NCBI GenBank assembly: GCA_001873435.1
Contig: MNZB01000004.1
Location: forward strand, 239,538 to 303,537
From: Candidatus Pacebacteria bacterium CG2_30_36_39
GTDB taxonomy: Bacteria; Patescibacteriota; Microgenomatia; UBA1400; PJMF01
Direction of reading: 5' to 3'
DNA length: 64,000 bases
Under the pieces are notes generated by a model, which did no database searches, was not told where the DNA came from, and worked only from the letters and a program-made list of their open reading frames with translations. How positions within the stretch are numbered: position 1 is the stretch's first letter; each line of letters opens with the position of its first letter. Made by a program: the position numbers and the translations under genes. This document shows positions 1 through 64,000 of the stretch, one piece after another.

Positions 1-1068
1 TTTAATAATTGGTTGAGTAACCAAGACTGGCCTATCTGCTTCTTGAGTTTGTACTAAATCCAAAACCTCTTCAGCTACAGCCATTGAAGTATTCTCAACT
101 GAAGCGGTTAAATTGGTGGCTTCATCAGTTGCTGTTGCTGCTCCAGTAGTTATAGCTGGAAGATCAACGAAAGCAGCAAGATCTGCTAATGACTGAGCGC
201 TTGCATCATCATCAGCACTGGTGACTAATTTGTCAGCCAATTGCTCTGGAGTTTGAGGTAAAACCGCTTCTTCAACCATAGCAGAAGCAGAAGCTTCTTG
301 AACAACAGGTACTTGACCCAATACTACCTCAGCAACAGGTTGCGAAGCGGAAACTAGACTTGTAAAACTAGAGACTTTATTAGGTTCAACTCCTTGCACC
401 ACGATATTTAACAAACTTTGATCAGTTAACTCTGCATAGCCACTGCCATCTTGCTTTCTAGCATTTGATAAAGCCAAAGCCCAACTACCAGATGATTTAA
501 TTAATGTAGACATTTCTGCAACCCCATCAGCTTTGACAAAAACTACACTACCTTCTGCAGGAGCTCCTGCCTCAGTAGAAACCGTACCATAAACAGTCTT
601 GTTGGTTGGTGGAGCACCACTTGGCGTTGAATATGTTTTAGTTGAAAAAGGAATACCGCTATTATCAAAACTCGAACCAGAAGCAGTACCTAAAACAAAC
701 TTATAACTAGTATTTGGAGTAAGACCTCTAACAGTGACATGATGTAAACGATAATTACCAATAGAACCAGAAAGTTGATCTCTATCGTCGCTAGACTGAG
801 TCTTCATTGAATCTTCGCTAGTACCATATTTAATAAAACCATTGGTACTTTCATCTGTATAGAAAACTACCGTAAAAGACTTATCAGTCAAATTGGTAAC
901 CTTAACATTTTTTGGGGTTGTTTGCGGTGTTGCTCTTGGAGCAAAAACTCCAGTGCCATCGCCAAACATCAATAATCCGGCCACAAGAGAAATAAGCAAA
1001 ACCCCAAGACCAAGTATGGTTGGGATTTGTTTCTTGGCTAATGGTGTTTTCTTTACTACAGGTTGCAT
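1..1068 (-). CDS. Secreted/membrane-anchored protein with an Fn3-like beta-sandwich domain. The 5' end is at ATG 1066-1068 and the 3' end runs off the window start (partial).
   Basis: The minus-strand frame is open from position 1 to ATG 1068 (MQPVVKKTPLAKKQIPTILGLGVLLISLVAGLLMF...). There is an N-terminal hydrophobic anchor and then an Fn3/PAP-N-like block '...FTVVFYTDESTNGFIKYGTSEDS...YRLHHVTVRGLTPNTSYKFVLGT'. It is absent from the ORF track because there is no stop inside the window. It is the last gene of the murJ-pilN-pilO string. Confidence 0.6.
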   Translation of the reverse strand, partial: MQPVVKKTPLAKKQIPTILGLGVLLISLVAGLLMFGDGTGVFAPRATPQTTPKNVKVTNLTDKSFTVVFYTDESTNGFIKYGTSEDSMKTQSSDDRDQLSGSIGNYRLHHVTVRGLTPNTSYKFVLGTASGSSFDNSGIPFSTKTYSTPSGAPPTNKTVYGTVSTEAGAPAEGSVVFVKADGVAEMSTLIKSSGSWALALSNARKQDGSGYAELTDQSLLNIVVQGVEPNKVSSFTSLVSASQPVAEVVLGQVPVVQEASASAMVEEAVLPQTPEQLADKLVTSADDDASAQSLADLAAFVDLPAITTGAATATDEATNLTASVENTSMAVAEEVLDLVQTQEADRPVLVTQPIIK

Positions 1069-1205
1069 ATAAAACAAAAGTGTTAAAACACTCCTGCTAA
1101 TACTCTAGTGAAATTTTAATAAAACTACAAGGCGAATAAAACACAAAGTTAAATAATACACATATCTGGCGAGCTTCAAAGTTTCTCAACATAAAAATCT
1201 ATTAA

Positions 1206-1604
1206 CTAAAAATTATCAACAGAAGCTGTTGCGTCTTCCGTTGGGCTGACATCAGCCCTAGGAGCTGGTGTTGGCTGACCATCCAGAGGTATTCCCTTGC
1301 GCATGTCTATTCTCTCTAGTTTCCCAGCGTTTTGATACATTACATAAATTGGAAAATCCTGTAGTTCATAATCAGAAAATTTTCTTTTTTGCTCAATCTT
1401 ATCCAAAGTATCAATATCAATATTTGGAGTTAATGGTGCAGACATTTTCTTTTGCTCTGGAGTAATACCTAGCTTCTGTTGAGAAGTAAACAATCCCAAA
1501 CCAATCCAAAATATGACAATTACAAACAAAAACAACAAAATAATCAAAATTTCTTTGCGCTGTTTCAATTTGCCAATTTGGTCTTTTATTGGGTTATTTG
1601 CCAT
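1206..1604 (-). CDS. Small single-pass membrane protein in the PilP position of the pilN/pilO string (hypothetical).
   Basis: 132-aa ORF with one N-terminal TM helix (ILIILLFLFVIVIFWIGLGLF). It is co-directional and nearly abutting pilO. Confidence 0.4.
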   Translation of the reverse strand: MANNPIKDQIGKLKQRKEILIILLFLFVIVIFWIGLGLFTSQQKLGITPEQKKMSAPLTPNIDIDTLDKIEQKRKFSDYELQDFPIYVMYQNAGKLERIDMRKGIPLDGQPTPAPRADVSPTEDATASVDNF

Positions 1605-1606
1605 GT

Positions 1607-2227
1607 TTATTTACTTCCAAAATATGGTGCTGTAACCAACAAGGTTGCTTCTAACGACTTTTGTCCTCGATTGTCTTCTGTTGAAAAAGTAATTCTATCA
1701 ACCACAAAACTTCTTCTAGAGTTTCTTAATCCCTCCACAAAACCACGAATAGAATTATATGAACCAACAACAGTTAGCTGAACAGGCATCGCCTTTCTCT
1801 CTAGCTCTGCCAATGAAGAATTTGGCTTAGGATCTGGTGGCAAGTCTAATAAAGTTAGATTATTAATTACTAAGTCTTGTTCACTTGCTACCAACTCAAT
1901 TATTTTTAAAGTTTGAGTTACTTTGGCCCCCAAGGGTAAAGCCTCGCTCAATACCGGCAAGCGCTGTTCTACACCAAGATATTGTGCTTGAGCTGTTGTT
2001 AAAGCAGCCACTTTTTGTGCCATTTGAGTATTGAGCTTTCTCTTATCTTCAATTTCTTTAATTAGTTCTGACATTGTTAATAAGGTTGGCCTAATAGCAA
2101 AAACTGCAAAGAAAATTACCACTGAAATTGAAAGAAATAATTCAAATGAAACAATTGCAACTGGATTGTGATAAAAACTATCCAATAACTGTGCCAATTG
2201 TTCTTGTCTAGTATTTTTTGGTGGCAT
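1607..2227 (-). CDS. pilO: Type IV pilus inner-membrane assembly protein, PilO-like.
   Basis: 206 aa with a short cytoplasmic N-terminus, one TM helix, then a coiled-coil/periplasmic domain. There is a 1-nt gap to pilN. Confidence 0.55.
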   Translation of the reverse strand: MPPKNTRQEQLAQLLDSFYHNPVAIVSFELFLSISVVIFFAVFAIRPTLLTMSELIKEIEDKRKLNTQMAQKVAALTTAQAQYLGVEQRLPVLSEALPLGAKVTQTLKIIELVASEQDLVINNLTLLDLPPDPKPNSSLAELERKAMPVQLTVVGSYNSIRGFVEGLRNSRRSFVVDRITFSTEDNRGQKSLEATLLVTAPYFGSK

Positions 2228-2228
2228 A

Positions 2229-2819
2229 TTATTTTTTGTTACCCGTGGGAACTACCTTTTGCGTTACTTCCTCTTTAGTTGAAGCCGTTAATTGAAAAAC
2301 AAATCCAGAGGCTTGGGTTCCATCAGACTCTATTGTGCTTACTGATACGTTATGGAATTTTGGTGAGATCTGCAAATTATTAATTAAAACATTCAATGAT
2401 TTTTGTGATATCACCGTACCCTTTATTGCTATCTTATCAACATAAATTACCAATTCATCTAATTTTATCCCTGTTGGAATTACCTCAGCCAATGCCGGAA
2501 ATGTATCAACAATGTTTTCTTCTTGTTCTATTTGTTGATATTGAGATAAGCGCTCCTGCACATCTCTAAGCCTAACTTCAAAATCTCCAAATGACTTAAT
2601 AACGGCTTCTTTTTGAAACAAATCTCTATTTAAATCTGTCACCTGACGATCAAGATAAAAACGAGTAACAAAACTCAAAACAACTATCAACTCTGTAAAC
2701 ATTACAATGTAACGTCCAGCAGAAAGAGCCCACTTCAAGCCACGACCCAAGAGAGTCTCAAAAAAAGGATCTTTTGGAACTAAATTAATATCAATAGTAG
2801 CTGTTTTTTTAGCTGGCAT
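2229..2819 (-). CDS. pilN: Type IV pilus assembly protein PilN.
   Basis: The N-terminal 'IDINLVP' matches the conserved PilN INLLP PilM-binding motif. It is followed by one TM helix and a periplasmic domain, 196 aa in total. Confidence 0.65.
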   Translation of the reverse strand: MPAKKTATIDINLVPKDPFFETLLGRGLKWALSAGRYIVMFTELIVVLSFVTRFYLDRQVTDLNRDLFQKEAVIKSFGDFEVRLRDVQERLSQYQQIEQEENIVDTFPALAEVIPTGIKLDELVIYVDKIAIKGTVISQKSLNVLINNLQISPKFHNVSVSTIESDGTQASGFVFQLTASTKEEVTQKVVPTGNKK

Positions 2820-2874
2820 AAGGGCAGTAATCTGTCTTTATTGTAGGCTGTTTCACCATAACTAACAAGAAAAA

Positions 2875-4563
2875 CTAAACTTCATTGCCTTCTACGCTAG
2901 TATCAAGCAAAATTTCTTTCGAGTCAGCCAACAAAGGTTTCCACTTGGTTACTTTGGAAAATATTTTAGCCAAATATCCAAGTTCTTTAATATCAAATAA
3001 ATACGAAAAATAAACATAAACCAACATTCCAATAGTGCCAGTTGAAGCAGTTAAAGCAACTAATTCCAAAGTTCTTGATGTGTCAAAAACAACTTCATCC
3101 AAGATGCGAAAAGGTAAATAAAGAAACACTGCCATCAAGAAGCTAGCACCAACCATTTTTAATTGAGGCCACCAAAAACCAGAACCACTAAAACAACCCA
3201 CTCTCTTATTTAGCAAGAGTATAAATAAAATTAATTCCAAATAGGCACTTAAGGTTGTAGCCCAGGCTAAACCGATCACACCAAGATTAGTGAAGAAAAC
3301 AAAATAACCACTAACGGCAAAATACATTAAAACAGTAATTATAGTTATGTAAAAAGGAGTTTTGGTGTTCTTCAAAGCATAAAAAGCTCTGATTAATAGC
3401 TGAACCATTGCCTGAGCTGCTACTGAAATTGCCAAGATAGCCACTACTTTTCCAGTTAAAACAGTTGATTTCCAAGGAAAATTATCTGTGCCAAAAACCA
3501 AACGTACAATTGGAATCCTTAAAATTAATAATAGAACTGAGGCTGGTAGAGCAAAAAATGATATTTGATGTAAAGATTGATTCACTAAAGAACCAAAACG
3601 TTTTTTTTCTTCATCATTAGTTTCTTGAGAAAAAAATGGCAATGAAGCCTGACCAATAGGTACACCAAACAATCTAATTGGAATTGTCATTAAACGCAGG
3701 CCAAGTCTAATTACTACAAAACTCAAACCACCTATAGTAGTAGCAAAAAAACCCAAACCTAAATTTTGTAATTCAGAAATACTTAAAGCCATTATTCTTG
3801 GAGGCATCATTCTAAATAATTTTTTCACCGACCAATCCTTAAAATCCAAAGTAAAGCTATAGCGAAAACCAAGTTTTTTTACAGATGGAAGTTGAACTAA
3901 CATGTGAAGGAAGGCGCCAATAATTACACCTACTCCAGCAGAGTAAATACCCAAGGAATCTTTAAATAAAATTACACCAAGAATAATGCCAAAATTATAA
4001 AAAATAGGCGCCATGGCTGAAACAATAAAGCGTTGATAAGACTGCAACATGCCAGTCAAAAAATTAGAAATTGCAAAGAATATTTGAGAAAACAACATGA
4101 GTCTAGTTAAACCAACAGCAATCATTATTTGTTCTGCAGTAAATTCAGGACCAGTGCGCCATCTGGTTAATGGTTCAGCAAAAATAGCCACAAAAGCTGC
4201 AAAAAAGATAAAAACAATCAATAAAATATTCATTACTGATGAAGTAAAGCGAAAAGCACTTTTTTCATCATTATTCTTAAGATCGGTAAATAGTGGGATA
4301 AAAGCTGCAGATACAGCTCCCAAAACAATCAATTGAAACAACATGTCTGGAATCTGAAAAGCAATTTGAAAAGCTTCATATGCTTGTTGTGATCCTAAAG
4401 AATCAAAAAAATGAGCTATTAAAAGACGCTCTCTTAAAAGTCCTGCAACTGAAGATGAGATATTGGCCAAAGTAATAATAAAAGCGGCAGATAAAATAGA
4501 AGTTTGCTGTTTCTCCAACCATTGGGTATTTTTGTTAAAAAAACGTGATATTTGCAGAAACAT
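2875..4563 (-). CDS. murJ: Lipid II flippase MurJ (MviN family).
   Basis: 562 aa, polytopic (~14 TM), with a MATE-like MurJ/MviN sequence pattern throughout. Confidence 0.85.
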   Translation of the reverse strand: MFLQISRFFNKNTQWLEKQQTSILSAAFIITLANISSSVAGLLRERLLIAHFFDSLGSQQAYEAFQIAFQIPDMLFQLIVLGAVSAAFIPLFTDLKNNDEKSAFRFTSSVMNILLIVFIFFAAFVAIFAEPLTRWRTGPEFTAEQIMIAVGLTRLMLFSQIFFAISNFLTGMLQSYQRFIVSAMAPIFYNFGIILGVILFKDSLGIYSAGVGVIIGAFLHMLVQLPSVKKLGFRYSFTLDFKDWSVKKLFRMMPPRIMALSISELQNLGLGFFATTIGGLSFVVIRLGLRLMTIPIRLFGVPIGQASLPFFSQETNDEEKKRFGSLVNQSLHQISFFALPASVLLLILRIPIVRLVFGTDNFPWKSTVLTGKVVAILAISVAAQAMVQLLIRAFYALKNTKTPFYITIITVLMYFAVSGYFVFFTNLGVIGLAWATTLSAYLELILFILLLNKRVGCFSGSGFWWPQLKMVGASFLMAVFLYLPFRILDEVVFDTSRTLELVALTASTGTIGMLVYVYFSYLFDIKELGYLAKIFSKVTKWKPLLADSKEILLDTSVEGNEV

Positions 4564-4640
4564 ATTATTTTTAATTATAAGAGTTGTCCTGGCAAACTTC
4601 CATTGCTAAAAATAAGTTTTCCCTGTATAATTCCAGATCT

Positions 4641-4955
4641 ATGCCTATCTTACACAATGCAAAAAAAGCCTTAAGAGTTAGTAAGAAAAAAACTACTCGC
4701 AATAAAGTTACTAAATCACGCACTAAATCTGCCGTGGATAAAGTCAAGAAAACTCCAACCATGGAATTCTTAGCTGCTGCTTACTCTGCTATCGATAAAG
4801 CCGTTAAGAAAAATATTTTTCATGCGAACAGAGCTGCTCGCTTGAAAACTCAATTAGCCAAACTAGTTAAGCCAGCTAAAATCGAAAAAAAAGTTGCTCC
4901 TAAAAAAGCCGTGAAAACTGCTCCTAAAAAAGCAACCAAAAAAGCTGCAAAGTAA
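4641..4955 (+). CDS. rpsT: 30S ribosomal protein S20 with a K/A-rich histone-H1-like C-terminal extension.
   Basis: 'MPILHNAKKALRVSKKKTTRNKVTKSRTKSAVDKVKK...FHANRAARLKTQLAKLV' matches the S20 consensus. The C-terminus is 'KPAKIEKKVAPKKAVKTAPKKATKKAAK'. The start is taken at the ATG at 4641, internal to track ORF 4584. Confidence 0.8.
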   Translation: MPILHNAKKALRVSKKKTTRNKVTKSRTKSAVDKVKKTPTMEFLAAAYSAIDKAVKKNIFHANRAARLKTQLAKLVKPAKIEKKVAPKKAVKTAPKKATKKAAK

Positions 4956-4967
4956 CAGCTTTTCACT

Positions 4968-6761
4968 ATGGTAACACCACTGTCCCAGATTCGAAACTTC
5001 TCGATCATCGCTCATATAGATCATGGTAAGACTACCCTAACTGATGCTTTTCTCCACGCCACCCATACTATTTCTGACTTAGAAACCAGAGAACGAGTTA
5101 TGGACTCCAATCCAATAGAACAAGAAAAGGGAGTTACTATTAAACTAGCTCCTGTTCGCATGGATTATAATTATCAAGGACAAGATTACGTTTTAAATCT
5201 CATTGATACTCCTGGCCATGTCGACTTTGGTTATGAAGTCAACAGATCTCTTGCTGCTTGTGAAGGAGCTCTTCTTTTAATTGACGCCACTCAAGGAGTT
5301 CAAGCTCAAACCTTAGCCAACTTTGAAAAAGCCAAAAACTTAGGTTTAAAAATCATTCCAGTGATCAATAAGATTGATTTACCATCTGCTGACATTGATC
5401 AAGTGATGTTGGAAATTATGGATTTGCTTGGAGCGGCAGAAAATGAAATTTATAAAACTTCTGCAAAAAATAATCTAGGTATAACAGAAGTATTAGCTGC
5501 AATTATTGAAAAAATTCCAGCTCCAGTTGGAGATGCAAATAAACCAGCCAAAGCTATGATTATTACCTCTTTATTTGATAATCACCAAGGTGGAATTGCC
5601 TACGTTCGCATCATGGATGGAACATTAATAAAAGCACCATCCTATTTGCTTTCCACAAAAACAGTTTTTCAACCAGTTGAAATTGGTGTTTTCAAACCAG
5701 AAAGACAAAAAAGAGATCAACTAACCGCTGGAGAAGTTGGTTATATTTCTACAGGACTTAAAGATATTTCCAATTTAAAAGTTGGTGATACTCTAACTCT
5801 TCAAAAAGATAAAGATTTAATTGAAAAAGTTCCTGGCTATAAAGAACCAACTCCAATGGTCTATATGGAACTTTATCCAATCGATGCTGATGATTTTCCA
5901 GCTTTAAAAGATGCTTTTGAAAAACTTTCTTTACATGACTCAGCCCTCAGAAGCAAACCAACCCACTCTGTCGCCCTTGGTAATGGACTAAGAGTTGGCT
6001 TTTTGGGAATTTTCCATGCTGAAATTGTTAGAGAACGTTTGAGCCGGGAATTTGATCTTGATTTAATTGCCACTGCTCCATCAGTTAGTTATCAACTTGA
6101 TACCAAACATCACGAAACAATTACAGTTAACAGTCCAGCAGAATTTCCTGATCCCAGTCTTATTGATGGTATTAGTGAACCAGTAGTAAAAGCAATGATT
6201 TTTACCCCAGAAAAATATGTGAGTTCTGTTTATAAATTAGCTAGAGAAAAACGTGGGATCTTAACTAATACTCAAAGCACTGGCACTAGAGTAAGACTAG
6301 AATATACAATTCCTTTAGCAGAATTAATTACAGATTTTCATGATCAATTAAAATCTGTAACTTCTGGATTTGCTTCACTTGAATATGAATTATCTGGCTA
6401 TCAAAAGGTCGATGCTATCAAAGTTGATATTGTAATTCATGGTGAACCAATAGAAGCTTTGAGTTTTGTTACTGTTAAAGATAAGGTTGATCAAAAAGGT
6501 CGAGATTTGGTTAAAAAACTCAAAGAGGTTGTTCCTCGTCAAATGTTTGAAGTACCAATTCAAGCTACTATTGGTGGCAAAGTAATTGCTCGAGAAACTA
6601 TTAAAGCTTATCGCAAGGATGTTACTGCCAAACTTTATGGTGGCGATGTTACTCGCCGTATGAAACTTTTGCGCAAACAAAGTCGCGGTAAGAAAAAAAT
6701 GAAATCTATTGGTAAGGTTGAACTCAATCAAGAAACTTTTTTGGCTGTTTTGAAAACCTAA
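4968..6761 (+). CDS. lepA: Elongation factor 4 (LepA).
   Basis: 'NFSIIAHIDHGKTTLTD' G1 motif, 'DTPGHVDF' G3 motif, and a 597-aa LepA-type C-terminal domain. Confidence 0.95.
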   Translation: MVTPLSQIRNFSIIAHIDHGKTTLTDAFLHATHTISDLETRERVMDSNPIEQEKGVTIKLAPVRMDYNYQGQDYVLNLIDTPGHVDFGYEVNRSLAACEGALLLIDATQGVQAQTLANFEKAKNLGLKIIPVINKIDLPSADIDQVMLEIMDLLGAAENEIYKTSAKNNLGITEVLAAIIEKIPAPVGDANKPAKAMIITSLFDNHQGGIAYVRIMDGTLIKAPSYLLSTKTVFQPVEIGVFKPERQKRDQLTAGEVGYISTGLKDISNLKVGDTLTLQKDKDLIEKVPGYKEPTPMVYMELYPIDADDFPALKDAFEKLSLHDSALRSKPTHSVALGNGLRVGFLGIFHAEIVRERLSREFDLDLIATAPSVSYQLDTKHHETITVNSPAEFPDPSLIDGISEPVVKAMIFTPEKYVSSVYKLAREKRGILTNTQSTGTRVRLEYTIPLAELITDFHDQLKSVTSGFASLEYELSGYQKVDAIKVDIVIHGEPIEALSFVTVKDKVDQKGRDLVKKLKEVVPRQMFEVPIQATIGGKVIARETIKAYRKDVTAKLYGGDVTRRMKLLRKQSRGKKKMKSIGKVELNQETFLAVLKT

Positions 6762-6807
6762 TAAATACCGAATTAATTATTTAATTATAATTACTCAATA
6801 AGAACAG

Positions 6808-6837
6808 AAAACCCCGCCGTAGCGGGGTTTTGTATTT
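6808..6837. terminator. Bidirectional intrinsic terminator between convergent lepA and the SurA-like gene.
   Basis: Hairpin aaaCCCCGC-cgta-GCGGGGttt flanked by an A-run and a T-run. Confidence 0.8.
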
Positions 6838-6849
6838 CGGTAAAAAATA

Positions 6850-7674
6850 TTATTTATTTGTAAGCTTAGTATCGTATTCTTTTAAATAAATAATCTTAGC
6901 TTCATCTTGCAAACCCTGCACCCAAGTTTGAATCTCTTGGTTGAGTTTTGAAGAATAAATTTGTTGTCTAACAGTTTCGCGGAATGATTCTGGATCAGAA
7001 TCAGCTGGAAAATAATCAGCATTGTCTTTAAGGTACTGTGAAATTTCATCATCAGTGACAACAACTTTGTCAGCAACAATTTTCTCTGCACTTTTTTGCA
7101 TCACAATATCTTCAATGAGAGCGGCTCTAGTCATACCCTGCTCTTGCAAGGCTGCATCAAGAGTTAAGCCTTGAGCCACAATTCTATCTTCAAGTTCTTT
7201 AATTGCTGCATCGATATCCACTTGATCAACTGTTACCTTGGATTTATCAATAGCTTGTCTTACTAGGGTTTCAACTATTAATGAGTCAAGAACTTGCTTA
7301 CCACCCTGCTCTTCTAATTTATTAATCATTGTCCAACGGTAAATAGGCTTACCATTTACCATAGCAACAACAACTTGATCTTTGGCTAAATAAACTACAC
7401 CCATAATCAATAAAGCACCAAGAACTAAAACAACATTTTTCTTCTTAGAAAAAAATTTCTGTACATTAATCAATGGATTGGCCATCTTCATCATTGGCTC
7501 TACTTTGGAAACAACAGTTTTGGTTACTGGTTTCTTAACAGTCTTAATTACTTTACTAACTTTTTTAGCTACTGGTTTTACAGCTGCTTTTGAAGGTATT
7601 TTTTTCATTTGTTTTTTTTCTGCTCCAGCGATCTTTTTTGTACGAGTTGGAGCTTTTTTGGTTGTTTTTGACAT
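6850..7674 (-). CDS. Membrane-anchored SurA-N-domain chaperone (PpiD/PrsA-like, no parvulin domain) with a lysine-rich N-terminal tail.
   Basis: The K-rich N-terminus is 'KKAPTRTKKIAGAEKKQMKKIPSKAAVKPVAKKVSK...', followed by one TM helix and a SurA_N-like helical chaperone region (…LIVETLVRQAIDKSKVTVDQVDIDAAIKELEDR…). Confidence 0.55.
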   Translation of the reverse strand: MSKTTKKAPTRTKKIAGAEKKQMKKIPSKAAVKPVAKKVSKVIKTVKKPVTKTVVSKVEPMMKMANPLINVQKFFSKKKNVVLVLGALLIMGVVYLAKDQVVVAMVNGKPIYRWTMINKLEEQGGKQVLDSLIVETLVRQAIDKSKVTVDQVDIDAAIKELEDRIVAQGLTLDAALQEQGMTRAALIEDIVMQKSAEKIVADKVVVTDDEISQYLKDNADYFPADSDPESFRETVRQQIYSSKLNQEIQTWVQGLQDEAKIIYLKEYDTKLTNK

Positions 7675-7702
7675 GCCTAGACTGTATCAAACCTCAAGCA
7701 AA

Positions 7703-8461
7703 ATGCATAGTCCTGATTTACTCAAGATGCAGTATAATAAAAATATGCCTGAAATCTTTAATGCTAGCCAGGCCCAGGAAGACAAAATAATGTCATCTCC
7801 ATCTATTCCCACCACAACACCTGAAAAAGAAAAAGAAATTATTAGTAAAAAAGCTAGGAATGTTGATGACTATTCCGAAATCATGAGACGTGAAAAACCA
7901 AGCAGCAACTGTCTTCAATCTTTCTTACCAAAACCAATTAAATTTGGTTTTGATACCCAATTAAATCAAGAAAAAGTTATTTTAGTTTTAAGACAACATC
8001 CAATTACTTTATTGAAAAAAATAGGAATTATTATTTTTGGCATAATATTTCCACTGTTCTTTTCTCAATTCCCTTTTACAGATTTCTTTCCTACTTCATA
8101 CCAATTCGCTATGATTGTCGGTTGGTACACCATCACCATGGGCTTGGCTTTGGAAACTTTTTTAGTTTGGTTTTTTAGCGTCTATATTATTACAGATGAA
8201 AGAATTATCGATGTAGATTTTATTTCTTTACTATTTAAAGATGTTTCTTCTGCAAAACTAGATGATATTCAAGATATTAGCTCGAAAACTGGTGGCTTGT
8301 TGGCTACAGTAGTAGATTATGGAACAGTTTATATTCAAACTGCTGGAGAAAAAACAGAAATTGAATTTGAAAATGTACCTCAACCAGCAAAAGTAGCAGC
8401 TATTCTAAATGAATTACTCCTAGAAGAAGAACGAGAGAAAATTGAAGGGAGGGTAAGTTAA
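7703..8461 (+). CDS. bPH_2/DUF304-domain membrane protein (YdbT-like).
   Basis: Two TM helices followed by a PH-like '...DERIIDVDFISLLFKDVSSAKLDDIQDISSKTGGLLATVVDYGTVYIQTAGEKTEIEFENVPQP' block. The start is placed at the internal ATG 7703, because the track ORF start 7478 overlaps the divergent gene. ATG 7727 or 7745 are alternative starts. Confidence 0.5.
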   Translation: MHSPDLLKMQYNKNMPEIFNASQAQEDKIMSSPSIPTTTPEKEKEIISKKARNVDDYSEIMRREKPSSNCLQSFLPKPIKFGFDTQLNQEKVILVLRQHPITLLKKIGIIIFGIIFPLFFSQFPFTDFFPTSYQFAMIVGWYTITMGLALETFLVWFFSVYIITDERIIDVDFISLLFKDVSSAKLDDIQDISSKTGGLLATVVDYGTVYIQTAGEKTEIEFENVPQPAKVAAILNELLLEEEREKIEGRVS

Positions 8462-8700
8462 TGAATCCAAATTTTGGCTCCATTGGTTCTAGCTTTTCAC
8501 TCCTATTATTATTCAAAGTTTTAATCATTATTTTATCTGGTTTTTATGTGCTATTTTCTATTATTGTAGTACGACAAATAGCTGTAATGAAAAAAACTTT
8601 AATCACTCCCTTCTCGGCAAACATAACTGTTTTGGGTTGGTTGCACTTTCTTTTCGCAACTGGTGTTTTATTACTTTTTCTTTTCTTTGTACAACCATAG
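8461..8700 (+). CDS. Small 2-TM membrane protein (hypothetical).
   Basis: 79-aa hydrophobic ORF whose start overlaps the stop of the upstream gene. Confidence 0.3.
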   Translation: MNPNFGSIGSSFSLLLLFKVLIIILSGFYVLFSIIVVRQIAVMKKTLITPFSANITVLGWLHFLFATGVLLLFLFFVQP

Positions 8701-8728
8701 TTATTAGTATTGTTTTACCAGATGAAAC

Positions 8729-10435
8729 TTGACTATAATGAAGTGTTTCATGGAAAGAAATTCTTCAATACAATCAGCTCCAAACTACTCAGATAATAGT
8801 AATTTAATTAATAAAAAGTTTTCTGTTCAAAACCCTCGTTCTAATAATCATTTTTCAAAAAAAATATTTATTAGCTTAATTACTTTTTTTATTCTTTTTA
8901 TTGGTGGGGTTGCTGCTTTTTTCTTATTGCAAATTAATCAAGACATTAGACAACAAGCAAGTGATGGTGCTTATATTAATCCTGTTGTTGCTAATGCCAA
9001 CGATCCAGGAAATGCAGAATTTGGCTGGAATTATAATACGAACAAACCTGCTACAGCTGAAGATTGGACTAAAATATATGATGAAAATGGCAAAGAAATA
9101 CAAATAGCTGGAACATATATTCACTGCCAAGAAGGTAAATGTGAAAGATATGTTGTTAATTTACCGGCTACTCATAATGCTTTAAACCAATATGCTAGTT
9201 CTCACCAACAAGTTGGTGCTGAGTGTGTTAAAACTCTAGAAGGTGTTTGTGTAGCCTGGAAAGATAGACCAAAACCAACTGCTACACCAGTGCCAACAAT
9301 CAAACCCCAGCCAACTGCTGCCGCCTCGCCTACTGCTTCACCCACTGCCGCACCAATCTCTAGATGTTCTGGATTGAGTTCTACAGCATGTGGATTTGGA
9401 AGAGCTTGTGTTTATACACCCTATGGATATTACTGCCAAGATATTTCAACAATTACTACTGCCGAAGGAACCAAACAATGTGACGGAGATATAGTCATGG
9501 AATTCAAAAGTAACTCTTGGAGCAAAAAATATACTTGCATGTATGGTTGCGCCAATGGCCAATGCAATACTGCTCCAGTGGCAACAGCCACTCCAAAACT
9601 AACAGCTACTCCAATTCCAATTGATTATAGTAATTATCCTGATTGGAATGAAACATGCCATCAATCATGTCAACCTGGTCTTAAGTGTGTAAATAATAAA
9701 TGTATTGCTGATTGTCCAACTTCTCCGTCTGGAGATTGCAATAATTTTGGGTTACTTTGTGAAGACACAACAGATAGATTGATTAATAATTGGGAAGGAA
9801 ATATGTATATTTGTAATGGTGGTTCTTGGACTCAAAAAGGAGAGTTGAGAATTAATTTTGATAGTAGTTGTTCAGAAGAAGATAAAAGTGTTTATAGGGA
9901 GTCTTTTGCCCATGCTCCAGAGAACCTACTACCAAAAGAACATATTGATGTTTCCTGTGGAGATCCACCTCCAATAACAACAACCATTGATGGAGTTGAT
10001 TATGAAGGTGTGGCTTGTGGGCAGTATTCAACTGACAATTATAATTCAGATCACCTTTACCTATATTGTAATGATCCTCAGTGTCATATTCCTGAAGCTG
10101 GCTATGATTGCGATTACACGACCACTCATGAGTTAGTCCATAATCAGGCCAATGAAACTCAATGGCTTGGATCCGCAGAAGTTACTAGTTTTAATGAAGC
10201 AATTGGTTGTAAGAGTGCTGGAAAAGGAAAATTTGAGTTTTCAGAAAACCCAGTCACTACGTATGGAAGAGCTAATTGTGCTGAAGCCTATGCAGAGTTG
10301 GTTACTGTTTATTCAGAAAACCCGTGTTATATAAAGAATAGTGGCGAATATCAGAATCAACATAATTGGCTTATGACAAGCAATGATTCTCCTTACCAAG
10401 GACAAGATAATTGTCAGGAAGGAGGAAAAGGATAA
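8729..10435 (+). CDS. Cys-rich secreted/signal-anchored protein with an 'INQDIRQQA' post-TM motif, a P/T/A linker and a C-terminal HELVH motif.
   Basis: N-terminal TM helix (ISLITFFILFIGGVAAFFLLQ) followed by INQDIRQQA. Many Cys residues, the linker 'PKPTATPVPTIKPQPTAAASPTASPTAAP', and HELVH at nt 10127-10141. Confidence 0.6.
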   Translation: MTIMKCFMERNSSIQSAPNYSDNSNLINKKFSVQNPRSNNHFSKKIFISLITFFILFIGGVAAFFLLQINQDIRQQASDGAYINPVVANANDPGNAEFGWNYNTNKPATAEDWTKIYDENGKEIQIAGTYIHCQEGKCERYVVNLPATHNALNQYASSHQQVGAECVKTLEGVCVAWKDRPKPTATPVPTIKPQPTAAASPTASPTAAPISRCSGLSSTACGFGRACVYTPYGYYCQDISTITTAEGTKQCDGDIVMEFKSNSWSKKYTCMYGCANGQCNTAPVATATPKLTATPIPIDYSNYPDWNETCHQSCQPGLKCVNNKCIADCPTSPSGDCNNFGLLCEDTTDRLINNWEGNMYICNGGSWTQKGELRINFDSSCSEEDKSVYRESFAHAPENLLPKEHIDVSCGDPPPITTTIDGVDYEGVACGQYSTDNYNSDHLYLYCNDPQCHIPEAGYDCDYTTTHELVHNQANETQWLGSAEVTSFNEAIGCKSAGKGKFEFSENPVTTYGRANCAEAYAELVTVYSENPCYIKNSGEYQNQHNWLMTSNDSPYQGQDNCQEGGKG

Positions 10436-11193
10436 TGAAAATGAAAAAAGCTTGGCTGTTCTTATTATTTATAATTTTTTTAGGATTGCCTCAAAAAGCA
10501 ATTGCAAAAGATCTATTTCCTGAACTAGAAAGTCTAGAAATAGACCAGAAATTACCACAAGAAATTCAAGATCTTGGTAAAGAAACTAAAGATGATGTGC
10601 CTGAAACTATATTTTTAGAATTTGAATCAAGTTCAAAATCCTATCCACATTATATAGAAATTACTCCAATGGGAAAAATTGTTTATATGGAACTTAAAAT
10701 TCCAGATACTCATGTAGAAATTTATCAGAATATATTAACTTCACTTGGAGAACCAGAAACAAAAGAAGAAACCACGCCATCATATGTCTTGCTTGCATAT
10801 CCAAGCAAAGGAATAGGTTTTATTGTTAATGAGAGAAATAGAAATTTTCTTATGCAAACTAGATTTCCTAAGAAATCTGTTACCAATTTAAAAGCCAATG
10901 AAGCTAAAAACTTTATTCAAGTTTCTCAACTAGCCACCTTTCCCACAGGGATATTAAGTCCAATACCAACTGAACCACCAATTCCAAAAGATTTAGCTAT
11001 TATTAATGAGCAAAATCAAGGAAGAAATAATTTAATCAAATATGTTTTGTATACAATTATTGGACTAATAGTGCTTTGGGCAATTGAATTAGTAGGATCA
11101 TACTTTAAACGAAAGAAACAAGATCCACCCAAACCTAAAATACCTCCTACTCCTCCAATGCCGATAGATCCACCGATAATATTGGAACAATAA
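10435..11193 (+). CDS. Secreted protein with a Sec signal peptide and a C-terminal TM anchor plus a Pro-rich tail.
   Basis: ATG at 10435 is preceded by AGGAGG 9 nt upstream. The signal peptide is MKMKKAWLFLLFIIFLGLPQKAIA|KD. The C-terminus is 'YVLYTIIGLIVLWAIELVG...PPKPKIPPTPPMPIDPP'. The track start at 10411 is a TTG. Confidence 0.6.
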   Translation: MKMKKAWLFLLFIIFLGLPQKAIAKDLFPELESLEIDQKLPQEIQDLGKETKDDVPETIFLEFESSSKSYPHYIEITPMGKIVYMELKIPDTHVEIYQNILTSLGEPETKEETTPSYVLLAYPSKGIGFIVNERNRNFLMQTRFPKKSVTNLKANEAKNFIQVSQLATFPTGILSPIPTEPPIPKDLAIINEQNQGRNNLIKYVLYTIIGLIVLWAIELVGSYFKRKKQDPPKPKIPPTPPMPIDPPIILEQ

Positions 11194-11240
11194 AAAAATG
11201 TATTGGAAAATAGTGTTTTAGGCGCAAAAAAAGCGCTTTA

Positions 11241-11358
11241 TTCTGGCCTCGACCTATCTTCGCGTCCCAACGAGGGGATACTATTGTCGGCGCTGAGGCG
11301 TTTCAAGACTCTGTTCGGGATGGGAAGAGTTGGTTCCACCTCGCTCCGGAGACCAGAA
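11241..11358 (-). rRNA. rrf: 5S rRNA.
   Basis: The reverse complement reads '...GGUGGAACCACUCUUCCCAUCCCGAACAGAGUCUUGAAACGCCUCAGCGCCGACAAUAGUAUCCCC...'. This matches the conserved 5S loop B/C/helix III-IV consensus, and the terminal helix UCUGGUCUC/GAGGCCAGA closes it. Confidence 0.85.
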
Positions 11359-11467
11359 TAAAACGCTTTTTGTTAATTTTAGGTTATGTTCCCTAAAAGG
11401 TGAAGAGAAATTGTCATCTGCCAGTAAAAAATTGAGAATTCATTTTTAACGCATCTTTATATACTAA

Positions 11468-14378
<2,911 letters not shown>

Positions 14379-14584
14379 AATTAGCGAAATTTGCATTTTT
14401 TTATAAATTCTCGACGAATTTACTATTAGATGACATATCTCTTCACTTTTTAAAGAACAATTCTAAACAAGAAGCTTCCGCTCCTTGTTGTTCGCCCCGA
14501 GTAGTCAAGATTTCTCTCAAAAACCCATGAACGAATAACAAAAAGCCGATCTTAGTTATTCTTGTTTATGTTAATTTGCTTCTG

Positions 14585-14658
14585 TGGACCCTAAGGGGCT
14601 CGAACCCTTGGCCTCTACATTGCAAATGTAGCGCTCTAGCCAACTGAGCTAAGGGCCC
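14585..14658 (-). tRNA. tRNA-Ala (anticodon UGC), immediately upstream of the 23S rRNA.
   Basis: The reverse complement is GGGCCCTTAGCTCAGTTGGCTAGAGCGCTACATTTGCAATGTAGAGGCCAAGGGTTCGAGCCCCTTAGGGTCCA. It forms a cloverleaf, the anticodon loop is TTTGCAA, and the Ala-identity G3:U70 pair is present. Confidence 0.9.
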
Positions 14659-14846
14659 TCTTAAAGATCTTAGTTAGCCACAAAAAAAATCTTGGCCAAC
14701 TACTTTTGGTTTTATTCACTTGTAAAAATCGGGTGAGGGATTCTTCCGCTTTAAAGCGAGCAAGAATGTCTATTTGCTGTTTTCCCGAACAGAGGAGGTT
14801 ATTATAATCAGAGACCTCCTATTTTGCAATAGAGAGAAAATACTAT

Positions 14847-15482
14847 TTATCTCCCTGGTAGAGCTATTGGTTTGAGACCAATTTTTTCTAAAATTTGCAA
14901 ATTCTTTTGAGCAATTTTTTCACCAAGACTACCATTCAAATCATAGAATAATGGTAATTCTCTTTTGGAAAGAGCTCGATAATATTCAATTTGAGGCATA
15001 ATTACTTCTTCAGCAACTTTTGGAGAAGCTGCGTGCAGCCAATCTGCAGAAATTTGAAAACAACCTAAATTGAAAATATTTTCTCCGCCACCGAGAGTAA
15101 AACAAATTTTATTGGCAATATGGACACCCTTTGGTCTTACCATATGACCTTTAATACCTTCTCCAAGTTTCTTTGGATCAGTAAAAGGAATAAAACCAAT
15201 AAAATCCAATTTTTCTCTATCAGCCAAAGCTTCAACTTGTTGTTGCATTGAGGCATCAGCTTGCTCAAAATCAGCTAACTTCAACTTTGTTTTCACCCAA
15301 TCATTTTCTTGGCTTGCAGCAATAGAAATCTTAGAGCCAAAGGTCTTCTTTAAAGCAACCACTGCTTTAGAAAATCCTGGCAATTCAAGTCCAGCCCCAG
15401 CAAAGGATAAACGAGTGCCTTCATTAATTTGAACGCCTTCATCTCCACAGGTGATAACATAAGAGGCTTGAGTATCTGTCAT
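14847..15482 (-). CDS. Hypothetical protein of 211 aa with no family recognised.
   Basis: Clean ORF with ordinary codon usage and no TM helix. Motifs present: 'GHMVRPKGVHIANKICFTLGGGENIFNLGCF'. Confidence 0.5.
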   Translation of the reverse strand: MTDTQASYVITCGDEGVQINEGTRLSFAGAGLELPGFSKAVVALKKTFGSKISIAASQENDWVKTKLKLADFEQADASMQQQVEALADREKLDFIGFIPFTDPKKLGEGIKGHMVRPKGVHIANKICFTLGGGENIFNLGCFQISADWLHAASPKVAEEVIMPQIEYYRALSKRELPLFYDLNGSLGEKIAQKNLQILEKIGLKPIALPGR

Positions 15483-15525
15483 AGAAGCCTTTCTTCCTAA
15501 GACCTATATAGTCATGGGCAAGGGA

Positions 15526-15744
15526 CTATTTTTCAGTACCTTCTTCTAAATGAGACATGGCTTGAATCGAGGCTAGATATTGATTCATATCATTTTCGAC
15601 TTTTTCCCAGTCTCCACCAGCTTCTCGGATTGCATTAAAAAGCAAATCCATATCTATTAAAAGTTGGTCATCGGTAACAATCATTCTTTGTTTTGCCATA
15701 GTTGTATTATACCATTTTCTAGAGAAAAAATTCGATGAAATCAA
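15526..15744 (-). CDS. Small hypothetical protein. The start is possibly at the internal ATG (MAKQRMIV...) near 15699.
   Basis: 72-aa ORF between the rpsA terminator and the 14847 gene. Confidence 0.35.
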   Translation of the reverse strand: MISSNFFSRKWYNTTMAKQRMIVTDDQLLIDMDLLFNAIREAGGDWEKVENDMNQYLASIQAMSHLEEGTEK

Positions 15745-15792
15745 TTTTTTTTAAAAACGAGCTCCTGTTCTCATTTGAGTAGGCAGGAGCTC
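15745..15792 (-). terminator. Intrinsic terminator/attenuator downstream of rpsA.
   Basis: 9-bp stem GAGCTCCTG...CAGGAGCTC at 15759-15792. On the minus-strand transcript it is followed by GTTTTTAAAAAAAA. Confidence 0.5.
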
Positions 15793-15832
15793 ATCTAAAT
15801 TTCTTTTACCGATTTTAACTCTAGTTAAAATC

Positions 15833-17089
15833 CTACTTATAGCCCATTGGAGCTTCAGTTAGCACGATACTTAAACTCATGCGACGTTGCTCTGGTACTA
15901 CATTCTCTACATTCACAGTAACATCTTCACCAACTTTTAGTTCTTTGTCAGCATCAAGCTTACTAGAGTGAATTAAACCATCAACCCCAGGCTCAACATT
16001 TACAAAAACACCAAAAGATTCAACTCTTGTTACTTTGCCAGTAAAGGTTGTTCCAACTGCATAACGATCACCAATGGTAATCCAAGGATCATTAATTAGT
16101 TGTTTGATAGAGAGATTAAGTTTATTGGTTTTTTCATCAATACCCAACACTTTAACCTTAATTCTGTCTCCTACGCTGTGATAATCCTTTGGATGATTAA
16201 CTTTTTCCCAACTGATTTCAGATATATGAACTAAACCTTCAACATAACCAATGTTAGAAGCTTTACCCTCTTTATCCTTTGATTCATCAACTGGAATTTC
16301 AACAGTTACAAATAAACCAAAGTGCATTACACCAGAGACTACACCTTCGTAGATTTCTCCAGATTTCACTTTGTCTAAAGCTTGATCTTTTTGAGCCAAC
16401 TCTTTGGCTTCACTTACGTGACGCTCAGAGAAGATCAAACGATTTTTTTCACGATCAACTTCAATTACTTTAACTTGAAAAGCTTCACCTTTGAGATTAT
16501 TAACTTTACCGACAAAATCTCGACCAAATTGACTGGAAGGTACAAAACCTCTCACTCCATTGACCACCACGATTAAGCCGCCTCGGTTAGTTTCAACACC
16601 TTTAGCATCAAGAATTTCTTCTTTTTCAAAAGCTTCTTCAAAATATTCCCATTTGGCATCAGAAGCTGCACCTCTTAATGAGAGCACTACCTGTCCACGG
16701 TCATTTTCTGAAGAAACAACTAAAGCAGAAACTTCATCACCTACATTAAGTTCTTTAATGAACTCTGAAGCGAAATCATATTCTTTTTCTGAAACAATAC
16801 CTTCGGTTTTTGCACCCAAATCAATTACTAAAGCTTTTTTGCTTTTAGCAGTAATTAAACCTTTAAGTGAATCACCTTTTTGAGGAACAACCAATTTGTA
16901 TTTAGAATCAGCCAACAAATCCTCCATAGTTTTTGGTTTTGTAGCTGCTTTTTCAACTTTTTTATCTTCTTTAACTTCAACAGTTTTTTCAACTTTTTCT
17001 TCTTGAATAACTTCAGCTGGCTTGTCTGCAACAGCCTCCGTTTTTTCAATTTTTTTATCTTCTTGTACTTTCTTTGTAGCCATACACAA
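15833..17089 (-). CDS. rpsA: 30S ribosomal protein S1 with a K/E-rich N-terminal extension.
   Basis: Repeated S1 OB-fold motifs (…GDEVSALVV…, …GEIYEGVVSGVMHFGLFVTVE…, …GTTFTGKVTRVESFGVFVNV…). The N-terminus is 'KKVQEDKKIEKTEAVADKPAEVIQEEKVEK...'. The start may be Met3 at 17083. Confidence 0.85.
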   Translation of the reverse strand: MCMATKKVQEDKKIEKTEAVADKPAEVIQEEKVEKTVEVKEDKKVEKAATKPKTMEDLLADSKYKLVVPQKGDSLKGLITAKSKKALVIDLGAKTEGIVSEKEYDFASEFIKELNVGDEVSALVVSSENDRGQVVLSLRGAASDAKWEYFEEAFEKEEILDAKGVETNRGGLIVVVNGVRGFVPSSQFGRDFVGKVNNLKGEAFQVKVIEVDREKNRLIFSERHVSEAKELAQKDQALDKVKSGEIYEGVVSGVMHFGLFVTVEIPVDESKDKEGKASNIGYVEGLVHISEISWEKVNHPKDYHSVGDRIKVKVLGIDEKTNKLNLSIKQLINDPWITIGDRYAVGTTFTGKVTRVESFGVFVNVEPGVDGLIHSSKLDADKELKVGEDVTVNVENVVPEQRRMSLSIVLTEAPMGYK

Positions 17090-17166
17090 TAAATCCCCTT
17101 TCTTTTGGAATCCATGAAGTATATCATACTGATATTATTTTTTCACAAGAGTTCCAGAGAAAAAAC

Positions 17167-17778
17167 ATGACACCAATTAGCACTCACTACTTCTCTCTTT
17201 CAAAGAGAACATTTGATTTTTCTCTAGCTATTTTCCTTGCTATCTTCTTATCTCCATTACTATTATTAATTGCTATTACTATTTTAATAAGTTCTGGTAT
17301 GCCAATCATTTTTACTCAGAAAAGAACTGGAAAAGATGGTAAAACCTTTACCATTTACAAATTTAGAACAATGAAAAAAAATGCTTCACTACTCAAGCAT
17401 AAATATCTAGAATTCAATGAAGCACCTTCTCCAATGTTTAAAATTCACAATGACCCAAGATTTGTTGGCATTGGAAAATTATTATCTCAAAGCGGTTTTG
17501 ATGAACTCCCTCAATTAGTTAACATCATTAAAGGTGAAATGAGCTTTGTTGGACCAAGACCATTGCCTGTTCAAGAAGCCGCCTCCCTTAATCAAAACTG
17601 GAAATCTTTTAGAGAACAAGTAAAACCAGGTGTTTTTTCAGAATGGACTCTTTCAAGCAATAGACATTCAACTCTAAAAAAATGGCAAGAACTAGAAGAA
17701 AAAACTCTATCGTATAGTAATTTAAAAAATGATTTAGAAGTCATGATTAAAGTCATGCTCAAACAACACAATCCCTAA
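17167..17778 (+). CDS. Initiating polyprenyl-phosphate hexose-1-phosphate transferase (bacterial sugar transferase, PglC/WbaP C-terminal type).
   Basis: One TM helix followed by 'PIIFTQKRTGKDGKTFTIYKFRTM...FDELPQLVNIIKGEMSFVGPRPL'. Confidence 0.85.
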   Translation: MTPISTHYFSLSKRTFDFSLAIFLAIFLSPLLLLIAITILISSGMPIIFTQKRTGKDGKTFTIYKFRTMKKNASLLKHKYLEFNEAPSPMFKIHNDPRFVGIGKLLSQSGFDELPQLVNIIKGEMSFVGPRPLPVQEAASLNQNWKSFREQVKPGVFSEWTLSSNRHSTLKKWQELEEKTLSYSNLKNDLEVMIKVMLKQHNP

Positions 17779-17830
17779 ATAAATTTAATCCTAAAACTTA
17801 GGATTAGCAGATGATGCTATTATTAAAATA

Positions 17831-20422
17831 GTGTCAAATATCCTTAAGTTTTTAGCTGGTTCAGCATTATTAATAATTTATTTATTATTAATCTTCTTAT
17901 TAGGTGAATCATTTCTGCAATATGTTCTTTTTGGGATGGGGGCGATCATTTGCCTTTATTTATCATTTGCTCTGGGAAATTGGTCTTCATTAATTAAATA
18001 CCCCTTAATTCTGGCTGGCTGGATATTATTTGTTTTGAGCTTGGCAATAAGCACTATTTCTACTGTGAATCTACCGCTAACTTTGAGTTATTTAGCATTT
18101 TATGGATTAAGCTATTTAACATTTATTACGATTTTGGTTTTACCTAAAAAAATAAAAAGTATTTGGGTAATTTTCACAACATTACTAGCAATTTTTATAG
18201 TTACTCTAATTAGTATCTTTTTTCAGTTATTTCCAGAAATGGCCAAATCATTACCAACAATGAACTTGATTTATTCAACTTTTGGCCATAACCATTTAGC
18301 AGCCATACTATTACTAATTATTCCCATGAGCTGGTGGTTTGCCATCAATAAAAAACACGAGCTAAGTGAAGTTTTTCCAAATATTTTTTTTCAAATTGTT
18401 CCCTTTTTTTTCTCAATAGTTTTGCTTTTTAGCTTTGGAAGAATAGCTATTTTGTTGGGTTTATTTGAGTTTTTAATTATTAAATTTTTATTAAATAAAC
18501 AAAAAGTATCTCCAACAAAAATTATTAAAAATGAACTACGCCTATTACAAATCTTATTTTTCTCAATCTTAATTATTAAAATCATCTTCTCAGTAGTTGA
18601 AATATTTAATCCTGGCTATATATGTCCTATTCAAGAAAAAGAAAAGCAATTATGTAAATCTATTTCAAATGAAAGAAGACCGCTCTACTGGGATCAAGCC
18701 TGGAAAGTAATCAAGGAATACCCGCCAATTGGTTCTGGACCAGGTACTTTTAGTGTTTCTGGAGCTAAATACAGCCAAGCCCCTCTATATAGAACATCTT
18801 TTGCTCATAACGCTTTCCTAGAAAACTACAGCACTTTGGGAATTATCGGAGGTAGCATCTTCATATTTTTAATGTTTAACATGTTATTTAAAGTAAGTCG
18901 TGCAAAAGAAATAAAAATAAATTCAAAAGAAGAATTGATTAATGGCAGTAATAGTTGGCAATTTTTCAGTTTAATTTCTTTATGTGCAATTTATGTTGAT
19001 GTTCTATTTGATTTTGATTGGAATTTTTCAGGAATCTTCATTTTAACGCTCATCTTAATTGCAACCATGCTTCGAGAAACTACTATAAATAAAGATCTAA
19101 ATTTTCTTAACAAAAGAAAGAGTGAAAAAATAGCTAAAGCAACTAAAAACATATTTGTTTTTATTAGTTTTTGTTTAATCACCCTATCTGGAACATATTT
19201 GGTTGTTGAATTTAAAATCAAACAACAAAAAACCAATGAAGCATTTGAGTTTTTCCCCTACTTCCACTGGCATCGTAAAATTTTTGAAACAGAACTATCT
19301 TCAGAAAACTACCCCAAACTCTTAAGTATTTATAAAAATTATCCAGAACACTACATATTTTTAATCAGCAAAGAAATTGATCCAAACAAAACAGCTCTCC
19401 TAAAAAAAAGACTGGGAGAACTGAGTCCTTGGGACAAAATTAAGGAAAATAACATTGAATACTATTTAAATGAAAATCAATATGACTTGGCTCAACAAGA
19501 ACTAGAAACAATTCATGAACTTTATCAAAAAAGCTTAAAAACAAGCGATGACTGGATTTTTAGCTATAGCGATATAAAAAGACTATCTCAACAGACCCTT
19601 AGATTTGCAGACAAAATATGGCTTCAAAACCCCTTATTAGCCGCTGATTTTTACACTAAAGCTCAAAAAATAGATTCATGGACTTGGCAAGAAAATAGCT
19701 TGGGTATTTTAAATGATAAATTTGACCAATATTTTCAACAAAGATTAGAATTTATGAGAAATTTTCCAAATGAAAAATATGATTATTTAGGCACTAATCG
19801 TAACACTTATGCCAAAAAATATTTATTGGCTTTAAATGAATTTTTAAAATCACAAGAAAACCCTCAAAATATTCATAATGATCTAAACAATATTTTAAAT
19901 ATGGCTAACTGGCTTTCTGTTTATGCTTGGGCTGACCTAAATGAAATTTACCAATTAAAAATAACCCAAACCTTACAAACAAACAAAATAAATGAAGTTA
20001 GTAGTTTAATTTCAGAATGGAAAAAAACCTCAGAAACAATCCAAAAATACAACAAAGATCTTTCGTGGGATTATAAACTAAAAATTAACTTAGTTAAAAA
20101 ACTGCAAAAAAAAGCTACTGAATTATTAAACAATAATAAAGCTGAAAATCTTACAGATGAAATAAGAAGCCAAGTCATGGATTTGGTTTCTTTAATGAAC
20201 CAAGTTTTACCAGAAAATTATTGGGTCATAGTACAGCCAGGAAATCTATATACCTATTTTGGCCAAATTGAGACAGCAAAAAAGGCTTTTCAATATTGTT
20301 TAGACAACTATTATGATCCAGGAAAACATGTAGATTGTGAGAATGGATTATTAAATTTAAATCAAGAAATACCAAATAAGAACCGCTATTTTGAAGTATC
20401 TAAAACCATCCTCAGCCAATAA
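17831..20422 (+). CDS. Wzy_C-family membrane protein (O-antigen ligase / O-oligosaccharyltransferase-like) with a ~450-aa C-terminal alpha-helical soluble domain.
   Basis: About 10 N-terminal TM helices. The motif '...RTSFAHNAFLENYSTLGIIGG' is the Wzy_C signature. The long K/N/E-rich C-terminus is probably TPR-like. Confidence 0.7.
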   Translation: MSNILKFLAGSALLIIYLLLIFLLGESFLQYVLFGMGAIICLYLSFALGNWSSLIKYPLILAGWILFVLSLAISTISTVNLPLTLSYLAFYGLSYLTFITILVLPKKIKSIWVIFTTLLAIFIVTLISIFFQLFPEMAKSLPTMNLIYSTFGHNHLAAILLLIIPMSWWFAINKKHELSEVFPNIFFQIVPFFFSIVLLFSFGRIAILLGLFEFLIIKFLLNKQKVSPTKIIKNELRLLQILFFSILIIKIIFSVVEIFNPGYICPIQEKEKQLCKSISNERRPLYWDQAWKVIKEYPPIGSGPGTFSVSGAKYSQAPLYRTSFAHNAFLENYSTLGIIGGSIFIFLMFNMLFKVSRAKEIKINSKEELINGSNSWQFFSLISLCAIYVDVLFDFDWNFSGIFILTLILIATMLRETTINKDLNFLNKRKSEKIAKATKNIFVFISFCLITLSGTYLVVEFKIKQQKTNEAFEFFPYFHWHRKIFETELSSENYPKLLSIYKNYPEHYIFLISKEIDPNKTALLKKRLGELSPWDKIKENNIEYYLNENQYDLAQQELETIHELYQKSLKTSDDWIFSYSDIKRLSQQTLRFADKIWLQNPLLAADFYTKAQKIDSWTWQENSLGILNDKFDQYFQQRLEFMRNFPNEKYDYLGTNRNTYAKKYLLALNEFLKSQENPQNIHNDLNNILNMANWLSVYAWADLNEIYQLKITQTLQTNKINEVSSLISEWKKTSETIQKYNKDLSWDYKLKINLVKKLQKKATELLNNNKAENLTDEIRSQVMDLVSLMNQVLPENYWVIVQPGNLYTYFGQIETAKKAFQYCLDNYYDPGKHVDCENGLLNLNQEIPNKNRYFEVSKTILSQ

Positions 20423-20486
20423 TAAATCTTAAATAATAAAAAACTATGGCTAGTGGTTATTTTTCTATGATAAGATCGAGCCTATT

Positions 20487-21464
20487 ATGAATACTAAGAA
20501 ACGAGCAAGGGTTTTAGTTGCAGGCGGTGGTGGCTTTATTGGTGGTCACTTAATTAAATATCTTAAAAAACAAGGTTATGAAAAAATCAGAGCTGTAGAC
20601 ATCAAACCACTGTCTGAGTGGCAACAGCTAGATTCTAAAGTTGAAAACATTTCCCTAGATCTTAAAGATAAAAACAACTGTATCGAAGCAGTTAAAGGAA
20701 TTGATGAAGTTTATAACCTAGCAGCTGATATGGGTGGCATTGGTTTTATCGAAAATAATAAGGCCAGTTGTATGCTGAGCGTTTTAATAAACACTCACTT
20801 ATTATTAGCAGCCAAAAATAACAAAGTTAAACGTTTTTTCTTTGCTTCATCAGCTTGTGTTTATGCTGCTGACAAACAAACAGAAACTCAAAATAAGGGC
20901 TTAAAAGAAAGCGATGCTTATCCAGCCATGGCTGAAGATGGTTACGGTTGGGAAAAGTTATTCAGTGAAAGAATGTGTCGCCACTTTGCAGAAGATTTCG
21001 GCTTAAAAACAAGAGTAGCTAGATTTCATAATGTTTATGGCCCATTCGGTGATTACAACACCGGCCGTGAAAAAGCTCCTGCTGCTTTAACTAGAAAAAT
21101 CATTGCTGCTGAAAAAACAAAGAAAAAAGAAATTGAAATTTGGGGAGATGGTGAGCAAACTAGAAGCTTTATGTATATTGATGACTGTGTAAAAGGCATC
21201 GACCTAATTATGCACAGTAATATTAAGGAGCCAGTCAACTTGGGTAGTGAAGAAATGGTTTCCATTAATCAATTGGTAGAGATATTAGAAAAAATTGCCA
21301 AAATAACTGTCAAAAGAAAGTATTTGCTTAACGCACCAAAAGGAGTTAGAGGTAGGAGTAGTGATAATACTCTGCTTAGAAAATATCTGAGTTGGGAACC
21401 ATCTATTTCTCTCAAAAGAGGTATGAGCAAACTATATCAGTGGATCAAACAAGTAGAAAAGTAA
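20487..21464 (+). CDS. GDP-mannose 3,5-epimerase (GME; NAD-dependent epimerase/dehydratase family).
   Basis: Near-identical blocks to plant and bacterial GME: 'AGGGGFIGGHL', 'YNLAADMGGIGFIENN', 'KRFFFASSACVYAADKQTETQNKGLKESDAYPA...GYGWEKL', 'RFHNVYGPFGDYNTGREKAPAA', 'EIWGDGEQTRSF.YIDDCV', 'EPVNLGSEEMVSIN', 'KGVRGRSSDN'. Confidence 0.8.
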   Translation: MNTKKRARVLVAGGGGFIGGHLIKYLKKQGYEKIRAVDIKPLSEWQQLDSKVENISLDLKDKNNCIEAVKGIDEVYNLAADMGGIGFIENNKASCMLSVLINTHLLLAAKNNKVKRFFFASSACVYAADKQTETQNKGLKESDAYPAMAEDGYGWEKLFSERMCRHFAEDFGLKTRVARFHNVYGPFGDYNTGREKAPAALTRKIIAAEKTKKKEIEIWGDGEQTRSFMYIDDCVKGIDLIMHSNIKEPVNLGSEEMVSINQLVEILEKIAKITVKRKYLLNAPKGVRGRSSDNTLLRKYLSWEPSISLKRGMSKLYQWIKQVEK

Positions 21465-21517
21465 TCTTATTGACAGACCATAACGCATAGATTAGTTTAA
21501 CATAGAGAAATATCATT

Positions 21518-21805
21518 ATGATGCATTTTATTAATCAACTTAAAAACCAATTAATGGATTTTTTTCAAAGCAAAAAAACCCTAATGAAATATTTAAAAAA
21601 AATTAACTTTTATTTTAAAAAATTTCAAACAATAGTGAACTTTCTTATTTCCTTTATAAGCTTACTATTCACTTATATTGTTGGCATTGGAATTACTAGC
21701 TTAGTTGCAAAGATAGTGGGCAAAAAATTTCTTGGCAAAAAAGCCACTGATTCTCAATGGGTAGCGGTAGATTATTCAGATAAATTTAATCAGAAAATGT
21801 CCTAA
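21518..21805 (+). CDS. Small membrane protein (hypothetical).
   Basis: 95 aa with one TM helix (IVNFLISFISLLFTYIVGIGITSLVA). Its stop is 2 nt before the carbamoyltransferase start. Confidence 0.3.
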   Translation: MMHFINQLKNQLMDFFQSKKTLMKYLKKINFYFKKFQTIVNFLISFISLLFTYIVGIGITSLVAKIVGKKFLGKKATDSQWVAVDYSDKFNQKMS

Positions 21806-21807
21806 AA

Positions 21808-23538
21808 ATGAAAACACTAGGTATTTCAGCTTTTTACCATGATTCAGCAGTTTGTTTAATAATTGATGGAAAAATCATTGCGGCGGCTGCAGAAGAACGT
21901 TTTACTAGAATAAAACATGATAATAATTTTCCCCATCGAGCCATTAAATACTGCTTGGAAGAAGCAAACATATCTATTAATGATTTAGATGCTATTGCTT
22001 TCTACGAAAAGCCAATCTGGAAATTTGAAAGACTGCTCAGTCAGCATCTCGAGTACTTTCCCCTTAGCATTAAGGTCTTTTTAGAAAACACCGGTTCTTG
22101 GCTGAATCAAAAACTAAATGTAGAAAACATTGTAAAAAAAGAACTCAAATACAATGGCAAAATATTTTTCAGTCCTCATCACCTTTCGCATGCTGCCAGT
22201 GCCTATTATCTTTCAGATTTTGAAGATTCAGTAATTGTTACGGTTGATGGAGTTGGAGAATGGGCCACTACTACTGTTGGTAGAGCAACTAAAAACAAAA
22301 TTAAAATAGATAAAGAAATCAGATTTCCTCACTCTCTTGGTTTGCTTTATAGCACCTTAACTGGTTATTTAGGTTTCAAAGTTAATGATGCTGAATATAA
22401 AGTCATGGGCCTTGCTGCTTATGGTGACTACAAACCATTTTTAAAGAAATTCGACCAATTAATCAAAATGCATAAAGACGGAAGTTATTCCTTAAATATG
22501 GAATATTTTGATTATGGTTGGGCAGAACATATGCCATCAGCAAAAATGGCTAAATTATTTGGTTATCCTATTAGAAAACCAGAATCAAAAATAGAACGAC
22601 ATCACGAAAACATTGCTGCTGCCTTGCAATACAAAACAGAACAAGTAGTTTTTAATTTACTTAAAAAAGCTCACCAAGAATACAAATGCGATAATCTTTG
22701 CATGGCTGGCGGTGTAGCTTTAAACTCTGTCTTAAATGGCAAAATATTGACAAATACTCCATTTAAAAAAATCTATATTCCCCCGGCTCCCAGCGATGCT
22801 GGTGGAGCCATGGGAGCTGCTTTATATCTAGATCAAAACCCAGAATTAATTGGTTTAAAGAAAAACACCAAAACAACCCATTTGGCCTTAGCTAAAAACT
22901 TCACTCCATACTTGGGTCCAGCTTATAGCCAAGATAGAATTCTAAAGGCTATTAAAGATTCCAAGCTAAAATATAAGTTATATAAAAGTGAAAAAGATTT
23001 ATTAGACTTTATTAGTGATTTAATCATTGATAAAAAAGTAATTGGCTGGTATCAAGGCAGGATGGAATGGGGGCCAAGAGCTTTGGGTAGTCGTAGTATT
23101 CTTGCTGCTGCCACCAGTAAAGACATGAAAGATATTTTGAATTTAAAAGTTAAAAAAAGAGAATTATTTAGACCTTTTGCCCCAGTTATTTTGGAAAAAT
23201 ATGCCCACGAATTCTTTGAAGCAGATAAGCCATTGCCTCCACTAGCCAAATACATGTTGCTTGTATATCAATTTACCAAAAAGGGAGCCAAAGACATTCC
23301 TTCTGTGGTTCATGTCAACGGTAGTGGAAGATTACAAAGCATCAATTGCAAAGAAAATCCTCTTTATTATGATCTTATTGATACTTATAGAAAAAAGACT
23401 GGAGTACCAGTTATCATCAATACTTCTTTTAATGTTCGCGGAGAACCAATTATCGATTCTCCAGAAAGCGCTATTAACTGCTTTTTAACAACAGAAATAG
23501 ATTGTTTAGTGATGGATCGCTATATAGTATTAAAGTAG
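21808..23538 (+). CDS. Carbamoyltransferase (NodU/CmcH family).
   Basis: 'MKTLGISAFYHDSAVCLI.DGKIIAAAAEERFTRIKHD..FP' N-terminal Kae1-like ASKHA fold plus a C-terminal YrdC-like domain, 576 aa. Confidence 0.85.
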   Translation: MKTLGISAFYHDSAVCLIIDGKIIAAAAEERFTRIKHDNNFPHRAIKYCLEEANISINDLDAIAFYEKPIWKFERLLSQHLEYFPLSIKVFLENTGSWLNQKLNVENIVKKELKYNGKIFFSPHHLSHAASAYYLSDFEDSVIVTVDGVGEWATTTVGRATKNKIKIDKEIRFPHSLGLLYSTLTGYLGFKVNDAEYKVMGLAAYGDYKPFLKKFDQLIKMHKDGSYSLNMEYFDYGWAEHMPSAKMAKLFGYPIRKPESKIERHHENIAAALQYKTEQVVFNLLKKAHQEYKCDNLCMAGGVALNSVLNGKILTNTPFKKIYIPPAPSDAGGAMGAALYLDQNPELIGLKKNTKTTHLALAKNFTPYLGPAYSQDRILKAIKDSKLKYKLYKSEKDLLDFISDLIIDKKVIGWYQGRMEWGPRALGSRSILAAATSKDMKDILNLKVKKRELFRPFAPVILEKYAHEFFEADKPLPPLAKYMLLVYQFTKKGAKDIPSVVHVNGSGRLQSINCKENPLYYDLIDTYRKKTGVPVIINTSFNVRGEPIIDSPESAINCFLTTEIDCLVMDRYIVLK

Positions 23539-23550
23539 AATAAAAATAAT

Positions 23551-23694
23551 ATGTTTAAAGAATTAATTAAATATTTATGGAAAAATAAATCTTGGTGGAT
23601 TATCCCACCAGTAATTATTTTAATTATCTTTGGCGCATTAGTGGTTTTTTCTCAAACATCTCCACTTAGTCCATTTATCTACGTCTTATTTTAA
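23551..23694 (+). CDS. 47-aa membrane protein of the small family that typically follows carbamoyltransferases (DUF5989-like).
   Basis: ATG at 23551, 13 nt after the carbamoyltransferase stop. The sequence is MFKELIKYLWKNKSWWIIPPVIILIIFGALVVFSQTSPLSPFIYVLF. It is too short for the ORF track. Confidence 0.55.
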   Translation: MFKELIKYLWKNKSWWIIPPVIILIIFGALVVFSQTSPLSPFIYVLF

Positions 23695-24917
23695 AGTTTT
23701 TCAATAGCTTTAATCACCATTGGAGTTAGTTTTTTGGCAACTATTTCATAACCTTTATCTGACGTATGAATGTGATCAATATAAATATCTTCTGAAAATT
23801 CATTATAAAAATCTGTGCCATCAATAATTGTTTTATCCAAAAATAATTTGGATTTAAGCAAATAGTCATAAGCAGAAGAAAAATACTTCTCTGCCCCAGG
23901 AAAAACCCCCACAAATCTTTCCTTAATTCTTATTTCTTCAGTTGAAAAAGATTTATTACCCCAAAAAATAGTTGGTTGAAAAACAAATAATACAGGAGTT
24001 TTTGTTTTACTCGCTATTGCGTTAATATAGTCAACACTTTCTTCATATTTTTTTGCTGAATCAATTGCAACATTCCCTTGTTCTAAAATATTCTCAGCTT
24101 TATTAAGATTTGATTTTTGCAAATGATATCTAAAAAAACCAAGTAATTCACTCTTATTTAAACGATTTTTAACTTCTTCTTCTATTAATGACCAAGCAGC
24201 ACCCAATTTTTTCTTGGTCAAAGCATTCTCATTAATACCAGGCAAATTTGACCCTACTTTATAAATAAAACCAGCATAAAGATCATTAAAACCACCATAG
24301 TGAATAACTAAATCTGGTTGGTAGGCACTAATTTCTTTCCACATCAATAATTCTTGAGTAGAAACATAGCCTGGCTGGCCTAGATTTAGCACTTCTATTT
24401 TATTGGCTACTAAATTTATTTTTTTCTCTGCCAACTTGTTATTTAGCTCTTTCTCTAGATAGCCAATAATAGTTTTATCATCAGCCGTTGCTCCCTGACC
24501 CCAAACTGAAGAACCGCCCAATATGATGATTCTAAAAGTTCCAGCTTGTTTTTCTCCCCAGTCATTACCCCTATAGCCTAATGAGTTGGTAGAAACGACT
24601 CCGTTGTCTTGATTTGGATCAGATGCCCACAACAAAAATGGCTTATATGAATATTTAATATTCTCATACTGTTTAGTAACAAAATCCTGTTCTTCCAAAC
24701 TAGAAAAAGTAGAAAAATATAAACGATCAACATTCTTCACTCGATGAATAAATCTTAGTGTTAACTCACCAGCAATTAAAAATAAAAAAACAATCAAACA
24801 AGAAATTAAAACTAGAAACAATTTATTTATTTTAAAAGCAAACTTATTATCAGCTTCTAATACTATTTTTTCTCTAGAATTAACAGATTCTTTTTTCTCA
24901 GACCTAACACTAAACAT
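23691..24917 (-). CDS. Membrane-anchored SGNH/GDSL-family hydrolase (possible glycan O-acetyl esterase/transferase).
   Basis: N-terminal TM helix. Block I 'IIILGGSSVWGQGA' contains the catalytic Ser. Block III is 'VIHYGGFNDL'. The late 'DHIHTSDKGYE' supplies the Asp/His. Confidence 0.55.
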   Translation of the reverse strand: MFSVRSEKKESVNSREKIVLEADNKFAFKINKLFLVLISCLIVFLFLIAGELTLRFIHRVKNVDRLYFSTFSSLEEQDFVTKQYENIKYSYKPFLLWASDPNQDNGVVSTNSLGYRGNDWGEKQAGTFRIIILGGSSVWGQGATADDKTIIGYLEKELNNKLAEKKINLVANKIEVLNLGQPGYVSTQELLMWKEISAYQPDLVIHYGGFNDLYAGFIYKVGSNLPGINENALTKKKLGAAWSLIEEEVKNRLNKSELLGFFRYHLQKSNLNKAENILEQGNVAIDSAKKYEESVDYINAIASKTKTPVLFVFQPTIFWGNKSFSTEEIRIKERFVGVFPGAEKYFSSAYDYLLKSKLFLDKTIIDGTDFYNEFSEDIYIDHIHTSDKGYEIVAKKLTPMVIKAIEKL

Positions 24918-24992
24918 AGGCCAGATTGTACTATAATAATTAAACGATTAACAAACAGCTAATAAATATTATTTCAAGAAAAATTTAAACCA

Positions 24993-26120
24993 ATGAAGAT
25001 AATAACAAGAATAAAACATTTTTTTAGAAATCTTCTTTTTGGAATATTTGCCTCTATCTTTACATCATTGCTTATTTTAGTTGCAATCAATCTTTTTCTT
25101 GAAAAAATATACCTTCGTAATAATTTACCCCAGCATGATTGGACGGTTTTATTTACTACTTATGATCCTAGGTATGTTTTTTGGCAAAACTGCCTTGATG
25201 AATTCTGTCCAGAAAAATTTGGACAAAATTATCCACTGGATAAAATAGGAATTTATACCAATAAATTTAATTCTGAAAAAAATAAAGAAGCCAATTCTTG
25301 TTTAAAAATTTTGTTCCTTGGAGATTCTTTTTCTTCTTCTCCATTCTCAGATCATAGTTATTCATATTATTTTGCAGATTCACTGGCAAAAAACTCTAGT
25401 TTTTGTGTAGAAACAATTAGCATTGCCTCTGGAGGAGCTGGAAATAGTCAAGAATTAGCAAGACTTGAAGATGTAATAGAACAAGCCAAACCGAATGCAG
25501 TAATATGGCAATTCTACTGGAATGATTTTTTCGACAACATTAGATTTTCTCTTTTTGAAATTAACAATGAAGAACTAATTAGAAAAAAAGCTTGGGATAG
25601 CTCAGCCTTTTGGTCTGGATACATTAATCAAAAAATTCATCTTCTTGAAGATTCAACCTTGGGAAAATTCATCTCTACTAAAATGTTTTATAACGATCTT
25701 TTTCATAGCCAACCAGCAGATGATCGAGATTTTGCAAAAGTTATTGAATATAACCAAAAATTTATTCCTTTGGCAATTAAAAGAGTAGAAAAATTGGGAG
25801 AAAAAAATAATTTCAAACTATTTACCACCCTATCTCCCATGGAATGTCAATTTAATACTAATTCAACCTGTGAAAAATGGGCTATTAATTTCCAAGATCA
25901 ATTGAGAAAAATACTTTCAGAAAACAATAATTATTTATCAATGGAAAAAGAATTTATAATAAACGATCAAGAAAAAACCATTGAAGAATCCCAAAACAAA
26001 GAAATTCTTTTTGCAGAAAATGATAAACTCACAACTAAGGGAATCAGACACTTATCAGATGATGGAGAAAAATATTTTGGTGGAATTTTATTGCAAAATT
26101 TCTTAAACAAAATTAGTTAA
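24993..26120 (+). CDS. Second SGNH-like hydrolase, transcribed divergently.
   Basis: N-terminal TM helix, then 'ILFLGDSFSSS' (GDS motif) and 'AVIWQFYWNDF'. Confidence 0.45.
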   Translation: MKIITRIKHFFRNLLFGIFASIFTSLLILVAINLFLEKIYLRNNLPQHDWTVLFTTYDPRYVFWQNCLDEFCPEKFGQNYPLDKIGIYTNKFNSEKNKEANSCLKILFLGDSFSSSPFSDHSYSYYFADSLAKNSSFCVETISIASGGAGNSQELARLEDVIEQAKPNAVIWQFYWNDFFDNIRFSLFEINNEELIRKKAWDSSAFWSGYINQKIHLLEDSTLGKFISTKMFYNDLFHSQPADDRDFAKVIEYNQKFIPLAIKRVEKLGEKNNFKLFTTLSPMECQFNTNSTCEKWAINFQDQLRKILSENNNYLSMEKEFIINDQEKTIEESQNKEILFAENDKLTTKGIRHLSDDGEKYFGGILLQNFLNKIS

Positions 26121-26125
26121 ACATA

Positions 26126-26857
26126 ATGAAAATAATTATAGATCAATTAAATTTTATAATTGGAAATTTTGATCAAGTAATAGTAGCCATTCAAAACAAA
26201 TTTAAAACCAGAGGCATTACGGTTTTACCCTGCTCTCTCAACGATCTCGCAACTAAAAAATTCAATCCAAATTACGAAATTTATTATCAAAACGTTGATG
26301 TTTGCACAACTGATAGTATGATTTTAACCAAATGGTTGAGTTATAAACTCGGCTTAAAAATAGAAAGAGTTTACGGGCCAGATCTTTTATTAGCATTATT
26401 CAAAAAAACAAATTTAGAACCTGGTAAGACATTTTTTTTAGGTGCTAATAAGCAAATGCTGGAACAACTAAAAAATAAACTAGCAATTAAAAATAACAAC
26501 CAATTTAACTTTATAACCTTATCAAAAACTGCTACTGAAAAAGAGGAGGAGCTGGTTTTAACAACAATAATAAAAGCAAAACCGAATTTTTTGTGGTTAG
26601 GAATTGGCTCTCCAAAACAAATAGAACTAGCCTACAAATTAAGAAAGCAATTACCCAAAACACATATTTTCTGCGTTGGGGCTGCTCTAGATTTTATTAG
26701 TGGTAACAAAAAACAAGCACCTATTTGGATGCAAAAAAATGGTCTCGAATGGCTATTTAGATTAATCTCCGAACCACAGAGACTATGGAATAGATATTTA
26801 ATCAGCATACCAAAATATATTTTTCTAAAATTAATAGAAAAACTCTTGTTAAAATAA
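26126..26857 (+). CDS. WecG/TagA/CpsF-family (GT26) glycosyltransferase.
   Basis: 'GPDLL..L......FFLGA', 'NFLWLGIGSPKQIELA', 'VGAALDFISGNKKQAPIWMQKNGLEWLFRL..EP.RLWNRYL'. Confidence 0.85.
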   Translation: MKIIIDQLNFIIGNFDQVIVAIQNKFKTRGITVLPCSLNDLATKKFNPNYEIYYQNVDVCTTDSMILTKWLSYKLGLKIERVYGPDLLLALFKKTNLEPGKTFFLGANKQMLEQLKNKLAIKNNNQFNFITLSKTATEKEEELVLTTIIKAKPNFLWLGIGSPKQIELAYKLRKQLPKTHIFCVGAALDFISGNKKQAPIWMQKNGLEWLFRLISEPQRLWNRYLISIPKYIFLKLIEKLLLK

Positions 26858-26862
26858 CAATT

Positions 26863-28026
26863 ATGAATGTCATTTTTTCTACTTATGAAACTAAAGAAAT
26901 AGGCGGCAGCTACCTTAGATCCCTCTCCCTAGCTCAGGGCTTGAGCAAGTTGGGCCATAAAGTAACCCTTTGGACTAGTGCAAAAACAATTTGCTTGAAA
27001 CCAAAAATATCATTTGAAGAAAATGTTAAAGTAATTGAATCTATTGGCATTTTTCCTTACAGATTTAGAAAAGGTGGATATGATCCACTAGATTTAGTCT
27101 TTCGCACTTTAGCTATTTTGTTCTCACCAGCTGAAATAATTCATAGCTTTAACCACCGTCCTACTGCATCAATACCTGGATTAATAAAATCTTTGTTTTC
27201 AAAAACAAAATGGTTTGTTGACTGGGCAGATCTATGGGGAAGAGGTGGAATTGCCGATCGAAGATATGGATTATTTAGCTTCATTACCTCAAGAGTAGAT
27301 CACTATTCTGAACAATTAATTATAAAATTAGCAAATTATGTAACTCCAATAAGTGATGACTTGGTTAGAAAAGCAAAAAATATTAGAAATTCTAATAAAA
27401 ATATATATTTTTTAGCTGTGGGCGCAAACATTGATCATATTTCTCCATTAAAAAAAGAAGTTGCTAGAAATAAATTAAAACTTTCTTTAAAAAATAAGAT
27501 TTTAGTCTATCTATACGTTGGCACCTATGATGAAATCTTATTAGCTCAGATGTTTATTGAATTGAGAAAAATAAGATCAGATGTTAGCTTACTTTTACTT
27601 GGCCCAAATATCCCAGATTTTTATCAAGAATTTAATAAAAATAAAGAGTATTTAAAAAACGTAATTCATCCAGGAATAGTTTCTAGAGAAATGTTAACTT
27701 GGTATTTGGCAGCTGGGGATATTATGATGATGCCTTTTGCTAATAAAGAAATTAATCTAGGAAAATTTCCCAATAAACTTGGAGATTATTTAGCCGCTGG
27801 AAGACCAATTTTAGGCAATCCAACTGGAGAAGTTAAAAAACTATTAGAAAAAGAAAATGTAGGAGTTCTTGCATCAGAAGAACCTAAAAAATTCGCTAAA
27901 GCAGCAGACAAATTACTTAATGATAAACAAAAACTATTGGTACTTGGAAAAAATGCTCGTAAAGCAGCTGAACTACTTTCTTGGAAGGCTGTCGCTCAAC
28001 AACTTGAAAGTTTTTACCTCAAATAA
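26863..28026 (+). CDS. GT4 (GT-B) glycosyltransferase.
   Basis: 387 aa. The C-terminal half has a GT1/GT4-type pattern (…ILLLGPNIP…DIMMMPF…GRPILGNPTGE…). Confidence 0.7.
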   Translation: MNVIFSTYETKEIGGSYLRSLSLAQGLSKLGHKVTLWTSAKTICLKPKISFEENVKVIESIGIFPYRFRKGGYDPLDLVFRTLAILFSPAEIIHSFNHRPTASIPGLIKSLFSKTKWFVDWADLWGRGGIADRRYGLFSFITSRVDHYSEQLIIKLANYVTPISDDLVRKAKNIRNSNKNIYFLAVGANIDHISPLKKEVARNKLKLSLKNKILVYLYVGTYDEILLAQMFIELRKIRSDVSLLLLGPNIPDFYQEFNKNKEYLKNVIHPGIVSREMLTWYLAAGDIMMMPFANKEINLGKFPNKLGDYLAAGRPILGNPTGEVKKLLEKENVGVLASEEPKKFAKAADKLLNDKQKLLVLGKNARKAAELLSWKAVAQQLESFYLK

Positions 28027-28839
28027 ATTTTTTCTAAACTGCCACTGAAGCTTATCTTGGTCATAATAAATACTTGGATTAATTTTTGTATGATTTGCTA
28101 ATTTTGCAATTTGCCTCCAAGCAATTTTACCAATCAAACTAATTTTTTCAGGAACCCAAGCGTTTATCTCTCGATAATACTTTTGATGGTTATCATTATT
28201 CTTACGATTTGGATTCAAACGATAAGAAGCCAAACAGGCCTCAACACAATAAAGTCTTTCATGCTTTGCAAAAGATTGCCACAACTTGAGATCCATCGAA
28301 TAAGGAACCTCCGCCAAACCTCCACCTGCTTTATTCCAAAGCGAACGACGCCAAAAAGTCCCCTCTTGCATCACAAAACCCATGAATTTTCTTGTGTACC
28401 AGCCTCTTTTAATAAAAGACTGAATATAGAATGGTGGTTGGGCTAAATAAAGTTGATAGCCTTGATCATTAATAGTAGATGGCAAACTAGTTAGCCAACT
28501 CACTTCTTTTAATTGGGCAAAAATACTTCCAACTAGCTGTAAAGCTCCTGGCCTTAAAATATCATCACTATTTAACCAAGCCATAACTTGTCCATTTGTT
28601 CTTGCAAAACCCTTATTAATGGCATGTGACTGCCCACGGTCGGCAACACTTTCCCAATGAGCCAAATATTTTTCATATTTCTTAATAATTTTTTTACTAC
28701 CATCGGTAGAACCACCATCAATAATCACATATTCTAAATTTGGGTAATTTTGATCAAGAATAGAACAAATGGTTTTTTCTAAAAATTCACCTTGATTGTA
28801 AGACGGAGTAACAATGGAAATTTTAGGAAGATTTTTCAT
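27973..28839 (-). CDS. GT2 glycosyltransferase.
   Basis: 'ISIVTPSYNQGEFLEKTICSILDQNYPNLEYVIIDGGSTDGS'. Confidence 0.8.
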   Translation of the reverse strand: MKNLPKISIVTPSYNQGEFLEKTICSILDQNYPNLEYVIIDGGSTDGSKKIIKKYEKYLAHWESVADRGQSHAINKGFARTNGQVMAWLNSDDILRPGALQLVGSIFAQLKEVSWLTSLPSTINDQGYQLYLAQPPFYIQSFIKRGWYTRKFMGFVMQEGTFWRRSLWNKAGGGLAEVPYSMDLKLWQSFAKHERLYCVEACLASYRLNPNRKNNDNHQKYYREINAWVPEKISLIGKIAWRQIAKLANHTKINPSIYYDQDKLQWQFRKNLFEVKTFKLLSDSLPRK

Positions 28840-29729
28840 TAATTTTCAACAACTGGTTCTACAAATGAAATTTTACCAATGACAGAAATATTATCAAAAA
28901 TTAAATATAATTTACTATCAACCAATAGTGGAGATTCTTTACGATAATAGTAATTGCCATTAATTTCTTCTCCAAGAATTTCTAAAGTTAAAGTAGTTTT
29001 AGTTCTTTCTGGATCTACTACAGAATAATAATTACCAGCTTCTACAAAACTTCTTTTACCTGGTTGAGTTTTAATTGAAACAATTTTCACTAATTCCGAT
29101 CCTTTGGCATCAGCAATGTTCATTCCTTCTTTTAATGCCCTAAGAACATGGTTTTCAATTCCTTCGATTAAAGCATTGCTGTTATTTTGAAAGTCTGGAG
29201 ATACTCCTTGAGCGTCGAGTTCCAAAGTAACTAAAAACTTTTTAAATATCTTTTCTTTAGTACCCAAGTCAACTATTTCTCCAGCTAAAAGCAAGTCTCC
29301 AACTTTAAAAGATCGGATGTCATGAATTAACAATGGACTACCATTAAAAACATACTGGCCAGTAACATTATTTTTTAGGGCCCTAAGACGAACAGTTACA
29401 TAAACATCATGATAAATAGATGGACCTGGATACTGATATACATCAACTATTTCAATTAATGATCTTCCCAATCCATCAACTTGTTTTTTCCCAGTTGTCA
29501 CCTGCTCAACATACCAAGATCTTGGTTTATTTTGTCCAAATGAATATTCTGGCCCCTCATAACTAAGTAAGCGAACTGTTAAATCAAGATATTCAACTTT
29601 ACGACTTAAAAAGAAATAAGCAGAACCCATTAAAAAAACCACTAAAAACACCCCCACGAAATCTAGGGCACTGGCATTTCTAAGCTTTTTTAAAAATATA
29701 GATATTAGTTTATGAAGTTGTTTTTTCAT
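28839..29729 (-). CDS. Membrane-anchored hypothetical protein in the glycan locus.
   Basis: 296 aa with one N-terminal TM helix. It is start/stop-coupled to its neighbours. Confidence 0.4.
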   Translation of the reverse strand: MKKQLHKLISIFLKKLRNASALDFVGVFLVVFLMGSAYFFLSRKVEYLDLTVRLLSYEGPEYSFGQNKPRSWYVEQVTTGKKQVDGLGRSLIEIVDVYQYPGPSIYHDVYVTVRLRALKNNVTGQYVFNGSPLLIHDIRSFKVGDLLLAGEIVDLGTKEKIFKKFLVTLELDAQGVSPDFQNNSNALIEGIENHVLRALKEGMNIADAKGSELVKIVSIKTQPGKRSFVEAGNYYSVVDPERTKTTLTLEILGEEINGNYYYRKESPLLVDSKLYLIFDNISVIGKISFVEPVVEN

Positions 29730-31212
29730 AATGTAGAACTAATAGAATAGCCAAAATATTAAAGCTAAAAAGATTTATAAATGGATGAAACAACATCATA
29801 ATAAATCCCGCAGCGATACTTGAGTATATCATGGCTAAAGCAAGCGGACTAAACAAAATTTTCCTAACTTTTTTCAATAATAAACCAAAGAATACCAAAC
29901 AAAAAACTCCAGCTACCAAACCTCTTTCAACTAAAAACAAAATAAAACCATTATGAATTTCCTCTGGAAAATATTTCATTATCCCCTCTGGAAAGAGCTC
30001 AAAAGAAACTGGAATAAACATTCCAGAACCAAAACCCAAAAATGGAGATTTTCCTAAAACACCAAAAGCTTCTTGTGTTTGAGAAATTCTAGTCGTTACC
30101 CCGCCAGTAGGAGAAAAAGAAGAAAAACTATTGAATAAACGATAAGACATTTTGAATATTAATACTGAACTAGCAAATAAAAATATTAATTTTATCCAAG
30201 GGTTTATTTTTTTAACTTCAACATTAATTTTTTTAATAAAGCTAAAAATATTTTTATCTCTAAAATAATAAAAAGAATAAAATCCGCAACTAACAATAAA
30301 AGCCAAGAAAGCTGATCTGCTTAATGAAATAAATGTTACAAAAACAAGAATTCCAATGATTAATAAATAAATAATTTTATTAGCTTCTTTAGAAAATACA
30401 TTCTTTAAATAATTAACAAAAACCAGAGCTCCCAAAGCCATCATGAGCTGTTCGTTGGCCAAACTATTAGCATGTGGGTGCCAACCGAATGGCCTAAATC
30501 CTCCCCCCTGTTCATCTGAGCCAAGCCCAAAAACTGGAATTATCTCAGCTTTTTCTATCATTAAACCTAATGCTGAATTTTTAATCAATTGAGCAAAGAC
30601 AAGAAAATTTTCAAAAGACAAAGTAACTAATAAAATTAAAATTAAAGTAGCTAAAACCTTGTTTCTTTGCACTTTTAAATTAGCAGTAGCTATTAGTAAA
30701 TACATAAACCAAATAAGAATTAAACTTTCTCTAAGAGAAAAAATCGTGCTTAAAAAAGGAAAAGGAGCTATCCAAAATGATGAAAAAATAAAAATAAACG
30801 GCAAAATTAACAATATTTTTTCATAAGTTAATAACTTTATTCTCGATTTAAAATAGTAAAATGGTAGTAATAATCCAGCAGCAAATAAAATTACCAAATG
30901 AGGTGAAAGAATGAACAACAATTGCCTTCCCTCCCAATATTGAATTGAACCTATGTCAGCAGCAGACATAACAGGAAAAGCATAAATTTGCCCAACTGTT
31001 AATGAAAGAAAAATTGGAACACTATAGATAACTGCCCTGGGAAAAGAGTAATAAAAAGCCAAAAAAATAAAGTAAAAAAAACTAACTACAAAATATATTT
31101 TTACTGATGGAATTAAAAATACCATGGCACAAAATAAAAAAGTAGCAATCACTGCCATCTGGTCAGTGGGTTTGATGAGGCTTGCTAGAAATTGTTTAAT
31201 TTTTTGCAACAT
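29710..31212 (-). CDS. Wzy-like polymerase / O-antigen-ligase-family polytopic membrane protein.
   Basis: 500 aa with more than 10 TM helices. Large loop with 'SRSAFLAFIVSCGFYSF'. Confidence 0.55.
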   Translation of the reverse strand: MLQKIKQFLASLIKPTDQMAVIATFLFCAMVFLIPSVKIYFVVSFFYFIFLAFYYSFPRAVIYSVPIFLSLTVGQIYAFPVMSAADIGSIQYWEGRQLLFILSPHLVILFAAGLLLPFYYFKSRIKLLTYEKILLILPFIFIFSSFWIAPFPFLSTIFSLRESLILIWFMYLLIATANLKVQRNKVLATLILILLVTLSFENFLVFAQLIKNSALGLMIEKAEIIPVFGLGSDEQGGGFRPFGWHPHANSLANEQLMMALGALVFVNYLKNVFSKEANKIIYLLIIGILVFVTFISLSRSAFLAFIVSCGFYSFYYFRDKNIFSFIKKINVEVKKINPWIKLIFLFASSVLIFKMSYRLFNSFSSFSPTGGVTTRISQTQEAFGVLGKSPFLGFGSGMFIPVSFELFPEGIMKYFPEEIHNGFILFLVERGLVAGVFCLVFFGLLLKKVRKILFSPLALAMIYSSIAAGFIMMLFHPFINLFSFNILAILLVLHYEKTTS

Positions 31213-32107
31213 AACCTAAGACATAAAAACGTTCAAAAACTCTAATTAGAACTATAGTTAACATTTTTGTAAACAAGCCACCATTGATATAAGGACTATA
31301 TTGATCAAAATCTTTGGAAAAATGTTTAATTAATCTAATTAACCATAAAATAAATATTTTGTCTTTGAGATTGACAAAATCATTGTTTAATTGCCATTTG
31401 CCTTTTAGAAAATGAATTAATTTTCCTCTAGCAAAGGCTCTATTAATAAACCTAAAAAATCTACCTGTTTCTTCATGATAAAGTTTCATTTCCTGGCAGT
31501 AGCTTCCTAAACAATTAAATTTTGCTAACTGCAATCCCATATCAAAATCTGCTATGTCATAAAACCCTATTTGGCAATTTTCATCAAATTTAATTTTTTT
31601 CTTTTTAAGTTCAGATATATCTAAAATTACATTTTTAGTATCAAAAACTTCTTTAGAACTTCTTGGAGATTTCTTAAAACCTTCAATTCTCCAATATGTA
31701 TCTCTAGAAAACTGAGCATTGGCAAAAATATTATTAGTATTTAATAAAAGAGAATTACCTAAAACAAAAACATCTTTTTTAGTTGAAATTATTCTATAGC
31801 CTTCTCTTAACCACTGTTTTGTTAGGACACAATCATCATCTATGAAAGCTAAATATTTAGTTTTTGCCTTACCAATAGCTAGATTTCTACAACCAGGAAC
31901 ATTTTTTTTGCAAAAAAAATAGCTAATATTCAAATCACTAAAAGCAGAATCTTTAATTACATCTTTTGCTGAAAAGTTTTCATCATTATCAATAACTATA
32001 ACTTCCAAGGGTTTAACAACCTGCTTCGTAACACTTGATAAGCAACGGCTCAATTCAATAGGCCTATTTTTTGTAACTATAGCCAACGAAATGTCTCTGT
32101 CCAACAT
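31196..32107 (-). CDS. GT2 glycosyltransferase.
   Basis: 'LAIVTKNRPIELSRCLSSVTKQVVKPLEVIVIDNDE' and 'FIDDDC'. Confidence 0.75.
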   Translation of the reverse strand: MLDRDISLAIVTKNRPIELSRCLSSVTKQVVKPLEVIVIDNDENFSAKDVIKDSAFSDLNISYFFCKKNVPGCRNLAIGKAKTKYLAFIDDDCVLTKQWLREGYRIISTKKDVFVLGNSLLLNTNNIFANAQFSRDTYWRIEGFKKSPRSSKEVFDTKNVILDISELKKKKIKFDENCQIGFYDIADFDMGLQLAKFNCLGSYCQEMKLYHEETGRFFRFINRAFARGKLIHFLKGKWQLNNDFVNLKDKIFILWLIRLIKHFSKDFDQYSPYINGGLFTKMLTIVLIRVFERFYVLGYVAKN

Positions 32108-32112
32108 ACCTT

Positions 32113-32790
32113 TTATTTTTGTACCACTCCCAAGCCATTTGAGCCTGGAAATTCAAAAGCTGGATACTTCTTCTTAAGCTCTTGCCAAAACTTATCAACT
32201 CCATAATCCAAATCATTTTCTAAATTAGTTTGCGTATCATGGAATGAAATAAAACCACCAGTTAATAAACTTGGCCAAAAATTATTAAAATCTTCCTTTA
32301 TTCCCTTGTAAGAATGATCACCGTCCAAATAAATATAACCCCACTCTCTTTTGGGAAATTTTTTCTTAAAATCCTGAGAAGTCATCACGTTCATTCTGAT
32401 ATAAGAATCTAGACCATATTTTGCAAAGTGTTTTTTAACATTATTTTCTCGCCAAAAACCCACTCCGCCCCAATGTCTTTTTTTATCAGCTACACTATTT
32501 TGAGAATACCCAGCATCTACAAAATCCACAATTCCTTGTTGATTATCTTTGCAAGCCAAAGCACATATGGCTGGAATAAATCCATACCTACTACCAACAC
32601 AAAGAACTCTCTTTGGCTTGAGTAATCTAATTAAAGAATAATGAATCCAACCATAACCCAGATTTGCTTTATCAATATCTAATTCATGCCAATTATCACC
32701 TTTGGAAAAATGATTGATAAAGTTTTTTATCGATCGACGATTTACTAAACTTTTACTCTGAAATATTTGAGGTATGATATGGGTCAACAT
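32113..32790 (-). CDS. Class I SAM-dependent methyltransferase (TylF/CmcI-like sugar O-methyltransferase candidate).
   Basis: 'VLCVGSRYGFIPAICA' and 'IYLDGDHSYKGIKEDFNNFWPSLLTGGFISFHD'. Confidence 0.45.
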   Translation of the reverse strand: MLTHIIPQIFQSKSLVNRRSIKNFINHFSKGDNWHELDIDKANLGYGWIHYSLIRLLKPKRVLCVGSRYGFIPAICALACKDNQQGIVDFVDAGYSQNSVADKKRHWGGVGFWRENNVKKHFAKYGLDSYIRMNVMTSQDFKKKFPKREWGYIYLDGDHSYKGIKEDFNNFWPSLLTGGFISFHDTQTNLENDLDYGVDKFWQELKKKYPAFEFPGSNGLGVVQK

Positions 32791-32792
32791 TT

Positions 32793-34019
32793 ATGGTTAA
32801 GTTTATCATCAAATCTCTCCTTAATAAGGCCCATTTTTTAAACTGGAATCAAGATGATTATTTAAAATATTTCCTATCAATTTCAAACAACAAAAATAAA
32901 ATTAAAACTATTCTTGCCAAAGAAAATACCCCTATTTTTATTGGAGATACAAAAATCATTGCTCAAAGACACCATGATTTAAAAAATGCCTTAGAAAAAA
33001 ACTGGCTAAATTATCAAATTAGTTATTCTTTCAAAACAAATTACTCAATTATCGAAAATAATTATTTTAAAAATAATTTTTGGGCTGAAGTTGTCTCAGC
33101 AAAAGAATACTTATTAGCTGAAAAAAATCAATATAAAAATATCATCTTTAATGGACCACTAAAAACAGAATCTTCTTTAAAACAAGCAATTAAAAATAAT
33201 TCAATTATTAATCTTGATCATGAATCAGAAATAACAAAAGTTGCAAAACATAATAACAAGACTAAAACAAATTTTGGTTTGAGACTAAATATTATTACAG
33301 ATCAAACTACTCAAAAAAGTAGATTTGGTTTTTCAATCGAAAATAAACAAGCTGAAAAAGCACTCAAGATAGCCAAGATTAATAATGTCTCTATTTCCGG
33401 ATTACATATTCACTTGGGAACAAATATTCCAAACTGTAAAAAATATCAACAGGCAGCTAAAAAAATTAGTGATTTTATTGTCAAAAACAAACTCACAAAA
33501 CAAATAAGATATATTGATTTTGGTGGTGGTTTTGTAAGTCATGCCAATCCACCAAACGACAGATTAAACTGGAATATTCCAGATATAGAAGAATATATCC
33601 AAGCAATTACAACCACATTGAAACAAGTTTTTCACCGAGAGAAAAAACCAATTTTGTTAGTAGAGCCAGGAAGATATTTGGTTGAAGATGCCATATCTTT
33701 ATTTTCCAGAATTGAAAATAAAAAAATTGAAAATCAAACACAATTAATTACTACTGACACCAGCATTAATATGCTACCCATAACTCATTATCGAAAACAT
33801 ATTGTGCAAATTGCAAAAGAAAACCTAAATATTAAAACTGGTAAAAAAATTAAAACCATCATTTATGGTGCAACCTGCCAAGAAGATGACATTCTATTTG
33901 AGGGTTATCTGCCAAAAATTTCAGAAAGTGATTATCTAATTTGGCACGCAACAGGAGCCTACAATGATTCCATGAACAGTAATTTTATTTTTGATAAACC
34001 AAAAACAGTTTTTATTTAA
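32793..34019 (+). CDS. Fold-III PLP-dependent decarboxylase (Orn/DAP/Arg decarboxylase family 2).
   Basis: 'SYSFKTN' contains the PLP lysine. Also 'GLHIHLGTN', 'YIDFGGGF' and 'LLVEPGRYLVEDA'. Confidence 0.75.
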   Translation: MVKFIIKSLLNKAHFLNWNQDDYLKYFLSISNNKNKIKTILAKENTPIFIGDTKIIAQRHHDLKNALEKNWLNYQISYSFKTNYSIIENNYFKNNFWAEVVSAKEYLLAEKNQYKNIIFNGPLKTESSLKQAIKNNSIINLDHESEITKVAKHNNKTKTNFGLRLNIITDQTTQKSRFGFSIENKQAEKALKIAKINNVSISGLHIHLGTNIPNCKKYQQAAKKISDFIVKNKLTKQIRYIDFGGGFVSHANPPNDRLNWNIPDIEEYIQAITTTLKQVFHREKKPILLVEPGRYLVEDAISLFSRIENKKIENQTQLITTDTSINMLPITHYRKHIVQIAKENLNIKTGKKIKTIIYGATCQEDDILFEGYLPKISESDYLIWHATGAYNDSMNSNFIFDKPKTVFI

Positions 34020-34031
34020 AAAAAAATAAAT

Positions 34032-34883
34032 ATGTTAAAAAAAGTAATCAACAAATTAAAAAAAGAAACAAAGAATCTTTTAGAGAAAAAGAAACTGCCT
34101 GATTATTTTAAATCAAATCAATTGGCCTGGAATACTGTCGCTCCATTGCATCAAGCTGCCAACCATCAATCTTTATTAAAAGAAGTACAACAACAAAAAT
34201 ATTCTTGTCTTAACCAAAATCAAATAACTGCCTTAAATGAAATTGGAGTTAAAAATAAGAAAGTTTTTCAACCAGCCTGCAATAACGGAATAGAGTTAAT
34301 ATCTATTAAAAAAATGGGTGCCAAAGAATGCGTCGGCTTTGATATCGCGGAAAAATTTATATTGCAAGCTCAAGAACTGGGAAAATCCGCCAATGTTGAT
34401 TGCCAATTTGTACAAAAAAATTTCTTTGATATTTCAGATAAACTAAAAAATCACTTCGACCTAGTGTTTGTTTCAGTCGGCACTCTCCCTTGGATGCTAG
34501 ATCTAAATAAGTTCATAAAAAATTCTAATAAGCTTCTCAAAAAAAGTGGCTACATTGTTATTAATGAGATGAACCCTTTGTTACATTGCCTAAACTATGA
34601 AAGCACCATAGAAAAAATTAAAATTGATAGATCATATTTTGCTGATCAACTTGATGTTAATAATATTTCCTTAGACTATTACAAACACAGCAAATATAAG
34701 GTTCCAACTCAATACTGCAAATACCACACCTTGGCAGAAATAATAAACACTCTAATCAAAAATAAGTTTAAAATAAACTTATATAATGAATATCCAGATG
34801 ATCCTTCATTGAGTTTCCAAAAATTAACTAGATCAAATAAAAAACTACCGATGAGCTACACTATAATTGCCCAAAAAATATAA
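34032..34883 (+). CDS. Class I SAM-dependent methyltransferase.
   Basis: 'VFQPACNNGIELISIKKMGAKECVGFDIAEKF' is SAM-binding motif I. 'LVFVSVGTL' is motif II. Confidence 0.6.
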   Translation: MLKKVINKLKKETKNLLEKKKLPDYFKSNQLAWNTVAPLHQAANHQSLLKEVQQQKYSCLNQNQITALNEIGVKNKKVFQPACNNGIELISIKKMGAKECVGFDIAEKFILQAQELGKSANVDCQFVQKNFFDISDKLKNHFDLVFVSVGTLPWMLDLNKFIKNSNKLLKKSGYIVINEMNPLLHCLNYESTIEKIKIDRSYFADQLDVNNISLDYYKHSKYKVPTQYCKYHTLAEIINTLIKNKFKINLYNEYPDDPSLSFQKLTRSNKKLPMSYTIIAQKI

Positions 34884-36156
34884 AATGAGCCCATTCTCTG
34901 CCCAGAACCTACTCAAAAAAATTAATCTATACAATCTAGCTTTGCTATTAATTGGTGTTTTTACTATCTTAAAAATAGCTAATATTACTCAAAGCACTCA
35001 TTATCATAGCGATGAATACTTTTCAATTTTATTAGTTAATAGCTACAAACCAATCGACTATTTCAAATTTAATACAGACGTGGGAAACCCGCCGTTTTAT
35101 TATTTAATGCTTGATAACTATTTATCTTTTTTTCCCACAAAAAATGAATTTGTTAGTAGATCATTATCAATAATATTTTTAATTGTTAGTTTGTTTTTTG
35201 TTATAAAAATTGCCGACAATATTTTTAAATCAAAATTAAATAAATTAGCCCTATTCACTCTTTTTTCTACCTCAGGAACAGTTATTAATTACTACACTCT
35301 AGCAAGGCCATACCCTCTGTATCTAACAATATTCATTATCATTATTTTTCTATTTACCAAAAAAAGAACAAATAAAATAAATTCAATGTTTATCATTATG
35401 TTAATTTTGGGCATGTTTACTCATTATGTTTTTTTTGTTATTTCAATTTGCTTTTTAATTTATTTTATCCTACAAAAAAATCTTAAAATGACCCTAGCCA
35501 TTGGGGCAAGTTTTTTAATTAGCTTTGGATTAAATGCAAAATATGTATATTTGTCGTTATTTGATAAAAACAATCAATATGCTTTTGACCAGTTTCAAGT
35601 ACAAACAATGAGCTTATTAGAACCAATCCGCGCTGCTTGGTTTAGAGGTTTTGTTTCATACCAAATCATTGCTATTTTATTAATAATATTGTTTTTCTAT
35701 TTGCTAAAAAATATCAAACATTCAAATATTAACTCTATAAATTATTCAATAATCAACATAACTATTATTAGTTATTTGGCATTTTTTATTCCACCCTTAT
35801 CAAGAATTTTTCCATCACTTACATATAAATTATCTTTAATTTTTCTATTGCAAATAGTTCTAATAAATTTATTTGATTCATTGCCAAACTTTAAAAGTAA
35901 AAAAATAATTGTTGGTCTATATATTGTTTGGTTAATTTTTACCTCTCCTCTAAAAAGGTTTGATGTCTTTCAACCAGAGATAGACGATTTATCTATGAAA
36001 CTAGATGCCATGAAAGCAAGTCAAGAAGTTCCGTGGGTTATAACTCAAAAATGCTTTGTTAATATGGTTCCATATTTCAAATATTATTTACCCAAAAACC
36101 AATTTAAATGTTTGGATAACCAAACCACCTTAGTAACTCCAATCATTCAGCAATAA
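34867..36156 (+). CDS. Polytopic membrane protein, GT-C-fold (ArnT/PMT-like) glycosyltransferase candidate.
   Basis: 429 aa with about 10 TM helices. An early loop has 'HYHSDEYFS', a DE motif. Confidence 0.4.
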   Translation: MPKKYKMSPFSAQNLLKKINLYNLALLLIGVFTILKIANITQSTHYHSDEYFSILLVNSYKPIDYFKFNTDVGNPPFYYLMLDNYLSFFPTKNEFVSRSLSIIFLIVSLFFVIKIADNIFKSKLNKLALFTLFSTSGTVINYYTLARPYPLYLTIFIIIIFLFTKKRTNKINSMFIIMLILGMFTHYVFFVISICFLIYFILQKNLKMTLAIGASFLISFGLNAKYVYLSLFDKNNQYAFDQFQVQTMSLLEPIRAAWFRGFVSYQIIAILLIILFFYLLKNIKHSNINSINYSIINITIISYLAFFIPPLSRIFPSLTYKLSLIFLLQIVLINLFDSLPNFKSKKIIVGLYIVWLIFTSPLKRFDVFQPEIDDLSMKLDAMKASQEVPWVITQKCFVNMVPYFKYYLPKNQFKCLDNQTTLVTPIIQQ

Positions 36157-36250
36157 AACTAATCACATCGAGTTAAAATAGCTAATATATTCTTTTTATA
36201 TGTGCTAATATTGTGGATATAAAGAAATCAAACAACATCCAAAGGAATAA

Positions 36251-37372
36251 ATGAAGTTTAATCAAAATATAACTGAAATCACTTTTGACGACGTTCTGCT
36301 TTTGCCTGGAAAATCAGATTTTTTGGTCGATAATGAAAAAAAAGTTGTTAATATCACTGGCAGAGTAACCAAAGATTTATTCCTCGAACTACCAATAATT
36401 TCAGCCCCAATGCCAGGAATCACCACCGCAGCAATGGCAATAGCCCTTGGAAAAGCTGGTGGCATGAGCGTTATCCACCCATTTCAATCAATTAAGAGCC
36501 AAGCTGAGCAAATCAGAATAGTTAAAGAAGCAAATGTAAAAGTTGCTGGCAGTATCTCTTTTAATAAAAACACTACTCTAAAAGATGTTGAAATATTATT
36601 AAAAGCAGGAGCTGATTTAATTTCAATTGAAACTGGCCATGCTCATAACCAACAAACCATAGAGTTTATTAGTAAAATTAAAAATACTTTCGAAAAAATT
36701 AGATTAAGTGCTTCTTTAGTAGTAACTGGAGAAGCCACTGAAGCCCTAATTAAAGCAGGCGCTGACAATATTAGAGTTGGAATTGGTGGTGGCTCACACT
36801 GTACCACCAGACTTGTTACTGGAGTTGGAAGACCACAACTTAGTGCCATTGAAGAATGTTATAAAGTAGCTAAAAAATATGACATCCCAATTATTTCTGA
36901 TACTGGCATTAAGTATTCCGGAGATTTACCAAAAGCTTTTGCTTTTGGAGCCGAAACAGTCATGATTGGTGGACTACTGGCTGGAACAGATGAGTGTCCT
37001 GGAGAAATAGTTGAAAAAGAAGGTAAAAAATATAAATATTCTTGGGGCATGTGCACTGATACTGCTTACAAACACAAAACTCCTTTTGAAAAACTGAAAC
37101 CAGAATACATTTTGCAATTAATTAAAAAAACCATCAAGAAAATTATTGGTAGAGCAGATTCTGATTCATTTAGAGAAAAAGACTTTGAAGAAGGAGTTGA
37201 AGCATTAGTTCCTTATCGTGGACCAGTTACCTCTATACTCAATCAACTAAGGGGCGGTCTCATTAGATCTATGTGGTATTTGGGTACAAAAAATATTAAG
37301 GAAATTGCCAAAAAAACCAGAGTGGTTATGGTTTCAAATAGCACTCCCCTAGAAAATATTCCTCGAATTTAA
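36251..37372 (+). CDS. IMP dehydrogenase/GMP reductase family enzyme without a CBS pair.
   Basis: '[15 protein letters not shown]'. Catalytic loop '[11 protein letters not shown]'. 373 aa. Confidence 0.8.
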
Positions 37373-37377
37373 AACAA

Positions 37378-38034
37378 ATGCTTAAATCAATTCTTAGAAA
37401 AACTAAGAAAATAATCGAAAAAAAACTAATCAAATATATAGTTTGGGATTTTGATGATACTTTGTATGTAAATCTCAAGCTTGGAACCAAACTAAAGAAA
37501 TGTTATCTAGATTATCTTAATGAAAAGAGTAAAGAAAATATTTCTTTTAGAGAATTTAATCTATTAACAAAAAATGGTTTGAGCTGGAGTGGTTTAGTCG
37601 CCAAAAAATTAAAAAAATCTGAAATTAAAATTATCAATGAAGTTGAAAAAAGATTTAATAAAAGCCAATATCTCAAAAAAAACTCATTACTGGTTAAACA
37701 ATTAGAAAAACTAACCAAATATCGTCACGTCATCTTGACTAATTCTCCAGCTTTTGAAGTAGAACAATGTCTTAAAAAAATTGGTTTTAAAAAGAAAAAT
37801 AATCTTGATTTTTTTCCTTTTGAAAAAATTATTGATTGTAATTTAAGTAAAAAATTAAAACCTGATTTAACTCCCTTTAAAAAAGTTACTGACTATACAA
37901 AAATTCATCCAATAAAACATTTAATGGTTGGCAATTCCTATCACAGTGATTTATTACCTGCAAAAAAAGCAGGTTTTCAAGCCATACTAATAGAAGAAAT
38001 TCCAGAATATTTAAAAATAAAACTCAAACAATGA
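37378..38034 (+). CDS. HAD-superfamily phosphatase (nucleotidase candidate).
   Basis: HAD motif I is 'VWDFDDTLY'. The gene sits 6 nt after the IMPDH-family gene. Confidence 0.6.
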   Translation: MLKSILRKTKKIIEKKLIKYIVWDFDDTLYVNLKLGTKLKKCYLDYLNEKSKENISFREFNLLTKNGLSWSGLVAKKLKKSEIKIINEVEKRFNKSQYLKKNSLLVKQLEKLTKYRHVILTNSPAFEVEQCLKKIGFKKKNNLDFFPFEKIIDCNLSKKLKPDLTPFKKVTDYTKIHPIKHLMVGNSYHSDLLPAKKAGFQAILIEEIPEYLKIKLKQ

Positions 38035-38972
38035 AAAAAAAACCTGAAATAATCATTGATACCGACGCTGGTGCAGATGATTTACTAGCAATAACACTTC
38101 TTTTTTCAGCCAATAGTTATTTAATTAAAAAAATTATTACTAGCTATGGCAGTTTTTCTCTAAAAGAATCTACTTCTAGAATTAATAAACTACTAAGCCT
38201 TATTGGAGCAGAAGATATTGCTGTCATAGAGACTGGTGCACAAAAACCCCTAAAAAGAAGCTTTGAACCCTATCACTTAATTCATGGTGATTTGTGGATT
38301 TCTGAAGAGCAAAAACATACAAAATTAAATATAAAAAAACTTGTTGATAATTTATTGCCAAAAACAGATTATTTTTGTCTAGGGCCTTTAACAAATCTAA
38401 GCAAGTTATTGGATGAAAAAGATTTTTTAAAAAAAATTAATAACATCTATATTATGGGTGGGGCAATTTCTTACCCTGGTAATGCTACACCATTAGCTGA
38501 AGCTAACTTTTTCTGGGATCCAGATGCTGTAGAAAAAGTTTTTAAATTGGCTAGTGAAAAAATTAGATTAATTCCCTTGAACATCACTGAACAAATTCAA
38601 CTTAATAATAAGGATATTAAATTCTTCAAAGAACAAAAAATTATTTCTGGATTTTTTAAACCATATTTGCACTATTACTTAAAAATTAAAAAATGGTTTT
38701 TAGATCCAAAAGATTATTTACAAAAAAAATACTCTGGAGCCTCAATTCATGACGTAGTAGCTGTTATTAGTTTGTTTGATAATAGAATTATCAACTTTAA
38801 GCCTATTTTGCTTGCTACTGATTTAATCAAAAAAGAACCAGGATTTATTTATCCAATTTTAAGACAAGAACAGCAATCAAATAAAAAAAATAGTTATAAA
38901 ATAATGACTGCAGTAAATATTAATCAAAAAGAGTTTTGGGAAACCTTTAATAAGGTATTGGTCTCTAGGTAA
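38031..38972 (+). CDS. Ribonucleoside hydrolase (IUNH family).
   Basis: N-terminal 'IIIDTDAGADDLLAI' is the DXDXXXDD Ca-binding motif. It overlaps the HAD gene by 4 nt. Confidence 0.85.
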   Translation: MKKKPEIIIDTDAGADDLLAITLLFSANSYLIKKIITSYGSFSLKESTSRINKLLSLIGAEDIAVIETGAQKPLKRSFEPYHLIHGDLWISEEQKHTKLNIKKLVDNLLPKTDYFCLGPLTNLSKLLDEKDFLKKINNIYIMGGAISYPGNATPLAEANFFWDPDAVEKVFKLASEKIRLIPLNITEQIQLNNKDIKFFKEQKIISGFFKPYLHYYLKIKKWFLDPKDYLQKKYSGASIHDVVAVISLFDNRIINFKPILLATDLIKKEPGFIYPILRQEQQSNKKNSYKIMTAVNINQKEFWETFNKVLVSR

Positions 38973-40203
38973 CAAAGTTTTTAATAAACAAATTTACTTC
39001 AGCTATTAAAGTATTTTTTCCATCAAAATCATGAAGTAATTTATCAACTGTCCTATATCTAGATTTGATTTCTCTCTTATGTTGTTCTTCTGTTTTAGCC
39101 AAAAACTTTAAAATTGAATTAACTAGCCTTTGTTGATTGGCTAAATAATATTTTAAACCTTCATATAAATAACCAACGTCTTCTGCATCTTTCTTGGGAT
39201 GATAAAAAGAAGCAGATAAACAACTATCACACTCAAAACCTTCTTTAAACATTTCATTAACATTTATAGTATGAGAAGTAGTTTGTTCTGGTAAAAGAAA
39301 TATTCTCTTTTTAAAATAAACTGATTCATAAATTCCGTTTTGACCTGGTTGCATAATTAAATAATCGCAATTAGCAATTAAGGACATATGCTCTTTAAAC
39401 GGCAGGGTTGTTATTATTTCTAAATTGTTAAATTTTTCTTGAATGTGACTTAGACTGGGCGTAACTTTTAAAACAATTCTGTAGTTATTTTTTGAATTTA
39501 CCTTATTCAAAACATTGCCAATTAAATTTGCGTAATCAACACTAAACTCATATCCAGTATTTGGATTTAACATTCCTCCCAACTGCACATAGATTAATTT
39601 TTTAGAATCTTTTTGATAAGTTTTGGGAAGTTTTTTTTCCGGAACCAAAGCACCAAATAATTCAATGCTGTGATTATATTTACTTAAAAAATCTACTCTT
39701 TTTTCTACCAATGTTCCAAATCGTTGAATTAGAGATTTGCTTGAGAATAAATGACCAAGAATAAATGGATAGTGTGTGTTTATATCAACTAATTCTGCTA
39801 ATTTTTTACCAAACAAAGCTGGAGTTTCTTTTTTAAGAGCAATAATTTTTCTATACAAATCAATAACTTTTTTTTCATCATATTGCCAAAACCACAAACA
39901 ATTATCGATATATAAACTAGGAATTCCTAGTTGCCATGATTTAATAACCAAAATTGGATCAAAACAAGAAATAACTGCTTCCACAGATCTCTCTGCCAAA
40001 GCTTTTTCCATATTTTCAGCTAAATCTACCCTGTAACCTTGTTGTTTAAAAAAGTTTTTCTGTTTTTCAGTTCCTAAAAATGAAAAATTCTGTTGTTTTT
40101 TGTTATCAACCAAAGATTGAGCCAAAATTGAAGTGGGACCCAAGCCAAAATCATGAGCACTTATTAAAATCTTGTGCTTTGGTTTGAAGAAACGAAAATT
40201 CAT
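38965..40203 (-). CDS. GT-B-fold glycosyltransferase (GT1/MGT/MurG-like).
   Basis: 'ISAHDFGLGPTS', 'VQLGGM', 'ANCDYLIMQPGQNGIYESVYFKKRIFLLP'. Confidence 0.5.
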   Translation of the reverse strand: MNFRFFKPKHKILISAHDFGLGPTSILAQSLVDNKKQQNFSFLGTEKQKNFFKQQGYRVDLAENMEKALAERSVEAVISCFDPILVIKSWQLGIPSLYIDNCLWFWQYDEKKVIDLYRKIIALKKETPALFGKKLAELVDINTHYPFILGHLFSSKSLIQRFGTLVEKRVDFLSKYNHSIELFGALVPEKKLPKTYQKDSKKLIYVQLGGMLNPNTGYEFSVDYANLIGNVLNKVNSKNNYRIVLKVTPSLSHIQEKFNNLEIITTLPFKEHMSLIANCDYLIMQPGQNGIYESVYFKKRIFLLPEQTTSHTINVNEMFKEGFECDSCLSASFYHPKKDAEDVGYLYEGLKYYLANQQRLVNSILKFLAKTEEQHKREIKSRYRTVDKLLHDFDGKNTLIAEVNLFIKNFVT

Positions 40204-41813
40204 TTGTGTTTTTTATTAAATCTTTGCAAATCTTTTATAAAATAATAAAAATAACTAGTAATTTTTTCTGGTTTGGTTAAGATTTGTCTTAAGTAATATT
40301 TGGGGAAAACAAAAAGATCATGAGCTCTCTGTTTTAATGCCAAAGCAGCTCTAAGTTTTTGATTTTGACGATCAGCCTCAATCAAGCTCTCTGTCCAACC
40401 TGGAATACTTTCCCATTTTTGCTGAACATGATTTGAAAGTTTGGCAAATTTTGCCCAAATCTTTTCCGTATCTCTATCTGAATAATCATTATAGAAAAAT
40501 ATTTTTGTCATATCTCTATCACCAGATGATAAATCAAACATTAAAAAGTCATCCCAAACCAGCTTGTCAGTATCAAGTATTCCCATGTCTACAGCCTCTG
40601 TCCAAAGTTTAGTCCCAGGATATGGAGTAGTAACAGAATAACCCAGTGATAAAGCATTTTTTTGGTTTGCAAACCACTTTGCAAGTTGATATGTTTCTTC
40701 AGTTTCTTCTTTGGTTTCAGTTGGTGCAAAAAGCATAAAACTACCAAAAACAAAGATATTATATTTACCAAATAGTTTTGTTGAGTTTTTTACTTGCTCA
40801 TTTGTTAATTGACCATCTTTATATCGCTTTAAAAGTCTTGCGCTACCAAACTCAATACCAATAAAAACTGAAATTGCTCCAAATTCTTTAAGAATCTGCA
40901 CAAACTCCTCATCAATTAGATTGGCTCGAATAAAAAGATGAGAGAAAAACACTTTACCCAGCAGATTTCTTTCTTTTAATTCTCTAATCAAGTCTCTTGC
41001 TCTTGGCTTTGATATGGCAAAGGTATCATCCATGATTTGGAAGGATTGAACACCATAATCCTTATATAAGGCCTCGATTTCATCTACCACTTTTTTAGCA
41101 CTAAAGTATCTCACCCCAGTCCAAACAACTCGGTGGGCACAAAATGCACAATTATAAGGGCAACCTCTGGCTGAATAAATTCTTACAGTTTTAAATACTT
41201 GAGGTTTACCATCGACTAAAAATACTTGATTTTGAAAGATCTTTTCAGCGTGCAGCAAACTCCAATCCAATGCGTCTGCTTTTTTTGTATCAATTGCTAA
41301 ACGAATCTGAGTTTTAACTATTTTTCCCAATTTATTAATAAAAGTTATACCTGGAATTTTCTCTAATTTGGCATCACTAACAGATGTTTTATTTTTCTTA
41401 AAAACACTCACCAACTCTGCCAATGTAGCTTCTCCTTCTCCCAAAACACCAATATCAAATGGCTGTTTTAGTTTTTCTGGCAAAGAAGAGATGTGATAGC
41501 CACCTATTATTGTTGTAACTGGATATTTTTCTTTAATTTTGTTTGCAATATCTGCTGCAAGTGAGTAAAAAGCTGTAATTACAGAAAAACCAATTAGGTT
41601 TGGTTCGAATTTCTCCACAATTTTAACTGGATCCTCAAAATCTAAATCAATAATTCTAATTTGTTTTCTAGATAAAATCTTATTTTTTACCAAATAATCA
41701 GCCAAATACAATAAATTAAGAGGAGCCTCATCTAAATAACTACGATCAACTACATTAATTAAACAAAGTCTGAATTCTTTACTATTAATTTTATTAACTG
41801 GAAATGATTTCAT
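40200..41813 (-). CDS. Cobalamin-binding radical SAM enzyme (class B).
   Basis: N-terminal Rossmann B12-binding region. The 'RGCPYNCAFCAH' CxxxCxxC cluster is present. 537 aa. Confidence 0.8.
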   Translation of the reverse strand: MKSFPVNKINSKEFRLCLINVVDRSYLDEAPLNLLYLADYLVKNKILSRKQIRIIDLDFEDPVKIVEKFEPNLIGFSVITAFYSLAADIANKIKEKYPVTTIIGGYHISSLPEKLKQPFDIGVLGEGEATLAELVSVFKKNKTSVSDAKLEKIPGITFINKLGKIVKTQIRLAIDTKKADALDWSLLHAEKIFQNQVFLVDGKPQVFKTVRIYSARGCPYNCAFCAHRVVWTGVRYFSAKKVVDEIEALYKDYGVQSFQIMDDTFAISKPRARDLIRELKERNLLGKVFFSHLFIRANLIDEEFVQILKEFGAISVFIGIEFGSARLLKRYKDGQLTNEQVKNSTKLFGKYNIFVFGSFMLFAPTETKEETEETYQLAKWFANQKNALSLGYSVTTPYPGTKLWTEAVDMGILDTDKLVWDDFLMFDLSSGDRDMTKIFFYNDYSDRDTEKIWAKFAKLSNHVQQKWESIPGWTESLIEADRQNQKLRAALALKQRAHDLFVFPKYYLRQILTKPEKITSYFYYFIKDLQRFNKKHK

Positions 41814-41835
41814 ATTATTGATTAATCTTATTTAA

Positions 41836-42561
41836 CTAACTAATATTTTTACTTTTTTTATAATTTTTAATCACCTCTTTGCCACCATCACCAAGGATTT
41901 CACCATTCTCCAACCAAATAATTCTTTCACAGGATTTGGAAATAAAATCAATCAGGTGACTTACTATTACTACCACTTTTCCTTTTTTTAAAAAAGAATC
42001 AACTCTTTTAGCGGTTTTAATCTTAAACTCTTCGTCCCCTACAGCAATCATTTCGTCTAAAAGAAAAATATCTGGATCACTATTAATTGCCACAGCAAAA
42101 CCTAATCTTAATTTCATGCCTTTGGAATAAGTAAAAAGAGGTTCATCTATAAACCTACCGATATCAGCAAAACCAATGATCTCATCCATTTTCGCGTTAA
42201 TCTCTTTCTTATTCATTCCCAAAACCATGCCATTAATCATAATATTTTCTCTACCAGATAAATCTGGGTGAAAACCAGCTTCTAGATCAATTACAGAAAC
42301 AACTTTACCAATTACTTTTAGTTCGCCGGATGTTGGTTGTGAAATATCAGAGATAATCTTAAGAATGGTTGTTTTTCCAGATCCATTTGGACCAACTATT
42401 CCCACTTTTTGTCCTTTAAAAATATCTAAATTAATTCTATTTAAAGCAACTAGTTTTTCTGGCCTAGATCTACCGATTATCTGCTCTATAAGAGTAGGAC
42501 GGTGTCCTAGTAGAACATATTCTTTAGTAATGTTTCTTAGTGAGATAACTGGTTTATTCAT
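41836..42561 (-). CDS. ABC transporter ATP-binding protein, polysaccharide/teichoic-acid exporter type (Wzt/TagH-like).
   Basis: Walker A 'GIVGPNGSGKTT', signature 'YSKGMKLRL', Walker B 'IFLLDE'. Confidence 0.85.
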   Translation of the reverse strand: MNKPVISLRNITKEYVLLGHRPTLIEQIIGRSRPEKLVALNRINLDIFKGQKVGIVGPNGSGKTTILKIISDISQPTSGELKVIGKVVSVIDLEAGFHPDLSGRENIMINGMVLGMNKKEINAKMDEIIGFADIGRFIDEPLFTYSKGMKLRLGFAVAINSDPDIFLLDEMIAVGDEEFKIKTAKRVDSFLKKGKVVVIVSHLIDFISKSCERIIWLENGEILGDGGKEVIKNYKKSKNIS

Positions 42562-42563
42562 AA

Positions 42564-43397
42564 TTAAACATAATCACTAAAATTTTTACTATCTTTATAA
42601 AAGATATAGAAACCAACTATAAAAAATAAGCTCGCCGACAATAAACTAAACATCCAGATTGGTTCTGGAGCTGAATTTGAAATAAAAAATATATTTCTCA
42701 TCATAACCACAACCAAACTCAGTGGATTTAAAAATAATACCCATCTAATAAATTCTGGGATTACGTTTTGAGAATAAATAATTGGAGTTAAATAAAATCC
42801 TAATGGCAATGAGGCTTGCATAATAAAACTAACATCTCTAAATCTGATATTAAGAGATGAAACTAATAGCCCTAAGCCACTGGTAAAAATAACTAAACAA
42901 ATTATGGCTAATAATAGAAGAAGGAGATTAATAAAAATAACATGTTGCCAAACGGCTACGAATAAATACAACAATACAAATGAAATTAATAAGTGAAACA
43001 AATTAGCAGCAACTATTGATAAAACTAATATTTCTCTAGGAAAATTTGCTTTCTGTAAAAGAAATCTTTGATGAACAAAAACTGGAGTGATCTGGTTTAA
43101 GCTTGAAGAAAAGAAATTCCAAATTAATAAACCAACAAATAAAAATAAGAAGTAGTTTTCTGTTTTTACTGGCATGAAAAACTGAAAAACGGCTCCAATA
43201 ACAAACATTTGTAGTATTGGATTAATAATCATCCAGGCAAAACCCAAGCCAGCATTCTTATATCTAGCCTTTATTTCTTTCTCTGTCATCGTCCATAGAA
43301 AATCCAACCAATATTGTTGTTTATCATTTAGTTTAAATAGTTTTGATTCACTAAATACCATATCGAGACTTAATTTTAACAGAATATTGGACAACAA
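42564..43397 (-). CDS. ABC-2-type permease (Wzm/TagG-like).
   Basis: 277 aa with 6 TM helices. It is directly upstream of, and stop-start coupled to, the ATPase. Confidence 0.7.
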   Translation of the reverse strand: MLSNILLKLSLDMVFSESKLFKLNDKQQYWLDFLWTMTEKEIKARYKNAGLGFAWMIINPILQMFVIGAVFQFFMPVKTENYFLFLFVGLLIWNFFSSSLNQITPVFVHQRFLLQKANFPREILVLSIVAANLFHLLISFVLLYLFVAVWQHVIFINLLLLLLAIICLVIFTSGLGLLVSSLNIRFRDVSFIMQASLPLGFYLTPIIYSQNVIPEFIRWVLFLNPLSLVVVMMRNIFFISNSAPEPIWMFSLLSASLFFIVGFYIFYKDSKNFSDYV

Positions 43398-43469
43398 ATA
43401 TGTTATTTATATCACCAATATAATTATGCTAGACTATACTCACTTTTATTATCTCAATATGATCGACCT

Positions 43470-44159
43470 ATGATAAATATCATTGATTCAGCCAATATCA
43501 CCAATAATAGCCAAGAAGGCTCTAAAGACAATCCTCCTCAAATTAAGCTCCCTGATGCCACTGGTGTTGCTTCAGCTCAATTTCAAAAAAAGTTTTCTGA
43601 AAAACCACAGAGAAAAGGCTTATCCAAATATTTAATTGCCGGAATTCTCTTGTTACTTTTGGCCATCGGAGGCGGAGCAAGTCTTTATTTAATGAGTATT
43701 AATCAAGACCTTAGACAACAAGCTGATCAAGGAGATTACACTAATCCAACTGATCCACCAGAAGAGCCTACAACTGCCCCGACCACTGCCCCAACTACTG
43801 AACCTACTGGCGAACCAACTACCGAACCTACAACTGAACCCACTGGTGAACCAACTACCGAACCTACGGGCGAACCAACGGATGGGCCAACTGGTGAACC
43901 TACCACTGAACCCACTGGTGAACCTACAACTGAACCAACCACAGATCCTGGAAACGGTGGTGGTGGAAGTAGCAGTTCTTCAAGTTCATCATCAAGTAGT
44001 ACGGCTGTTGTAAATATCAATAATGGAAGCACCACAATAAGAGTTCAACCAACTCTGCCTCCTCAATTGCCACAAACTGGACCAGAAGATTGGCTAAAAT
44101 ATTTACAAGTAGGCTTGGGAGCCTTAGGAGTTGGAGCCTTATTCCTACTCTTCTTATAA
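43470..44159 (+). CDS. Surface protein with an N-terminal TM + INQDLRQQA motif, a TEPTGEP tandem repeat, a poly-Ser run and a C-terminal LPQTG + hydrophobic tail.
   Basis: '...LYLMSINQDLRQQAD', (PTTEPTGE)n, 'GGGGSSSSSSSSSSSS', 'LPQTGPEDWLKYLQVGLGALGVGALFLLFL*'. Confidence 0.65.
   Translation: MINIIDSANITNNSQEGSKDNPPQIKLPDATGVASAQFQKKFSEKPQRKGLSKYLIAGILLLLLAIGGGASLYLMSINQDLRQQADQGDYTNPTDPPEEPTTAPTTAPTTEPTGEPTTEPTTEPTGEPTTEPTGEPTDGPTGEPTTEPTGEPTTEPTTDPGNGGGGSSSSSSSSSSSTAVVNINNGSTTIRVQPTLPPQLPQTGPEDWLKYLQVGLGALGVGALFLLFL
43765..43940 (+). repeat. In-frame imperfect tandem repeat (~24-nt unit) encoding the (P-T-T/G-E-P-T) linker.
   Basis: 'gaacctactggcgaaccaactaccgaacctacaactgaacccactggtgaaccaactaccgaacctacgggcgaacc...' recurs. 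Confidence 0.7.
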
Positions 44160-44180
44160 AACAATTAGAAATAAATTTAA

Positions 44181-44208
44181 AAGCCTAGCCAAAAGCTAGG
44201 CTTTTTTA
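44181..44208 (+). terminator. Intrinsic terminator after the 43470 gene.
   Basis: 9-bp stem AAGCCTAGC-caaaa-GCTAGGCTT followed by TTTTTT. Confidence 0.8.
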
Positions 44209-44295
44209 ATATTTTAACAATTAAAACCAAACTTTCACCGAAAAAACAAATAATCTCTCATTGACCAGCAAATAACAAAGGCTGTATTCTAGATA

Positions 44296-45384
44296 GTGAC
44301 TAGATTAACTAGTTACAGTTCTATGGATTTTAATCAACCAAATATTAGCAAAATCCAAGATAGACCAGAAGAAAATAAAAGTGACTCTGGTTTAATTTTT
44401 CGTCCAAAAAAACCAAACAACTCAAAGATATTTTTTGGTCTAATCTCCCTCTTCGTTTTGGCAGTTGGAGGTCTAGTTGGAACATACCTAATTGGCATTA
44501 ATCAAGACCTTAGACAACAAGCCGACTCTGGCACTTATGTTAATGGCCAATGTGAGCCAAATTACTGGTCAGTTAATGGCCAATGCGTTTTGGAAAACTG
44601 TGATGACTATGATAATGACGGAATTATTGTTTGTGGTGTTGGTCATGGAATTTGTACTGAAGATAGTCTTGGTGGAGATTGGTGTGACAATCCAAACACC
44701 ACCGATCATGTTGAAACATGCGGAGAAACAGGACAAATTCGCTGCCAATGTGGACCGGGAAGTGACCAAGGATATTGGGTAATTGGCTCTGGAACAGGTA
44801 GTTGTGACGATCTCTGTGAAGACGCCAATGTTATTTGTACTGACTGTCCACCAGAAGAGCCTCCAGAAATTACCAATCCTCCAGAAGAACCAACTGCAAC
44901 TCCTCCTATTACTATATATACTCCTACACCAACTCCTACTGTTAATCCTAGTATAACTATAACCCCTACCCCAACCACTCCTCCAGGCGTAACTCTGACT
45001 CCCACACCTACAACTCCAATTGGACCACAATGTCGCAATATTGAGATGTACAACACAACAGGAGGAACAAGTACAATAATGGAAGAAAATGACGACGCTG
45101 CTTTAGTGCCTAATCAAAGCTCTGTTAGATTCGTCTGTAGTAATTTTCAAGAGAATAATTTACCAACTGGTTACTTCTATGCCTTTAGAATCTTTGAGCC
45201 TTGCGGTAGTGAAAACCATGAGACTCCTCTAGAGTTTGTAAATGCAGAAGGAGAAAATGGCATTAGTTACAACATTGAACTCAGTGGAGACTATATGGCC
45301 CAATGCTCAGTTTGTACTGTTGATGATGCAGGAGATACTGTTTGTGACTGGGAAAGCTTAACACCACAAGAATGTGGAAACTAA
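44296..45384 (+). CDS. Cys-rich secreted/signal-anchored protein with the same INQDLRQQA post-TM motif and a P/T-rich linker.
   Basis: '...TYLIGINQDLRQQADSGTYVNGQCEPNYW...', many Cys, 'TPTPTPTVNPSITITPTPTTPPGVTLTPTPTTP'. Confidence 0.6.
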   Translation: MTRLTSYSSMDFNQPNISKIQDRPEENKSDSGLIFRPKKPNNSKIFFGLISLFVLAVGGLVGTYLIGINQDLRQQADSGTYVNGQCEPNYWSVNGQCVLENCDDYDNDGIIVCGVGHGICTEDSLGGDWCDNPNTTDHVETCGETGQIRCQCGPGSDQGYWVIGSGTGSCDDLCEDANVICTDCPPEEPPEITNPPEEPTATPPITIYTPTPTPTVNPSITITPTPTTPPGVTLTPTPTTPIGPQCRNIEMYNTTGGTSTIMEENDDAALVPNQSSVRFVCSNFQENNLPTGYFYAFRIFEPCGSENHETPLEFVNAEGENGISYNIELSGDYMAQCSVCTVDDAGDTVCDWESLTPQECGN

Positions 45385-45387
45385 AAA

Positions 45388-46374
45388 ATGACTGACTGGA
45401 ATAAAAAACCACTAGCTGAAATGCCAGAAACTGCAAAGAAAGAATCTTCTAGCGTGCCTCAGTTTTCTCAATCACCTATAAAAAAGAGTGATCCAAAGAA
45501 AACAATTTTTGCTATTTTAGGCCTAGTCTCATTCTTTATTCTCGGTGTTGCTGGTGTATTAATCTCTCAAAAACAATATTTAGACAAAAATGTTACTGCT
45601 CCCAATGCCCCAGGATCTCAACCAGCTGCTTATATAAACAAAGCTAGTTGTCATCTAACCTTTACAGTCGGAACACCAACAACAGTAGTCAAAACTGCTT
45701 GTGGATTTAGTCCTTGTGAAACTGATAACGACTGTATTGATGGTTTAAGCTGTGTTACTAGCTCTGGCGACTCTATCGGAGAAGGTGCAAAATACTGTTC
45801 TCAACCTGAATTTGAAGATGCCTGTATTCTTAATCCAGGAGTAGATGCTTGTTGTACCGAGCCAACTCCAGTGCCAGGAGAATGTGCTGCCGAATGTGTA
45901 AGCGATACTGACTGTGACACTGGTTTAACTTGTGTTGGACCGGAAGATGGGGCTAAGTTCTGTTCAGAGCCAGAATTTGAAGATGCCTGTATCAACAACC
46001 CAAGCTCTGAATCTTGTTGTACCGAGCCAACTCCAACCATAACTGGCAATCCAACTGCAACCCCGAATCCAACTACAACTCCTAACCCAACTAATCCTCC
46101 AGGCGGTGGAAGCTCATCTAGCTCAAGTTCTTCATCTAGTTCATCAGTTGTTGTAAATGTTGATAACAGCACTACTACAAACACCACTACTCAAAACACT
46201 ACAACAAAACCTGGAACTACCACAAAAACCACTACTCCAAAAACCACCACCAAAGGTGCTCAACCAGAATATCCAGAAGAACTTCCAAAAACTGGACCAG
46301 AAGAATGGCTACAATATCTCCAAGTTGGCCTAGGCGCACTAGGAGTTGGAGCCTTATTACTGCTCTTCTTATAA
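45388..46374 (+). CDS. Cys-rich surface protein with an internal ~50-aa duplicated Cys module, a poly-Ser run and a C-terminal LPKTG + hydrophobic tail.
   Basis: N-terminal TM helix. The duplicated module is '...GAKYCSQPEFEDACILNPGVDACCTEPTP' / 'GAKFCSEPEFEDACINNPSSESCCTEPTP'. 'GGGSSSSSSSSSSSS'. C-terminus 'LPKTGPEEWLQYLQVGLGALGVGALLLLFL*'. Confidence 0.65.
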   Translation: MTDWNKKPLAEMPETAKKESSSVPQFSQSPIKKSDPKKTIFAILGLVSFFILGVAGVLISQKQYLDKNVTAPNAPGSQPAAYINKASCHLTFTVGTPTTVVKTACGFSPCETDNDCIDGLSCVTSSGDSIGEGAKYCSQPEFEDACILNPGVDACCTEPTPVPGECAAECVSDTDCDTGLTCVGPEDGAKFCSEPEFEDACINNPSSESCCTEPTPTITGNPTATPNPTTTPNPTNPPGGGSSSSSSSSSSSSVVVNVDNSTTTNTTTQNTTTKPGTTTKTTTPKTTTKGAQPEYPEELPKTGPEEWLQYLQVGLGALGVGALLLLFL

Positions 46375-46449
46375 ACAAACTATTCTCTAGAAATTGATTA
46401 AAACCAGGTTATAATAAGAAATCTTATTGAAAGTATTTAATAGGAAAAT

Positions 46450-46522
46450 GCGTGCGTAGCTCAATCGGCAGAGCTCCAAGCTTATACCTTGGTGGTTCTA
46501 GGTTCAAGTCCTAGCGCACGCA
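46450..46522 (+). tRNA. tRNA with anticodon UAU (tRNA-Ile(UAU)-type, decoding AUA).
   Basis: GCGTGCGTAGCTCAATCGGCAGAGCTCCAAGCTTATACCTTGGTGGTTCTAGGTTCAAGTCCTAGCGCACGCA folds as a canonical cloverleaf: acceptor stem 7 bp, D stem 4 bp, anticodon stem CCAAG/CTTGG with loop C-U-UAU-A-C, T stem 5 bp with TTCAAGT. CCA is not encoded. Confidence 0.8.
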
Positions 46523-46563
46523 CCCAAAGTAATTTAAAAGACTATAATTTAAAACGAATAAAT

Positions 46564-47610
46564 ATGAAAAAAATAATTAAAAAACTCTCAAATCCCTTGA
46601 TTAACTTATGGAAAACTAAAAAATGGTTAGTTATAGGTATTGTTATTTTATTACTAATAGCTGGAAATAATTTCTATAAACAAGCAAAAAATAAAACAGT
46701 TTTATCCTTTGTTCATCCTAGTATTCAAACTATTACAAAAACCCTAGACGTATCTGGAATCATTGATGCTAAAGAAAAAGCCAACCTACATTTTGCAGCT
46801 GGTGGAAAATTAATTTATTTGGGAGCAAAAGAAGGCAGTTGGGTAAAAAAGTGGCAAAACATCGCCACTATTGACCAACGAGCTGCTGTTAAAACCCAAG
46901 AAAAATCCCTCAATAACTATGCAAAAGAAAGATTGGATTGGGACCAACGCCAAAGCGACATTGGAGATGGAACCACGGTAGATGAAGAATTAAAAAGAAC
47001 CATTGATAAAGAACAATATGACCTCAATAATTCAGTATTAGATGTCGAGCTTTCTGCCATATCAACTACCAACAACACAATGTCTGCTCCATTTGAAGGC
47101 ATTTTAGTAAGCAGCCCAACAACTGTTACTGGAATTCAACTATCAGCCACAGATTCTTTTTTACTTGTAAATCCAAAAACATTAACCTTTAAAGCTTTAG
47201 TAGATGAATCTGACATTGCCTTAATTGCTCAAAACCAAACAGCAACATTAGAATTTGATGCTTATCCAAATGAAAAGCTACAAAGTTTTGTAAACTATAT
47301 CTCATTCCAAAGCGTTCCATCCTCAAGTGGAACTGCTTTTATTGTTGAATTACCAGTAGAAGCTAGTGATTTAAATAAGTTTCGCTTGGGCATGAACGGT
47401 GACGCCAAAATTGAACTAGAAACAAAACAAAATGTTTTAACTATTCCAGTGGTTGCTGTTAAAGAACGAGATGGTAAAGCATATGTTGAAATTAAAACTG
47501 GTAAAAATACTGCTGAAGAAAAAGAAATCTCAGTTGGCCTAGAAACAGATGACTACATTGAAGTCATTGGTGGCCTAACTGAAAATGATGAAATAGTGGT
47601 ACCAGAATAA
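46564..47610 (+). CDS. Efflux-pump periplasmic adaptor (HlyD/MacA family).
   Basis: The internal ATG in the track frame gives MKKIIKKLSNPL. The upstream part of track ORF 46489 overlaps the tRNA. One TM helix then a beta-barrel/lipoyl adaptor pattern. Confidence 0.75.
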   Translation: MKKIIKKLSNPLINLWKTKKWLVIGIVILLLIAGNNFYKQAKNKTVLSFVHPSIQTITKTLDVSGIIDAKEKANLHFAAGGKLIYLGAKEGSWVKKWQNIATIDQRAAVKTQEKSLNNYAKERLDWDQRQSDIGDGTTVDEELKRTIDKEQYDLNNSVLDVELSAISTTNNTMSAPFEGILVSSPTTVTGIQLSATDSFLLVNPKTLTFKALVDESDIALIAQNQTATLEFDAYPNEKLQSFVNYISFQSVPSSSGTAFIVELPVEASDLNKFRLGMNGDAKIELETKQNVLTIPVVAVKERDGKAYVEIKTGKNTAEEKEISVGLETDDYIEVIGGLTENDEIVVPE

Positions 47611-47625
47611 CCAGTCTAAAAAAAT

Positions 47626-48318
47626 ATGCCACGTAAAAATGCCAACATCGTGCTCGAGCTTCAAGATGTAACCAAGGAATATTTAATTGGTTCTCAAAAA
47701 ATTCATGCTTTGAACGGGATTTCTCTCAAAGTCAGAGAAGGAGATTTTTTATCTGTCATGGGACCGTCTGGATCTGGAAAGTCAACATTTTTACAGGTAG
47801 CTAGTATCCTGGCCACAGTTAGTTCTGGAAAAATACTAATTAATGGCAAAGACACCTCAAAATATGACGAAGTAGCCCGTGCTCACTTAAGAAACAAAGA
47901 AATTGGCTTTATTTTTCAAAACTTCAACCTGCTCCCCAAAACCTCAGCCTTAGAAAATGTTGCTTTACCATTGGTATATGCCGGCATAGATGAAGCTACT
48001 AGGTTGGAAATGGCAAAAGATATGTTGGAAAAAGTTGGACTTGGAGATAGGCTGCATAACACCCCAGCTCAGTTATCTGGAGGCCAACAACAAAGAGTGG
48101 CCGTGGCCAGAGCTTTAATCAACAACCCCGCTATTATTTTTGCTGATGAGCCAACTGGAAATTTAGATTCAAAATCTGGCAAGGAAGTTGAAAAAATCCT
48201 TGGAAAATTAAGCAAAGAAGGCAAAACCATTATTATGGTTACCCACGAACCAACTATTGCAAAAATAGCCACCTCGCACATCGAGATTCACGATGGAAAG
48301 ATCAAACATGAATCTTAA
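47626..48318 (+). CDS. ABC transporter ATP-binding protein (MacB/LolD-type).
   Basis: Walker A 'GPSGSGKST', signature 'LSGGQQQRVAVARAL', Walker B 'IIFADEPTGNLD'. Confidence 0.9.
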   Translation: MPRKNANIVLELQDVTKEYLIGSQKIHALNGISLKVREGDFLSVMGPSGSGKSTFLQVASILATVSSGKILINGKDTSKYDEVARAHLRNKEIGFIFQNFNLLPKTSALENVALPLVYAGIDEATRLEMAKDMLEKVGLGDRLHNTPAQLSGGQQQRVAVARALINNPAIIFADEPTGNLDSKSGKEVEKILGKLSKEGKTIIMVTHEPTIAKIATSHIEIHDGKIKHES

Positions 48319-49516
48319 AAGCACCTTTCTTGTCGCTATCAAAGCCATCATGGTCAATAAAGGCCGATCTTTTTTAACTATGCTTGGCGTCATCATTGGA
48401 GTTTCATCCGTAGTTCTTCTAACCTCAATTGGCACTGGTTTACAAGCCTATGTAACACAACAATTTGAAGAGCTAGGCTCCAACAATGTAATTGTCTTTC
48501 CTGGAGATATCTTTGGCGAAGGAGGTGGATTTAGTCGAGAATCACAATCAAATGCTCTATTAAATAACAAACTAAAACTTAGTGATGTAAATGATATTGA
48601 AAAACTTCGTGAATACGTGGAGTTTGCTCTACCAATGAACACAAGATCTGATAAAGCCTCATATAGGGATGAAACAAAAACTATTACCGTGATAGGCACA
48701 CACTATCAATATGATAAGTTCATCACTGGCATAGAGAAAGGCCGTTTTTTCAATAAAACAGAAGACCAAAGCGCAGAAAGAGTTGTTGTCTTAGGCTGGG
48801 AAATAGCCGATAAACTTTTTGGCAAAATAGATCCAATCGGGAAAAAAATTAAGCTCGGAACTCAAACCTTCAAAGTCGTTGGTGTTGCTGAAAAACAAGG
48901 CGGTGGTTTTGGAGGACCTTCTTTTGACACTTATGTCTATATGCCTTTGGAAACTAATTTTAGAATCTATGATACAAACCAAATTGTTGAAATCATGGTT
49001 AGAGTTAGAAACAAAGATCAAATGCCAGAAGCAATTAAGGCTATTGAACAAACAATGGGTAAAAGACTCAAAGATGATGAATTCAGTGTTTTTGATCAAA
49101 CAGAAATCTTAAATACCATTAATAGTATTTTGGGAGTTTTAACTGCTGGACTTGGTGGTATCGCTGCAATTTCCTTAGTAGTTGGAGGTATTGGCATTAT
49201 GAATATTATGTTGGTCTCAGTCACAGAAAGAACTAGAGAAATTGGACTTAGAAAAGCTCTAGGAGCTACTCCAAAACAAATATTGTTTCAATTTTTAATT
49301 GAATCTGCTCTGCTATCAATTCTTGGAGGCTTAATTGGACTTTTAATAGCTTATCTCGGATCGCTAGCCCTACAAGCAGTTTTCCCTGCAAAAGTTACTA
49401 TGGGAGCAATTATGCTGGCTTTTAGTGTTTCGGCACTAGTTGGTGTAATCTTTGGGGTTGCTCCTGCAAGAAAAGCAGCTAATCTCTCCCCAATCGAGGC
49501 TTTGCGCTACGAATAA
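48308..49516 (+). CDS. FtsX-like ABC permease (MacB-type).
   Basis: 4 TM helices with a large extracytoplasmic loop between TM1 and TM2. C-terminal 'GIMNIMLVSVTERTREIGLRKALGA'. The start is at the internal ATG 48308. The track starts at 48293. Confidence 0.8.
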   Translation: MNLKSTFLVAIKAIMVNKGRSFLTMLGVIIGVSSVVLLTSIGTGLQAYVTQQFEELGSNNVIVFPGDIFGEGGGFSRESQSNALLNNKLKLSDVNDIEKLREYVEFALPMNTRSDKASYRDETKTITVIGTHYQYDKFITGIEKGRFFNKTEDQSAERVVVLGWEIADKLFGKIDPIGKKIKLGTQTFKVVGVAEKQGGGFGGPSFDTYVYMPLETNFRIYDTNQIVEIMVRVRNKDQMPEAIKAIEQTMGKRLKDDEFSVFDQTEILNTINSILGVLTAGLGGIAAISLVVGGIGIMNIMLVSVTERTREIGLRKALGATPKQILFQFLIESALLSILGGLIGLLIAYLGSLALQAVFPAKVTMGAIMLAFSVSALVGVIFGVAPARKAANLSPIEALRYE

Positions 49517-49537
49517 AACTTATCTATACTGATCATA

Positions 49538-49906
49538 GTGAAAAAAAGAATCTTCATTATAATTTTGATTTTATTGTTGGTTGGAATTGGCTATGTTTAT
49601 GCTTCCGATCAGGGATGGTTGCCCAAAAATGCTCCAAAACTACCAATAAAAAACCTCCCAAAAATATCTACTGATTCCGCATCATTAAACACAATCCAAA
49701 AAAATGCTGGTTCAGGATTATCCACTCTCTCTGAAAGAGCTCAAGAACTTGGAGAAAATGCAAAAAATGCTCTACAAACTGGAATTCAAGTTGATAGCGA
49801 GCAGCCAGTTCACGAAAGAGTTATTGAATATGGACAGTATGTTTACTGTAAACAAGTAGTTGAAGAATTTGAAAAAAACATAATTTCTCCAACTCCAACA
49901 CCTTAA
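49538..49906 (+). CDS. Small signal-anchored protein (hypothetical).
   Basis: 122 aa with N-terminal 'IFIIILILLLVGIGYVYA'. Confidence 0.4.
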   Translation: MKKRIFIIILILLLVGIGYVYASDQGWLPKNAPKLPIKNLPKISTDSASLNTIQKNAGSGLSTLSERAQELGENAKNALQTGIQVDSEQPVHERVIEYGQYVYCKQVVEEFEKNIISPTPTP

Positions 49907-50715
49907 TAAATCTTAGTGCCAACCCAATTTTCACCCGCTATTAATTTATATAAATTATTATCTTTTCCAGCAATTACATAAGAAATAACTTGGTGTTTTT
50001 TAGCTAAATCCAAAGATTCTTCAATTTTTAATTCCATTCCCCCAGTAACATCCACTCCTCTGGTTTTAGTTAAAAACTTTTTTAACTCAGGCCAATTCTG
50101 TTGCTCTATATTTTCAATTATTTGTCCATCATCATCCAAAAAACCAGCTACCTCTGTTAGGTGAATAACTTTATCAATAAGATATCCAGTTTCAATAAAT
50201 TTGGAAGCTAAATAATTCAAAATTATATCCGTTGACCAAATAGTGCAGCCTACTTTTGAATCCACCAAAACATCTCCATAAGTAATAGGAAAAAGCCCCT
50301 GATTTAATTGTTCTTCTAAAAGAGCAAAAAAATTACTTTTTTCATTGCGATTATCCGTAATTACAGTATTACTAACAGCAAAAGTTACCGCTGGAATTTC
50401 CTGACTTAAAAACTCCTCGACTACTAAACGATTCAGCTGAGCAGCCTTATCTTGAACAATAGCCATTCCCAATCGACTATTTTCATTAATAAAACCACTC
50501 ATAGTTTCATATTTTTTTGCTGGAACATGGGCAAAGCTTCCTTGGCCATGACCAATTATTAGTTGAATCCCTGGAAAATCATTCCTAATTTTTTTAATCT
50601 GACTAATTAAATCTTTTAAAACCTCTTTCTTAACCGAAGCATCTATCTCTTTGTTGGTTATTAAAGAACCGCCAAGCTTGACTAATATCAATGGAGTTTT
50701 TTTGTTAAATGACAT
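49903..50715 (-). CDS. Isopentenyl phosphate kinase (amino-acid-kinase fold).
   Basis: 'ILVKLGGSLIT' and 'IGHGQGSFAH', which is IPK's GHGxGSFxH motif. 270 aa. Confidence 0.7.
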   Translation of the reverse strand: MSFNKKTPLILVKLGGSLITNKEIDASVKKEVLKDLISQIKKIRNDFPGIQLIIGHGQGSFAHVPAKKYETMSGFINENSRLGMAIVQDKAAQLNRLVVEEFLSQEIPAVTFAVSNTVITDNRNEKSNFFALLEEQLNQGLFPITYGDVLVDSKVGCTIWSTDIILNYLASKFIETGYLIDKVIHLTEVAGFLDDDGQIIENIEQQNWPELKKFLTKTRGVDVTGGMELKIEESLDLAKKHQVISYVIAGKDNNLYKLIAGENWVGTKIY

Positions 50716-50719
50716 ATTT

Positions 50720-51340
50720 TTATTCTTTACGCTTATTTCCTAATTGATAAACTTTTTTTAAAGCTAATCTATTGGCAGGGCGAATTTTACCAATATTTTC
50801 CTGATAAAAATGTTCCAAGCCATCATCTGGAACCAAAACTACCGGAACCTTTTGTTGTAAATCTCCGATTTGATTATCACGCAAAATTACTTGAGTTATC
50901 ACCCATAATAAAAAATGAACTTCCTTATCATTTCTAATCTGTTCTACTCTTCCAACTGGAAAAACATTTAATTGTGAAATATCTAAATTTGCAGATAAAT
51001 CTATTCCGTATTCCTCAACTCCTTCCCTAATCAATTCATCTCTTAATAACCTAGCCTTATTTAATCTATCTAGCGCAAATAAATTAATGGATTTTTCTAC
51101 CGCACCACTTACAAAACCAAGCATTCCTTGTTGTAATAAAGTCCAATCTGTTTCTAATTTACCAATTCTCTCTCGCTTTGGAAATTTTTCCAACAACGGA
51201 TCATTGGTAAAATCTTCATCTGGAAGAGGCAGTAATACCACTCCATTTTCATATCTTAATATGCCAGTAACACCTTGTCTTAATTTAGTTATTTCCACAA
51301 CTCCTTTTATTAGCGAACAACCATATATATGTAGTCGCAA
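50720..51340 (-). CDS. Hypothetical protein co-transcribed upstream of IPK.
   Basis: 206 aa with no family recognised. There is a 4-nt gap to the IPK gene. Confidence 0.45.
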   Translation of the reverse strand: MRLHIYGCSLIKGVVEITKLRQGVTGILRYENGVVLLPLPDEDFTNDPLLEKFPKRERIGKLETDWTLLQQGMLGFVSGAVEKSINLFALDRLNKARLLRDELIREGVEEYGIDLSANLDISQLNVFPVGRVEQIRNDKEVHFLLWVITQVILRDNQIGDLQQKVPVVLVPDDGLEHFYQENIGKIRPANRLALKKVYQLGNKRKE

Positions 51341-51371
51341 AAAAGTGAAAAATCACGCAGAAAAACAAAAA

Positions 51372-52592
51372 TTAATATGATAATTTATCTTTAACCAAAG
51401 ATCTGGCCAGAGGAACAACTGTCAAAATAGTTAGCAAACCCAAGAAAGTGTACATCAATCTCGTTGTCCCAAAAGCAATGATTGGACCAGAAGCAAAAGT
51501 TAAAATTGTAAAAAAGACACCAATAATCATGCTTAGGGTAGAAATTGCTGTAGCTCTATATTTGGAAGAAAAATGTTCATTAGTCATTCTACCCAAAATG
51601 ATCCATCTGGCTGTAGATGCCACCATAGAACCAGCCACAAATGGTGTGGCCCACCATCCTTGTAAAAATAATCCTGGTAATAAAGAGATAATCATAATAA
51701 TGGGGAAAAATAAGATTGAATTTCTCTCAGAAAACACTTTTTTATTCTTCAACAACTTAGTTAATAACAATATATTTACTAATCTCAAAGCACCAATAAT
51801 AAATCCACGAATATCATCAGAAAAACCAAGATCAACCATTAAAGAATTATTAAAATAAAGAGCACATGTCCAAGTAATGCTTCCCACAGCAATATAAAAC
51901 CAAGAAAGTTTTTTTAAGAAAGAATTTTTAAATGCTTCTTTGGCGCCTTGTTTCATCTGAAAAATATAATTTTTTAAGGTAAAAACTTCAGAATCAACAT
52001 CTGGTTCTATTAATTGAAAAGCAATAATACCACCCAAAAGAAAAAAACTTCCTTCAACTATGAATGGAGCATAAATATTCCATTTATATAACAAACCACC
52101 CAAAGCTGTACTAATTACCAAACCTATTTGGTAATTAAAACTTTGTCTTGCCTGAACATGGGCGTATTCACTATCTCGACCATCTTGTTTGAGAGAATCA
52201 TAAATCATGGCATCAGTGGAGCCAGATAGAAATGAATCAGCCAGACCAATTAACCCAGCTAGATACAAATAGTGCCAAAAATTAGAAGCTAATGGAAACA
52301 GCAATGAGCTAGCTGAAAATAATAAAAAGCCAACAATAATTGAAACTTTTTTACCTAGAATATCTGCAAAAGCACCAGTTGGTAATTCGGAAATAATCTG
52401 AACAATATATTGAAAACCAACTAAAAAAGAAATTTGTTCAATTGAAATAACTCGACGATAAAACACAATCCAAATAGGAATGGAAAAAATTAAAGAATGA
52501 CAAAACTGCATTAAGATAAATACAGCGATATTGTTGTCAGAAATAGTATTTTTGCGTAAAAACCCAAACATAAAAACAAAAAAGGCAACCAA
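51372..52592 (-). CDS. MFS transporter.
   Basis: 406 aa with 12 predicted TM helices in a 6+6 arrangement. Confidence 0.7.
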   Translation of the reverse strand: MVAFFVFMFGFLRKNTISDNNIAVFILMQFCHSLIFSIPIWIVFYRRVISIEQISFLVGFQYIVQIISELPTGAFADILGKKVSIIVGFLLFSASSLLFPLASNFWHYLYLAGLIGLADSFLSGSTDAMIYDSLKQDGRDSEYAHVQARQSFNYQIGLVISTALGGLLYKWNIYAPFIVEGSFFLLGGIIAFQLIEPDVDSEVFTLKNYIFQMKQGAKEAFKNSFLKKLSWFYIAVGSITWTCALYFNNSLMVDLGFSDDIRGFIIGALRLVNILLLTKLLKNKKVFSERNSILFFPIIMIISLLPGLFLQGWWATPFVAGSMVASTARWIILGRMTNEHFSSKYRATAISTLSMIIGVFFTILTFASGPIIAFGTTRLMYTFLGLLTILTVVPLARSLVKDKLSY

Positions 52593-52654
52593 AAATGTTT
52601 GATGCCAATCATTTATTATAACTTCTACTCAAGAAAAGTGGAAAGATCGGTAAT

Positions 52655-54991
52655 TTATAACCTAGCTCTTACCTGAATCTCAGCTTCCACCACTTCTCTA
52701 TCCTTACCGTATTTGAGTCTAGAAAGTTGTTTCACCATTTCCGCAAGCTTTGGATTCATACGAGCCTTAACAGCATCCATATCTTTTTCTAAAGACATAC
52801 TGAAGGCTGGAACAGGCTCATTATTAACAATAGTTTTAATATATACATGGAATTTCTCAACATTTGTTAAGTCATTTTCAGTGAATGTTGGAGTAAATTC
52901 ATGTTGCAAGAAATTTGCATCTGTCACGCCAACACGGAAAGAAACTATAGTTCCAACGTTACCAAAAACAGCATTCTTAACTTCTTCATCTATCTGACCA
53001 ATAAACTGATTAGCAACAATCAAATTCAACTTATATTTACGGGCCTCAGAAAGAATGGTAGCAAAATCCTCAGTAGCATAGTTTTGAAACTCATCTACAT
53101 ATAAGAAAAAGTCAGTACGTTGATCCATAGGAATATCCTGGCGACTCATGGCAGCAGTTAAAACCTTAGGCACTAAAATCAAACCCAAAAACTTAGCATC
53201 TTCTTCTCCCAAAATACCTTTGGATAAGTTACATAAGATAATTTTCTTTTCATCCATTGCTTTGCGGAAATTAAAAGCACTATAAGGCTGACCGATAATA
53301 TTACGCATTGTCTTATTCGTAACAAATCTACCAAACTTAGAAACAATGTAATCTAAAACTTCTGATTTATGAAAGTCACTTGTTTGAGCCATTTGATCAG
53401 TCCAGTAGCGTTTGACCACTGGGTCTTTAACAAAGGGCAAAAGTTCTTCAACAAACTTTTGATCAGTTAAAGCACGCACTAATTCGATAAAAGTAGTTCC
53501 TTCACGGGACATAATCGTTAACATAGCATTACGAATTGCATGTTCAAAACGGGGACCAATAATACCAGTACGATGTGGATCATAAAGCTTATACATCAAG
53601 CCAATAACAGAACTAACCACAAAATGGCGCTGCTCTTCGCTATCAGCTTCCATCATGTTTAAGCCCATAGGTCTAGTTAAATCTGAAGGATTAAAATAAA
53701 TAATATCTTCTGCTCTCTCTGGTGGAACTAGCTGTAAAATATCTTCCACAAACTCGCCATGAGGATCAATGGCGCAAACTCCTTGGCCATTTTCAATATC
53801 CTGCATAATCATTTCTTTTAGAAACTCGGATTTACCAGTACCAGTCTTACCAATGATATACATATGGCGCTGACGATCTTTAAGATTCATATAGACATTG
53901 CGAATATCACCGCGGTAGATAGATTTACCCAAAAACAATCCTTTGGTAGGAATTAAATTTGGAGCCGGAGCGTTTTTGGCTGTTAACCATTTAATATGAT
54001 GAGTTTCAACTGTTTTATTTGGGAAATGGAATATTGTTGCCAATTCCTCAGTGTTCAAAATACAGGTACCAAAATTAAATAAGGGCATATATCGATAAAT
54101 AAAATCAATCATGAAAAGATGTTTAATAAAAAACCAAGGTTTTTTAAACTCATTGTAGGCAGAAGAAAACTGAGCAAATGCTCCAGTTAGATTACTCAAA
54201 TGAGAATCAGCATCAACATCCTTTGGCGAAGAAACAACCATTCTAATTGAAACGCGGAAACCTGGTTTCTCAACCTTGGTTGTGATTGCTTCCATTTCTT
54301 TTGGATCATGACCGTAGGTAGCTTTTTGAGGATCAGCCTCTCTCTTTTTCTCGTTTTTAATGTAATTTCTACCTTTTTTCTGCCAACCATTACCTTCTGG
54401 ATAAATTAAGATTTGTAAAATAGCTCCATCACCATCCCCCATCTTAGAGAAACCAGAAGTAATTAAAGAAAGACCATCTGTTGGCAAATCTTTGTAGGTT
54501 TTAATTGGCAAATAGTTGGCTTGTTTAAATTTCAAAGAAGTAAAGGCAACTCGACCTTTTTCATTAAAAATATTTACCTCATCCTGTTCCTTAATATCTG
54601 CAAATGGATAAGCTCCATGAATTTGTTTCTCAACCAAATCTCTAATCCTTTTTGTACAACTAACATAAAAAGAGATTTCTTCCTTTAAGCCAACAATTTC
54701 AAAACTAATTAATTCTTCTGGCTGTAAAAATGAAAATAGACCATATTTTTTTAATGAGTGTAATCCAGCAAACATCTGTTCTGCTGCATCGATTTTAATT
54801 TCATTGTCCTTTGGAAGACGAACCAAGAGGGTGACAAAGTCTAGAGAATAGTCTTCTCGCTTTCTATGCTTAAACCACTGGAAAAATGTATATCCCAAAA
54901 AGGATAGGGCAATTAATAGAATAATTACTAGAAAAAAATTCATGAAAAACAACGAGGCTTGAGTAATAAAGTTGGCTGAACCAAAGGTCAC
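52655..54991 (-). CDS. Type IV coupling-protein-like P-loop ATPase (VirD4/TraG/TraD family-like).
   Basis: N-terminal TM helix. Walker A 'IIGKTGTGKS' is followed by 'AIDPHGE'. The C-terminal 'YVDEFQNYATEDFATILSEARKYKLNLIVANQFIGQI' is a Walker B/T4CP-type block. 778 aa. Confidence 0.65.
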   Translation of the reverse strand: MTFGSANFITQASLFFMNFFLVIILLIALSFLGYTFFQWFKHRKREDYSLDFVTLLVRLPKDNEIKIDAAEQMFAGLHSLKKYGLFSFLQPEELISFEIVGLKEEISFYVSCTKRIRDLVEKQIHGAYPFADIKEQDEVNIFNEKGRVAFTSLKFKQANYLPIKTYKDLPTDGLSLITSGFSKMGDGDGAILQILIYPEGNGWQKKGRNYIKNEKKREADPQKATYGHDPKEMEAITTKVEKPGFRVSIRMVVSSPKDVDADSHLSNLTGAFAQFSSAYNEFKKPWFFIKHLFMIDFIYRYMPLFNFGTCILNTEELATIFHFPNKTVETHHIKWLTAKNAPAPNLIPTKGLFLGKSIYRGDIRNVYMNLKDRQRHMYIIGKTGTGKSEFLKEMIMQDIENGQGVCAIDPHGEFVEDILQLVPPERAEDIIYFNPSDLTRPMGLNMMEADSEEQRHFVVSSVIGLMYKLYDPHRTGIIGPRFEHAIRNAMLTIMSREGTTFIELVRALTDQKFVEELLPFVKDPVVKRYWTDQMAQTSDFHKSEVLDYIVSKFGRFVTNKTMRNIIGQPYSAFNFRKAMDEKKIILCNLSKGILGEEDAKFLGLILVPKVLTAAMSRQDIPMDQRTDFFLYVDEFQNYATEDFATILSEARKYKLNLIVANQFIGQIDEEVKNAVFGNVGTIVSFRVGVTDANFLQHEFTPTFTENDLTNVEKFHVYIKTIVNNEPVPAFSMSLEKDMDAVKARMNPKLAEMVKQLSRLKYGKDREVVEAEIQVRARL

Positions 54992-55806
54992 TTCTTTTCC
55001 TCCTCAAATCGATAAACTACTTTACCAGAAAAAATCTTCATTACTTTGTGGCTCCATTCTACTAGCCAGCGAATGCTAAAACGAGGGTTCTTATGAGCTC
55101 CCTGCTTTTCTATTTCTGGTGTAATTGGCAAAACAACCACTGGTTGAGACGGATATTGATGATCATTTGGTTGAGTTTGTGAACCATCAGCAATCACAAT
55201 TTCCTGGGGGGCTGTTTCTTGGTGTTGTTCAACTTTTTGTAAATAGCTCTCAACTTCTGGGGGAATTTCTGGACTTGGCTCAACCTCAACTTGTTGAGCT
55301 CCCCTTGCTGCATCGATAGCTATTTGCTCAAGAGAAACATTTTTTGTAGCTTCTTTACCACCAATTGATGAAACAGATTTTGGATTCAAAGTATCAGTAG
55401 CGTCCCTAATCACTTGGGGCATTACCTGAGAAATTAAGCCCGTTTGATCTTCAGTTGAGTTTTCTTGAACAATTGGATCTTTAGGCAAAGATTGTTTATC
55501 AACCAAACCAACCAAAGCATCCAGAGCAGAATCTCCACTGTCTTCTAAATTTAGATCATCACGATGAGTTTCTACCGAAGCAATCGCTTGATCCAAAACA
55601 TCCAAATCAACGGCCTGATCTATTGGAGTTGTTGGTATTAAAACTTGATCTTGAACAACATTTGAGTTGACTACTTGAGGGGTTGTGGCACTATTTGCAG
55701 CTGACCCCTGCATTCCCCTTCTCAACAAACTCCCAATCGTAGATTGTTGATTAGCAACAAAACGACCGGCCATTCCCGTTGATGTTTGGGCAGGGTTATC
55801 AGACAC
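54988..55806 (-). CDS. Acidic, Q/S/P-rich disordered protein with a structured C-terminal ~60 aa (hypothetical). It is translationally coupled to the ATPase.
   Basis: Its start overlaps the stop of the upstream ATPase by 4 nt (ATGA). Low-complexity N-terminus; C-terminal '...RFSIRWLVEWSHKVMKIFSGKVVYRF'. Confidence 0.45.
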   Translation of the reverse strand: MSDNPAQTSTGMAGRFVANQQSTIGSLLRRGMQGSAANSATTPQVVNSNVVQDQVLIPTTPIDQAVDLDVLDQAIASVETHRDDLNLEDSGDSALDALVGLVDKQSLPKDPIVQENSTEDQTGLISQVMPQVIRDATDTLNPKSVSSIGGKEATKNVSLEQIAIDAARGAQQVEVEPSPEIPPEVESYLQKVEQHQETAPQEIVIADGSQTQPNDHQYPSQPVVVLPITPEIEKQGAHKNPRFSIRWLVEWSHKVMKIFSGKVVYRFEEEKK

Positions 55807-55847
55807 CCTTCTATAATACTTGTTTTCTCAAGCAGAAGAAAGAGTCT

Positions 55848-56321
55848 TTAAGGTAACAAAATATCTTTGTTTGTTGGAATTTCTAAAACCATATCCACCA
55901 TGCCTGGAGAATAATAAACTTTCATAGTCTCTTGACTGTTTAAATCATTTGGTGGCAACATATTTTTTTCCACTCCAACAATTTGTTCATTTGCAATCCA
56001 ATATAAATCGATTGGAAACAGCATATCTTTCATCCAAAAACTAGTTGTCACTGGTGATGGAAAAACAAACAACATACCATCAACATTAAGATTTTCTCTA
56101 CCACCAAGACCACGACTGATGCTATCTGCTTTGTTCACAACTTCAACCTTAATTGTTTTACCCGCTATTTGATATTTAATAACTGAGTGATCTGGCAAAT
56201 TTATTAAGGAAGTATTATTCCTTTTAATCAATAAAAACAACCAAACTAATAAGCTAGTAATGATTAATAACAAGAAAAAATTTTTAATAGTTATTTTTTT
56301 CTTCATCTTTATGCAATCCAA
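55848..56321 (-). CDS. DUF192-family protein.
   Basis: Signal anchor followed by 'GLGGRENLNVDGMLFVFPSPVTTSFWMKDMLFPIDLYWI'. Confidence 0.6.
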   Translation of the reverse strand: MDCIKMKKKITIKNFFLLLIITSLLVWLFLLIKRNNTSLINLPDHSVIKYQIAGKTIKVEVVNKADSISRGLGGRENLNVDGMLFVFPSPVTTSFWMKDMLFPIDLYWIANEQIVGVEKNMLPPNDLNSQETMKVYYSPGMVDMVLEIPTNKDILLP

Positions 56322-57036
56322 TATATAACAAAACTGGTAAGAAAATTAAAATTGTTAATTGGTTAAAACCCAAACCAAACCAAATAGAACCCCTATCTAT
56401 CCTCATAAAATCTAAACAAAACCTTCCTAACCCATAAAAAAACAAATAAAATGAGAAAAACTTTCCTGAACCAAATTTGGCTTTTTTATTTTTAAGTAAA
56501 ACATTGAGTACTAACAAACAAACTAACACCCAAATTATTTCGTAAAAAAACAAGGGATGAAAATAACCATTTTCTTGATAAAAATAAGGCCTATTTTCAG
56601 GTTTAATATAAATTGCCCAAGGCAAGTTTGTTGGCAAACCATATAACTCTTGATTTACCCAATTTGCAAATCTACCAACAGCTTGAGCCAATGGTAAACT
56701 AAAAGCAAAAGAATCTAAATAAATACCAAGATATTTTTGTTTTTTTGTTAAATAAAGCACTATTGGCAACACTATAATTCCGCCCAAAATTGCGCCAATA
56801 ATACTCATTCCACCAGACCAAATAAATAAAATATCTAATAAATTATTACTATATAAACCCCAATCAGTTAGCACGTGCCAAAGTCTTGCTCCAAACAATG
56901 CTCCTAATCCTATCCAAATAACTGTTTTACCAAAAAAAACATCGTCTATTCCAGCCGAAACAGCTTTCTTTTCAGCAACCAAATAACCAATGATTGCTGC
57001 CAAGCCAACAATTAAACCATACCAATGAAATTGCAT
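56284..57036 (-). CDS. lgt: Prolipoprotein diacylglyceryl transferase.
   Basis: 'MQFHWYGLIVGLAAIIGY', 'GRFANWVNQELYG' (Lgt signature G-x-x-N-x-x-N-Q-E-x-x-G), 7 TM helices. Confidence 0.75.
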   Translation of the reverse strand: MQFHWYGLIVGLAAIIGYLVAEKKAVSAGIDDVFFGKTVIWIGLGALFGARLWHVLTDWGLYSNNLLDILFIWSGGMSIIGAILGGIIVLPIVLYLTKKQKYLGIYLDSFAFSLPLAQAVGRFANWVNQELYGLPTNLPWAIYIKPENRPYFYQENGYFHPLFFYEIIWVLVCLLVLNVLLKNKKAKFGSGKFFSFYLFFYGLGRFCLDFMRIDRGSIWFGLGFNQLTILIFLPVLLYIGLHKDEEKNNY

Positions 57037-57039
57037 ATT

Positions 57040-57576
57040 TTAGAGAATAACAAAAAAATTTAAGAAAATAAAAAATAAAACACTACAAACCAACATCGTT
57101 TTCAAACTCTTTTGAGTTGGCTCAATTTTTACCCCTTGTAAAAACCTGTCAAAAAACAACAAAGGTTCTTTTAATTTTAAATACATTTCAGTAATCAAAT
57201 AAAGCATCATGCCAGAAATTATTCCTATCGCTAAAAAACTACCAGATGAAGTAAAAACAAAAATTGAAGTTGGAATTAAGGTGAGAAAATACAACACAGA
57301 ATGAGTAACATAAAAAGTTTTAGAAGTTTTATCTTCTTTGTCTTGATACCAATGATAAAGATATTTTTCATCGGCTGGAATTAAACTAAGACCTATGGCC
57401 AAACCAAGGAATAAAAGCACAAAACCTGAAATGCCATTGGTATAAAAATAGGCAAATGCTCCATAAATCACCACCATCAATAAATGAATAGTGTGATCCT
57501 TCACCAATTCTTGACCTAAATTAAGAATTTTTTTAGAATCTTTTTTGGCTGGAGAAATTGGTTGAGTTATTTCCAT
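57040..57576 (-). CDS. Polytopic membrane protein (hypothetical).
   Basis: 178 aa with about 5 TM helices. Confidence 0.4.
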   Translation of the reverse strand: MEITQPISPAKKDSKKILNLGQELVKDHTIHLLMVVIYGAFAYFYTNGISGFVLLFLGLAIGLSLIPADEKYLYHWYQDKEDKTSKTFYVTHSVLYFLTLIPTSIFVFTSSGSFLAIGIISGMMLYLITEMYLKLKEPLLFFDRFLQGVKIEPTQKSLKTMLVCSVLFFIFLNFFVIL

Positions 57577-57579
57577 AAA

Positions 57580-58749
57580 TTATTTAATTTCTTCAGGTAA
57601 TTTTAGATCTAAAATCTTAGCAACACTAGCTTCAACCTTAGCGCTAAACTCTGGTTCTTCCTGATATTTCATTGATAAATAATTAACAACTTGTTTAATT
57701 TCTTCCTGGCTTACTTTTTCACCAAAAACAACAACATGGTTACCAGCCTTAATAGCTAGATATGCTATTTCACCTAAGGTTTTTTCTTCACCATCTTCTG
57801 TAATTTGAGCAGAAGCCATTTCTAAAGCATCTGTAAACAATAAAACATCTGGAAAATGAACTGGAAATGGATTTAAACAAACCTCACTCAAACTGCAGGG
57901 AAGATTATCTGTTTTGCCAGCCACTATGACATGAGAACTCATTACTCCAATGTTTGGAAAGTCGGCCAATATTCTTTGAAATGGAGCTGTGTCTTGAGCT
58001 TCAATTGCTAATTCAGTTTTATAAAAATGCATGTCTTTGGTGGCAGAACCAATTCCTGGATAGTGCTTGATTACTGACAAAATACCTTGAGATCCAAAAG
58101 TTTTAATATAATCCTCTGCTGTAATTAAAGAATTTATTTGATTCTCACATGCTCTAGTTTTTAAAAATGAACCATCTCTTGGAACATCGACTATTGGGGC
58201 AAAAACAACATTAACTCCAGCCGACCTTAATTCTCTAGCAGAAGTTTCAAAAACATTTATCCTCAATCCCTCTGATTTTTCACACATGCTTTCCCACGAT
58301 TCTAATTTTGTAAAACCTTTTCCAGTTAAACGCTGAACTGTTCCACCCTCATGGTCTACAGCAATTAGTGGCACATAGCCTCCCAAAGAAACTGGAAGGG
58401 AATTAGTAAAATTTCTTGTTGTTTCTAATGAAATATTTTTACCAAAAATAGTAATAAATCCAGGATTTACTTGACTAATAAACTTAGTTTCAGTGCTAGC
58501 CTCAGAGTCATTATCTAAAGAAATTGGAATACTTATTAGTTGCCAGATTTTTTCTTCAACTGAAAGATTATTTATGGTTTTTTGCAAATTACTAATAGTT
58601 GGTTCTGGAGTAATATTGGATAAAATGGCTTCAGCAGCCTTTTGTGCTTCAAATTTTTTCAAGAACGGACGATAAAAATAATTGTAACCACTCAGAAGAG
58701 TTAAAATAAAAAGAATTAAAATAATTGTTTTAGTAGAATTACTTTTCAT
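57580..58749 (-). CDS. Glycoside hydrolase family 3 N-terminal domain protein (NagZ-like beta-N-acetylhexosaminidase), membrane-anchored.
   Basis: 'PLIAVDHEGGTVQRL' and 'KHYPGIGSATKDMHF'. Confidence 0.8.
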   Translation of the reverse strand: MKSNSTKTIILILFILTLLSGYNYFYRPFLKKFEAQKAAEAILSNITPEPTISNLQKTINNLSVEEKIWQLISIPISLDNDSEASTETKFISQVNPGFITIFGKNISLETTRNFTNSLPVSLGGYVPLIAVDHEGGTVQRLTGKGFTKLESWESMCEKSEGLRINVFETSARELRSAGVNVVFAPIVDVPRDGSFLKTRACENQINSLITAEDYIKTFGSQGILSVIKHYPGIGSATKDMHFYKTELAIEAQDTAPFQRILADFPNIGVMSSHVIVAGKTDNLPCSLSEVCLNPFPVHFPDVLLFTDALEMASAQITEDGEEKTLGEIAYLAIKAGNHVVVFGEKVSQEEIKQVVNYLSMKYQEEPEFSAKVEASVAKILDLKLPEEIK

Positions 58750-59092
58750 GATCCTTCTTTTCTTCTTTTATTTGCTTTACTTTCCACATAAATAATCTTG
58801 CTTTATTCTTTGCATTTGCATCGCTAACAAAAGAAAGAGCTTGTTCCAAAATTCCCCTATTTTCCCTCTTTGCCAACCTCATATATAAGCTAGTTCTAGC
58901 CAAATCATCAAGCTCAACAGCCATCCTATAACCAAAATCCTGAAACTCTTGAGTTATGTAACCACCCTTGTCTTTAATTTTAAACTTATCAAATAAAGTT
59001 CCAACTGATTGAAAGCCGACTTTTCTATCAACAACAGTTTCTTTTTTTGGCACATCTTTTGGAGAAAGCTGAGAAAACAAATCATCGGTCAT
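58739..59092 (-). CDS. Hypothetical 117-aa protein.
   Basis: ORF only. Confidence 0.4.
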   Translation of the reverse strand: MTDDLFSQLSPKDVPKKETVVDRKVGFQSVGTLFDKFKIKDKGGYITQEFQDFGYRMAVELDDLARTSLYMRLAKRENRGILEQALSFVSDANAKNKARLFMWKVKQIKEEKKDHEK

Positions 59093-59111
59093 ACAGCTTT
59101 ATTCTACCAGG

Positions 59112-60347
59112 TTAATCTTCATGTTTTCTGCTGATCAATAAACTCATTAAAGTACCGATGGCAGCAATTACAAACATACCTTGCCATTCCAAATTGGTAA
59201 ATAAAAATACTCCAGCAAATATCGCCCAAAATATTAAAGATCCAAAACTAGCAATCATTTCTCTATAAGTGAAATATGAAAAAGCTTCTCTTCCCTTACC
59301 ACGATTCATCAAAATTCTATCGAAAAACAACCAATGAAAATTCCCAGTAATTTTATCTGCTGCATCAATTGCTGCTATTGACCAAAAATTAAAAATACTA
59401 GACCTAATTATCCAAAGAAAAGAAAGAATTCCACCAGAAATAATAAATGGTCTCTTCTTAATTTCATGATCTAACTGGATTCCAATAAACAAACTCATAA
59501 TCATTGATGCCAAAAAAGACAAACTATAAACAATTCCAACTTTTTCTGTATTACCCAAAATTAAAAACACATAAAGTGGCCAAATATACAAAGCATAGTC
59601 ATAAATAGACTTGCCTATAATCGAAACTCCTAATTTAAAAAAATGACCATCGCCCATCCAAAAAGCCAACTCTTTAAAAGAAATTGAGTCTTTTTCTTGA
59701 GGAAAATCAATAAAAAATGAAAGTAATGAACCAAAAGCCACCATTGCAACACCAATAGAAAATACTATTTCATAACCAAAGACATAAATTATAAAACCAC
59801 TCAACGCTGGAGCCACCAACCAAGTCATATTTAATAAAACTTGCAAGAAACCCAAATCTTTACCCATTCTAGATCTTCTCGCTCCCTTGGAAAGCAGGGT
59901 GTTAAAACCACCCCACATTAAACCAGTGGCAACTCCATCGGCTGGTAAAGCAAGCCACAACCACTGGGGATCTGCTGCTGAAAACCTTAAAGCAATTAAT
60001 TCAACAGCATAGGCTAAAAAAGACAACATAAATGCTGCTGAAAAACCATATTTTTTCATAAATTTTCCAGCAGGAATCAAGAAAAAAAATGTTACCAACT
60101 TAGCACTAGCCATAAAAACAGATAACAAAACAATTCCACTTTGAAAAGGAGTTAGCCCCCATCCTGATAAAAAACCATTTTCTTGACCAAGTTGAAAAAG
60201 AAAAACCGGGAGAAAAAATAAAGCAAATTTGTTTGCTAATTCACGAACAACTCTAATACCAAACAACAACTTCATGTTTTTGGAACCATCAATAGAAACA
60301 CGCGGAAAATTAAATAGATGGGAGTGATTAAAGTTGATGCTGGGCAT
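59112..60347 (-). CDS. MFS transporter. The start is probably the internal Met (MKLLFGIRV) near 60275.
   Basis: About 12 TM helices. Confidence 0.6.
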   Translation of the reverse strand: MPSINFNHSHLFNFPRVSIDGSKNMKLLFGIRVVRELANKFALFFLPVFLFQLGQENGFLSGWGLTPFQSGIVLLSVFMASAKLVTFFFLIPAGKFMKKYGFSAAFMLSFLAYAVELIALRFSAADPQWLWLALPADGVATGLMWGGFNTLLSKGARRSRMGKDLGFLQVLLNMTWLVAPALSGFIIYVFGYEIVFSIGVAMVAFGSLLSFFIDFPQEKDSISFKELAFWMGDGHFFKLGVSIIGKSIYDYALYIWPLYVFLILGNTEKVGIVYSLSFLASMIMSLFIGIQLDHEIKKRPFIISGGILSFLWIIRSSIFNFWSIAAIDAADKITGNFHWLFFDRILMNRGKGREAFSYFTYREMIASFGSLIFWAIFAGVFLFTNLEWQGMFVIAAIGTLMSLLISRKHED

Positions 60348-60349
60348 GG

Positions 60350-60874
60350 CTACCTTGTATATGGTAGCAATTTTTGCACTATTTGCGTAACCAAATCTTG
60401 CAAAGTCTTTTCTTCCTCAGGCTTAAAAGAGGCTAAAATATAATCTGCTCCTGGTATTGATCGATCTCCAGCTCTGTTATCCACTCCAACTCTAATATGC
60501 AAAAAATCCTGATTTCCTAGATGTTGATAAATGGAAAGCAGTCCATTGTGAACCTTGGGCCCAGTTCCTTGCTGAATTTTTACAGCTCCAAACTCTAAAT
60601 CCAAATCATCGTGAACTACAACCAAATCTTTTGCAGAATCAATATTAAAATAATCGCAAGCAGCTCTTACTGATCTACCAGAATCATTCATAAAGGTTTG
60701 TGGTTTTAATATCAAAATATCTTGAGATTTGGCAACATGGCCAAAAAGTTTTGGAGAAGTATTAAAACTTAAACCCAACTGATCAGCTAAAACTTCTACT
60801 ATTCTAAATCCAATATTATGTCTGGTTTTAATATATTTTTCACCAGGATTTCCTAACCCAACAATAAGTTTCAT
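60350..60874 (-). CDS. pth: Peptidyl-tRNA hydrolase.
   Basis: 'MKLIVGLGNPGEKYIKTRHNIGF' and 'HDDLDLEFGAVKI'. Confidence 0.9.
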   Translation of the reverse strand: MKLIVGLGNPGEKYIKTRHNIGFRIVEVLADQLGLSFNTSPKLFGHVAKSQDILILKPQTFMNDSGRSVRAACDYFNIDSAKDLVVVHDDLDLEFGAVKIQQGTGPKVHNGLLSIYQHLGNQDFLHIRVGVDNRAGDRSIPGADYILASFKPEEEKTLQDLVTQIVQKLLPYTR

Positions 60875-60945
60875 ACCATCAATTGTAGCAATCTGTTTTA
60901 CAATGTACGAACTAAAATAATAAAAAGGCTAATTACACTAAAAAT

Positions 60946-61806
60946 ATGTTAAGAAAACCATTTTTTTCTATTGTCACTCCCACACTCAATGAAGAAAAAT
61001 ACTTTCCTCTGCTCTTAGAAGATCTTTCAAAACAAACTTTTACCGATTTTGAAGTAATTCACATAGATGCCAATTCAGAGGATTTAACCATTAAAAAAGC
61101 TCAGGTTTGGAGAAGAAAAATTAATCTAAAAACTGAAAAAGTTAAAATTCGTAATGTTGCTTTTCAACGTAATTTAGGAGCCAAAAAAGCTAGAGGCCAA
61201 TGGGTAATCTTTATGGATGCTGACAATAGATTGCCAACGTATTTTTTACAAGGATTACGTTACAGAATTGATAAAAATCCAGAAATAGGAGTTTTTACTA
61301 CTTGGATTCAAGTAGAAAATGACGTGCCACTAAGCAAAACCATAGAAAATGCCATTAATCTTGGCTATGAAGCTTATTCTCTTGTAGGTAAAGATGGTGC
61401 CATGGGAGCTCTAATTGGTGCCAAAAAAGAAGTGGTAGAAAATGTCAAATTCAGAGAGAAAGCAAAAATATTTGAAGATTCATTTTTTGTCCAAGATGCT
61501 AATAAACTTGGATATAAATTTGAAATATTTAGAGATCCTAAATATTTTTTCTCCCTTCGTCGGTTAAAAAAAGAGGGTGGATTAAAAATGTTTAATATTA
61601 TCGCCAAAGCTCAAATTGATTACATTATCCTGGGCAAATCATTTGAAACCAATAATCACGGTTATGTCATGAAAGGCGGTGGTTATTATGATGAAGAAAA
61701 ACACTCCCCCTTAAAAAACCTACAAAAATTTATAGAAAAAGCCTCAAAAGAACAACTAGATAAAGCTAAAAAAATTCTTCGTGACTTACAAGAACAATTT
61801 GAATAA
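60946..61806 (+). CDS. GT2 glycosyltransferase.
   Basis: 'FSIVTPTLNEEKYFPLLLEDLSKQTFTDFEVIHIDANSED' and 'FMDADN'. Confidence 0.75.
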   Translation: MLRKPFFSIVTPTLNEEKYFPLLLEDLSKQTFTDFEVIHIDANSEDLTIKKAQVWRRKINLKTEKVKIRNVAFQRNLGAKKARGQWVIFMDADNRLPTYFLQGLRYRIDKNPEIGVFTTWIQVENDVPLSKTIENAINLGYEAYSLVGKDGAMGALIGAKKEVVENVKFREKAKIFEDSFFVQDANKLGYKFEIFRDPKYFFSLRRLKKEGGLKMFNIIAKAQIDYIILGKSFETNNHGYVMKGGGYYDEEKHSPLKNLQKFIEKASKEQLDKAKKILRDLQEQFE

Positions 61807-61807
61807 A

Positions 61808-63595
61808 TTAAACCAAGTGAGTTATTGTTTCTAATTCACTTTGTTGTGTTGCTTGAATAACATTTTTATCGTCTCTAAAACGAACTAATCTTGGAAATCT
61901 TAGTGCCTTGCCGGCGGAGTGGATTGGCGACTTAGTAATTTCATCAGCAGCAATTTCAACAATTAAAGATGGCTCTACCCAAACGTCTGGAACTAGATTT
62001 TTGTGTACCAAATATGCTTGAGGCTTATTTTTAACAATCAAAGAATCAGTTCTTTTTTTAAATTCACCAAATTGAACATCTGTTAAACCAGTGCCAACTT
62101 TGGCTACTGTTAAAATTTCACCGTTATCAGCTACAACCCCAACAAGAAAAGCCCCCAAACCAAAATCTACCCGCTTGCCTTTACCCTTGTAATAACCCAT
62201 TACAACACAATCCAACGTATCATTAAGCTTTCCTTGAGATCCTTCTTCTTCTTTAATTTTGACCCAACGCCAACCCTTACGACCACTTTTGTATAAAGAG
62301 TCTTGTTTTTTCATCACAGCGCCCTCTAGTCCTTGGACCAACTGCTCTTCATGAAATTCTTTTAATTCTTGAGGGTCTGAGGTAATAATATATGGAGTAG
62401 GAATAAAAATTTCTGCCCCATTGGTAATCTGACGTAATAAGTCTTTTCGATAATTTAGAGGTTCATCCAAGAGTGATCTTCCATCTTTTTCTAAAACATC
62501 AAAAACATAAAAATGAGCTGGAATTTCAGCGGCTTTTTCATCAACCCCATGTTTTCTTCTTCTAGTAGAAGTCTCCTGAAAAGGAAGAATTTCTCCAGTA
62601 ACTTTATCTATTCCAACAATTTCTCCATCTAAAATGCAACTTTTACAATTTAGTTCAGAAAGAGCTCTTTTTAATTCTGGAAACATATGAGATGTTTCCT
62701 CAAGATTTCTTGTAAAAGATCTTACTAATTTAGTTTCTTTATCGACATGAATTTGAATACGCAAACCATCATATTTTGGTTCAGCAATAACAGTTTGCAT
62801 TTTTTCGATAATTTCGTGAGTAGAGTTTAAACGCTGACAAAGAGCTGGAATAACCGGAATTCCTAAGCTTGCTTGATATTTTGCCATTAGTTCATCGTTG
62901 GATTTTGTTCCTTTTAAATACATCTGTGCCAAAATTCCCAAGTCGGCTTTGCGTTGAAATAGTTCTTCCAAAAAAGAAGCATCACTCTTATCACCTCTTT
63001 TTACCCAAGATAAAGCATCTATTATTGTCATTGTTGAAAAACCCAAACGAAGTTTTCCAATAACCATTCTTGCGATGAAACGAGCCGACAAAGCATCAAC
63101 TTGCTGCATTAATTTTAATAATTGAGAAACTTTTCTATCCTGAGATCCAGCTCCCCCCTCTAAAGCAATTTTTTTCAAAGCCTCAAAGGTTTCCAATAAA
63201 CTAAGCTTAATTTCTCTTTGGGTATTGGTGTTGGCAAATACTTGCTGAGTTGTTTCACCTATATCACCTGTTTTTTTATAAATTTCATCTACTTTTTTTT
63301 CATATAAACCATCGTCTGCCTCTGAAAACAAATTGCTGACTGGCAAACCATCTCCAAATTTTTCGGGGTTCTGTACCATTTGCTGGACTAAAACGCGTAA
63401 TACCATTTTTGATGATAGCTGAAATTCTAAAGATAAATATTCTGGGGTTAATCTGCCAAGTAATAAATAAATACTAAGGGGAATTTCTTCAAAATTTAAT
63501 TGATTAAATAATCGAGCCAACTGCTCAGTCATTTCCAAACGAGATGGAGTTTTTTCTAGTTTTTGCAAATATAAAGAAAAGTCAGTAATCAACAT
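61808..63595 (-). CDS. ATP-dependent DNA ligase (Lig1/archaeal-eukaryal type, with an N-terminal DNA-binding domain).
   Basis: 'AEPKYDGLRIQIHV' is motif I KxDG. Adenylation and OB domains are present, 595 aa. No Ku/LigD polymerase or nuclease domains. Confidence 0.85.
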   Translation of the reverse strand: MLITDFSLYLQKLEKTPSRLEMTEQLARLFNQLNFEEIPLSIYLLLGRLTPEYLSLEFQLSSKMVLRVLVQQMVQNPEKFGDGLPVSNLFSEADDGLYEKKVDEIYKKTGDIGETTQQVFANTNTQREIKLSLLETFEALKKIALEGGAGSQDRKVSQLLKLMQQVDALSARFIARMVIGKLRLGFSTMTIIDALSWVKRGDKSDASFLEELFQRKADLGILAQMYLKGTKSNDELMAKYQASLGIPVIPALCQRLNSTHEIIEKMQTVIAEPKYDGLRIQIHVDKETKLVRSFTRNLEETSHMFPELKRALSELNCKSCILDGEIVGIDKVTGEILPFQETSTRRRKHGVDEKAAEIPAHFYVFDVLEKDGRSLLDEPLNYRKDLLRQITNGAEIFIPTPYIITSDPQELKEFHEEQLVQGLEGAVMKKQDSLYKSGRKGWRWVKIKEEEGSQGKLNDTLDCVVMGYYKGKGKRVDFGLGAFLVGVVADNGEILTVAKVGTGLTDVQFGEFKKRTDSLIVKNKPQAYLVHKNLVPDVWVEPSLIVEIAADEITKSPIHSAGKALRFPRLVRFRDDKNVIQATQQSELETITHLV

Positions 63596-63631
63596 AATTC
63601 CCTTTCACTGCTCTACTCTAACAGAAAAAAC

Positions 63632-64000
63632 TTAAACCAAGGAGTAACGTACGCCCTTGGTTACACCCTCTTTTTTAATTACTCCCTTTTTGATCAAATC
63701 TCTTACATCACGTAAAATTGTATCGATAGAAATATCTGGTAGAACCTCTTGAGCATCATCAGAGGTTATCTCTCCCTGATTTTGTAATAACTCTAGCAAA
63801 ATAATTTGACGCTCAGACAATGCAACCTGTTTACCAAGTTCTTTCTTAAGCTTAAGATCTTTTGAAAGTTTCTGAACCTGTCTCTTAACCTTATCTATTT
63901 CAACAGCCAATCCATAGCAAAAATATTCCATCCAATAGGTCATGTCTGCATCAGCTTGTTGCTGAACAGACAATAAAGCTTTGTAATATTGTTCTACATC
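63632..64000 (-). CDS. C-terminal winged-helix domain of a larger protein (partial; N-terminus lies beyond the window end).
   Basis: The frame stays open past 64000. The C-terminus is '...ITSDDAQEVLPDISIDTILRDVRDLIKKGVIKKEGVTKGVRYSLV', a wHTH as found at the C-terminus of Fic/AAA-type regulators. Confidence 0.4.
   Translation of the reverse strand, partial: DVEQYYKALLSVQQQADADMTYWMEYFCYGLAVEIDKVKRQVQKLSKDLKLKKELGKQVALSERQIILLELLQNQGEITSDDAQEVLPDISIDTILRDVRDLIKKGVIKKEGVTKGVRYSLV

Follow-up and report, generated by a model that had tools for sequence, protein, structure and literature searches.

The window analysed here, a 64,000-nt stretch with about 33% GC from a groundwater Candidatus Pacebacteria bacterium of the CPR/Patescibacteria (Minisyncoccota at NCBI), carries a tRNA gene with a genomically encoded UAU anticodon. 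We consider it most likely, with a probability of about 0.77, that the product is a functional tRNA-Ile whose unedited UAU pairs with AUA and which serves as the only AUA decoder of this bacterium, in place of tRNA-Ile2(CAU) and TilS. The comparative data indicate that much of the CPR normally has a UAU tRNA-Ile and that the gene in the window is an ordinary housekeeping tRNA of its lineage.

Structure and surroundings of the tRNA gene

The tRNA gene (Table 1) has the sequence GCGTGCGTAGCTCAATCGGCAGAGCTCCAAGCTTATACCTTGGTGGTTCTAGGTTCAAGTCCTAGCGCACGCA. ARAGORN called it as tRNA-Ile(tat), and the Rfam model RF00005 matched the 73 nt over its full length (model positions 1-71) with 70.1 bits (E 2.9e-13, gathering score 29) and with no non-canonical pair flagged. 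An earlier note had read a clean cloverleaf with a genomically encoded UAU and the loop C-U-U-A-U-A-C from the letters of this DNA, and both programs agree with it; the preference of a covariance model for another fold or anticodon, which the note had named as a possible refutation, was not observed. The acceptor stem is GCGUGCG/CGCACGC, the D stem GCUC/GAGC, the anticodon stem CCAAG/CUUGG and the T stem CUAGG/CCUAG with the T loop UUCAAGU; the variable loop has 5 nt and the discriminator A73 lies at position 46522. Besides a score above the gathering threshold, the gene has the conserved tRNA positions U8, A14, G18G19, U33, G53-U54-U55-C56 and A58. T34-A35-T36 is encoded in a 7-nt loop with U33 and A37, as in the Mycoplasma mobile type. 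Position 34, which is C in the gene of a lysidine-type tRNA, is T in all eight assemblies containing the locus and in the whole family described below. Features of a suppressor or pseudo-tRNA were not found, as UAU reads a sense codon, each of the 21 pairs is canonical and no invariant position has been lost.

Table 1. Features of the window and their coordinates (position 1 is the first letter of the window).
Feature	Position	Strand	Basis
tRNA-Ala(UGC)-23S-5S rRNA locus	11241-14658	-	
Protein genes directly 5' of tRNA-Ala	14847-17089		
Glycan-synthesis cluster	17831-41813		
PT-repeat protein and two ORFs without Pfam match, directly 5' of the tRNA	43470-46374	+	
Candidate promoter TAGAAA-16 nt-TATAAT	46388..46415	+	consensus scan, 10/12 matches
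tRNA-Ile(UAU) gene, 73 nt, class I	46450..46522	+	ARAGORN, Rfam RF00005, homologue covariation
tRNA-Ile(tat) as called by ARAGORN	46449-46526		ARAGORN
Anticodon loop C32-U33-U34-A35-U36-A37-C38	46481..46487	+	read from sequence
Anticodon UAU	46483-46485	+	read from sequence
HlyD-like / ABC ATPase / MacB-FtsX efflux operon	46564..49516	+	Pfam; context, not part of tRNA function
TraD/VirD4-like coupling ATPase (DUF87, TrwB_AAD_bind)	52655-54991	-	
Archaeal/eukaryotic-type ATP-dependent DNA ligase	61808-63595	-	

The 3' trailer is CCCA, so that CCA is not encoded directly after A73. The longer coordinates given by ARAGORN result from an extra U:A pair that makes CCA readable; the corresponding 8-bp acceptor stem was dropped, since the 7-bp stem is backed by the covariance model and by 103 homologues. 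The minimum free energy fold of the single sequence was an imperfect cloverleaf (z -2.87), as is usual for tRNAs, and the fold was settled as a cloverleaf by the covariance model and the comparative data. Eight loci from independent assemblies in ENA, JGI and NCBI, GCA_002772855.1 and GCA_009992265.1 among them, have the 73 nt unchanged, and an error of assembly or sequencing is thereby ruled out. The gene is thus real and canonical and looks in working order. A candidate promoter, recognized by its consensus match, lies about 35 nt 5' of the mature tRNA end; the 500-nt region scanned has five such promoter-like sites, compared to 1.6 expected.

Among the other features of the window, the rRNA locus consists of tRNA-Ala(UGC), 23S and 5S only, and the window has neither a 16S rRNA nor a tRNA-Ile(GAU). 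As protein genes and no 16S follow directly 5' of tRNA-Ala, the 16S gene is unlinked from 23S-5S. The glycan-synthesis cluster (GC 28-32%) includes two Wzy_C polymerase-like proteins, several glycosyltransferases, WecG and an epimerase, together with a NodU-like carbamoyltransferase, a B12-binding radical SAM enzyme, an Orn/DAP decarboxylase and methyltransferases. The LepA of the window occurs in unchanged form on groundwater metagenome contigs of up to 469 kb, and NCBI assigns this protein to 'Candidatus Pacebacteria bacterium'. The flanks contain the CPR-typical families DUF5654, DUF5657, DUF5667 and T4SS_pilin, and five tandem T4SS_pilin (PF18895) genes and LeuRS are located just past the end of the window (flank L132, 2563-4739).

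AUA codons and the lysidine system

In 54 ORFs with 18,428 codons, AUA occurred 345 times, corresponding to 18.7 per 1000 codons and 22% of the Ile codons, which is about the frequency of AUG. The expectation that AUA would be frequent in this AT-rich genome was therefore right, and the value ranks as 'high' on the scale of PMC12514573. The meaning of AUA was analysed by aligning the three genes 3' of the tRNA (HlyD/ABC/MacB) with the orthologous genes of five related genomes. In these alignments, AUA codons faced I (58%), V (20%) and L (10%), with M outside the seven commonest residues. This profile resembles that of AUU/AUC and is unlike the AUG columns, where M reaches 51%, and hence AUA stands for isoleucine in this genome; as in the M. 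mobile type, it is in use with the meaning Ile.

These columns bear on the idea that the tRNA carries an amino acid other than Ile, such as Met if AUA had been reassigned as it is in many mitochondria, or that it is a non-translational tRNA-like RNA. Changes of the code do occur in some CPR classes, namely of UGA in Gracilibacteria and Absconditabacteria. The I/V/L profile with essentially no M, indistinguishable from AUU/AUC, argues against a reassignment, as do the identity elements of the tRNA: A35, U36, A37 and A73 fit the IleRS identity rules (Nureki 1994, as given in PMC3575796), and MetRS requires C34 (PMC3919564). We regard this explanation as highly improbable, the least probable of those considered here.

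For the preferred reading, a tRNA-Ile decoding AUA, we propose by analogy that an IleRS adapted to U34 would charge the tRNA with Ile via A35, U36, A37 and the invariant A73. The E. coli enzyme recognises A35, U36, t6A37, A38 and A73 and accepts UAU poorly (PMC3575796). On the ribosome, U34 would read A much better than G, so that AUA would be read and misreading of AUG limited, and competition from tRNA-Met would limit the latter further, as in M. mobile and in a B. subtilis suppressor. The C32/C38 pair may tune the anticodon loop or match the IleRS of the lineage.

Genes of the lysidine system were searched for at several levels. No tilS, no ileS and no CAU tRNA were found in the window and flanks, which together cover about 95 kb of a genome of roughly 1 Mb, and the only tRNAs that ARAGORN detected in the window were tRNA-Ala(UGC) and tRNA-Ile(UAU). 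With TilS and IleRS of E. coli as queries, tblastn returned LeuRS only from the window, the flanks and CPR loci totalling 0.87 Mb, where about one gene of each was expected by chance. There was no ORF with an SGGxDS PP-loop in 0.97 Mb of CPR DNA, in which about one tilS is expected by chance, and no tilS 5' of ftsH in those 27 CPR loci whose sequence upstream of ftsH spans 1.5 kb or more, the genes at this position being those for TrpRS, oligoendopeptidase F, EF-P and others. The 17 CAU tRNAs located near UAU genes in GTDB loci among the matches listed (see below) look like fMet or elongator Met tRNAs.

The tRNA counts of 95 complete Patescibacteria genomes ('Table 2' sheet in supplementary file 2 of PMC13011429) gave a broader view. 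Ile and lysidine are not discussed and anticodons not listed in that source; ARAGORN labels tRNAs by their anticodon, so that 'Ile' stands for GAT or TAT and 'Met' for CAT. The genomes form two near-exclusive types, having either two Ile-anticodon and two CAU tRNAs or one and three, respectively. At least two Ile and at most two CAT tRNAs are present in 12 of 12 Microgenomatia, the class of the window's organism, and at least two Ile and exactly two CAT in 14 of 20 Paceibacteria. The combination (2,2) was found in 7 of 7 Dojkabacteria, in Doudnabacteria, UBA1384 and WWE3, and in 2 of 5 Gracilibacteria. All seven JAEDAM01 genomes have one Ile and three or more CAT tRNAs, Kazan-3B-28 has (1,3), and the 36 Saccharimonadia all have at least three CAT tRNAs, mostly as (1,3). 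Since fMet and Met need two CAU tRNAs, genomes of the first type have no Ile2(CAU) and therefore no substrate for TilS. Their second 'Ile' tRNA is presumably TAT, which the GTDB scan supports.

In view of the one or two CAU tRNAs in complete genomes of the same class, lysidine-independent decoding is the best reading of the different AUA-decoding strategy that the earlier note had postulated, and tilS and tRNA-Ile2(CAU) are presumably absent from this genome. Alternatively, Ile2(CAU) and TilS could be kept, with the UAU tRNA as a redundant decoder that adds capacity for the frequent AUA codons. Lactobacillus plantarum/casei, Cyanothece and Ferrimonas are reported to have both systems (Taniguchi et al., PMC3575796), and some Patescibacteria also appear to carry both, as (2,3) counts were found for two ABY1 and seven Saccharimonadia genomes. 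For the window's organism we consider redundancy unlikely, because none of the 12 complete Microgenomatia exceeds the two CAT tRNAs that fMet and Met require, neither a CAU tRNA nor tilS was found in the window or the flanks, and the CAU tRNAs near UAU genes resemble initiator or elongator Met tRNAs.

Distribution, gene neighbourhood and the C32/C38 loop

The exact 73-mer had no match in the GTDB species genomes; evidently, the GTDB species representative differs at the locus or lacks it. A pattern restricted to D arm, CTTATA and T loop, with position 38 left free, gave at least 120 matches in these genomes. Among the matches listed, 101 of 120 are CPR-labelled by record title, 7 are unnamed and 12 have other labels, and ARAGORN called tRNA-Ile(tat) in 117 of the 120 loci. 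The CPR-labelled records among them span more than 15 candidate phyla, including Kaiser-, Nomura-, Vogel-, Wolfe- (complete genome CP011209.1), Collier-, Woese-, Beckwith- and Pacebacteria (one record, L139), as well as Dojka/WS6, WWE3, Kuenen-, Gracilibacteria and others. The statement that a UAU tRNA-Ile is uncommon thus applies to cultured bacteria, where it replaces Ile2(CAU) in 17 of 4036 genomes (PMC8450103), and fails for this phylum, in which it is the common state.

Several of the 12 records with other labels are surely mislabelled. Four records titled 'uncultured Pseudomonadales bacterium' (L156, L203, L221 and L238) have the tRNA(UAU)-HlyD-ABC-MacB order with 46-66% protein identity to the window, and in view of this shared gene order and protein identity with a Pacebacteria sequence the label is almost certainly wrong. 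Many TPA labels 'uncultured Candidatus Saccharibacteria' may be generic Patescibacteria labels, since every complete Saccharimonadia genome carries three or more CAU tRNAs and a second Ile-anticodon tRNA is missing from 29 of the 36. The pattern formed by D arm and T arm is not CPR-specific, as most contigs matched by its CAU version were non-CPR, and phages often contain a shorter pattern of D arm and anticodon in which position 34 is C or T. Phage tRNA arrays contain a 94-96-nt tRNA called Ile(tat) with a CTTATAC loop and a long extra arm (36 loci among L004-L123 listed, for example L005, L007, L012, L017 and L022). The extra arm forms a hairpin with a covarying stem (ACGG/CCGT, GCAC/GTGC) and a loop with the conserved sequence CAGATTA; such a class-II-like form is unusual for an Ile tRNA.

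An alignment of the 103 unique sequences from the GTDB matches listed showed that the tRNA is under strong structural selection across many CPR classes. Canonical pairs were present in 99.8% of the cloverleaf cells, compared to 69% after column shuffling and 35-46% with slid partners. Compensatory double changes were observed in 15 of 21 pairs, the other six being fixed by the search pattern. U8, A9, G46 and A73 (the latter in 103/103), all outside the search pattern, were invariant, and C38, which was free in the pattern, was present in 99 of the 103 sequences. A comparison of isotypes by nearest neighbour placed CAU and GAU tRNAs closest; this result was set aside because the references had been gathered with a pattern selecting the same D arm and YAU anticodons, which biased the reference set.

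C32/C38 was found in 102 of 106 CPR tRNA(UAU) sequences compared to 0 of 45 tRNAs of other kinds encoded in these CPR loci, and truly non-CPR matches (Streptomyces, Phycisphaerae, Bacteroidales, Lachnospiraceae) have A38 or U38. Judged from these sequences, C32/C38 is a family signature of the CPR tRNA(UAU). It is no marker of the UAU strategy as such, since it also occurs in lysidine-type Ile2(CAU) tRNAs beside tilS in other lineages. A metagenome scan for the CAU version with C38 gave 90 matches, from which 87 tRNAs were extracted, the best sharing 59 of 73 positions with the CPR family. We rejected these matches as ancestral CPR Ile2(CAU) tRNAs, as the dominant group was the lysidine-type Ile2 beside tilS in other lineages. 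It comes from compact non-CPR AUA-decoding clusters with genes for type-2 IleRS, tRNA-Ile2(CAU) with the loop CTCATAC (C32/C38), TilS, hpt and ftsH. One such cluster (L286) has the order tRNA (384-456), tilS (467-1846), hpt (1830-2381) and ftsH (2378-4177), and another (L341) has ileS (4071-7241) and the tRNA (7382-7454) followed by tilS and ftsH; further loci of this kind are L264, L265, L272, L276, L277, L280, L299, L302, L304, L328 and L334. The best 120 relatives of the L286 TilS listed bear names such as '[bacterium]', Firmicutes or Dehalococcoidia and are uninformative for the CPR. In high-GC metagenome contigs, the C38 Ile2(CAU) additionally lies beside the gene for a type-2 IleRS whose C-terminus is DUF5915, so that C38 may accompany IleRS enzymes with no requirement for A38. 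This is an indirect hint as to the type of IleRS in the window's lineage.

The order tRNA(UAU)-HlyD-ABC-MacB recurs in five related genomes (L203, L221, L156, L238 and L148) with proteins 46-65% identical to those of the window. The tRNAs of these genomes agree with the window's at 47-49 of 73 positions, and they have kept the CUUAUAC loop while diverging by compensatory changes. Among the matches listed, ftsH lies within the same 8-kb block in 73 of 117 UAU loci; the tRNA(UAU) is located 3' of ftsH in 67 loci, in 41 of them at a distance of at most 1 kb. Examples are L218 (ftsH 1160-2950, tRNA 3104-3176), L177, L232 and L227, the latter being Wolfebacteria CP011209.1. The cluster tilS-hpt-ftsH is conserved in many bacteria, and clusters of this type were seen in L286 and L341. 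The window's own clade has no linkage of ftsH and tRNA(UAU), and the tRNA gene appears to have moved there to the site 5' of the efflux operon. Gene order and ftsH linkage together appear to favour ancient vertical inheritance in the CPR over repeated acquisition.

The region directly 5' of the tRNA has a GC content of 38% compared to about 31% nearby. In four other assemblies, both NCBI MAGs among them, the contigs stop about 500 bp 5' of the tRNA, and in one assembly the 328-aa ORF of this region is 383 aa long. The region looks strain-variable. With the TraD/VirD4-like ATPase 6 kb away, this setting could suggest that the tRNA was recently acquired from a mobile element or phage, or is a decaying pseudo-tRNA, and has no core role in translation; among the 123 pattern matches contained in the first 120 viral records listed, 59 were UAU tRNAs. 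However, the nearest viral UAU tRNA among the matches listed agrees at only 53 of 73 positions, the gene order at the locus has been kept while the proteins diverged to 46-65% identity and the tRNAs by compensatory changes, the family is phylum-wide and ftsH-linked, and the intact pairs and universal positions speak against decay. We thus judge a recent acquisition or decay very improbable.

Beyond this genome, it is conceivable, though we hold it with somewhat less than even confidence, that most CPR classes lack lysidine and share one ancient tRNA-Ile(UAU), in which the C32/C38 loop is an adaptation keeping U34 off AUG. Such an adaptation might act via tuning of the loop, a type-2-like IleRS, a modification of U34 or a CPR-specific property of the ribosome. 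If the CPR were indeed lysidine-free, the view that lysidine is used by almost all bacteria would have to be revised, and AUA/AUG discrimination by uridine could be studied in the CPR as a natural system. To our knowledge, AUA/AUG is the sole purine pair of the genetic code split between two amino acids. The comparative data indicate that the simpler UAU solution prevails in an entire radiation of uncultured bacteria, with C32/C38, A73 and the ftsH linkage as a testable conserved signature. For annotation, this means that tilS and Ile2-type CAU tRNAs are not to be expected in such MAGs and that completeness checks may mislead. It also bears on the evolution of AUA decoding and on antibiotic ideas that treat TilS as universally essential.

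Comparison with known AUA-decoding systems

UAU-type AUA decoding itself is already known as the Mycoplasma mobile type. Textbooks and recent papers nevertheless describe lysidine as the solution of nearly all bacteria, and tilS is reported in about 98% of annotated genomes (PMC12514573). Nine species without tilS (PMC3575796) and TAT genes in 19 species (PMC4013482) have been reported, besides 371 unassigned TAT tRNA genes in metagenomes (Taniguchi et al., PMC3575796). The search of the open-access literature, to which our survey was confined, found no link between lysidine, tilS or tRNA-Ile(UAU) and the CPR. What might be new to specialists is the spread of the UAU tRNA through the phylum, together with its C32/C38 signature and its linkage to ftsH.

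Like tRNA-Ile2(CAU), the tRNA described here would be a dedicated AUA decoder beside tRNA-Ile(GAU), and its body is similar, with 8-nt D loop variants, a GGUUCRANUCC T arm, A37 and A73. Unlike in tRNA-Ile2(CAU), the gene encodes U34 instead of C34, and consequently neither lysidine nor a switch between MetRS and IleRS identity is needed. Archaeal (Nanoarchaeum, Korarchaeum) and eukaryotic tRNA-Ile(UAU) also have UAU in the gene and do without an agmatidine or lysidine enzyme, but belong to other domains. Eukaryotic tRNA-Ile(UAU) has pseudouridine at positions 34 and 36.

In Bifidobacterium and Neorickettsia, tRNA-Ile(UAU) is present instead of Ile2(CAU), tilS has been lost and the IleRS is reportedly of the type-2, eukaryote/archaeal-like form (PMC3575796; PMC8450103). 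In a suppressor of a Bacillus subtilis tilS deletion, tRNA1-Ile(G34U), U34 is unmodified, AUA is read and AUG is bound weakly (PMC3919564), so that the U34 mechanism is viable in a bacterium. This suppressor is a laboratory mutant of tRNA-Ile(GAU), whereas the CPR tRNA is natural, anciently conserved and encoded by a dedicated gene. In the tRNA-Ile2(UAU) of M. mobile, U34 is likewise unmodified and AUG is rejected only on the species' own ribosome (Taniguchi et al. 2013, PMC3575796). With U34 unmodified in both bacterial cases studied (PMC3575796, PMC3919564), the special U34 modification requirement that the earlier note had derived from the anticodon does not follow. The IleRS of M. mobile accepts UAU through Arg865, where E. 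coli has Trp905 (PMC3575796).

M. mobile is the closest parallel in that a bacterial UAU tRNA reads AUA in a reduced and AT-rich genome, with Ile2(CAU) and TilS replaced in M. mobile and presumably also here. There, the change is recent, confined to one genus and experimentally shown, whereas here a family known from its sequences extends over many CPR classes. In contrast to M. mobile, this CPR family has an almost invariant C32/C38 loop and is linked to ftsH.

Follow-up and report, generated by a model that had tools for sequence, protein, structure and literature searches.

Two genes on a Patescibacteria chromosome

The window analysed here, a 64-kb stretch of a Patescibacteria ('Pacebacteria') chromosome, carries two adjacent genes coding for an ATPase and for a smaller acidic protein, its partner (Table 1). 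Both ORFs stand as described in the first-pass annotation, and their products are also present in public gene calls on identical contigs. The ATPase ORF lies far beyond chance, because 7,007 homologues were scored at E ≤ 1e-5; the best 120 of these were 77–100% identical and about 778 aa long. The start–stop overlap between the two genes, previously given as ATGA, was found to read GTGA, with the GTG start of the ATPase gene placed over the TGA stop of the partner gene and a strong SD sequence 7 nt ahead of it. At related loci the junction is mostly an overlap or a gap of less than 30 nt, and such translational coupling would keep synthesis of the partner in step with that of the ATPase. Promoter and terminator scans remained below shuffle expectation and were uninformative.

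Pfam/NCBIfam scans or precomputed Pfam assignments, covering almost every ORF of 110 aa or longer, showed the window to contain rRNA, LepA, MurJ, PilN/PilO, polysaccharide, ABC transporter, LGT, Pth and DNA ligase genes. As had been noted earlier, no type IV secretion system (T4SS) or relaxase gene was found: among the ORFs covered there was no VirB4, VirB6, VirB8, relaxase or integrase gene.

Table 1 Features of the two-gene module (positions in the 64-kb window)
Feature	Position	Strand	Description
ATPase gene	52655..54991	-	778 aa; Pfam DUF8128 + DUF87 + TrwB_AAD_bind; membrane-anchored, T4CP lineage
C-terminal helical tail of ATPase	52658..52771	-	res 741–778, conserved, LSRLKYGKDREVVEAEI
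Motor domain	52772..53956	-	res 346–740; all-helical insert at res ~445–582
ARKYxLNLxxANQ motif	53006–53044	-	in motor domain
Walker B	53081–53101	-	in motor domain
Walker A	53828–53851	-	in motor domain
N-terminal domain (Pfam DUF8128)	53957..54859	-	res 45–345; VirB4-N-terminal-domain-like fold
Transmembrane helix, single, N-terminal	54881..54949	-	res ~15–37
Translational-coupling junction	54988..55005	-	SD GAGGAGG 55005–54999; GTG start 54991–54989; TGA stop 54990–54988
Partner gene	54988..55806	-	272 aa, acidic; N-terminal ~170 aa poorly conserved, C-terminal ~100 aa conserved
Conserved C-terminal block of partner	54991..55290	-	res 173–272
Basic amphipathic Trp helix of partner	55030..55071	-	res 246–259, RWLVEWSHKVMKIF

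Architecture of the ATPase

The ATPase is composed of one transmembrane (TM) helix, a cytoplasmic domain resembling the VirB4 N-terminal domain (NTD) and a RecA-fold motor of the T4CP/VirB4 type with intact Walker A and B motifs and an all-alpha insert. The TM helix is the only segment to exceed 1.6 in a hydropathy scan, and in the AF2 model (mean pLDDT 86.9) residues 5–50 form one long helix at the N-terminus; the stretch KHRKRED directly after the TM helix implies that the remainder of the protein is cytoplasmic. All three T4CP hallmark motifs picked out previously were found, namely GKTGTGKS (residues 381–388), AIDPHGE (407–413) and YVDEFQN (631–637), and each is invariant in a 78-sequence family alignment. 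Residues L756, S757, R758, Y761, G762, D764, E769, E771 and R775 of the C-terminal tail are nearly invariant in the family alignment, with tail identities of 79% in the close subset and 46% in the distant subset. By analogy with TrwB and VirB4, the ATPase may form a membrane-anchored hexamer.

The 300-aa VirB4-NTD-like domain that separates the TM helix from the motor is absent from the first-pass annotation. The ATPase combines a PF26449 (DUF8128) N-domain with a DUF87/TrwB_AAD_bind motor in a protein of the ~780–1,100 aa class, as judged from precomputed PF26449 assignments for the identical protein P0001 and for all listed homologues. Giant relatives of 1,400–2,000 aa carry TPR repeats or nothing extra. 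A literature search for DUF8128 returned nothing, and a sequence search of the PDB with the ATPase gave only Walker-A-level matches.

The partner protein

The partner contains 39 D/E against 22 K/R residues, its commonest residues being V, Q, S, A, E, D and P. It had been described as an acidic disordered protein; the acidity holds, but the protein is not merely disordered, as its conserved C-terminal block of ~100 aa ends in an amphipathic Trp helix. Alignments of this block revealed the motifs EPxPEIPPEVExYLQKVE, PQEIVIADG, PVVVLPIT and S[IV]RWLVEW..K..K.F.GKV.YR, and its Trp was invariant in an alignment of 22 diverse sequences. The helix has the highest hydrophobic moment in the partner (muH 0.65, median 0.24), and the net charge of the C-terminal 47 aa is +4 compared with −21 for the rest. 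From its sequence, the Trp helix is a candidate docking or membrane-binding element. The acidic linker is fast-evolving. No hydrophobic segment was detected in the partner (maximum KD19 0.55). As it lacks a TM segment, the partner was rejected as a membrane protein analogous to VirB3 or PrgI, and tethering through the amphipathic helix is possible.

The partner had no match in Pfam, NCBIfam or PADLOC. A profile search with its C-terminal block recovered only 45 short proteins, which gave no functional lead since they are unnamed and devoid of Pfam domains. The proposal that the ATPase has one constant partner was borne out: under a strict motif, an upstream ORF of the W-helix type was found at 32 of the 38 GTDB loci and among 31 of the 42 adjacent metagenome ORFs. 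Nearly every copy of the ATPase is preceded by a partner made of a variable acidic linker and a conserved, basic, Trp-containing C-terminal helix.

Conservation and genomic neighbourhood

The ATPase belongs to a large superfamily (5,677 clusters at 50% identity with E < 1e-30 in a representative library) and occurs as a single copy in each of 42 GTDB species loci. Over 41 species loci its identity ranges from 51 to 92%, the shared neighbours being lower in almost every locus; at one of them the ATPase is 80% identical, and an ABC ATPase reaches 69%, Pth 51% and LGT 47%. Its synteny is common to several genera, and the flanks consist of lineage-specific housekeeping genes (LGT, DUF192, MFS, RNR, PheT, RNase P, SmpB, Maf, GyrB/A). 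The pair is a core module of Patescibacteria chromosomes, strongly conserved and inherited vertically.

These data bear on the suggestion, made in the first-pass annotation, that the ATPase is an orphaned coupling protein left by a decaying conjugative plasmid or ICE. Such an origin would agree with the closest non-CPR relatives being plasmid coupling proteins encoded beside relaxases (see below), and with the confirmed lack of linkage to a T4SS: no T4SS gene was found in the window or in the flanks of 42 + 80 related loci. It is refuted by conservation and synteny, the ATPase being the most conserved protein of its neighbourhood, with invariant catalytic motifs, single-copy and syntenic across genera amid housekeeping genes. 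In addition, there is no integrase, the GC content around the module is flat (0.33–0.36), and the sole tRNA within 6 kb sits past five conserved genes. With a probable orthologue that is essential (see below), we attach only the slightest probability to a remnant.

Relationship to known ATPases

The assignment to the T4CP lineage was supported at several levels. Pfam TrwB_AAD_bind matched the ATPase (PF10412, residues 367–668, E 6e-9, 35.7 bits with a cut-off of 20.5), and hhalign aligned it to TrwB with 94% probability (E 1e-7). The VirD4-like CD1115 model NF045973 also matched residues 370–686, at 38.8 bits and thus far under its 250-bit cut-off. As in T4CPs, an FtsK-HerA-superfamily motor with T4CP-type Walker A and B motifs is combined with an all-alpha insert and an N-terminal TM anchor; linkage to a relaxase or T4SS (Mpf) was observed neither in the 64-kb window nor at the 42 + 80 related loci.

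The strongest hhalign matches were to plasmid proteins, with probability 100 and E-values of 1e-42 to 5e-46 over 646–685 columns that include most of the N-domain. Proteins of B. subtilis plasmids CP120602.1 and NZ_CP032854.1 (each a 'DUF87 domain-containing protein') and of Embleya plasmid NZ_CP108778.1 (a 'type IV secretory system conjugative DNA transfer family protein') share full-length homology and the same domain order with the ATPase, at ~25% identity by tblastn. Their genes adjoin those for 'replication-relaxation' relaxases, TcpE/PrgI (VirB3-like), a separate VirB4 and VirB6-like proteins. Outside Patescibacteria, the ATPase is most closely related to coupling proteins whose genes lie next to a relaxase gene in monoderm (MPF_FATA-type) conjugation operons. 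Unlike these counterparts, the CPR ATPase is chromosomal, unlinked from relaxase and T4SS genes and much more conserved, and no dedicated acidic partner was found upstream of the plasmid coupling genes.

Classical T4CPs usually have two TM helices. The ATPase differs from TrwB, VirD4, DotL and Cag-beta in its single TM helix, its extra 300-aa VirB4-NTD-like domain and its lack of relaxase or T4SS linkage. With VirB4, known examples of which are TrwK and the T. pseudethanolicus protein, it shares the order of a VirB4-type N-terminal domain followed by an ATPase domain, but VirB4 sequence profiles do not claim it: TIGR00929 scored 16.8 bits (E 0.0015), far short of its cut-off of 643, and hhalign probabilities were 1% to TrwK (the VirB4 of R388) and 3% to the VirB4 of a B. 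subtilis plasmid. Moreover, VirB3, VirB6 and VirB8 neighbours are missing from the ATPase loci, and Patescibacteria have a distinct, genuine VirB4, which in S. epibionticum is SEML1_0008.

FtsK/SpoIIIE, TcpA and EccC belong to the same superfamily and are membrane-anchored hexameric translocases. A housekeeping role as an FtsK/SpoIIIE-like chromosome translocase in division or segregation would fit the membrane anchor, the FtsK-HerA-superfamily motor, the extreme conservation and the housekeeping surroundings, which include GyrB/GyrA at Saccharimonadia-type loci. We nevertheless consider it very unlikely: Pfam FtsK_SpoIIIE reached 20.4 bits, below its 24-bit cut-off and in the Walker A region only; hhalign to E. 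coli FtsK gave 26% probability over 76 columns; and the ATPase has neither the alpha and gamma domains nor the 4-TM N-terminus with an FtsK_SpoIIIE motor. Furthermore, S. epibionticum already encodes a canonical FtsK (4TM + alpha + motor + gamma) as a separate and itself essential protein. Mentions of FtsK in CPR were only incidental in the literature searched.

A role in anti-phage defence, as a HerA-type ATPase, was rejected as extremely improbable. The PADLOC model mad8 matched residues 351–673 (E 1.7e-17), and HerA and DndH models matched at Walker A. The N-domain, however, matches the VirB4 NTD instead of a HAS barrel, the DUF87 match covers only residues 354–447, and the partner lacks any enzymatic domain. 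Nor is the ATPase accompanied by a nuclease, Sir2 or methylase. It is also universal, single-copy and set in a housekeeping context, whereas defence genes are not normally essential and do not normally show the highest conservation at a locus.

A probable counterpart in S. epibionticum

Two Saccharimonadia-type members of the family, P0442 and P0155, carry DUF8128 and are 35–38% identical to the window ATPase over 805–820 aa. The P0442 locus is ordered YifB(-), a 121-aa TM protein, the acidic partner, the ATPase, GyrB and GyrA, and that of P0155 is ordered PheS, PheT, a 136-aa acidic partner, the ATPase, GyrB and GyrA. The former gene order equals that of SEML1_0138, 0140, 0141, 0142 and 0145 in S. 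epibionticum; SEML1_0141/0142 (Wang et al. 2023, Tables S1/S2) are placed as at DUF8128-family loci L060 and L061. SEML1_0141 is a small unannotated ORF located 12 nt upstream of SEML1_0142, which codes for an ATPase of ~1,000 aa with an unassigned N-region of ~310 aa and a P-loop domain at 381–800; compared with the window ATPase it is ~240 aa longer, owing to a C-terminal extension, and has weaker Pfam matches. Synteny, length, annotation and domain layout, as opposed to sequence comparison, suggest that SEML1_0141/0142 are the Saccharibacterial orthologues of the module.

In the Tn-seq data of Wang et al. (2023), SEML1_0142 belongs to a core, Patescibacteria-enriched family and was scored ES/ES/ES, with 114 insertions in the input and 11, 11 and 9 thereafter. 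SEML1_0141 went from 9 insertions to 0 and was likewise scored essential, which could be a polar effect on SEML1_0142. Neither gene is discussed in that study, the main text of which does not mention SEML1_0142, and full-text literature searches gave no other mention of it. The T4SS of S. epibionticum is reported to be essential and to lack 'recognizable coupling and relaxase proteins', and the sole published comment on a T4CP homologue describes it as non-essential. Two T4CP-type genes behave differently in this organism, and the counterpart of the window gene by synteny, SEML1_0142, is the essential one.

Proposed role of the module

Based on these results, we propose, with about even confidence, that the pair is an essential translocase module, derived from a T4CP and passed on vertically, which would provide the Patescibacteria T4SS with its 'missing' coupling motor. 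Most likely, the ATPase would couple substrate to, and energise, the chromosomal, relaxase-less T4SS that has been described without a recognisable coupling protein, and its VirB4-type N-domain could allow it to plug into a VirB3/VirB8-type inner-membrane platform. The C-terminal helix of the partner would serve for docking, either to the ATPase or to the membrane, the acidic tail may be an adaptor, a regulator or the substrate itself, and the module would be orthologous to SEML1_0141/0142, needed for epibiotic growth. The 'translocase with a substrate adaptor' put forward in the first-pass annotation comes close to this proposal. Against a T4SS motor stand the 42 + 80 related loci without any nearby T4SS gene, and the architecture of classical T4CPs, with their two TM helices and without a VirB4-like N-domain.

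According to published counts, 2,918 Patescibacteria genomes have T4CP homologues compared with 2,417 that have VirB4, and only 148 of 5,713 T4CP homologues lie near virB4, so the ATPase may work without a T4SS. It is possible, though we find it the more doubtful reading, that the ATPase is an autonomous, exapted translocase: a self-contained membrane motor that exports or imports protein or nucleic acid, alone or with another envelope machine, with the partner as adaptor or anchor. T4SS linkage was never seen in the loci examined, T4CP homologues outnumber VirB4 in the phylum (the survey authors state that exaptation 'cannot be ruled out'), and the ATPase has its own TM anchor and a dedicated partner. 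However, the same survey found T4CPs to be frequently encoded away from virB4, the apparent absence of VirB4 could reflect MAG incompleteness, no alternative candidate channel gene adjoins the module, and the VirB4-type N-domain suggests docking to a VirB3/VirB8-type platform.

A more speculative extension, which we regard as unlikely, is that the module is a phylum-wide essential inner-membrane motor importing host nucleic acid (RNA/DNA) or other host macromolecules through the relaxase-less T4SS. It would act as a conjugative ssDNA pump 'in reverse' for feeding, with the acidic, DNA-like partner gating or priming the pore. A 2026 preprint describes a cultivated Patescibacterium that feeds on host RNA by an uptake mechanism termed 'unresolved'. 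T4CPs are nucleic-acid translocases, and in S. epibionticum SEML1_0142 is essential and the competence gene comEC dispensable.

Conclusions

The module belongs to the core of the ultra-small Patescibacteria, is highly conserved and probably essential, and does not represent the relic of a mobile element; its phylum-wide conservation and likely essentiality had been missed by the first-pass annotation. The ATPase family, with its VirB4-type N-domain, is of interest as a form intermediate between VirB4 and VirD4, and this domain provides a concrete hypothesis for docking to the T4SS platform. The acidic partner with its conserved amphipathic Trp helix was previously undescribed. Patescibacteria, which live at the expense of host cells, account for a large part of bacterial diversity; their T4SS is essential though described without a coupling protein or relaxase. 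In a genetically tractable relative, the module is a defined two-gene target through which the driving force of epibiotic life can be approached.

The gene pair and its genomic context

Two genes on the minus strand make up the module (table below), and gene calls on identical contigs in public records yield the same two products. The first-pass annotation had described a P-loop ATPase translationally coupled, through an ATGA start-stop overlap, to an acidic disordered protein. This ORF-level observation of both genes is confirmed with one base corrected: the 4-nt overlap is present but the junction, GAGGAGGAAAAGAAGTGA, reads GTGA, shared by the GTG start of the ATPase and the TGA stop of the partner, and a strong Shine-Dalgarno sequence lies 7 nt ahead of the GTG. 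The motifs reported for the ATPase were all found in the 778-aa protein (GKTGTGKS at residues 381-388, AIDPHGE at 407-413 and the DEFQN block, as YVDEFQN, at 631-637) and are invariant in an alignment of 78 family sequences. The partner is indeed acidic (39 D/E against 22 K/R); it lacks a hydrophobic segment and matches nothing in Pfam, NCBIfam or PADLOC.

Features of the module and of the modelled ATPase (residue numbers refer to the ATPase)
Feature	Position	Strand	Basis
Partner ORF, 272 aa	54988-55806	-	ORF call
ATPase ORF, 778 aa	52655-54991	-	ORF call
Long N-terminal helix with the only hydrophobic segment	residues ~15-37, then KHRKRED		AF2 model
Alpha/beta N-domain	residues 45-345		AF2 model
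RecA-type motor with eight-helix insert	insert at ~452-580		AF2 model
Conserved helical tail	C-terminal to motor		AF2 model

The exact ATPase protein is on record from 'Candidatus Pacebacteria' MAGs, and the window is therefore part of a Patescibacteria (CPR) chromosome. Nearly all of its ORFs of at least 110 aa were annotated by Pfam/NCBIfam scans or from precomputed Pfam on matching contigs. They include genes for PilN/PilO, MurJ, S20, LepA, S1, ABC transporters, an amino-acid kinase, MFS transporters, LGT, DUF192, a GH3 enzyme, Pth, an ATP-dependent DNA ligase and a long polysaccharide/glycosyltransferase region. None of these ORFs encodes a VirB4, VirB6, VirB8, relaxase or integrase, so the earlier description of the ATPase as an orphan holds for the window. 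GC around the module is flat.

The window also holds 23S and 5S rRNA genes and two tRNAs. The tRNA-Ala(TGC), 23S and 5S genes lie together at 11241-14658 (-) with no 16S upstream, so the rRNA genes appear unlinked; beyond them come an unannotated ORF and then the gene for ribosomal protein S1. The other tRNA (46449-46526, +) is a tRNA-Ile with anticodon TAT (UAU). In most bacteria AUA is decoded by a lysidine-modified CAU tRNA instead, and the source genome may thus lack TilS. The PilO- and PilN-like type IV pilus assembly genes (1607-2819, -) adjoin MurJ at the window edge and are its only envelope-machine component. The glycosyltransferase block (~17000-41000), with two Wzy_C/O-antigen-ligase-like proteins, WecG, a carbamoyltransferase, an epimerase and a radical-SAM enzyme, has the lowest GC of the window (0.27-0.31).

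Lineage of the ATPase

The AF2 model (mean pLDDT 86.9) divides the ATPase into four parts. Pfam TrwB_AAD_bind spans residues 367-668, while DUF87 and FtsK_SpoIIIE match around Walker A only. The NCBIfam VirD4-like CD1115 model aligns to residues 370-686 with 38.8 bits, far under its 250-bit cut-off, and the VirB4 model scores 16.8 bits (cut-off 643). By tblastn, 402 PLSDB plasmids gave a match, which in 51 plasmids extends over at least 80% of the query with an identity of about 25%; the hosts are Streptomyces, Bacillus, Staphylococcus, Clostridium, haloarchaea and Sulfolobus. Two B. subtilis plasmids carry the homologue at the head of a conjugation region. In NZ_CP032854.1 the genes directly after it encode a 'replication-relaxation' relaxase, a conjugal transfer protein, TcpE, an ATP-binding protein of 848 aa (VirB4, in our reading) and a large conjugal transfer protein; CP120602.1 has TcpD-/TcpE-family and conjugal-transfer genes within a few kb on the downstream side. 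An Embleya plasmid shows the order PrgI, second ATP-binding protein, ATPase homologue, relaxase, NlpC/P60 hydrolase.

Comparison of the family profile with these plasmid homologues by hhalign gave a probability of 100 (E 1e-42 to 5e-46) over 646-685 columns that include the N-domain. The corresponding values were 94% for TrwB (E 1e-7), 88% for the VirB4-like second ATP-binding protein of Embleya and 1% for TrwK. An FtsK-like housekeeping translocase, also considered in the first-pass annotation, is disfavoured by a probability of 26% confined to Walker A. The Pfam, plasmid and hhalign matches thus bear out the proposed T4CP-type ATPase and place it in the coupling-protein lineage, in a monoderm subgroup with a VirB4-type N-domain. 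It is a membrane-anchored motor with an intact catalytic site and a VirB4-like N-domain. Whereas the Bacillus and Embleya homologues sit beside a relaxase and conjugation genes, the window ATPase is chromosomal without any such neighbour; in the CPR clade it has moved out of the conjugation operon. Its placement agrees with the descent from monoderm conjugation machinery that has been proposed in print for the Patescibacteria T4SS.

The best PADLOC match of the ATPase was mad8 of the MADS defence system (residues 351-673, E 1.7e-17), a stronger score than any Pfam T4CP match and a hint that mad8, too, is a motor of the T4CP/HerA type. A defence-system reading of the ATPase is disfavoured.

Conservation and inheritance

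Searched against 5.8 billion proteins, the ATPase had 7,007 scored homologues at E<=1e-5; the top 120 are all ~778 aa long and 77-100% identical. Among 50%-identity representatives 5,677 clusters were found at E<1e-30, a count that spans the wider superfamily, plasmid relatives included. GTDB species representatives provided 42 loci from Pacebacteria, Woesebacteria, Levybacteria, Microgenomates and Dojkabacteria-like genomes, each with one ATPase copy (51-92% identity). Shared neighbours are each less conserved than the ATPase at almost every locus; in the related locus L013, identity is 80% for the ATPase but 69% for an ABC ATPase and 72% for the permease of the latter, and it falls to 51% in Pth and 47% in LGT. 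Gene order is preserved throughout among close relatives, and distant ones have different housekeeping genes in the flanks (ribonucleotide reductase, PheT, RNase P, SmpB, Maf). High conservation, single copy and shared gene order together indicate vertical inheritance of the module under strong purifying selection. The suggestion of a conjugative-element remnant is accordingly disfavoured, and the first-pass interpretation is supported in part.

Locus L056 (4693-7461) encodes an odd fusion, a 922-aa PheT (phenylalanyl-tRNA synthetase beta chain) with an NLPC_P60 peptidase domain match. Many public MAG records with this clearly Patescibacterial module (loci L008, L010, L016, L018 and others; proteins P0031 and P0047) bear the names 'uncultured Pseudomonadales bacterium', 'Pseudomonadales bacterium' or 'Vitreimonas sp.', which look like taxonomic mislabels in the source records.

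The partner protein

The upstream partner gene is the sole constant neighbour of the ATPase across related loci. Its product varies from 114 to 377 aa and evolves fast in its N-terminal part, but the last ~100 residues are conserved (EPxPEIPPEVExYLQKVE, PQEIVIADG, PVVVLPIT, then S[IV]RWLVEW..K..K.F.GKV.YR). The most distant loci keep only the last element, 'S..WL' with a basic hydrophobic helix, and the C-terminal Trp is invariant in 22 diverse sequences. The Trp helix is the hydrophobic-moment maximum of the partner (0.65 against a median of 0.24) and lies in a +4 tail on a -21 body. The partner is a translationally coupled protein with a conserved amphipathic C-terminal helix. The strict W-helix pattern was passed at 32/38 loci of the GTDB set. 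Of 80 further metagenome loci, 50 were evaluable and non-tandem; in 42 of these a small ORF ends -100 to +130 nt from the ATPase start, and 31 of the 42 ORFs passed the pattern, several of those failing it still having a basic amphipathic helix. A profile search with the conserved C-terminal block returned only unnamed proteins, none with a Pfam domain.

In four metagenome loci from distant relatives (L131, L135, L136 and L140; 42-44% identity) the gene directly upstream of the ATPase encodes not a small partner but a second, ~825-aa paralogue ending in the same LSRLKYGRD..VE.E tail, and these loci thus carry tandem duplicated ATPases. The tandems may relate to the average of about two T4CP homologues per Patescibacteria genome given by the counts of Quinonero-Coronel et al. 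(2025).

Probable relation to essential genes of S. epibionticum

The ESSENTIALITY link was drawn from Tables S1 and S2 of Wang et al. (Table S1: PMC10633639) and concerns three genes. SEML1_0096 is the canonical, essential FtsK. SEML1_0293 (921 aa, PF10412) is non-essential and lies behind rpoS without a small partner. SEML1_0142, a 1,019-aa 'TraM recognition domain-containing protein' of a core, Patescibacteria-enriched family, is essential (ES/ES/ES; input insertions falling from 114 to 11, 11 and 9), with a P-loop domain at 381-800 and no assigned domain at 71-380. Lying 12 nt upstream is SEML1_0141, an unannotated 139-aa ORF whose insertions fell from 9 in the input to 0; its apparent essentiality could reflect polarity on SEML1_0142. 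The main text of Wang et al. 2023 mentions neither SEML1_0141 nor SEML1_0142. The two T4CP-like genes, SEML1_0142 and SEML1_0293, thus have opposite Tn-seq outcomes, and the later T4SS survey (Quinonero-Coronel et al. 2025) mentions only a non-essential homologue.

The synteny comes from two long members of the ATPase family of the window. P0155 (1,116 aa, 38% identity over 805 residues) lies in the order PheS, PheT, 136-aa acidic protein, ATPase, GyrB, GyrA. P0442 (994 aa, 35% identity over 820 residues; 336 members in its 90% cluster) follows YifB(-), a 121-aa polytopic membrane protein and a 210-aa acidic protein ending in NSRWDYMKKVFNRD, and precedes GyrB and GyrA. The P0442 order is also that of SEML1_0138 (YifB, minus strand), 0140 (117 aa, DUF2178-like), 0141, 0142 and 0145 (gyrB), and we infer from it that SEML1_0141/0142 are the orthologues of the window module.

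Proposed role of the module

Quinonero-Coronel et al. (2025) counted 5,713 VirD4-type homologues in 2,918 of 3,035 Patescibacteria genomes, only 148 of them near virB4, so that the orphan T4CP homologue in CPR is a known phenomenon, already in print. They found VirB4 in 2,417 genomes, reported the S. epibionticum homologue as non-essential and stated that exaptation 'cannot be ruled out'. An autonomous, exapted translocase is the main rival reading of the module, favoured by the absence of any linkage to T4SS genes at the loci examined and by the wider spread of T4CP homologues than of VirB4. A less likely and more novel reading is that the motor imports nucleic acid from the host. In a preprint of 2026 a cultivated Patescibacterium is reported to feed on RNA of its host, whose uptake route is described as unresolved, and to have T4SS-like tubes at the interface.

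The S. epibionticum T4SS is itself essential, without recognisable coupling and relaxase proteins (Wang et al. 2023). The most economical reading is that the module is the missing coupling/energising ATPase of the essential, relaxase-less Patescibacteria T4SS. The ATPase would form a hexamer at the membrane, where its VirB4-type N-domain would let it join a VirB3/VirB8-type platform. The partner would dock via its C-terminal block, with the ATPase (at its conserved C-terminal tail or its N-domain) and the membrane itself as candidate sites; the C-terminal helix of the partner resembles membrane-targeting helices of the FtsA/MinD type. The acidic tail of the partner may act as adaptor, regulator or substrate, and a basic C-terminal signal on an acidic body, as in the partner, resembles T4SS substrate signals.

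Neither the fold of the N-domain nor the partner nor the division into two paralogue classes was found described in the literature searched. The module pairs a coupling-protein-derived ATPase bearing a VirB4-type N-domain with a previously undescribed partner, and is a core, probably essential chromosomal fixture of Patescibacteria. The essential paralogue, with its architecture and its partner, offers a testable handle on how Patescibacteria power exchange with their hosts.
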